Source of the DNA: an uncultured Chloroflexia bacterium | Lineage (GTDB): Bacteria; Chloroflexota; Anaerolineae; Anaerolineales; Anaerolineaceae | Reading direction: 5' to 3' | Assembly (NCBI GenBank): GCA_963704755.1 | Contig: OY969938.1 | Span: forward strand, 150,001 to 182,000 | DNA length: 32,000 nt | In this document: positions 1 through 32,000 of the stretch, piece after piece | How positions within the stretch are numbered: position 1 is the first letter of the stretch | Layout of the letters: every line of letters starts with the position of its first letter | Program-made: the position numbers and the translations under genes | Notes under the pieces: model-generated | The model's database searches: none | The model's input: the letters and a program-made list of their open reading frames with translations, nothing else | What the model was told of the DNA's origin: nothing

Positions 1-140
1 TGCGGAAATAGGGGAGTAGAAATCCCAACCCCTGCCTTACTTACATCCGCAACAGCCGACCTTCCCGTGGAAAATACGGGCTGGTCAGCGTACGACGGGA
101 GCGAAGTTCGAGCAGGGCAATTGAAGAAATCATTGAAAGC

Positions 141-169
141 ATGTTAACCGCTTCAACCTGATCTGTCAA
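141..169 (-). promoter_or_regulatory. candidate sigma70-type promoter (TTGACA-17 nt-TAACAT) reading leftward toward the window edge
   Basis: Reverse complement of 164-169 is TTGACA and of 141-146 is TAACAT, with an exact 17-nt spacer. It lies just downstream of the acnA terminator. The target (1-134 and beyond) is not identifiable. Confidence 0.3.
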
Positions 170-254
170 TGGTATTTATGGGATAAATCGATGGCTTTCC
201 TGAGTTCGTAATGACGATTTTTTCGTAACTACCCAGACTAATGTTAAAGAGGTC

Positions 255-307
255 CCGAATTTGAAGAGTAGATGCGGATTTCGCTCGCATCTACTCTTCA
301 AATTCGG
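255..307 (-). terminator. intrinsic terminator hairpin downstream of acnA (22-bp perfect stem)
   Basis: CCGAATTTGAAGAGTAGATGCG (255-276) is the exact reverse complement of 286-307, with loop GATTTCGCT. It sits 20 nt after the acnA stop, and T-rich sequence follows on the + strand. Confidence 0.7.
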
Positions 308-327
308 TTTTCTTACCTAATAATCTC

Positions 328-3024
328 TCAGGCTAAATGAAACAGGATGGTCGGCATGATGCCGCCGTTCTTATAGTAACTGATCTCGTTAGGCGTGTTC
401 AAGCGCAGGGACACGGTAAAGGTCGTCGCCTTGCCGTCCGGGTGAGTGGCGTGCACCTGGATTTCAGCGCCGGGTGTGAGGCGATCCGCCACGTTTAGGA
501 TATCCAGGGTTTCTTCTCCGGTCAGCCCAAGGCTGGCGGCGTTTTCACCCGGCTTGAACTGTAAAGGCAGGATACCCATGCCGGCCAAATTGGAACGATG
601 GATACGTTCGAAAGATTCGGCGATGACGGCCCTGACACCCAGCAGGAGCACACCTTTGGCGGCCCAATCGCGGGAAGAGCCGGTACCGTACTCTTTGCCA
701 GCGATGACTACCAGGGGTACGCCCTCCTGCTGGTACTTCTGGGCTGCTTCGAAAATGGTGGTTTGCTGGCCGTCCGGGAAGTGGCGGGTGTAGCCGCCCT
801 CGATCCCCGGCACGAGTTGGTTCTTGAGGCGGATATTGGCAAAGGTTCCGCGAGTCATGATCCGGTCGTTGCCGCGCCGTGAACCGTAGGAATTGAATTC
901 GGAGGGTTTTACACCCTGGCTGATGAGGTATTCCCCGGCCGGGCTGTTAACGGCAATGGTGCCGGCAGGTGAAATGTGGTCGGTAGTGATCGAATCGCCC
1001 AGCAGAGCCAGTACACGCGCCTGGCGGACATCACCGGCGTTCTTACCCGGTTTGGCGCCCTGGGGGAAGAAGGGTGGTTCTTGCAGGTAAGTCGATTCCT
1101 CGGCCCATTCGTAGAGCGGGCTGTGGCCTGATTTGATGGCTTTCCATTCGATGCTCATATCGAACAGGGAAGCATAGCCATCACGGTACATATCCGGGCT
1201 GATAAATTCTGCGATCAGTTCCTGCACTTCCGCTGAGGTTGGCCAGATATCTTTCAGGTAAACCGGCTGGTCATCCTTGCCAATTCCTAATGGATCCTGG
1301 TTCAGGTCGATGTCCAGGGTCCCGGCCAGGGAGTAGGCTACCACCATCGGTGGGGAAGCGAGGTAATTCGCGCGGGTAAAAGGGCTGACCCGGCCTTCGA
1401 AGTTGCGATTGCCGGAAAGGACGGCGCCTACCACCAGGTTGTTGTCCTTGATCGCCGAAACGATGTTTTCGGGCAGCGGTCCGGAGTTACCAATACAGGT
1501 GGTGCAGCCGTAGCCGACCAGGTTAAACCCGAGCTCTTCCAACGAATCCATCAGGCCGGCTTCTTGCAGATAATCGGTGACCACGCGCGAGCCGGGCGCC
1601 AGGGAGGTTTTTACGTAAGGATGTTTTTTGAGGCCTTTCTCGACCGCTTTTTTAGCCAATAAACCGGCACTGAGCATGACGAAGGGATTGGAAGTATTGG
1701 TGCAGGAGGTAATGGCCGCGATTACGATTGAGCCATGGGTTAATTCAGAAGGGCTGTGATCGGTCTGGACAACCGTTGTGGTACCCAGGGCCTCGGTCGA
1801 GATGCCAAACCCGTTTTGGCTGCGTGGGGTAACCAGGGCATTCTTGAAATTAGCTTTCATTTCGCGCAGGGAGACCCGGTCTTGCGGGCGCTTTGGACCG
1901 GCCAGGCTGGGTTCGATCGAGCCCAGATCGACCGCGATGGTGGTGGTAAATTGCGGTTCGGACGTCTCGGCAGTGCGGAAGAGGCCCTGGCGGCGATAAT
2001 AGGCCTCCACCAGGCGAACCAGCTCTTCTTTGCGGCCGGACAGGCGCAGGTATTTGATCGTCTGGTCGTCGACGGGAAAATACAGCATGGTGGCCCCGGA
2101 TTCGGGGGTCATGTTGGCGATCATGGCCCGGTCGGCCAGGCTGAGGTTGTCCAGGCCGGGGCCAAAGAACTCGACGAATTTGTCCACTACGCCGGTTTTG
2201 CGCAGCATCTGGATGACCGTCAGAGTCAGGTCGGTGGGGGTGACGCCTTCCGGCAGCTTACCGTTCAGGCGCACACCGATCACATCCGGGGCCACGATTT
2301 CGATAGGTTCAGCCAACATGGCGGCGACGGCTTCGATACCACCCACACCCCAGCCGACGACCCCCAAGCCGTTGATCATGGTGGTATGCGAATCGGTGCC
2401 GACCAGCGTGTCGGGGTACAGCCAGGTCTGGCCGTCGATCTCACGGGTCAAGACGCCGGTGGCCAGGTATTCCAGGTTGACCTGGTGAACAATGCCGGAG
2501 GCGGGCGGGACCACGCGCAGGTTGGCGAAGACGTTTTGCGCCCAGTGCAAAAACTGGTAACGTTCTTTGTTGCGCTTGAATTCGATCTCGGCGTTGAGGC
2601 GATAGGAGTTGGCGCTGCCGGCATAATCGACCTGAACGGAATGGTCGATGACCAGGTCGACCGGGACGACCGGGTTGATCGACTCGGGGTTGCCCCCGGC
2701 GCGGACCAGCGCAGTGCGCATGGCGGCCAGGTCGTTTAGGACCGGGACACCGGTGAAATCCTGTAAAATGACCCGGCCGGGAAAAACCGGGATAATCGGG
2801 CGGCTGTCCGCCTGGGGCTGCCAGTTGAGAATGTTTTCAATGTCTTTATCCCCGGCCTTACCCAATTCCTTTTGGCGAAGCGCGCCCTCTAACAATATGC
2901 GGATCGAAAACGGTAACTTTGCCAGCCTGGACGGATCACCGGCGGCGAGGTGATCTAGCGGTGAAAAATAGTAACTTTTTCCGTCCAGTTGAAAAATATC
3001 CCGAACATGCTGTTCATTGCTCAT
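328..3024 (-). CDS. acnA: aconitate hydratase A (aconitase/IRP family)
   Basis: ORF 328..3102. The best start is ATG 3024 (MSNEQHV...), preceded by GGGAGA. Fe-S ligand contexts ITSCTNTSNP and GYGCTTCIGNSG and the swivel-domain motif YGTGSSRDWAAKG are present, and the length is typical (~899 aa). Confidence 0.95.
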   Translation of the reverse strand: MSNEQHVRDIFQLDGKSYYFSPLDHLAAGDPSRLAKLPFSIRILLEGALRQKELGKAGDKDIENILNWQPQADSRPIIPVFPGRVILQDFTGVPVLNDLAAMRTALVRAGGNPESINPVVPVDLVIDHSVQVDYAGSANSYRLNAEIEFKRNKERYQFLHWAQNVFANLRVVPPASGIVHQVNLEYLATGVLTREIDGQTWLYPDTLVGTDSHTTMINGLGVVGWGVGGIEAVAAMLAEPIEIVAPDVIGVRLNGKLPEGVTPTDLTLTVIQMLRKTGVVDKFVEFFGPGLDNLSLADRAMIANMTPESGATMLYFPVDDQTIKYLRLSGRKEELVRLVEAYYRRQGLFRTAETSEPQFTTTIAVDLGSIEPSLAGPKRPQDRVSLREMKANFKNALVTPRSQNGFGISTEALGTTTVVQTDHSPSELTHGSIVIAAITSCTNTSNPFVMLSAGLLAKKAVEKGLKKHPYVKTSLAPGSRVVTDYLQEAGLMDSLEELGFNLVGYGCTTCIGNSGPLPENIVSAIKDNNLVVGAVLSGNRNFEGRVSPFTRANYLASPPMVVAYSLAGTLDIDLNQDPLGIGKDDQPVYLKDIWPTSAEVQELIAEFISPDMYRDGYASLFDMSIEWKAIKSGHSPLYEWAEESTYLQEPPFFPQGAKPGKNAGDVRQARVLALLGDSITTDHISPAGTIAVNSPAGEYLISQGVKPSEFNSYGSRRGNDRIMTRGTFANIRLKNQLVPGIEGGYTRHFPDGQQTTIFEAAQKYQQEGVPLVVIAGKEYGTGSSRDWAAKGVLLLGVRAVIAESFERIHRSNLAGMGILPLQFKPGENAASLGLTGEETLDILNVADRLTPGAEIQVHATHPDGKATTFTVSLRLNTPNEISYYKNGGIMPTILFHLA

Positions 3025-3055
3025 CAAAAGTCTCCCTTGGCGTTTGGAATTCATT

Positions 3056-3108
3056 CCTGATTTGATGGTTGCGTGGGTGGACAACACCCGCGCAACCATC
3101 AAATCAGG
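3056..3108 (-). promoter_or_regulatory. 24-bp near-perfect hairpin in the predicted acnA 5' leader
   Basis: 3056-3079 pairs with 3085-3108 (one G-U pair), loop GACAA on +. It lies between the predicted promoter (3130-3158) and the acnA start (3024). Confidence 0.5.
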
Positions 3109-3129
3109 TTGTTTGGCAGTTACGCTAAA

Positions 3130-3158
3130 ATTATAATCTCAGGAAAGGACCGCTTCAA
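3130..3158 (-). promoter_or_regulatory. candidate acnA promoter (TTGAAG-17 nt-TATAAT)
   Basis: Reverse complement of 3153-3158 is TTGAAG and of 3130-3135 is TATAAT, with a 17-nt spacer. It is ~100 nt upstream of the acnA start. Confidence 0.45.
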
Positions 3159-3294
3159 GTTTAAGGAGGCGGTCCGCATGGCATTCTCAAGAACGGCCTG
3201 GGCCACACCGGCCTTAATTTTGTGCTTATCTTCAAAAGACCGAGTTCAAATGAATTGGATTTGGAAATCGCTTTAAATTGGCGGAAGTTTGTCA

Positions 3295-3323
3295 TTGACA
3301 TTGTATAGATTACGTGCTATAAA
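3295..3323 (+). promoter_or_regulatory. near-consensus sigma70 promoter (TTGACA-17 nt-TATAAA)
   Basis: TTGACA at 3295-3300, 17-nt spacer, TATAAA at 3318-3323. It is the only convincing + strand promoter upstream of the ABC transporter operon. Confidence 0.6.
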
Positions 3324-3329
3324 ACTAGC

Positions 3330-3404
3330 ATGTTTTTCCGCCCGGATATTAAGCGCAACCGCCGTCATCAACCTCACCGTCCAATATTGGGAGAGGTCGC
3401 TTAA
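3330..3404 (+). promoter_or_regulatory. candidate leaderless 24-codon Arg/His-rich leader ORF (MFFRPDIKRNRRHQPHRPILGEVA) of a putative attenuator
   Basis: ATG 3330 lies ~7 nt after the -10 box and has no SD. Five Arg and two His codons are clustered. Complementary segments link the ORF to the downstream terminator (see findings). Confidence 0.3.
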
Positions 3405-3447
3405 TCATATTCAAAGGTCCGGTTTAGAACCAAATTAGAGTATAAGA

Positions 3448-3477
3448 GCCCTCCCAAAAACATGGGGGGCTTTTTTT
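3448..3477 (+). terminator. intrinsic terminator / attenuator hairpin upstream of the ABC operon
   Basis: GCCCTCC (3448-3454) pairs with GGGGGGC (3464-3470), one G-U pair, followed by T7 (3471-3477). Confidence 0.6.
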
Positions 3478-3602
3478 ATACTAATGTGCCATTTTTCACG
3501 TAGTTTTAGCGTTAGTAAGCGTATGGAGGATGTCCAGGAAGAAATGTACTTTTTATTGCCGAACAATCGCCAAACCATCGAAAATCGAATCAGGAGAGAG
3601 AG

Positions 3603-4601
3603 ATGAGCAAATCACGAGTGTTTAAATTTTCAATTGTGTTGATGGCGCTGGTCATTCTGGCCGGATGCGCCGCTCCGACTGCCGAACCGACCAGCATGCC
3701 TGCGCCGACGACTGCTCCTGCAGCAGCCGCGACCGAGATGCCAACTGTTGCAGAAGCAACCATGGCGGAATCATCCGCAACGGAAGCAATGGCTACCGAA
3801 GCTCCGACTGCCGCCGCAACTGAAGCTACAACGATGCCTCAATCCGGTACGTGCCTTGGCTCGGCGGATACGGCCGTTGTGGACCTGAATTGCAAAGACA
3901 TCACGATCGCTGTGGAAAACGCTTACCTGCCCTTTAACTACATCGTGTTGTCCACCGGCCAACCGGGTGGTTGGGACTATGATACCTGGGACGAAATTTG
4001 CACCCGGCTGCACTGTACACCTGACTTTGTCGAATCGGCCTGGGACGGCTTGATCCAGGCAGTTTCCAATGGCCAATACATGGTCGGCGCGGATGGAATC
4101 ACCAATACACCGGACCGGGCAGAAATTGTTGATTTCTCCATGGGCTATATGAACATTAATCAACGTCTGTTGGTTCGCAAAGGGGAGACCCGCTTCACCA
4201 GTATCGAGGATTTCGCTTCCCAACCCAGTCTGGTCATGGGCACCCAGGTGAGCACAACCAATTACGAAACGGCAACCAAATATCTATCCGAAGATCGGAT
4301 CAAAGCGTTTGATACGTTTGCATTTGCAATTCAAGCGTTGATCACAGGTGACGTAGACGCTGTCATCATCGACGAAACCGCTGGTATGGGTTACCAGGGT
4401 GAAAACGCTGATCAGCTCGAATTGATTGGACCCTCTATTTCCAGTGATGAGCTCGGGTTTATCTATCCAAAAGGTAGCGATTTGGTTGACCCGGTTAACC
4501 AGGCGCTGCAATCTATGAAGGATGATGGAACCCTGGATAAACTGAATACGAAGTACTTTGGGCCTGATTTCACCCTGACCTCTTCTGAAATTCAAGGATA
4601 A
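3603..4601 (+). CDS. polar amino-acid ABC transporter substrate-binding lipoprotein (SBP family 3)
   Basis: Lipoprotein signal with lipobox LAGC, an Ala/Thr/Pro/Glu-rich linker, then a family-3 SBP-like domain. RBS GGAGAGAGAG lies before ATG 3603. The gene is followed by permease and ATPase genes. Confidence 0.9.
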
Positions 4602-4680
4602 GTAATTTTTACAAAAGGAATGAATTCCTGGCTGCTTGAGAAATCCAGGCAGCCAGGGCGAACTTGATGAGGTAAAGGGT

Positions 4681-5565
4681 ATGGCTGTGAAAGAATCAGC
4701 GAGTATAACCAAAGAATCGCTAGCGCCAAAAATTGTTTTGGACAGGCTGAGACAGAACCTGTCAGACTTCCCCTGGTGGGTTTTGGGGATGGTCTTGATT
4801 TTCATCGCGACAATTGTGCTAGTTTTGACCAAACCTACCTACCAGCAAGCATTTTTATTCATTGGGGCTGGTATAAAAATCACGATCCAGACGACGATTT
4901 TTGCGTTTGGGATTGCCGTGGTGCTTGGATTAGTTGCTGGATTAGGTCGGATTTCCAGCAACGTTTTCTTTAAAAACCTCTCCACGCTATATGTGGAGCT
5001 CATCCGCGGCGTTCCCATGCTGGTGCTGATCTTTTTCATTGCCTACGTGGGTGTACCGGCAGGCGTATCCCTTGTCAACGGGCTGGGCAAATGGTTTATC
5101 GGGGTTGGACTGTCGTTCCTGGGGACACCATTAACCGGGATGCAAAACAACAACGTGGCCATGAACGTGCGGGCTATCATTGCTCTTTCCATCACCTATG
5201 GCGCGTACCTGGCCGAGATTTTCCGCGCCGGGATCCAATCGATCGGCCGCGGGCAAACGGAAGCCGCCCGGGCGCAAGGGATGTCTTATTGGCAGGCAAT
5301 GCGTTATATCATTTTGCCTCAGGCGATTAAAAACGTGCTACCTGCGCTCGGTAACGATTTCGTTTCCATGCTGAAGGATACTTCGCTTGTTTCAGTTCTG
5401 GCCGTGCGGGATATCACCCAAATCGCCAAGTTGTACACCGGCACATCTTTTCGCTACCAGGAATCCTATACCATCCTAGCGGTCTTATACCTGGCTATGA
5501 CGGTTTTGCTCTCGACCCTGGTTAAATTTATGGAAAAGAGGTACCAAAAAGATGAGCGCAGCTAG
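4681..5565 (+). CDS. amino-acid ABC transporter permease (His/Glu/Gln/Arg/opine family)
   Basis: ORF 4636..5565. ATG 4681 is preferred (GAGG ~8 nt upstream). Multiple TM segments and an EAA-type loop [25 protein letters not shown] are present. Confidence 0.9.
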
Positions 5566-6301
5566 TAATGACATCATCCAGGCGATAAATTTGCGCAAAC
5601 AATTTGGCAAGCTGAATGCGCTAGATGGAGTTAGCCTGTCCGTCAAGCGTGGTCAGGTGGTCGTAATCATCGGCCCAAGCGGATCTGGCAAATCAACTTT
5701 CCTGCGCTGCATCAACCAGTTAGAGACCCCCACCAGCGGGGAGGTGTGGGTGGATAATAAGAAAGTGACCGGAAACGGCAAAGAGCTCAATTTGATGCGC
5801 TCTGAAATTGGGATGGTTTTCCAGCATTTCAACCTTTATCCGCATCTTTCCGTTTTGGATAACGTCACCCTGGCTCAACGGATCGTCAAGAAGGTTCCCA
5901 AGGCCAAAGCGGAAGAGATTGCCATGAAGCACCTGGATCGAGTAGGCATTGCGGATAAAGCGCTGGGTTACCCGGGACAGTTGTCCGGCGGCCAGCAGCA
6001 GCGCGTGGCGATTGCCCGTGCGCTGGCGCAAAACCCAAAGATCATGCTTTTTGACGAGCCGACCAGCGCCCTCGATCCGGAAATGATCAAGGAGGTGCTG
6101 GAGGTAATGTTGGACCTGGCCAAAGAAGGGATCACCATGGTGGTCGTCACTCACGAGATGGGCTTTGCCAAAGCCGCGGCTGATGAAGTCGTGTTTATGG
6201 ACTTCGGAAAAATCGTCGAAAGAGCTACACCGGCTGAATTCTTTGCTGCGCCAAAACATGAACGTACTCAGAATTTTCTGAGTCAGATTTTGAGTCATTA
6301 A
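5552..6301 (+). CDS. amino-acid ABC transporter ATP-binding protein (GlnQ/HisP-like)
   Basis: Walker [10 protein letters not shown], signature LSGGQQQRV, Walker [13 protein letters not shown]-loop VTHEM. It overlaps the permease stop by 14 nt. Confidence 0.95.
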
Positions 6302-6343
6302 TTGCTTAATAACCTGCTGAGTCCGTAAGGAATTACGCCCGGT

Positions 6344-6388
6344 AAAAGAGATGTGCGAAGGGGTGTTTCCTCATTGCATATCTCTTTT
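6344..6388 (+). terminator. possible terminator after the ABC operon (imperfect stem, large loop)
   Basis: AAAAGAGATGTGC (6344-6356) versus GCATATCTCTTTT (6376-6388), with one mismatch and a T-run at the 3' end. Confidence 0.3.
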
Positions 6389-6470
6389 AGCGGGATTTGT
6401 TCCTTGGAATAATTTTTTCTGGGTGGTTATATAAGCAAAATTTTAAGCACGAAACAGGGACGGGTTTGCA

Positions 6471-7785
6471 ATGAAGATTTACGAAAGAATCAAGGAGCAA
6501 GTGCCATCCTGGCATAAACGGATAAATTCTCTGCGCAAGGAATACAGCGATTTCGTGGTGGGGAAAGTCACGATTGACCAGATTTTAAATGGTATCCGCG
6601 GGGTTCAAATCAGTATCAGTGATATTTCCTACGTCGATCCATACGAAGGGATCAGGCTGCGTGGTTATACTATCCCGGAGATCATCCAAAAATTGCCCAA
6701 GGCCGAAGGCTCGAAACAACCTCTGGCGGGCGGCCTGTACTACTTATTACTGACGGGAGATTTGCCGACCGACACAGATGCCTGGGACGTGGAGTTCTGA
6801 ATGGGCCAGGCGCAGCACTTTGCCGGACCAGGTTTATCGGGTTCTGGAAGGTATGCCGATCGATACCCACCCGATGACCTTGCTGTCGCAGGCAATCATG
6901 GCGATGCAGCCCGATTCGTTGTTTGCCCGGGCTTACCAGGACGGGCTCAGCCGGCCGGAATATTGGGATTATTTCCTGGAAGACAGCCTCAACCTGACCG
7001 CAAAACTGCCTTCGATTGCCGCCTATATTTATTGCCGTAAATACCGCGGCGGAAACGTCCGCAAACCGGACCCAAACATGGATTGGAGCGCGAACTTTGC
7101 TCAAATGATCGGTATGGGCGATAACGAAGAATACAAAGAACTCGTCCGGTTGTACTTCGTCTTACACTCCGACCACGAAGGCGCTAATGTTAGCGCGCAC
7201 ACATCCCACCTGGTTTGTTCGGCCCTGTCCGATATCTACCTTTCCACGGCGGCGGCCATGAACGGCCTGGCCGGCCCGCTGCACGGGTTGGCCAACCAGG
7301 AGTGTATCCGCTGGCTGATCGGCGTACATAGCCATTTCGGCCACTTACCGACAAACGAGGAATTGGAGCAATTCATCCGCGATCAACTTGCCAGGGGAAT
7401 GGTTATCCCCGGGTACGGGCATGCCGTTTTGCGGGTCACCGATCCGCGCTTCCTGGCCCAGATGGACTTCGCCGAGAAATACCTGCCAGATGACGAGTTA
7501 TTCAAATTGGTCAAACAGGTGTACGAGATTGCACCCAGGGTTTTAGGCGAGAACAAGAAAATCAAGAACCCACGCCCGAACGTGGATGCAATTAACGGTT
7601 GTTTGCAGTACCATTACGGTGTCAATGAAACCGAGTTTTATACTGTTCTCTTTGGTATCAGTCGTATCCTTGGCTTGACTTCTCACGCGATTTGGGCCAG
7701 GGCACTGGAAAAACCAATCGAGCGACCCAAATCTTTGACGACTCAAATGTTGGAAGAAATGGTTGCCGGCGAAAAGGGAGACTAG
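6471..7785 (+). pseudogene. citrate synthase (eukaryote/mitochondrial-like type), interrupted by a +1 frameshift near 6784-6797
   Basis: ORFs 6471..6800 and 6778..7785 are colinear halves of one citrate synthase. Motifs HSDHEGANVSAHT, PGYGHAVLRVTDPR and NVDAINGC are present. The span is 1315 nt = 3n+1. Confidence 0.85.
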
Positions 7786-7823
7786 AATTAATTCAAAGAA
7801 TGCTACAGGTGACAGGTGTGAGT

Positions 7824-9575
7824 ATGGACAAGACAACCTACCAGTTATACAGTGAAAAAGTCGTTATCCGCTTACGCGGAAAAATTTGCGAAACATCCGA
7901 AGAACTGCTTTCGAGTGATTTATTCCGCAATGTCTTAATTGGTTATATTCGTGAACTCGACAAGCGTCAGTCGCGTTATTTAAATATTTTCCCCGAACGG
8001 AAATTTGGCGGAAAAGAGATCGACCAGTTGATTTCCACTTTCCATTTCCTGGTTAAACTTCCCAGCGACCTGGTGGTGAAAGTTTACGAGGATGCGGGAA
8101 AATTCTTGCAAGACCGAACCCTGTTGTATGATTTTGTCGAGCAACTCTATAATTACTGGCGCAGGCTGCACCGGGTTGTGATCAACGATACGACTTTGGA
8201 CCAGATGGATAAACGGCCCTACCGGACGTTTGGTGAGACGGTCGAGAAATTGATGCATGTCGTCCGCAGCACCTACCGGGACATCCAGGAAAACATCAGC
8301 GGCAACCACCCGCGCGTTTATCGCCAGGTCAGCGCTGGCGCTGAGATCGGCGCGATTGCCCTGCCGACCCCCATCCCTTATCCTAACGGCGATTATTCCT
8401 TTTTACGGGATGTTTCGGTCTTGCGCCAGATCCTGATTTACCCGCCTATGATTTTCAACTCCCCGAACAACAAGCGCAAGGGGATGTTCGAGCGGATCGA
8501 TTTCAACCCGATCAAGGGTGTGAAACTGAACCCCGAGGAATGGTTGTGCTATCCCGCCCGGGTAGGCGACCTGGTGATTATGGTTTATTTCTCGATCAAG
8601 TATTTCGAGCTGGGTTTTTCGCTGTGTAATTTATTCGAGATGGCCGAGAGCGATCAAATCACCCGCCAGCCGGATGCGATCTACCTGTTTGGCCTGGACG
8701 AGATTCCCGGTATCGGTGAGGGCCAGAACCAGACCGTCTTTTACGATGATCAAGAGCACGATATCATGGTCGGTGTGGTGCCGTTCAAGGATGAGTTTGG
8801 CTATTTCGGCTACCTGAAGAAAATGATCTTGACCCTGCACAACATCATCATGATGAAAAAGGGCCGCATGCCCTTCCATGGCGCCTATTTCCACATCCGC
8901 ATGCGCAGCGGCAAGGAATCCAACGTCCTGGTGTTAGGCGACAGCGGCGCGGGCAAATCGGAGACCCTGGAGGCCATGCGCCAGATAGCCGGGGACGCCG
9001 TGGAGGAGTTGATCGTCATTGCGGACGATATGGGCTCGCTTTCTATCGATGAACAGGGCCGGGTGATCGGCTACGGCACGGAGACCGGTGCATTCGTCCG
9101 CCTGGATGATTTGCAATCCGGCTATGCCTTGGGCCAAATCGATCGTACCATCATCATGAACCCGGACCAGGTCAATGCCCGGGTCGTGATCCCAATCACC
9201 AAGTTTGAGGATGTGACCCGTGGCTATCCGGTGGACCTGGTCATGTATGCCAACAATTACGATGTGGTCGACGAAAATTCTCCGGTGATCTCCCGTTTCG
9301 ATACGGCAGAGGATGCCATCGACATTTTCCGCTCCGGCGCGGTGATGAGTAAAGGCACGACCAATACCAAAGGTTTGGTGCATACTTATTTCGCCAATAT
9401 TTTTGGGCCGCCCCAGTACCAGGAGCTGCACGATAAAATTTCCCAAAAATTCTTCGACCAGTTCTTTGTCAACGGAATTTTTGTGGGTGAAATGCGCACG
9501 CAGTTGGGCGTACCGGGTATGGAACGAGAAGGCCCGGTGAATTCAGCCCATGCCCTGCTGGACCTTATTCAATAG
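7824..9575 (+). CDS. divergent PEP-carboxykinase/HprK-superfamily P-loop protein, function unknown
   Basis: ORF 7692..9575. The start is likely ATG 7824 (AGGTG 5 nt upstream) or ATG 7800. P-loop GDSGAGKSE, ADDMG, FGYFGYLKK, PFHGAYF and NSPNNKRKG are colinear with the PEPCK-ATP motifs. Confidence 0.7.
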   Translation: MDKTTYQLYSEKVVIRLRGKICETSEELLSSDLFRNVLIGYIRELDKRQSRYLNIFPERKFGGKEIDQLISTFHFLVKLPSDLVVKVYEDAGKFLQDRTLLYDFVEQLYNYWRRLHRVVINDTTLDQMDKRPYRTFGETVEKLMHVVRSTYRDIQENISGNHPRVYRQVSAGAEIGAIALPTPIPYPNGDYSFLRDVSVLRQILIYPPMIFNSPNNKRKGMFERIDFNPIKGVKLNPEEWLCYPARVGDLVIMVYFSIKYFELGFSLCNLFEMAESDQITRQPDAIYLFGLDEIPGIGEGQNQTVFYDDQEHDIMVGVVPFKDEFGYFGYLKKMILTLHNIIMMKKGRMPFHGAYFHIRMRSGKESNVLVLGDSGAGKSETLEAMRQIAGDAVEELIVIADDMGSLSIDEQGRVIGYGTETGAFVRLDDLQSGYALGQIDRTIIMNPDQVNARVVIPITKFEDVTRGYPVDLVMYANNYDVVDENSPVISRFDTAEDAIDIFRSGAVMSKGTTNTKGLVHTYFANIFGPPQYQELHDKISQKFFDQFFVNGIFVGEMRTQLGVPGMEREGPVNSAHALLDLIQ

Positions 9576-9598
9576 GAAGGTTCTTAGCAGAAGCGGTT

Positions 9599-10717
9599 AT
9601 GCAATATCACCGGATTGTTATAAAAATAGGCAGCTCGACCCTGACGGCCGGGACGAAGAAAGTTTCTCCGTCCCAGGTCGTCGACCTGGTTCGTTCGATC
9701 TGCCAGTTGTCTGGCGAAGGGCGGGACGTCGTAGTGGTTTCGTCCGGGGCCATCGCGGCCGGGCGCGAGGTGTTGGGTCAAGTCGACCTGCCGAAGTTCA
9801 TCCCTTCGAAACAAATGTTGGCGGCGGTTGGCCAACCACGTCTGATGGCGCTGTACGAACAGATCTTTGGTATCTACGACACCAAAGTCGCCCAGGTTTT
9901 ATTGACCCGCTCCGACCTGACCGATCGCAGGCGTTATTTGAACGCTCGTAACACCCTGGAGGCCTTGATCGGCCAGCGGGTAATCGGAATTATCAACGAA
10001 AATGACACCGTGGCAACCGAAGAAATCCGCTTCGGGGATAACGACAGCCTGTCCGCCCAGGTGGCCAACTTGATCGAGGCAGACCTGCTCATCTTGTTGA
10101 CCGACCAGGAAGGCCTGTATACTGGTGACCCGCGCACGACACCGGACGCCGAAATGATGACCCGCATCGAGGGCGAGGATATCCCCGAAGAAGTCTGGGC
10201 CGCGGCCGGCGGATCGGCGAACGGTTTGGGGACCGGCGGGATGCTGACCAAGCTCCAGGCGGCCGACCTGGCTCGCCGGGGTGGGACAACCGTGGTCATC
10301 GCTGGCGGTTCGCACCCGGAGAATATTCTGCGTATAGCCAACGACGACTGCTGTATTGGTACCTGGTTTATGCCGGTGCTGAACCAGTTGGAAGCGCGCA
10401 AGCGCTACATCCTGGCCGGAAATGCCCGCCGTGGCGCGGTGGTGGTGGACCGGGGTGCTGAAAAAGCCTTGATGGGCGGCAGCAGCCTGCTGCCTGCAGG
10501 AATCTCCGCGGTGGAAGGCGACTTCGAGCGCGGTGATACCGTCCACATTCATTCGCTGGCACAGCGTGAACTCGCCCTGGGGATCAGCAATTATTCCTCG
10601 CGCGATCTGGTTAAATGCCTGGGCTGCCAGTCGAGCGAGATCGAAAACCGGCTCGGGTACACTTATGGGGATGAGGCCATCCATCGCAATAATCTGGTTA
10701 TGATGACAACCTCCTGA
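9599..10717 (+). CDS. proB: glutamate 5-kinase with C-terminal PUA domain
   Basis: N-terminal IVIKIGSS amino-acid-kinase motif, typical 372-aa length, a PUA-like C-terminus, and proA follows. Confidence 0.95.
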   Translation: MQYHRIVIKIGSSTLTAGTKKVSPSQVVDLVRSICQLSGEGRDVVVVSSGAIAAGREVLGQVDLPKFIPSKQMLAAVGQPRLMALYEQIFGIYDTKVAQVLLTRSDLTDRRRYLNARNTLEALIGQRVIGIINENDTVATEEIRFGDNDSLSAQVANLIEADLLILLTDQEGLYTGDPRTTPDAEMMTRIEGEDIPEEVWAAAGGSANGLGTGGMLTKLQAADLARRGGTTVVIAGGSHPENILRIANDDCCIGTWFMPVLNQLEARKRYILAGNARRGAVVVDRGAEKALMGGSSLLPAGISAVEGDFERGDTVHIHSLAQRELALGISNYSSRDLVKCLGCQSSEIENRLGYTYGDEAIHRNNLVMMTTS

Positions 10718-10769
10718 CGGGGAGTAATTCAAACAATGTCTGTAATTACTCAGTCATCCCAGAATGAAT

Positions 10770-10824
10770 AGGGTGTTTTACTATTTATTGCAAGTGAAAC
10801 ATGCAATAAATAGTAAAACACCCT
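10770..10824. repeat. AT-rich 23-bp perfect palindrome between proB and proA
   Basis: AGGGTGTTTTACTATTTATTGCA (10770-10792) is the exact reverse complement of 10802-10824, with a 9-nt centre. Confidence 0.8.
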
Positions 10825-10894
10825 TCTCCTTCTGAATTTGCCTGAGCAGAAAACAGTGTCTTTGGCTAATGCGACGATAGAATGAGGTGGTGGA

Positions 10895-12157
10895 ATGATC
10901 GATATGGAAGTAATGGGCAAAAAAGCCAGAGCGGCTTCACGGAAGCTGGCTTTGGCCTCCAGCGTGCAGAAGGATGCTGCATTGGAACGAATTGCGGCGG
11001 GGCTGGAAGCCCGGCAGGAGACAATTTTGGCAGCCAATCAGGCGGATGTTGAGGCAGCCCGGGCCAACGGGCTTTCTGAGGCCATGCTGGACCGCCTGCT
11101 GATTAACCCCGAGCGCCTGGCAGGGATCGCCGCGGATTTACGCCATGTCGTCAGCCTGCCGGACCCGGTCGGCGAAGATTTCGAGGAGCGGGTTTTGGCG
11201 AACGGGCTAGAGGTGTACAAACAACGCGTGCCGATCGGTGTACTGGGTGTGATCTATGAGGCCCGGCCAAACGTGACCATCGACATAACCGGGCTGGCGT
11301 TGAAATCGGGGAACGCGGCCATCCTGCGCGGCGGCAGTGAAACGATCCGCAGCAATGAGGCTCTGGTGGAAGTCATCCAGGAAGCCTTGAGCGCATCCGG
11401 CCTGCCGGGAGAAGCGATTCAATTCATCAATTCACCCGACCGGCAACTGGTGGCTCAAATGCTGAGGTTGTACGAGTATATCGATATGATCATTCCGCGG
11501 GGCGGGGCAGGCCTGCACAAATACTGCCGCGAAAACAGCCTGATCCCGGTCATTGTGGGCGGGATCGGTATCTGTCACCTGTATGTGGATGAAACCGCCG
11601 GCCTGGATAAATCGCTGGATATTATTCACAACGCCAAAGTCCAGCGCCCTTCGGTGTGTAATGCGCTCGATACGGTCTTGCTCGACCAGCAGGCTGCCCG
11701 GCAATTCTTTCCGCCATTGGTAGACCGGATGGCTGCGGCCGGGGTGAAGGTCAAGGTACCTCAGGAAGATTTACACTACCTGCCGGAAGCGTACCAGGGC
11801 AAGGTAGAATTGGCCGGCCCGGGCGATTTCGATATCGAATGGCTGTCGTTGGTATTAGGGGTCAAGGTCGTGGCGGGCCTGCAGGAAGCTATCGATCATA
11901 TTAGCGTGCACAGCACCGGCCATTCGGACGGGATCTTGAGCGAAAAGAAGTCCGCGATTGACACATTTGTCGCTACCGTCAATTCGTCCGCGGTCTTTGT
12001 TAACGCCAGCACACGCTTCAACGACGGCGGGCAATTGGGGCTGGGCGCCGAGGTGGCCGTATCAACTCAGAAGCTGCACGCCCGTGGGCCCATGGCCTTA
12101 CGTGAGCTGACTTCGTACAAATGGGTGGTGGTCGGCAACGGGCAAACACGGCCATAA
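10895..12157 (+). CDS. proA: glutamate-5-semialdehyde dehydrogenase (gamma-glutamyl phosphate reductase)
   Basis: ALDH-like protein with catalytic Cys context [20 protein letters not shown] lies before ATG 10895. Length 420 aa. Confidence 0.95.
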
Positions 12158-12172
12158 AAAAGAATCACGAAT

Positions 12173-12222
12173 TTAATATGTTTGCAGGGCCTTCGCCCCT
12201 GCAAACATATTAATTATTTTTT
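12173..12222. terminator. bidirectional intrinsic terminator between convergent proA and the DinB-like gene
   Basis: A 17-bp stem (12173-12189 / 12197-12213) with loop CCTTCGC, followed by a T-run on + and preceded by an A-run. Confidence 0.7.
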
Positions 12223-12261
12223 TAGATGTAGCGGAATACTAATAAAGAAAATTCAAAAAAT

Positions 12262-12744
12262 TTAGGATTTGGCTGTTTTGGTTTTGGCCCAGTCCTGGAT
12301 AGCATTGATATGGTGGGGATAATGGTCGAAGGTGTTGCTGGCGATTAGCTGCCAGGGCAGCCAGTCACCCGGCATATTGGCGAAGCTGGAAGCCTGGTTG
12401 AGGTCGTCCGGACCTAAAGCATCGAGGGCTGTCAGTAACTGCGGGTAAACCTGTTTGAACTCTGCCAGGACCTCCCGGGCAGGGCGGTCACGGTTGGCCT
12501 CGTAAATGCGGGCATTGCGCTCGTCCAGCGGAAGATCCCACCAGTCTGAGCCGGTCAAGTCGTGGGTGGTCAGAACTACCACCATTTCCTTTTCGTACCA
12601 GGCGATGTGGCTGAGAACATCCTTGACCGACCAGGTCCCGTAAATACCAGGAGTAGAAAGGTCTGCGATCGGGAGGTTGGGTAAAAATTCGTCGAATTGA
12701 TCGCGGAAATACGTAACGATTTCGATGAATGAGTTTTTGTCCAC
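12262..12744 (-). CDS. DinB-superfamily (ClbS/DfsB-like) four-helix-bundle protein
   Basis: 160 aa with His-containing motifs typical of DinB-like bundles (VLSHIAWYE, FDHYPHHINAI). GTG start with AAGGAA upstream. Confidence 0.6.
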   Translation of the reverse strand: MDKNSFIEIVTYFRDQFDEFLPNLPIADLSTPGIYGTWSVKDVLSHIAWYEKEMVVVLTTHDLTGSDWWDLPLDERNARIYEANRDRPAREVLAEFKQVYPQLLTALDALGPDDLNQASSFANMPGDWLPWQLIASNTFDHYPHHINAIQDWAKTKTAKS

Positions 12745-12874
12745 TGGTTCGTTCCTTTTCGGGGAAATAGATCCGGGAAACTTTTGAACCTAAACATGCA
12801 GGTAAAGACCTCGAATTCGGGAAGTGCTTACAAAGGCTCGAGTTGCTACACTAAAATTATAGTAGAATTCGGGC

Positions 12875-13579
12875 GTGAATGCAAAACCGGAATGGCAGCA
12901 ACAAGGCGAATGGACGATTAAACCGGCCGGTGAATTTGGGCTGTTGATCGAATTGCCCCAGCAAATCGACCGGGCTGCCAATCAAAAAATCCATAACCTG
13001 GCCAGGCGGCTGGCAGCACAACCCTTAGAGGGGATCAGCGAGCTGGTGCCGGGGTACTGCACGCTCTTCGTTCAATACGATCCAATGGCCATGCGCTACC
13101 CGGCTATGGTCGAGCGGATCCTGGCGGTTTTACAAGAACCTCTCTCTGGAACGGAGAATGCTCAAAGGGTGGTTGAGATCCCCACCATTTATGGCGGAGA
13201 TTATGGCCCGGACCTGGCCGGCGTGGCCGGCCTGAATCACCTGGACCCGGACGAGGTAGTGCGCATCCACAGCGGCGGGCGTTATTTTGTGTTCATGATG
13301 GGCTTTACCCCCGGTTTCCCTTACCTGGGCGGGCTGGACAAACGCATCGCGACCACCCGGCTGGCGACGCCGCGCACCCTGGTACCGGCCGGTGCGGTCG
13401 GTATCGCCGGCGACCAGACCGGGGTCTATTCGATTACCTCGCCGGGCGGCTGGCGGATTATCGGACGTACTGCGTTGAAATTATTCGACCGCGAGCGTGA
13501 GGATCCGTTCTTGTTGCAGCCGGGTGATGAAGTCCATTTTGTGCCGGTCACGGCAGCGGAGGCCGGCTTTGAGCGTTGA
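12875..13579 (+). CDS. pxpB: 5-oxoprolinase subunit B (KipI / allophanate hydrolase subunit 1 family)
   Basis: Family-typical sequence (MGFTPGFPYLGGLD, GWRIIGRT) and the gene order pxpB-pxpC-pxpA. The GTG start at 12875 is uncertain. Confidence 0.85.
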   Translation: MNAKPEWQQQGEWTIKPAGEFGLLIELPQQIDRAANQKIHNLARRLAAQPLEGISELVPGYCTLFVQYDPMAMRYPAMVERILAVLQEPLSGTENAQRVVEIPTIYGGDYGPDLAGVAGLNHLDPDEVVRIHSGGRYFVFMMGFTPGFPYLGGLDKRIATTRLATPRTLVPAGAVGIAGDQTGVYSITSPGGWRIIGRTALKLFDREREDPFLLQPGDEVHFVPVTAAEAGFER

Positions 13580-14558
13580 AGTCCTCTCTGCGGGCTTTTT
13601 TACGACCATCCAGGACCTGGGCCGTTACGGCTTTCAACGGTTTGGAGTACCGGCTTCCGGGCCGATGGATGAATTCGCTTTCCGGGCAGCCAACCTGCTG
13701 GTGGGTAACCCCGAAAACGCAGCGGCGCTGGAATGCGGTCCAGGAGATCTGCACTTGCGGGTCAGCACCGGGACGCTGCTGGCGGTGTGTGCCCCTTCAG
13801 GGGAGTTGTGGTTTGGCGGGAACTCGCAACCCTTGTGGACGGCCGTGTGGGCAGCCGCCGGACAGGCAATTCGCTACGAAGCGGTCACCCAGGGTGGCAC
13901 CTGGTCGTACATCGCATTTGCGGGGGGAATCGCCACGCCAATGGATCTGGGTTCACGTTCGACTTATTTACGAGCCGGGTTGGGCGGGCTGAATGGCCGC
14001 GATGTGCAAAGCGGAGACAGGCTGGAACTGGCCCGGCCTGGAGATGCACCGGAACGCTGCATCGGCGGCTCCCTTCCGAAAATCCGCCGATCTGCGTATA
14101 GCCAAAACGTGCAACTGGGGCTTACGCCGGGTCCACAGATAGACCGGTTCGACGCCCAGGTTATCGAAAGATTAGCGGCCGGGAGTTACCTGGTTCGCGC
14201 GGATTCGGACCGGATGGGTTATCGCCTGGAGGGTGAGCCTATCCCCGCAGCCAGCGGAGCGGATATCTACTCGGAAGGCATGGTCCGAGGGGCGGTCCAG
14301 GTGCCGGCTAGCGGGATGCCGATGGTCATGATGGCCGATTGTCCCACCAGCGGCGGATACACCAAAATCGGCTACGTCGTGCGGGCCGATTTGCCTTTGC
14401 TGGCCCAATGCCAGCCGGGCAGCGGGCGAGTGAGCTTCTATTGGGAAACGCTAGAAAAGGCCCAGGAACGTACCATCCAAATGATCACGGGATTACGTGA
14501 GAATATCCAATCATGCGGAGAGCCAGATTTTATTCAATGGGCAGGAGCCATAAAATGA
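13569..14558 (+). CDS. pxpC: 5-oxoprolinase subunit C (KipA / allophanate hydrolase subunit 2 family)
   Basis: ORF 13497..14558. TTG 13569 is preferred (GGAGG at 13558-13562) and gives an N-terminus LSVEVLSAGFFTTIQDLGR typical of the family. It overlaps the pxpB stop. Confidence 0.85.
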   Translation: MSVEVLSAGFFTTIQDLGRYGFQRFGVPASGPMDEFAFRAANLLVGNPENAAALECGPGDLHLRVSTGTLLAVCAPSGELWFGGNSQPLWTAVWAAAGQAIRYEAVTQGGTWSYIAFAGGIATPMDLGSRSTYLRAGLGGLNGRDVQSGDRLELARPGDAPERCIGGSLPKIRRSAYSQNVQLGLTPGPQIDRFDAQVIERLAAGSYLVRADSDRMGYRLEGEPIPAASGADIYSEGMVRGAVQVPASGMPMVMMADCPTSGGYTKIGYVVRADLPLLAQCQPGSGRVSFYWETLEKAQERTIQMITGLRENIQSCGEPDFIQWAGAIK

Positions 14559-15322
14559 GTGCAGAGATCAGAAGCGTGGATATCAATTGCGATATGGGTG
14601 AAAGTTTTGGGCGCTATTCATTAGGGAGAGACGATGAATTAATGCCCTGGATCACTTCTGCCAATATTGCCTGCGGGTTGCACGCCGGGGATTGGATGGT
14701 GATGGCCGCCACCGTAAAAATGGCGCACGCGCAGGGAGTGTTAATCGGCGCACACCCGGGTTATCCGGATTTACAGGGATTTGGCCGGCGGCCCATGACT
14801 ATGCCCGCGGAAGAGGTCGAGGAGATGGTGTTGTACCAGATCGGGGCCCTGGCAGGGTTTACCCGCGGATTTTCCGAAGGCATCCATCACGTCAAGGCCC
14901 ACGGGGCTTTATACAACCAGGCCGCCATGGATAGGGCATTGGCGGCGGCGATTGCCCGGGCGGTTAAACGTTTCAGCCCCACAATTACCCTGGTTGGGTT
15001 GGCCGGGTCGGAGCTGATCGCCGCCGGGCAGGAGGCAGGACTGCGGACCGCGGAAGAAGGCTTCCCGGAGCGAGGGTACGAGCAGGATGGCTCGCTGCGC
15101 TCGCGCAAGCTGCCGGGCGCAATGATCGAAGACCCGCTTGAGGCAGCCGAACAGGCCGTCCGGTTGGTGGTGGACGGAATCGAATTCCATCAAAATGGGC
15201 AGGTCACCCGGCGCAGCGTGGATACGCTGTGCATCCACGGCGACTCGCTGCATGCCCTGGCGATCGTTCAGGCAGTGCGGGAAGCGTTACAGGTTCGCGG
15301 TATCGCGATCAGTGCTTTCTGA
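14555..15322 (+). CDS. pxpA: 5-oxoprolinase subunit A (LamB/YcsF family)
   Basis: ORF 14513..15322. ATG 14555 overlaps the pxpC stop (ATGA). N-terminal motif DINCDMGESFG is present. Confidence 0.9.
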   Translation: MSAEIRSVDINCDMGESFGRYSLGRDDELMPWITSANIACGLHAGDWMVMAATVKMAHAQGVLIGAHPGYPDLQGFGRRPMTMPAEEVEEMVLYQIGALAGFTRGFSEGIHHVKAHGALYNQAAMDRALAAAIARAVKRFSPTITLVGLAGSELIAAGQEAGLRTAEEGFPERGYEQDGSLRSRKLPGAMIEDPLEAAEQAVRLVVDGIEFHQNGQVTRRSVDTLCIHGDSLHALAIVQAVREALQVRGIAISAF

Positions 15323-15333
15323 ACGCCGGCCAA

Positions 15334-17748
15334 TCAGCCTAAAATTACCTCGACAGGGTGCACCTGACCGTCGGCAAAATAAGGCACCAGGTTGCCGGCC
15401 AGCGGGCTGCCATCCACACTCAAACTGGCGACGTTGTGGTTGACATGCTGCGGATTTTTGACCGAAATGACATAGTCTGCGCCGCGGATCTTACGCCGGA
15501 CCTCGAAGCCGTCCCAGGCGGCCGGGATACAAGGATCAATCCGCAGGCCTGGATAGGCCGGGCGAATACCCAGAATCCACTGCGTGCCGGCCTGGTACAT
15601 CCAGGATGCAGTACCGGATAACCAGCTATTACGGGCCAGGCCGAACTGGGGGTGTTCATTGGCCAGGATGTTTTGCGGATAAACGTAAGGCTCGCATTCG
15701 TATTCTTCGATGCAGTCATTTTTGCCGGCCGGGTTGATCTGGGCGTAATAAGTGAAGGCACGGTCGCCGTGACCGAGCAGAGTCTCGGCGATGATCACCC
15801 AGGGATTGACGTGCAGGAATATCCCCCCGTTTTCTTTGGCGCCAGGCGGATAGGTGGTCAGGCCGCCTTTTTGCGGGTCGTAGCCGTTGAAGCTGGGCGC
15901 ACTGACTTTGATGCCATTGCGCGTGTTCAATTTCTCGAAAACGGCTTCCAGGGCTGCTGCCGCGCGATCTGGGGCGGCAAATCCGGAAAGGACCGGCCAG
16001 GCCTGGGCGTAGGCGTAAATCTGGCCAAACTCATTCTGGCTGGAGCCCAGCGGGACACCATTCTCATCATAATAGGCGCGGTACCAGTTACCGTCCCAGG
16101 CGGAGGCTGCAACTCGTTCGTTCATTCGGTTGTAAGCCGCCTGAAATTGGGATTCGTTTTCCCGGTCGCCGGTAAATTCACATAATTCGATCAGTTCCTG
16201 CAGGGCACGGCCATACAGGTTGGCGGTCAGCAAGGATTCGGCCCCGGCGGCTAAATTAACCGAGTCGTTCCAGTCGGCATAACCCAAAAGAGGCAAGCCG
16301 TGTGCACCCAGGTCAGACCCGGTGAAGCGTACTCCCCGGCAGAGATGATCGAAAACACTGGCGCTTTCCAACGCCGTGTCGTCTTTATTCTTTTCGTAAT
16401 AAGGGATGCTCCACTTAAGAAAATCGAAATCGCCGGTCTCTTTTAGGTAGGCACAAACCGCCAGAATGGCCCACAGGTGGTCGTCGCTGTAATACTGGGG
16501 ATGGTCGGGCTGTTCGACCGCGTCGCCGGTTTCGGCGACCATGGTCAGTGGGTTGAGCTGGTGGTAAGCCGAGCCGTTGCAGCGCTGGACGGAGAGCAGC
16601 TTGACCAGCAATTCCCTGGCCGCGGCCGGTGCCGAAGAGAGCACCGCCATCACGTCCTGGGCACTGTCCCGGAAGCCAATTCCGCGTGAACCGTAACCGA
16701 GTTGGTAGAGCGAGAGGTACCTGGACCAGTTCAAGGTGGTGTAACACTGGCGCGGGGTAAAGACGTTCAGCATGCGGTCGAAATCGGCCGAGGGGGTGTG
16801 AGCCTGGTAGGTGTTCAGGTAGCGGTCCCAGAAGACAGCCTGATCGGCAATAGCTGCTTCCACCTGGCCGGGATCGCGGTATTTCTGTAGGGTCTCTTTG
16901 GCCTGTTCGAAGGAAGCGGATTGGCCTAAGAGGGTAATGACGCGGCGGAATTCCCCTGGTTTGAGTTTACCCAGGTGGTGCATCAAGGCGGCGATGTTGT
17001 CGCCGCGGTTGGCCTGGGTATTCGAAAGCTCAGGTTTAGCCAGGCTGGCGGGCTGGGCCCAATTTCCCAAGGGGTTGGCACCCAGAAAAATGTGGCGGTC
17101 GGTCTCGAAGGAGGCAGCCGGGAAGTTGGAGGTGAAATAATTGACGGCCGTGTCGCGGTGCATGAAAGCGTACTGTACCAGCGTTTTCAGGCCGGCCTGG
17201 TCTTCCGCCAGGCGGCTCTGCATGGTCTGGGGCACCCAATCGGCGTTGGTGAGCTGTTTCAGGGCGTCAAAATGGGTATATTCGACCACCGGGACTACAT
17301 CAATTTCCAGCGGCCCGGCGCTCAGGTTCTTGATGCGGATATCGCGGACTTCACATTCGGCATCCTGGGGCACAAAAATAGTGACCGAGCATTCGATACC
17401 GTTCATGCGGCTGGTGATGCGGCTGTATCCCAGGCCCACCCGGCATTCGAAGAAATCATAAGGCGTCAGGCAGGGGGTGTAAAAAGGTGAAAAAACGCGG
17501 TACCCGTCGGAAGTATGGATACGCAGGTAAAGGCCCTCGCCTTTGAAGTCGCTATCCGGTTGGATGGCGATATAGCGGGTGATTCAATTCAAGGCCGGGT
17601 CTTGCCGGCAGATCAGGGCTCCGCCGGTATGATCGACAAAACCGCCAAAGGCCAGTGTGCCGATGTAATTGATCCACTTGACCGGGGTATTCGGGTTGGT
17701 GATGACGTATTCCCGGCTTTGTTCATCGAAATAACCAAAGTTCATTAA
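15334..17748 (-). pseudogene. GH94 glycoside phosphorylase paralogue (chitobiose/cellobionate/cellobiose phosphorylase-like) with an in-frame TGA at codon 55
   Basis: ATG 17748 (RBS GGAGAAG) opens MNFGYFDEQSREYVITNPNTPVKWINY...ALN, then TGA (17586-17584). The same frame continues ITRYIAIQPD... into ORF 15334..17439. The whole protein is colinear with the upstream GH94 gene. Confidence 0.85.
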
Positions 17749-17830
17749 ATCTTCTCCAGGATCAGGCTAGCGAACGTCTAGCCCGGCCAGACCAATTGGT
17801 GGCCGCGGACTGCCAACCGGGTTTTGAGGG

Positions 17831-20275
17831 CTAGGCCACTTTTACGATTACCTGGATTTCTTTCTTGTCCGCTGCCGGAAGGGGAATAACGCTCCCTTCA
17901 ATGCGAGACCCATCGACGTACAGGCTAATATCGTTTCCAGGGCCTTCTCTTTGAACCTGAATGTTATAGCGTACGCCACGATACTCACGAACGGCGGTAA
18001 ACCCGTCCCAGGCCTGGGGCATCACCGGCGCAACCTGCAGGCCGTTCAAAGTGGGGTGGATGCCCAGGATCCATTGGGTTATGGCGACGTAATTCCAGGC
18101 CGCGGTGCCGGTCAGCCAGGAGTTCTTGGCTTCCCCGTGGGTGGGGGCATCTTTTCCGGCGATCATCTGGGCGTATACGTAGGGTTCACAGCGGTGAATT
18201 TCACTGATCTTCTCGCGTGCGGAGGGATTAATGCGGCTGTAGTAATCGAAGGCATTATTGCCGTTCCCGGCGCGGGTTTCGGCGATCATGACCCAGGGGT
18301 TGGCATGGCAAAAAATTCCTGCGTTTTCCTTGTACCCTGGCGGGTAGGTAGAAATTTCACCCAGGTTCAGGTGATAATGGCTGTAAGCCGGCTGCTGCAG
18401 GACAATCCCATGGGGGGTAGCCAGGCGTTCCTTGACCGAATCCAAGGCCTGCCTTGCATGGCCATTCTCCAGGCCGATACCGGCCATCACGCAAATACCC
18501 TGGGGCTCGATGAAGATCTGGCCTTCTGCGCAAGTATGAGAACCGACCGGGTTGCCAAAATCGTCATAAGCCCGTAAGAACCAGTTGCCATCCCAGCCCC
18601 ATTCGTATACCTTTTCGGCCATCTTTTTGGCCAGGGCGCGGTAGATTTCCTCATCGGCCGGCTTGGCAATCGCAGCAGCGATTTCGGCCAATTCATTGCT
18701 GGCCATCACAAACAAGCCGGCAATCAGTACCGATTCGGCGACTTTTCCATCTTTCCCGAGGGTCGTCTGGAAAGACTGGCCCGGGTTTTCGGAAAAGCAG
18801 TTGAGGTTCAGGCAGTCATTCCAGTCCGCCCGGCCAATCAAAGGCAAGCCGTGGGGGCCAAACCTTTCATGGATATGGCGAATACTGCTTTTCAGGTGAT
18901 CGTAGAGCGGCTGTTCGGTGCCGGGAATATTGTCGTAGGGAATGGTCACTTGCAGGATCGAAAAGTCCCCGGTTTCTTTGATATAAGCCGAAGTACTCAG
19001 CAGCAGCCAAAGCGGATCGTCGTTGAAATTCGAGCCAACATCGTTATTGCCCTGGCGGGTGAGCGGCTGGTATTGGTGATATGCTCCCCCGTCCAGCAAT
19101 TGGGTGGCGGCCAGGTCGAGGATGCGCTGTCTGGCTCGTTCCGGGACCATGTGCACGAACCCCAAAAGGTCCTGGTTCGAATCACGGAAGCCCATTCCAC
19201 GGCCAATCCCCAATTCGTAATAGGAAGCCGAACGCGACATATTGAAGGTGATCATACACTGGTAGGCGTTCCAGATATTGACCATTCGGTTGGTATGTTC
19301 GTCGGGGGTTTGGACCTGCAGGACAGACAGGAGTTCGTCCCAATAAGAATTTAGCGCCTGAAAGGCCTCGGTGACTTTTTCGGGCTGCAGAAATTGATGG
19401 ATGATGGGCAGGACATTCTTTTTATTGATACGTTGGCTGCCAGGGGGATCAAACTTGTCGTCAGGTTCGTTTTCCTGGTAGCCTAGCAGGAAGATAACCG
19501 TGCGCTCTTCACCGGGGGCCAGGCTGAATTGAACATTATGCGAGCCGATTGGCTGCCAACCGTGGGCGATCGAATTATGGGACAGGCCAACCTGGACGAC
19601 CTGTGGGGCTTCCAGGCTTGCGTAAGGCCCAACGAAACAATCACGCTGGGTATCAAACCCGGATAGGGGTTCTGAACAGGCAAAATACGCGAAATGATTG
19701 CGGCGTTCGCGGTATTCAGTCTTATGGTAAATAACACCATCCTCTACCTCGACTTCGCCGATACTGAGGTTGCGTTGGTAATTGGTGCTGTCGTCGAGCG
19801 CATCCCAGAGCGCAAATTCTATGAAGGAAAATAGGGAGAGATTGGCGGCTTTATCGCGCTGGTTGGCCAGGTGCAATTCCCATACTTCCAGGGTGTTGCC
19901 CAGGGGCACAAAATAGCGGATCGAGGCACGAATATCCCGGAAAGTCGATTCGATGGTCGTATAGCCCATGCCATGCCGGCAAACATATGCATCCAGTGGT
20001 TTACGGATGGGCTGCCAGGTCGGTGACCAAAATTCACCGGTATCGTTATCACGGATATAAACATAACGGCCGTTCGAATCAAGGGGAACGTTGTTATAAC
20101 GATAGCGGGTAAGCCGGCGTAAGCGGGCGTCTTTATAGAATGAATACCCCCCAGCAGTATTGGAAATCAAACCGAAATAATCTTCACTGCCCAGGTAATT
20201 GATCCAGGGCAGAGGTGTATCGGGACGTTCGATAATGTACTCGCGGTGTTCATCGTCAAAATGGCCGTAACGCAT
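17831..20275 (-). CDS. GH94 cellobiose phosphorylase-like glycoside phosphorylase
   Basis: ORF 17831..20308. The start is ATG 20275 ([29 protein letters not shown]), with GAGG upstream. Length 814 aa, typical of cellobiose phosphorylases. Confidence 0.9.
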
Positions 20276-20684
20276 AATGCCTCGTAATTTATAGTATTTG
20301 AAAAACAACTACGCTAGACTGCTAACCGTAATCGCCGCGGAGGTTGGATCAAAGATACGGCTTGCAATGCGGTGTATATGAGCACCAAAGACCAGCGCTC
20401 TTTCCCGGTAGCTCTCTTGATGGCTGGCTTCCCCGCCAAGACTCCGATATTTTACCCGATAAATTTTGGGAACGATAACAGGGTTTTGGGCGGCCATAAT
20501 TCTCGCGATCCTCTCGCCGTCAAACCCTTACCCGCCAGCGAGTTTACCCCACCCCAGCCTGTTTTTAGCCTTTGCCGCACAGACCGGATTGCCATTTCTT
20601 AGCCTTCTCCCTCCAATCTCGAAGAAATGAACCGCTATTACTTTATAGAAACCCCTTCCATTTTCTTGTACTGATCAGATACCC

Positions 20685-20700
20685 TTGAGAGCGCTCTCAA
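20685..20700. promoter_or_regulatory. LacI-family operator variant (TTGAGAGCGCTCTCAA)
   Basis: A perfect 16-bp palindrome. Its core TGAGAGCGCTCTCA differs from the CebR/CelR box only at a symmetric pair of positions. It lies ~80 nt downstream of the predicted TSS. Confidence 0.55.
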
Positions 20701-20765
20701 AACATATTAAAAAAATAGATCGATGAAAACAATTCTCGATTGAAGGGAATGCGCGAATATCTCAA

Positions 20766-20779
20766 TGGGAGCGCTCCCA
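20766..20779. promoter_or_regulatory. CebR/CelR-type LacI-family operator TGGGAGCGCTCCCA
   Basis: Exact 14-bp palindrome known as the cellobiose-responsive CebR/CelR box of actinomycetes. It overlaps the predicted TSS of the GH94 operon. Confidence 0.65.
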
Positions 20780-20785
20780 CATAAC

Positions 20786-20814
20786 ATTTTACATAATTAT
20801 GAGGATTAAGTCAA
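20786..20814 (-). promoter_or_regulatory. near-consensus sigma70 promoter of the GH94 operon (TTGACT-17 nt-TAAAAT)
   Basis: Reverse complement of 20809-20814 is TTGACT and of 20786-20791 is TAAAAT, with a 17-nt spacer. Confidence 0.55.
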
Positions 20815-20858
20815 GAACATTTGAAAAGGGGTGTTGAAAAAGTCATTTTTCATCATCC

Positions 20859-20919
20859 AAATTGGGGGATATATATGGCGGGGCGGCGAAGCCGCCCCGC
20901 CATATATATCCCCCAATTT
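20859..20919. terminator. 29-bp perfect hairpin (core of a ~115-bp palindromic element) downstream of the histidine kinase gene
   Basis: AAATTGGGGGATATATATGGCGGGGCGGC (20859-20887), loop GAA, exact reverse complement at 20891-20919, then a T-run on +. Outer 11-bp inverted repeats lie at 20831-20841 and 20935-20945. Confidence 0.6.
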
Positions 20920-21046
20920 TTTTTTATGAGGGCGTTTTTCAACACTCTCTTTAAAAGCGGAACTGTGGCTTCCGCAGGAAAGGGGTTGTCATTGCTGCGC
21001 GCTGGCCATTTCTGCCGGCGCGCGGCAATGACAACATCGGCGGAAA

Positions 21047-24000
21047 CTATCCGAGCGAGACCGGTTGGGGCGCCGCCGGTAGCCAAACTTGCATCGTGGT
21101 CCCTTTTCCCAAGGCGGACGAGACGTTGATGTGCCCTTCGTGCTGCTCGATGATGGATTTGACGATGAACAATCCCACTCCGGTGCCCTGGATCTCCTCC
21201 TCGATCGCGTTGCTGGCGCGATAAAAGCGTTGGAACAGGTTCGGCAAATCTTCCGGGGGGATGCCGATGCCGGTATCGCTCACCTCGATCTGGATGCCCT
21301 GTTCGGCGAATTTGGCACTCAACGTGACGGCGCCATTTTCTGGCGTGAACTTAATCGCGTTGTTCAACAGGTTAACAAAGACCTGCTCAAGTGAAGATGA
21401 ATCGGCCATCAAGGCGGGTAAGTCGTCTGGAATGTTTTCTGAAACAAGGATCGAGCGGGCGGTGGCTAAAGACCTTACAGTGTCGAGAGAATTATTGAGG
21501 GCAGTATGGATATCTATGACCTGCTTGTTGAGTTGGTAGCGCCCACTTTCCAGGCGGCCTACCGAGAGCAGTTTTTCGATCAAGGTTCTTTCGCGCATCA
21601 ATTCAGAATTGAGGATTTGCCAGAAATGGTCGATCTCGGTTTGCTCGCCACCCTCGTGAATCAAATCGGTCATCATCATGATGGTGGTCAACGGGGTTCG
21701 CAGGTCGTGGGCAGCCCGGTTGATGAAATCCGACTTCATCTGTTCCAGCCTGGCACGTTCGCTGATATCCCGAATAATCGCCAGGACCTCATCTTCGCCG
21801 CAGACCACCAGGCGGGCTTCGAAAGAATGAAGGCCATCTTTTGCCGGGTTTTCAAACAAAAACAACTGGACTTCTTTGGTAGCAAAAGCCAGTGCGATTT
21901 TCTGTAGGGCTTCATCGGCGGATTTTGGTGATAGGATCGAGCGGATGTTGAATCCAACCAGGTAACTGTCGGGGTTGACGCTGTTGTCGGCCGTCACGCG
22001 ACCATCGCGGGTGAAACGATAAATCCGGTCGGGGATGGCATTGAGCATGGCCTTATTGCGACCTTCACTCTGGCGCAGGGACCGTTCAGCTTCGGATCGC
22101 TGGATATCGGTGCCCAGAATGTCGGCTGCGATTTTCAGGCTTTCTATTTCGCTGACCGTCCAGTTCCGCGCAGTTAGGCAGTCCTCGAAGCCAATCCAGC
22201 CCCACCAGTTCATATCGATGAATATGGGAATCAGGGCTATTGAAAGTGCACCCCGCCTGGCAAAAACCTTGCCCTCATTGGCGGATAAAGTAGCCGTTGA
22301 CCCATAAATACAGCGGCCTTCGGATAACTCGACGACCAGGTGATTTAAATCGGATTCCAGGTAGCGCAGCAGTTCTGGTGGATCGGTCTGGTCGGATTCA
22401 GTGCCGGCCGCATTTTTCCAAGAAAAACGACGTTTACCGACCAACCCGTTGTGATCGATTTGATTTTGATAAAGATAGACCTGGCTGCAATGGGTCGCCC
22501 TGGCTAAATCCCCGAGGACCCCCTGGATGCAATCTTCCCAAAAAGGCGTATTGAGAAATTGGGATGAGGCGAAGGCAATCGCATCCAGGATTTCATCCCT
22601 GCGGCGTAAATTTTCTTCAGTTTGGCGGCTTTCGGTGACATCGCGTGTAATCGTGCTCGCCATGATACCCCTGGCCGTTTGAATCGGCGATATAACTACC
22701 TGGAGGTTGCGCAGCTCTCCGTTGGGGCGCTGAACGTTTAATTCAAGGTAATTGCTTTCGGTGGAATATTTTCCTTCCAGGGCAGATTCATAGAATTCTT
22801 TGGTCAGGTGGAAGTCTTCGGCATTATGGGTGGTAGCGGAAGGGAGTACTTTTTCGATATCCCAGGCCTTCAAGCCGATTACTTTTTCGCGGGGGATATC
22901 GGTAATCCGTTCTTCGCCCTGGTTCCACTCGATGATCACACCTTGTTCATCGTTTAAGATGATGCCATCAAGTGAATGTTCAATCACGTTACGCAGTTTT
23001 TGTTCGTTATCTTTGGCTTCTGAAAAGATTATCCCTCTTTCGATAGCCATAGAAACATGTTGGCTTACTTCGGTTAAATATACGCAGGTCATCTTCAGCG
23101 AGAGGTTTGTTCTCGTCTGATTCGACATCCAGAACACCAATGATTTGGCCTCGGTCGAGGAGCGGGACAGCGATTTCAGAAACAACACCCGGAATAGCGC
23201 TGAGCGTGGCGGCATACTCAGGCGACATGGGTGCAATGAACGGCTGCCCGCTGCGGAACACTTTGCCGACCACACCGGTGTCGGTGGGATGGACTTCGGG
23301 CTTGTGAGAGACCCCAACCTCGCTCTGCAATTCGAGCCGGTCCCCCTTGAGGAAATACAGACAGACCGATTTATACCCGTATACATTCGCGACGGCATTC
23401 ACAATCGTGTTGAATACGGCTTCCAGTTCCAATTCGCGGGCCAATGAGGAACGGACTTCGATTATCAGGCCGAGTTCGCGTGCCTGAGCCAGCGAAGCGT
23501 GGAACAACTCTTTATAGCGCTGTTCGCTTTCTCGCAGGTTGTCTTCGGCATTTTTCTGTTCGGTTACATCCTCGATGACCCCATCGACATAATCGATTTC
23601 TCCATCTGCCTTGAGTGTGACCCGGCCGGTATTGCGCAGCCACAAGCGTTGGCCTGCCCGGTTGTGAAATGGGATCACCGCCGAAGACGTAAGGCCTTCT
23701 TTTTTCCAGCGGTTCGTCAAATTGAAGCGATCTTGCGGATTTTCGTAAAGATCGAAAGCATTGACATTTTGGATGATGTATTCCGGACTGGCATAGCCCA
23801 GAATGTTTGCGAGCGCCTGATTGAGGTGTAAAAAAGTACCGTCTTCTTTGGAACGGTAGACGCCTACAGGCAATTGATCGGTGAAGGTTTTATATTTCTT
23901 TTCGCTTTCGTGTAAAGCCTTTTCGGTTTTCTGTCTCTCCAGGAATTGACCGATCTGGCTGCCCACAGAATTAAATAGCCCATCCAAATCCGACTGTTGG

Positions 24001-25457
24001 GGATGATCGCTGCTAAAGAAGGCCATGACCCCCAGGGTATTGCCGACAAAAATGATGGGAACGACCAGACCGACTTTCCAGCCATGCGTAAGGGCAAAAT
24101 CGCAAATCACACAATCCGCGTCATAATCATCGAGAGACAGCCACTGAGTATCCTGGTTTTGCCATACCGTACCCAAAATGCCTTCGCAAGGCTTGATGCC
24201 ATCGATAGAGGGCGCGGACTCGGGGAAACTATTCGCAGGGGAAGCGAACCACTGCTGTTGTAAAAACAACTGTTCTGAAACAGACTCTACTTCCCATAAG
24301 CCACCCCAGGCGAAACCAATATTTGTGCATATAATTTTTAATATGGATTGGGCGGCCTCGTTTAATTCCGTTACACCTACCAATGTGCGCGAAACATCGA
24401 ATTGGAGCTGCAGCCGGCGTTCGATTTGGCGATGGTGAGTCACATCGTGGAGTAAAACGAGTTGGCCGATTTGTTCTTTGCGCGGATTTACCAGAGGAGA
24501 TCGCAGCATTTCATATTCGCGGTCATTGTGAAAAACAATAGCCGGTGGCGAAATTTCTCCATCATGGGTGACCGGATGGCTTCCTTGCCCGTATTCTCTA
24601 CCGAGTATGTCTGATAGATAGATTTTCTTTTTGAAAGAAGCGGGTAAGTTGAACGCTTCCTGAGCGGATGGATTGGCGTCGATCACAGAACCATTTTCAT
24701 CGGTGACAAACATGAGCTCGGTCATATTCGAGATGGCGATTTCGTGCGCCATGGGGCTGATTTCCAAGATGCGCAGATGAATTACTCCCCAGGCCATGAC
24801 CACACCGGAAACTGCAAAGGCAAATGGAGTCAGGTCCAGGCCGCGGATGGGTGAGATACCGAGAATATAAGCCCCGTTTCCCAGCCAGGGGACCAGTGCT
24901 GAGGCAAACAAGGCAAAACTTTCAGGGCCTTTGAAGTTGTAACGCTTGATCAGTGAGAAAGTCAATACCGAACTGGCGAAAAGCAGTGCATAGGCATAGG
25001 TAATATGGACCCAAAACCAGGGACCGTGGTCGATGAACAAAAGCAATGCACCCGAGGATTGGCCCAACCAAACCTTTTCCCAAACCAGGCCATGAAGCTC
25101 GTTGGTCCAGGCCAGCAGCATGACAATGGCCGGTTCCAGCCAAAGCAGGCGGCGTAAAGGTCTTTTTAGTGCATCCTTGTTGCCCGAGTATTCCAAGATA
25201 AACAGGAACCAGGCCACCGGCACGATCGCGATACCGATGTATTCGAATTTAGCCCAGAACACCTTGGCGGCCAGGGTCTGGCTGACCAACTCAAAACCAT
25301 ATCCAAGACACCAGATCCCAATGGCGATGAACTGGGTGATCATGGCTTTTGAACCAGGAATGCGCCTCCTGGACCGTCCGAGATAAATGCCCAGGGTGAT
25401 GGACAGGATAACCGAAATTAATAACAGAAAGAAATAGTCGTTAATGGATTGAAACAT
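21047..25457 (-). pseudogene. multidomain sensor histidine kinase (7TM N-terminus, alternating PAS/GAF domains, HisKA, HATPase_c), interrupted by a +1 frameshift near 23072-23081
   Basis: ORFs 23007..25457 and 21047..23398 overlap by 392 nt. A GAF domain begun in the first ORF (VLDVESDENKPLAEDDLRIF) is completed in the second (TEVSQHVSMAIERG). H-box AAHDLRTPL, N-box LLNNAIKFT, DTGIGI and GTGVGL are present. The span is 4411 nt = 3n+1. Confidence 0.85.
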
Positions 25458-25463
25458 TTTACG

Positions 25464-25850
25464 TCAAGAGGGGTGGTAAGTCCGGCGCAGTACGGCCTGG
25501 ACACGGGAAATCAATTCCTGGCGGTCGAAAGGTTTGGTGATGTAGTCGTCGCTGCCGAGCTCAAGGCCGAAATTTTTGTCCCCCTGGGCTGATCGGGCCG
25601 TCAAAAAAATAAAGGGAATCGCTGCGGTCTTGGTGTTCTGGGTCAATTTTCGGCGCAAATCAAAGCCATTCGGCGGCGGCATCATCACGTCGCTGATAAT
25701 CAGGTCCGGCGTGTTTTCAACCGCGGCCTGATAGCCTTCTGCGCCGTTACTGGCCGTGATCACCCGATAGCCGGCCCGGGTAATAATCAACTTTAAACCG
25801 TAAAGGATGTTCGCTTCGTCGTCGATCAGTAAAATAAGTGGAACTTCCAT
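25464..25850 (-). CDS. single-domain response regulator (CheY-like receiver)
   Basis: 128 aa. Acidic pocket LIDDE, phospho-acceptor context LIISDVMMP and conserved Lys in YITKPF. It ends 7 nt upstream of the kinase start. Confidence 0.9.
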   Translation of the reverse strand: MEVPLILLIDDEANILYGLKLIITRAGYRVITASNGAEGYQAAVENTPDLIISDVMMPPPNGFDLRRKLTQNTKTAAIPFIFLTARSAQGDKNFGLELGSDDYITKPFDRQELISRVQAVLRRTYHPS

Positions 25851-26040
25851 GGCCCCTTCTTTGCCTTGAATTTGGTAGCGATTCTCCTGAAAGCGAAAGC
25901 CTGTTCAGAAAAGCTATGCTTGAGGCTTGTCGATCGTTCGAAGAGAATCATAAATCGTCATTTTTGAGTATAAATACTCGGATATGGATTCCCATAAATT
26001 CAGAGTAAAAAAGGGTTAATTAGCGATAAAAAACGAATAC

Positions 26041-26906
26041 CCGAGGACCCGCGCTCTCAAAAAAAAGAGACCGCTTTACGCAGTCTCTTTTTTTTAGCTA
26101 GTGGCGGGAGCGACGGGGTTCGAATTACAATCCCCTCAATGGGGACCCGCGATCTCAAATAAAAAAAGAGACCGCTTTACGCAGTCTCTTTTTTTTAGCT
26201 AGTGGCGGGAGCGACGGGGTTCGAATTACAATCCCCTCAATGGGGACCCGCGATCTCAAATAAAAAAAGAGACCGCTTTACGCAGTCTCTTTTTTTAGCT
26301 AGTGGCAGGAGCGACGGGGTTCGAATTACAATCCCCTCAATGGGGACCCGCGATCTCAAATAATAAAAAGAGACCGCTTACGCAGTCTCTTTTTTTAGCT
26401 AGTGGCGGGAGCGACGGGGTTCGAATTACAATCCCCTCAATGGGGACCCGCGATCTCAAATAATAAAAAGAGACCGCTTACGCAGTCTCTTTTTTTTAGC
26501 TAGTGGCGGGAGCGACGGGGTTCGAATTACAATCCCCTCAATGGGGACCCGCGATCTCAAATAATAAAAAGAGACCGCTTACGCAGTCTCTTTTTTTAGC
26601 TAGTGGCGGGAGCGACGGGGTTCGAATTACAATCCCCTCAATGGGGACCCGCGATCTCAAATAATAAAAAGAGACCGCTTACGCAGTCTCTTTTTTTTAG
26701 CTAGTGGCGGGAGCGACGGGGTTCGAATTACAATCCCCTCAATGGGGACCCGCGATCTCAAATAATAAAAAGAGACCGCTTACGCAGTCTCTTTTTTTTA
26801 GCTAGTGGCGGGAGCGACGGGGTTCGAATTACAATCCCCTCAATTGGGACCCGCGCTCTCAAATAAAAAAAAGAGACCGCTTTACGCAGTCTCTTTTTTT
26901 AGCTAG
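26041..26906 (-). repeat. tandem array of 8 full units (100/101 bp) plus one degenerate unit, each a tRNA-Asp 3' fragment with a 21-nt T-loop insertion plus a terminator
   Basis: TGGCGGGAGCGACGGGGTTCGAA starts at 26102, 26203, 26303 (one SNP), 26403, 26504, 26604, 26705 and 26806, and again at 26907 (the genuine tRNA). A partial unit lies at ~26041-26101. The units are nearly identical. Confidence 0.95.
26865..26900 (-). terminator. intrinsic (bidirectional) terminator immediately 3' of tRNA-Asp; the same module recurs in every repeat unit
   Basis: An 8-bp stem GAGACCGC/GCAGTCTC (one G-U pair) with a 5-nt loop, flanked by an A-run and a T-run. Confidence 0.75.
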
Positions 26907-26982
26907 TGGCGGGAGCGACGGGGTTCGAACCCGCGATCTCGGCCTTGACAGGGCCGCATGTTAGCCACTACACCACGCCCCC
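26907..26982 (-). tRNA. tRNA-Asp (anticodon GTC), CCA encoded
   Basis: The minus strand reads GGGGGCGTGGTGTAGTGGCTAACATGCGGCCCTGTCAAGGCCGAGATCGCGGGTTCGAACCCCGTCGCTCCCGCCA. It has a 7-bp acceptor stem, anticodon stem CGGCC/GGCCG with loop CTGTCAA, and T-loop TTCGAAC. Length 76 nt. Confidence 0.93.
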
Positions 26983-26995
26983 ACGAACGAGCCAA

Positions 26996-27024
26996 ATAAT
27001 ATCATGGTCTTAGAAAACCGTCAA
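26996..27024 (-). promoter_or_regulatory. promoter of tRNA-Asp (TTGACG-17 nt-TATTAT)
   Basis: Reverse complement of 27019-27024 is TTGACG and of 26996-27001 is TATTAT, with a 17-nt spacer. The predicted TSS is ~7 nt before the tRNA 5' end. Confidence 0.6.
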
Positions 27025-27045
27025 GTTTTTGAAGGTTTTTCCTGG

Positions 27046-27501
27046 CTAATTGTCTTGTTGAATCCACTGGTCCAAACTGCGATCCCAGGGGTAAACTTCA
27101 CTTTCCGGGAACCAGAGATTGATCTCCAAAGCAGCGTTTTCCGGGCTGTCCGAGGCATGGGTGAGGTTTTTCCCAACCACCAGGCCGAAATCGTGGCGGA
27201 TCGTACCGGGAGCGGCTTCGGTGGGGCGGGTAGCGCCCATCGTCTGGCGAACGGCGGCAATTGCCTGGGGGCCTTCCCAGACCATGGCCATGACCGGAGC
27301 AGAGGTGATGTAATTGATCAATCCATCGTAAAAAGGTTTTCCCTGATGAACTTTATAGTGCTCTTCTGCCAGTGTGCGGGGAACCTGCATGAATTTAGCC
27401 GCGACCATTTTCAATCCGCGCCGTTCCAGCCGGGCGATGATCTCTCCAATTAATCCGCGTTGAACTGCATCTGGCTTAGCCAGAACAAAAGTACGTTCCA
27501 C
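27046..27501 (-). CDS. ndk: nucleoside-diphosphate kinase
   Basis: ORF 27046..27513. GTG 27501 is preferred (GGAGGA 4-5 nt upstream) and gives the N-terminus (M)ERTFVLAKPDAV. Active-site His context NLTHASDS is present. Confidence 0.93.
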   Translation of the reverse strand: MERTFVLAKPDAVQRGLIGEIIARLERRGLKMVAAKFMQVPRTLAEEHYKVHQGKPFYDGLINYITSAPVMAMVWEGPQAIAAVRQTMGATRPTEAAPGTIRHDFGLVVGKNLTHASDSPENAALEINLWFPESEVYPWDRSLDQWIQQDN

Positions 27502-27584
27502 AATGTCCTCCAATAAGAATAAGTTTTAGGCAACCGCTCAGGGATAGGTAAGGGGTTCTTCCCCGATCGTTGAGCAGTCACATT

Positions 27585-30540
27585 TTAGCGTAACAATTCT
27601 TCGGCTTTCGTATAGGCGTCAAGGGCTTCCTGAAGACGGTTACTGCGCATATAGGCGTCTCCAAGCGCCTGCCAGATGGCAATATCGATTGGGTAGCGGT
27701 AAAGGGCATCCCGTAAGTCGTGGATGGTTTCTTCGAGATTGGCCCCATGCTGGATCAGCAGGTTGTAATTCTCCAGGGCCCGCTCGATATTGTAGGCTTC
27801 CAATGCGGATTGGGCATTCTGGAGCAGCTCCGGATCGCTGGTCGTAACCGGTTCAACCGCCGTGGCTTCCTCAAGGATAGGTTCGACTACCGGTTGGTGG
27901 GATGTAGGCGTTTCGAATTCGGGGCGCCATTCAGAGGGGGTATTTTCCAGCGGTTCCTCTGGTTTTTCTTCTCCCAGTTTTTCCAACCAATCGGAAACCG
28001 ATTCTGGGCCTAATTCAGGGGAGATGCCGTTATCGCTGCTCTCTTCCTGGATGGCCAGATCCTTTAGCCAGTCCGGGACCGATTCGTCTTCGGGTGCCAC
28101 GGGCGGAATAAATTCGTCTTCCTCTTCCAGTTCTTGTTCAACGATTTGATCGTTGAGGATGGCCTCTGGCTCGTCAGGGATGTCTTCGATTTCAGGTTCG
28201 AGGGTTGTGTCGTCTTCGATCAGGCCGGGCTCAGGTTCCGCTGGCTCGATTTCATCTGCAACTGGCTCGGGTTCTTGCTCTTCCGGTTCGATTTCGACGG
28301 GGGTGAGCTCTGATTCGGCGGTTGTGGATGCGCCTGTTACTTCCGGTTCGGGGGTTTCAGCTTCGGTTTCTGAGAAGGCTTGCCCTTCAGGAAGATTTTC
28401 CTGAACGTTTTCTGCCTGCAATTCTTTGAGCCAATCGGGCAACTGATCTTCAAATGGTTCGCTGATCAATTCGACCGGCGGCTCTTCCTCTTCAGCGGCG
28501 GCTTTGATCCAATCCGGCAGGTCGATTGTTTCGTCTTCGACCGGTTCTTCCTGAGGAGAGCTTTCAACCTCATTGGCGACTGAACTGCTGCCGGTTTCCT
28601 CACCTGTCAAAGATTCCGTATCGATGAGATCGAATGGCGGTTCAATTTCGTCCTCTTGCGCGACGAATGCCGATTCGGAATCCGGGTTTTGCCGTTCAAC
28701 CTCTTCTTCCGGCTCATTTTGGTCCAGGGCCGCGGATAAAATGTCGTTGAATTCAGGCTGAGCCTCGTTCGTATCTGCTGCGGGTTCAGGATTTGGATTT
28801 TCGTTTTCGTCTTTTGTTTCGGCTTGTTCCAACCCTTTAAGCCACTCGGGAAGTTCTTCAGTTCGCTCTTCGGGTGGAGTTAATAATGTAGCTTCGTCAG
28901 CTCCCTGGGCCGCGGCCAGAGATTCCAACCAGGCCATGGCCTCGTCCATGTTAGCGCCCGAGGAAAGGTCCTCGGATTCGGCCGGAGGTGTTTCTTCTGC
29001 CTGTACCGGCTGTGGATTCTCTGCGGCCAAACCGGGTTGTTTTTCCTTTATCTCGCCGGATTCATCCGCCAGCTTTTGGGCAGGTTCTTCGTCGACGATC
29101 CCGGCCAGCCAATCCGGCAGCTCGCTGCCATCCACGGGGATATCTTCATCCGAAAAGGATAAAGCGGCCGTTTCCACCGGGTGTATGGTTGGAACATCTG
29201 CATTCACAGGCTCTTCCGGCTCAATTACTTTGGAAGGTTCGGAAAAGTCTTCTGTTGAAGGGATTTCCGTGGGAGAGAATTCGGAAGGCTGCTCATTTTC
29301 CAGGTCTAACTTTTGAGTTTGGCCGGGTAAAATTTTATCGAGCCATGCGACGTCATTTTCGCCGGAGGTTTGCTCGGGTGCATCCTCTTCAGGCGCCATG
29401 CCAGACAGCCATTCCGGGAGCTCGGCAGGTTGAATTTCTTCCGGGTTCTCAGCCGGCTCGGTCGTTTCATTCAGGTTGTAGCCAGCCTCTGCCTCCAGGG
29501 AGACATGATCGTTGGCATTCCAGCCGGCTTCTTTCATCCAATCCGGTACTACATCTTCGCCAATATCGGGTAAAGGTTTGGTCTCTTTCGGGGTGGAACT
29601 CAACGGCCTGCACGGGAGAAGTATTACCGGTTGCAGTGGGTGTTGTCTCACCTGATTCGGCCTGCGGCTTGATCGACGAGAACCAATCAGGCAGGGTCTC
29701 GCCTTCCTGTTTCCAATCTACACCCAGGTTTTGGGCCCATTCCGGGGCTTTGCCGGTTTCTTCACCCTCTTCGTACTCCAACTTGTCCAGAACGACGGCA
29801 TTTTCGGGCACTTCCAGGCTGTTCGTTCCGTTTTCAGGCACGTGTTCCAGATAAGGATCCATTGCATAAACACGTTTGCGGTAGTTCTCGGCGTCATCGG
29901 CACGGGATGTGCCCGGCAATATATCCGCCAGGATGCGATTGGCCTCGAAGCAATAGGGGAGTTCGCCGACCAAACGGCTGCATACCTCTGTCGAGGCGAT
30001 AGTCTGCCCGGAAAGGTAATACATCCGGGCCAGGATGACTTCCAGATCCAGGCGTTGGGGATTTTCGTTGAGGGCTACCCGAATTTCAGCAATGGCCTGT
30101 TGAAATAGCTCGCCACGAGCGTACATTCGGACCAACGCCCCGCGGGTAAGGCGGATCTTGGCTGGTTCGACCCCGTCGCGACGGCCATATAATCGCCGCA
30201 ATTCATCCTGGACGGCGACATTCGAGGGCTGGGCTTCGAAAGCCCGTTCCATGTGCCAGATGGCGGCATCCAGGTTGCCTTCATCTTCACGAATGATGCT
30301 CAATCCAATTTGGGAGATAAAATCGTCCGGTACGGCCGAAAGTACTCTTTGGAGGACATCGGACGCTTCGGCATAGCGTTGGGTTTCAAGGAATGCCTTG
30401 CCCAACAACCGGTAGGTATCAATGTGTTTGGGGAAATATTTGAGAATATGGCGACAATGAATGATCGCCCGATTGGCCTGGCCACGGTCGATCATTGCCT
30501 CAATTTCCCGGTTGTAAGCGCGGAGCGAGATTTTGCTCAT
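27585..30540 (-). pseudogene. TPR protein with a long acidic [LV]P[DE]W[LIM] repeat region, interrupted by a +1 frameshift near 29590
   Basis: ORFs 29467..30540 and 27585..29651 overlap by 185 nt. The PDW/PEW repeat motif occurs in both ORFs, with TPR-like helices at both ends. The span is 2956 nt = 3n+1. Confidence 0.75.
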
Positions 30541-30640
30541 TTCTTACCTCCCAACTTTAGTATGCATTAAGTTGGATGAATATGCAAGTATTTTACATTC
30601 AAACCAGGTTTGCGTGAATGGAGTAAAGAAAACAGGGTAT

Positions 30641-30695
30641 CTCACAATAAAAAACACACAGCCTGCTTCGCAGGCTGTGTGTTTTTTATTGTGAG
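30641..30695 (-). terminator. 25-bp perfect hairpin terminator downstream of rpoD
   Basis: CTCACAATAAAAAACACACAGCCTG (30641-30665), loop CTTCG, exact reverse complement at 30671-30695. Confidence 0.7.
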
Positions 30696-30760
30696 AATAT
30701 AAAACTACCCAGCCTTATATAAAGAAATTCGGTTATCTTCTAAAAAGGCTGAATAAAAAA

Positions 30761-31981
30761 TTATTCACCCAGGTAATCGCGCAGTTTGCGGCGAATGGTG
30801 GGGTGACGCAGTCGGCTGAGCGCCTGGGCTTCGATCTGGCGAACTCTTTCGCGGGTGACGCCCATTTTGCGGCCGACTTCTTCCAGCGTATACGCCTGGC
30901 CATCCAGCAAACCATAGCGTAATTGCAAAATACGGACTTCACGCGGAGGAAGGGAGTTGAGGACCTCTTCCAGGTGCTCGCGAAGCAGGTTGTAAGTGGC
31001 TGTATCGTCGGGCGGAGGCGCTTCGTCATCTTCGATGAAGTCACCCAGAACAGAATCCTCTTCGTCATCGGTAGGCGTTTCCAACGAGAGCGGGCGGCGG
31101 GCAACCTGGATCATGTTCTCAACCTTTTTGGGTGGAACATCCAGGGCGACGGCCAGCTCGTCTACAGTTGGTTCGCGGCCGAGCCGCTGAGTCAACTGGT
31201 GCTGGATGCGCAGCAGTTTATTGATCTGGTCACCCATGTGGACGGGCACACGGATGGTACGGCCCTGGTCGGCGATGGCCCGGGTTACCGCCTGTCGAAT
31301 CCACCAGGTCGCATAGGTGCTGAATTTATGCCCACGCCGGTAATCGAACTTTTTGGTCGCGCGGATCAGGCCGATGTTCCCTTCCTGGATCAAATCAAGA
31401 AAGGGGACCCCCCGGCCCATATACTTTTTGGCTACCGAAATCACCAGGCGCGAATTGGCCGTGATCAGATGTTCCCTGGCGGACCAACCATCTTCGATCA
31501 GGCGGCGCAGCTCGTGGCGGCGGCGGTTGCCGACGTTTCCGCGGGCTAATTCTTCACGGGCCAGGCGGCCACGCTCAATCCTCTGGGCCAATTCAACTTC
31601 TTCCTCGGCGGTCAGAAGTGGTACACGGCTGACCTCTTTGAGGTACAGGCCGATCGTGTCGTCAGTATCGATATTTTGAAGGTCATCCAGAACCAGGTCT
31701 CCGGTACCTTCTTCGTTCTCATCGATTTCCTCGTCCATATTGAGCTCGTCTTCACTAGGCTCAGGGATCAAGGATTCATCTTCAAGGTAAGGTATACCGG
31801 CGCTCATCAAGGCTGCAAATGCCTCTTCGAGCTGTTCGACGTCTTGTTCTGCATCCGGGAAAAAATGTAAAATATCATCTATCGTGACGTAAGATTTTTG
31901 ACGCCCGAGTTCTATTAGTCTGGCAATAGCAGGATATTCTTCGTCTTCCTCATCTACCACATTAATTAACGGATTATCCAT
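30761..31981 (-). CDS. rpoD: primary RNA polymerase sigma factor (sigma-70 family, group 1)
   Basis: Acidic region 1, region 2.4 [13 protein letters not shown] and region 4.2 [24 protein letters not shown] 31981 is preferred (AAGGAA ~11 nt upstream) over GTG 31993. Confidence 0.93.
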
Positions 31982-32000
31982 ACGATGTATCACATTCCTT

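Follow-up and report, generated by a model that had tools for sequence, protein, structure and literature searches.

Eight 100/101-bp units and a decayed stub lie behind an intact tRNA-Asp(GTC) gene in the window (the whole 32,000-nucleotide stretch of DNA that was analyzed), all on the minus strand as assembled. The explanation we favor, with moderate confidence, is that the 3′ part of tRNA-Asp, its trailer, and its intrinsic terminator were duplicated in tandem behind the gene, that the copies are homogenized with the live tRNA, and that this arrangement recurs in the Anaerolineae. Literature searches returned no description of such repeats for Chloroflexi/Anaerolineae, and the tRNA-Asp tail repeat module is apparently undescribed.

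Anatomy of the array

TRF reported a tandem repeat at 26062-26929 (period 101, 8.6 copies, 98% matches, score 1630) that overlaps the tRNA 3′ end, and ARAGORN found exactly one tRNA in the whole window, the number that the first-pass annotation had expected of a tRNA finder. Together with the unit alignment, these results bear out its description of a single intact tRNA-Asp followed by eight units and a degenerate ninth. The features are as follows.

27046..27501, minus: ndk (nucleoside-diphosphate kinase), upstream neighbor
26996..27024, minus: sigma-70-type promoter of tRNA-Asp (TTGACG, 17 nt, (TG)ATATTAT; 10/12 consensus matches, TG precedes the -10)
26907..26982, minus: intact tRNA-Asp(GTC), CCA encoded (ARAGORN; Rfam RF00005, 63.7 bits)
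26861..26906, minus: trailer CTAGCT, A7, hairpin GAGACTGCG-TAAA-GCGGTCTC, T8 ATTT; template for the 3′ part of every unit
26760..26860, minus: unit 1, variant with GAGAGCG, CCCAATTGAGGGG
26659..26759, minus: unit 2
26559..26658, minus: unit 3
26458..26558, minus: unit 4
26358..26457, minus: unit 5, end of the sub-block with loop TAAG and tail T5ATTATTT
26258..26357, minus: unit 6, CTCCTGCCA variant, opens the sub-block with loop TAAAG
26157..26257, minus: unit 7
26059..26156, minus: unit 8, tail T8, directly continuous with the stub
26028..26058, minus: decayed ninth copy (stub), GAGAGCGCGGGTCC TCGGGTATTCG T6
26727..26747, minus: representative 21-nt insert CCCCATTGAGGGGATTGTAAT, hairpin (U)CCCC-AUUGA-GGGG(A) plus AU-rich linker
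26828-26848, 26626-26646, 26526-26546, 26425-26445, 26325-26345, 26225-26245, 26124-26144, minus: other insert copies
25464..25850, minus: receiver-only response regulator (PF00072), nearest downstream gene, same strand

Read on the minus strand, units 1 to 8 begin at 26860, 26759, 26658, 26558, 26457, 26357, 26257, and 26156, and the stub begins at 26058 (GAGAGCGCGGGTCCTCGGGTATTCGTTTTTT). The five-part anatomy given in the first-pass annotation was correct: in each unit, tRNA positions 43-54 and 55-76 flank a 21-nt insert, and the trailer and then an intrinsic terminator come after them. The tRNA-like part comes to 34 nt, divided by the hairpin insert at a split point that is ambiguous by one T (53/54 or 54/55). 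The tRNA 3′ end including CCA, TCGAACCCCGTCGCTCCCGCCA, is found in 7 of the 8 units and differs by one mismatch in unit 6, and the insert occurs eight times (7 exact, 1 with one mismatch) where 0 occurrences are expected.

Over the trailer and terminator (40 nt after the tRNA tail), the units are 95 to 100% identical to the tRNA's own sequence. Their terminators had been described as identical to that of the tRNA, which is not so: units 1 to 5 have the loop GCGTAAGC and the tail T5ATTATTT, whereas the tRNA and units 6 to 8 have GCGTAAAGC and T7-8(ATTT). GAGAGCG is common to unit 1 and the stub. Five units pass a terminator scan as G+C-rich stem-loops with a U-run, and the rest of these predicted terminators differ only in the layout of the loop or T-run. 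Unit 2 folds at -36.4 kcal/mol (z = -4.1), with the terminator as the main contributor.

Both ARAGORN and Rfam call the intact gene only, so by these finders the units are not a tRNA gene or pseudogene; nothing besides tRNA matched in Rfam. The earlier statement that there is no ORF holds in part. Mechanical ORFs of 33 to 53 aa do run across units, but we rejected a coding reading: they have no ribosome-binding site, look-ups of repeat-encoded ORFs returned no record, and the frame cannot be held in relatives because loop and linker lengths differ there. A CRISPR array was likewise rejected, since the units lie head-to-tail with no unique spacer, as first described, and the Pfam scan of window ORFs gave no cas domains. 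So was a type III toxin-antitoxin system (ToxI-like), given that the downstream gene encodes a receiver-domain protein (PF00072) rather than a toxin endoribonuclease and differs in every locus.

No per-unit consensus promoter was found in the units, in line with the first-pass annotation. Units 1 to 5 do contain TATTAT, which we rejected as part of a per-unit promoter: it is restricted to these units of the window, and no -35/-10 pair is conserved in other lineages. Having no promoter of their own, the units would depend for transcription on read-through by RNA polymerase at the terminator before them, and the array would thus amount to a stack of terminators; given the apparent strength of these (long stems, U5-U8), transcription may never reach the distal units. 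It is possible that the stack is a multi-terminator insulator. As in tandem intrinsic terminators, a strong hairpin and U-run end each unit, and nine in succession would keep read-through transcription out of the response-regulator/kinase genes. A typical set of tandem terminators, however, consists of two or three hairpins that are unrelated to one another, whereas these are 100-bp repeats with gene fragments; eight strong terminators also exceed the needs of insulation, and the genes downstream vary in identity and orientation among loci.

Recurrence and concerted evolution

The first-pass annotation had raised the question of whether other genomes carry the unit. We found the same module behind tRNA-Asp in at least 10 other Anaerolineae/Chloroflexota assemblies, using pattern scans and neighbor look-ups. 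A strict pattern (GATCGCGGGT N10-40 TCGAACCCCGTCGCTCCCGCCA) had no match in genome or metagenome contigs, because the 5′ part of the unit has diverged in the relatives; relaxed patterns succeeded. A profile of the unit-specific part matched only beside tRNA-Asp in about 270 kb of DNA scanned. A Bradyrhizobium fragment (L014) has no tRNA and was set aside as a chance or unrelated match.

Two structural forms were distinguished. In class A (L008/L009/L016, L010/L018, L011, L012, L013, L015, and L017), the hairpin precedes the T-loop (split 53/54), and in class B (L003, L019, and L020), it lies between the T-stem and the acceptor strand (split 65/66). L018 is a metagenome-assembled genome of a Levilinea sp. 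The module is kept in three genomic contexts: ndk-linked, antiporter-linked, and GNAT-linked. Relatives with the module have 1 to 5 copies, and the window's eight are the largest example found, although short-read assembly may have collapsed some of the arrays. Units are missing from some relatives, namely L004-L006 (from both of their tRNA-Asp genes) and L023/L024.

Since related bacteria carry the module too, we regard the array as real and recurrent. That long-read misassembly inflated a single duplicated unit is highly improbable. The window does carry at least one frameshift relative to an orthologue, a sign of indel errors in the assembly, and some differences between units are homopolymer lengths; the A7/A8 differences may therefore be sequencing noise. 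Against such inflation, the non-homopolymer variants follow an ordered two-block pattern, and two independent short-read Logan contigs from the same organism stop precisely where the array begins and ends (one of them, L001, begins within the unit 8 terminator). Arrays of 2 to 5 units also occur in six other assemblies, where one scaffold has a gap inside the array.

Upstream of the array the surroundings are stable. The gene order rpoD, TPR gene, ndk is kept in relatives, and the TTGACG/-10 layout also precedes tRNA-Asp in L004, L010, L012, L018, and L003/L019. Synteny ends right after tRNA-Asp: the downstream genes differ at every locus in identity and orientation, and the response regulator is not conserved at that position. 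In five other loci, ORFs downstream of the arrays had Pfam matches to DAO, NmrA, the F420H2-dependent quinone reductase family, P-type ATPase, and MFS transporter proteins, and one ORF had no Pfam match.

This loss of synteny directly downstream of tRNA-Asp in every locus would also be expected if the units were attR-like scars (element end plus tRNA tail) of a tyrosine-integrase element that targeted the T-loop or the acceptor junction of tRNA-Asp, amplified later. Williams (2002) reportedly placed integrase target sublocations in the regions of tRNA genes where the two splits lie, 53/54 at the 5′ edge of the T-loop and 65/66 where T-stem and acceptor meet, and the units resemble the attL/attR repeats of genomic islands and prophages in that the tRNA 3′ part is duplicated with breakpoints at the T-loop and acceptor junctions. 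Element integration is, moreover, the usual source of prokaryotic tRNA fragments (PMC9897764).

We nevertheless consider such an origin improbable. A Pfam scan of 19 ORFs detected no integrase in the 32-kb window, as the first-pass annotation had noted, and no integrase, transposase, or foreign block lies there or beside the arrays of five other loci. Unlike attL/attR repeats, the copies are head-to-tail, have no intervening element, directly abut the intact gene, and are homogenized with it. The local trailer and terminator, which an attP core would be expected to lack, are part of both repeat copies, so that the repeat exceeds the recombination identity block, and the unit sequence beside the T-loop is AU-rich rather than a T-stem-like core site. 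In searches for a matching attP, neither the unit core nor the 21-mer from the tRNA tail had a match in IMG/VR (0 each), plasmid records gave none, and phage records gave one 37-bp terminator-like match that was not usable. Of the earlier suggestion of an att scar amplified by unequal crossing-over, it is the amplification that stands.

Our preferred reading, tandem duplication with homogenization against the live gene, draws on several observations. The unit tail and terminator match the tRNA of their own locus at 95 to 100%, compared with 47 to 75% between loci, and in L012 the encoded CCA is absent from the tRNA and from the units alike. L015 has a conversion gradient: TCGATACCCGT in the tRNA and in unit 1 gives way to TCGAACCCCGT in units 3 to 5, with a hybrid of the two in unit 2. 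Copy number is polymorphic even among nearly identical genomes, with 4 units in L019 and 5 in L020, whose Ndk proteins are identical. Decayed distal copies are seen in the window stub, L010, L017, unit 2 of L012, and unit 3 of L003. Local homogeneity, the 4-versus-5 polymorphism, and the decayed distal copies point to exchange with the live tRNA gene by unequal crossing-over and gene conversion, and amplification by unequal crossing-over is well supported by these sequence comparisons.

We postulate that arrays grow, shrink, and are homogenized through unequal crossing-over and gene conversion between identity blocks of roughly 60 bp. The selected tRNA gene would act as the master copy, and each exchange would leave the tRNA intact. 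The jump to eight copies would be a recent, probably neutral expansion in two sub-blocks (units 1 to 5 and units 6 to 8). Pure neutrality explains two observations poorly: several lineages have kept a single unit even though 60-bp direct repeats flank it, and the same hairpin type is found at two positions (53/54 and 65/66).

The insert hairpin and a possible RNA product

Pairing in the hairpin is kept in 19 of 19 distinct variants from relatives, as a helix of 4 to 9 bp with differing loops; helices were tabulated from single-sequence folds because MAFFT hairpin alignments were out of register where loop lengths differ. The first outer helix pair among variants was U:A (10), A:U (5), G.U (2), or U.G (1). 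Between L013 and L017, ATCGAGATCGGAGG is identical at 14/14 positions, while the neighboring antiporter is just 65% identical. Retention of the helix while the loop varies suggests, as far as sequences can tell, that the hairpin is under constraint, and the basic module (at least one unit with a hairpin) is probably under some constraint. Template-switch correction of quasi-palindromes, as an alternative to selection, could also keep hairpin complementarity.

Three other interpretations of the hairpin region were tried and rejected. A dispersed mobile hairpin does not fit, as C4-N4-5-G4 is essentially confined to units in all loci examined. For antiterminator pairing, in which the motif GGAGG would bind the terminator's left arm, visual inspection gave a fit in L013, L017, and L011 but none in the window, L015, L010, or L016. 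An acceptor-like minihelix of GAGA(G/T)CG with CGCTCCC makes only 5-6/7 pairs and overlaps the T-stem.

Read-through, where it occurs, could yield RNAs of roughly 100 nt that extend from after one ...GCCA to the end of the next, by analogy with E. coli rtT RNA, and the hairpin may prevent these RNAs from forming a T-arm or tRNA-like fold. It is possible that the array is a source of tRNA-3′-tail RNAs. A further step is to read the units as functional small-RNA genes or processed RNAs whose number matters, in which the hairpin plus tRNA-Asp 3′-tail RNA serves as a regulator of tRNA-Asp maturation or as a decoy or sponge for whatever recognizes the tRNA-Asp tail, be it a toxin, an antisense partner, or an enzyme of processing or modification.

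We judge this rather unlikely, though it has evidence on its side. Lineages in which neutral DNA can no longer be aligned still share the hairpin structure and the motif TCGAGATCGGAGG, and the module persists in the ndk-, antiporter-, and GNAT-linked contexts. The outer pairs of the helix are often G.U, a pairing possible only in RNA of the sense strand, and the rtT RNA of the tyrT repeats is a real RNA product (PMC3318445; bioRxiv 10.1101/2024.07.17.603846). Such G.U pairs are, however, a trivial outcome of a GGG flank opposite an AU-rich linker, and independent lineages are too few for a statistical covariation test. The units have no conserved promoter, are each preceded by a strong predicted terminator, match no Rfam family, and range from 0 to 8 copies among relatives.

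A more specific proposal, to which we give marginally less credence, is that the hairpin-split tRNA-Asp tail is a conserved structured RNA and a new class of tRNA-gene-linked noncoding RNA in Anaerolineae. The tRNA 3′-end machinery would free it from read-through transcripts, and it would act on tRNA-Asp biology, either as a decoy for an enzyme or toxin that recognizes the T-loop/acceptor tail or as a maturation regulator, the hairpin having arisen at two positions in two tRNA-Asp paralogues.

Precedents and implications

The 3′ external transcribed spacers of tRNA transcripts can act as sRNA sponges, as in 3′ETS-leuZ. In both cases RNA downstream of a tRNA would be part of the same transcript, could be freed by tRNA-processing enzymes, and could have a function of its own; the difference is that the spacer described here itself includes a copy of the tRNA tail.

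The closest precedent, and a clear one, is the set of 178-bp repeats distal to E. coli tyrT/tyrV (rttR/rtT RNA, tpr) (PMC3318445), which makes the earlier claim that no described architecture matches too strong. We checked tyrT/tyrV in NC_000913 and found 3.1 copies of a 178-bp repeat (95% matches) that overlaps rttR, with AATCCTTCCCCCACCACCA in each unit. In both systems, tandem direct repeats start inside the tRNA 3′ end and continue downstream on the same strand, each repeat bears the 3′-terminal nucleotides of the tRNA including CCA, a partial copy closes the array, and the unit has a readable short basic ORF. The tRNA fragment is 19 nt in E. coli, whereas here it is 34 nt and split by a hairpin, every unit has its own intrinsic terminator, copies number up to eight, and the module spans a bacterial class in two structural forms. 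RtT RNA (RF00391) gave no match at the gathering threshold or at E ≤ 10, and there is no detectable homology to the tyrT repeats. New relative to this precedent are the splitting by a hairpin, a terminator for each unit, and the broad distribution among Anaerolineae.

The usual explanation for fragments of prokaryotic tRNA genes is either element integration or CRISPR spacers (PMC9897764). A third source, recurrent across a bacterial class, would be tandem copies of tRNA tail and terminator that are renewed by recombination with the live gene; they would also offer a clean natural case of a tRNA locus under concerted evolution. Tail-repeat arrays are probably places where short-read assemblies collapse or break, and annotators should be warned of the pseudo-att sites that they present. 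If the hairpin marks a functional RNA, the module would represent a new tRNA-linked RNA family and would revive the question of what role rtT-type repeats play.

The tRNA-Asp gene and its array in the window

ARAGORN found one tRNA gene in the 32 kb, a tRNA-Asp(GTC), as the first-pass annotation had expected. It scored 63.7 bits with Rfam, which matched nothing else in the window, even at E ≤ 10. Its promoter is near consensus, with TTGACG and TATTAT separated by 17 nt and a TG before the latter. Downstream of it in the direction of transcription, TRF reported a 101-bp period with 8.6 copies at 98% identity (score 1630).

Features of the window
27024-26996, minus strand: promoter of tRNA-Asp
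26907-26982, minus strand: tRNA-Asp(GTC)
26860, 26759, 26658, 26558, 26457, 26357, 26257, and 26156, minus strand: starts of units 1 to 8
26058, minus strand: start of the decayed ninth copy (stub)
29467-30540 and 27585-29651, minus strand: TPR gene, two overlapping ORFs in different frames (junction near 29555-29599)
21047-23398 and 23007-25457, minus strand: overlapping ORFs, the first with 7TM, PAS, and GAF domains, the second with PAS, HisKA, and HATPase
15334-17439 and 17831-20308, minus strand: neighbouring GH94 genes of the cellobiose/chitobiose phosphorylase type

Each unit consists of GAGATCGCGGGT, the same as tRNA positions 43-54; CCCCATTGAGGGGATTGTAAT, 21 nt without a counterpart in the tRNA; TCGAACCCCGTCGCTCCCGCCA, the same as positions 55-76; CTAGCT with an A-run; and a terminator hairpin with a T-run. 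TRF, the unit positions, and the count of the 21-nt insert (8 occurrences versus 0 expected) confirmed the array and, apart from minor exceptions, this five-part anatomy, which had been read from the sequence at first pass. The unit terminators had been called identical to that of the tRNA; units 6-8 do group with it, whereas units 1-5 differ in the terminator loop and T-run. GAGAGCG is common to unit 1 and the stub. Contrary to the claim that the array holds no ORF, purely mechanical ORFs of 33 to 53 aa run across the units. A very basic and probably spurious ORF of ~34 aa per unit (MRSRVPIEGIVIRTPSLPPLAKKKRLRKRSLFII; 26057-26862, minus strand), with a TTG start and without a ribosome-binding site, recalls the protamine-like tpr ORF of the Escherichia coli tyrT repeat.

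The window also encodes aconitase, an ABC transporter, citrate synthase, proline-pathway enzymes, 5-oxoprolinase subunits, two GH94 phosphorylases, PAS/GAF histidine kinases, a receiver protein, Ndk, a TPR protein, and RpoD. Ndk homologues assign the organism to Anaerolineae (Chloroflexota). The GH94 gene at 17831-20308 is complete, and in that at 15334-17439 the supersandwich domain is missing its beginning. The TPR gene is frameshifted relative to its orthologue (in relatives, the protein is a single ORF of 1080 to 1180 aa), through either an assembly indel error or pseudogenization, and homopolymer differences between units are therefore not to be overread. Judging from their domains, the overlapping ORFs at 21047-23398 and 23007-25457 may be one large sensor kinase split by a second frameshift. 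An assembly artefact is nevertheless an unlikely source of the array: nonhomopolymer variants are ordered along it, arrays are present in six other assemblies, and two short-read Logan contigs from the same organism end exactly at its two edges, as expected of a repeat in a de Bruijn assembly.

Two classes of tail repeats behind tRNA-Asp

Relatives were recovered through three routes: metagenome contigs with two tRNA-Asp tails separated by 50 to 80 nt, GTDB species genomes scanned with the unit core, and the surroundings of Ndk relatives. At least 10 further assemblies carry the same module immediately behind tRNA-Asp, and the tail repeat is thus a family, not a one-off. Class A is laid out as in the window. 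Positions 42-53 come first in degenerate form, in most cases as (T)CGAGATCGGAGG; the hairpin and an AU-rich linker follow, then tRNA positions 54-76, and last the trailer and terminator of the locus.

Class A arrays at comparison loci from other assemblies
L008/L009/L016, L011, L018: 1 unit
L010: 1 unit and a stub
L012: 2 units, the second decayed
L017: 3 units and a stub
L013: at least 3 units, with a scaffold gap within the array
L015: 5 units

Class B, with the hairpin between T-stem and acceptor strand, occurs in the closest Ndk relatives of the window, L003 (81% identity) and L019/L020 (80%). Its units (period ~75 bp, 3 to 5 copies) start with the trailer and terminator and continue with TTCGAATCCCGT (positions 54-65), the hairpin CCCC-AGAA/GGGA-GGGG, ATAGTA, and TCGCTCCCGC (positions 66-74). 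The larger arrays came from seemingly long-read assemblies, judged by contig and isolate naming; copy counts from seemingly short-read assemblies are lower bounds, since these give one unit or a gap.

Across all collected locus DNA, a profile of the unit-specific part matched only beside tRNA-Asp. The C4/G4 hairpin was also considered as a dispersed element, which its distribution across these loci did not bear out. No unit was found at L004-L006, behind either tRNA-Asp gene, or at L023/L024.

Several further observations concern related features. L004 has two tRNA-Asp paralogues (6533-6608 and 9505-9578), of which the copy beside ndk encodes CCA and the other, 3 kb off, does not; class A repeats lie mostly behind a tRNA-Asp of the former type, class B repeats behind one of the latter. 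Right after the tail repeats, L013 (7429-7854, 174 bp × 2.5) and L017 (3195-3874, 241 bp × 2.8) have a second, unrelated tandem array with, by eye, a terminator-like hairpin per unit; tandem repeats that carry terminators may be frequent in these genomes. At L021, a C5-N10-G5 hairpin lies ~60 to 95 nt downstream of tRNA-Gly(CCC) (6026-6098, minus strand), past its terminator; next come ATTAC and then TCAC, which opens the T65-to-acceptor-3'-strand segment of tRNA-Gly (its first 4 bases). A tRNA other than tRNA-Asp may thus carry a class-B-like unit, here in decayed form. In L023/L024, the acceptor tail of tRNA-Asp recurs once (ATCGTCGCTCCCGC), ~170 nt downstream of the gene (4559-4632), without hairpin or terminator copy and with a DUF772 transposase-like gene nearby; this copy resembles a classical insertion scar more than it does a tail repeat. 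A lone TTCGAACCCCGTCGCTC fragment in GC-rich intergenic DNA of a Bradyrhizobium MAG contig without a tRNA gene (L014, 3944-3975) was rejected as a chance match or unrelated tRNA remnant.

Conservation of the unit hairpin

All 19 distinct unit variants, of both classes, are predicted to fold into a 4- to 9-bp helix with a core of 3 to 5 C:G pairs. The loops vary (AUUGA, UUC, UUAC, ACAG, AAGGG, ACAAG, AGGA, GGGA, AGAA, and AGAU), and immediately outside the core 10 variants have a U:A pair, 5 an A:U, 2 a G.U, and 1 a U.G. RNAalifold predicts the hairpin from 13 class A units, with double changes at two pairs; its only other prediction, a 3-bp CGA/UCG helix, we regard as spurious. L013 and L017 share ATCGAGATCGGAGG at 14 of 14 positions, even though their neighbouring antiporters are 65% identical and, in the intergenic DNA upstream, nothing but the promoter can be aligned. 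This speaks for constraint on the part specific to the unit. The case is qualified by the small number of independent lineages, by alignments that lose register where loops differ in length, and by template-switch correction, through which the arms of quasi-palindromes can stay complementary without selection. In the minimum-free-energy fold of the whole window unit, GGGG pairs with the CCCC that lies downstream in the 3' strand of the T-stem. L015, L012, and L018 do not preserve the T-stem 5' strand, and the predicted fold lacks a normal T-arm under either pairing.

Origin, precedent, and possible roles of the array

Within each locus, the tRNA and its own units are 95 to 100% identical over the trailer and terminator (the 40 nt past the tail); between loci, identity over this stretch is 47 to 75%. 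At L012 and in class B, the encoded CCA is missing from the tRNA and from its units alike. A gradient runs along the L015 array, with TCGATACCCGT in the tRNA and the first unit, a hybrid form in the second, and TCGAACCCCGT retained in units 3-5. L019 and L020 have identical Ndk, yet 4 versus 5 units, and the most tRNA-distal copy is decayed in five loci. From these patterns, we infer that the ~60-bp identity blocks undergo gene conversion and unequal crossing-over, the latter being one of the possibilities that the first-pass annotation had raised for the amplification, with the selected tRNA gene as master copy and an intact tRNA regenerated by every exchange. The division of the window array into two sub-blocks, units 1-5 and 6-8, is consistent with stepwise expansion by blocks.

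The same annotation had offered an att-site scar as a possible starting point. The split points of the units do fall in parts of tRNA genes that have been reported as integrase target sublocations. This origin is not supported, however: the repeat includes the trailer and terminator; searches of IMG/VR, phage, and plasmid records yielded nothing; and neither the window nor the DNA beside the arrays of five other scanned loci has an integrase or foreign block. Transposase, cas, and reverse transcriptase genes are likewise absent from the window. A CRISPR array, a ToxI-like antitoxin, and a coding gene were each rejected, their defining features being absent.

Among known systems, the E. coli tyrT/tyrV repeat (NC_000913; 178 bp × 3.1 copies, 95%), which overlaps rttR and tpr, comes closest. 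Each of its units carries the last 19 nt of tRNA-Tyr, and rtT RNA is reported to derive from a single unit (PMC3318445; PMC2965389; bioRxiv 10.1101/2024.07.17.603846). The two systems share their architecture and probably their mechanism of origin but are not homologous. The claim that no described class matches therefore needs qualification, although the hairpin splitting the tRNA fragment, the per-unit terminators, the two structural classes, and the spread across a bacterial class are additions. A recent survey ascribed prokaryotic tRNA fragments to integration or CRISPR spacers only (PMC9897764), and we found no description of tRNA-Asp tail repeats in the literature searched.

No per-unit promoter is conserved, in the window or in the units of relatives, and a strong predicted terminator precedes every unit; transcription of the units would thus be possible only through read-through. 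Insulation of the downstream operon, also suggested at first pass, is ruled out as a general explanation because the downstream genes differ between loci and are convergent in L012, L015, and L017. We consider an RNA-level role for the basic module unlikely. The best-supported reading is that the array would act as a stack of predicted terminators, that it may yield read-through RNAs of ~100 nt, analogous to E. coli rtT RNA, and that its expansion to eight copies in the window would be recent and neutral.
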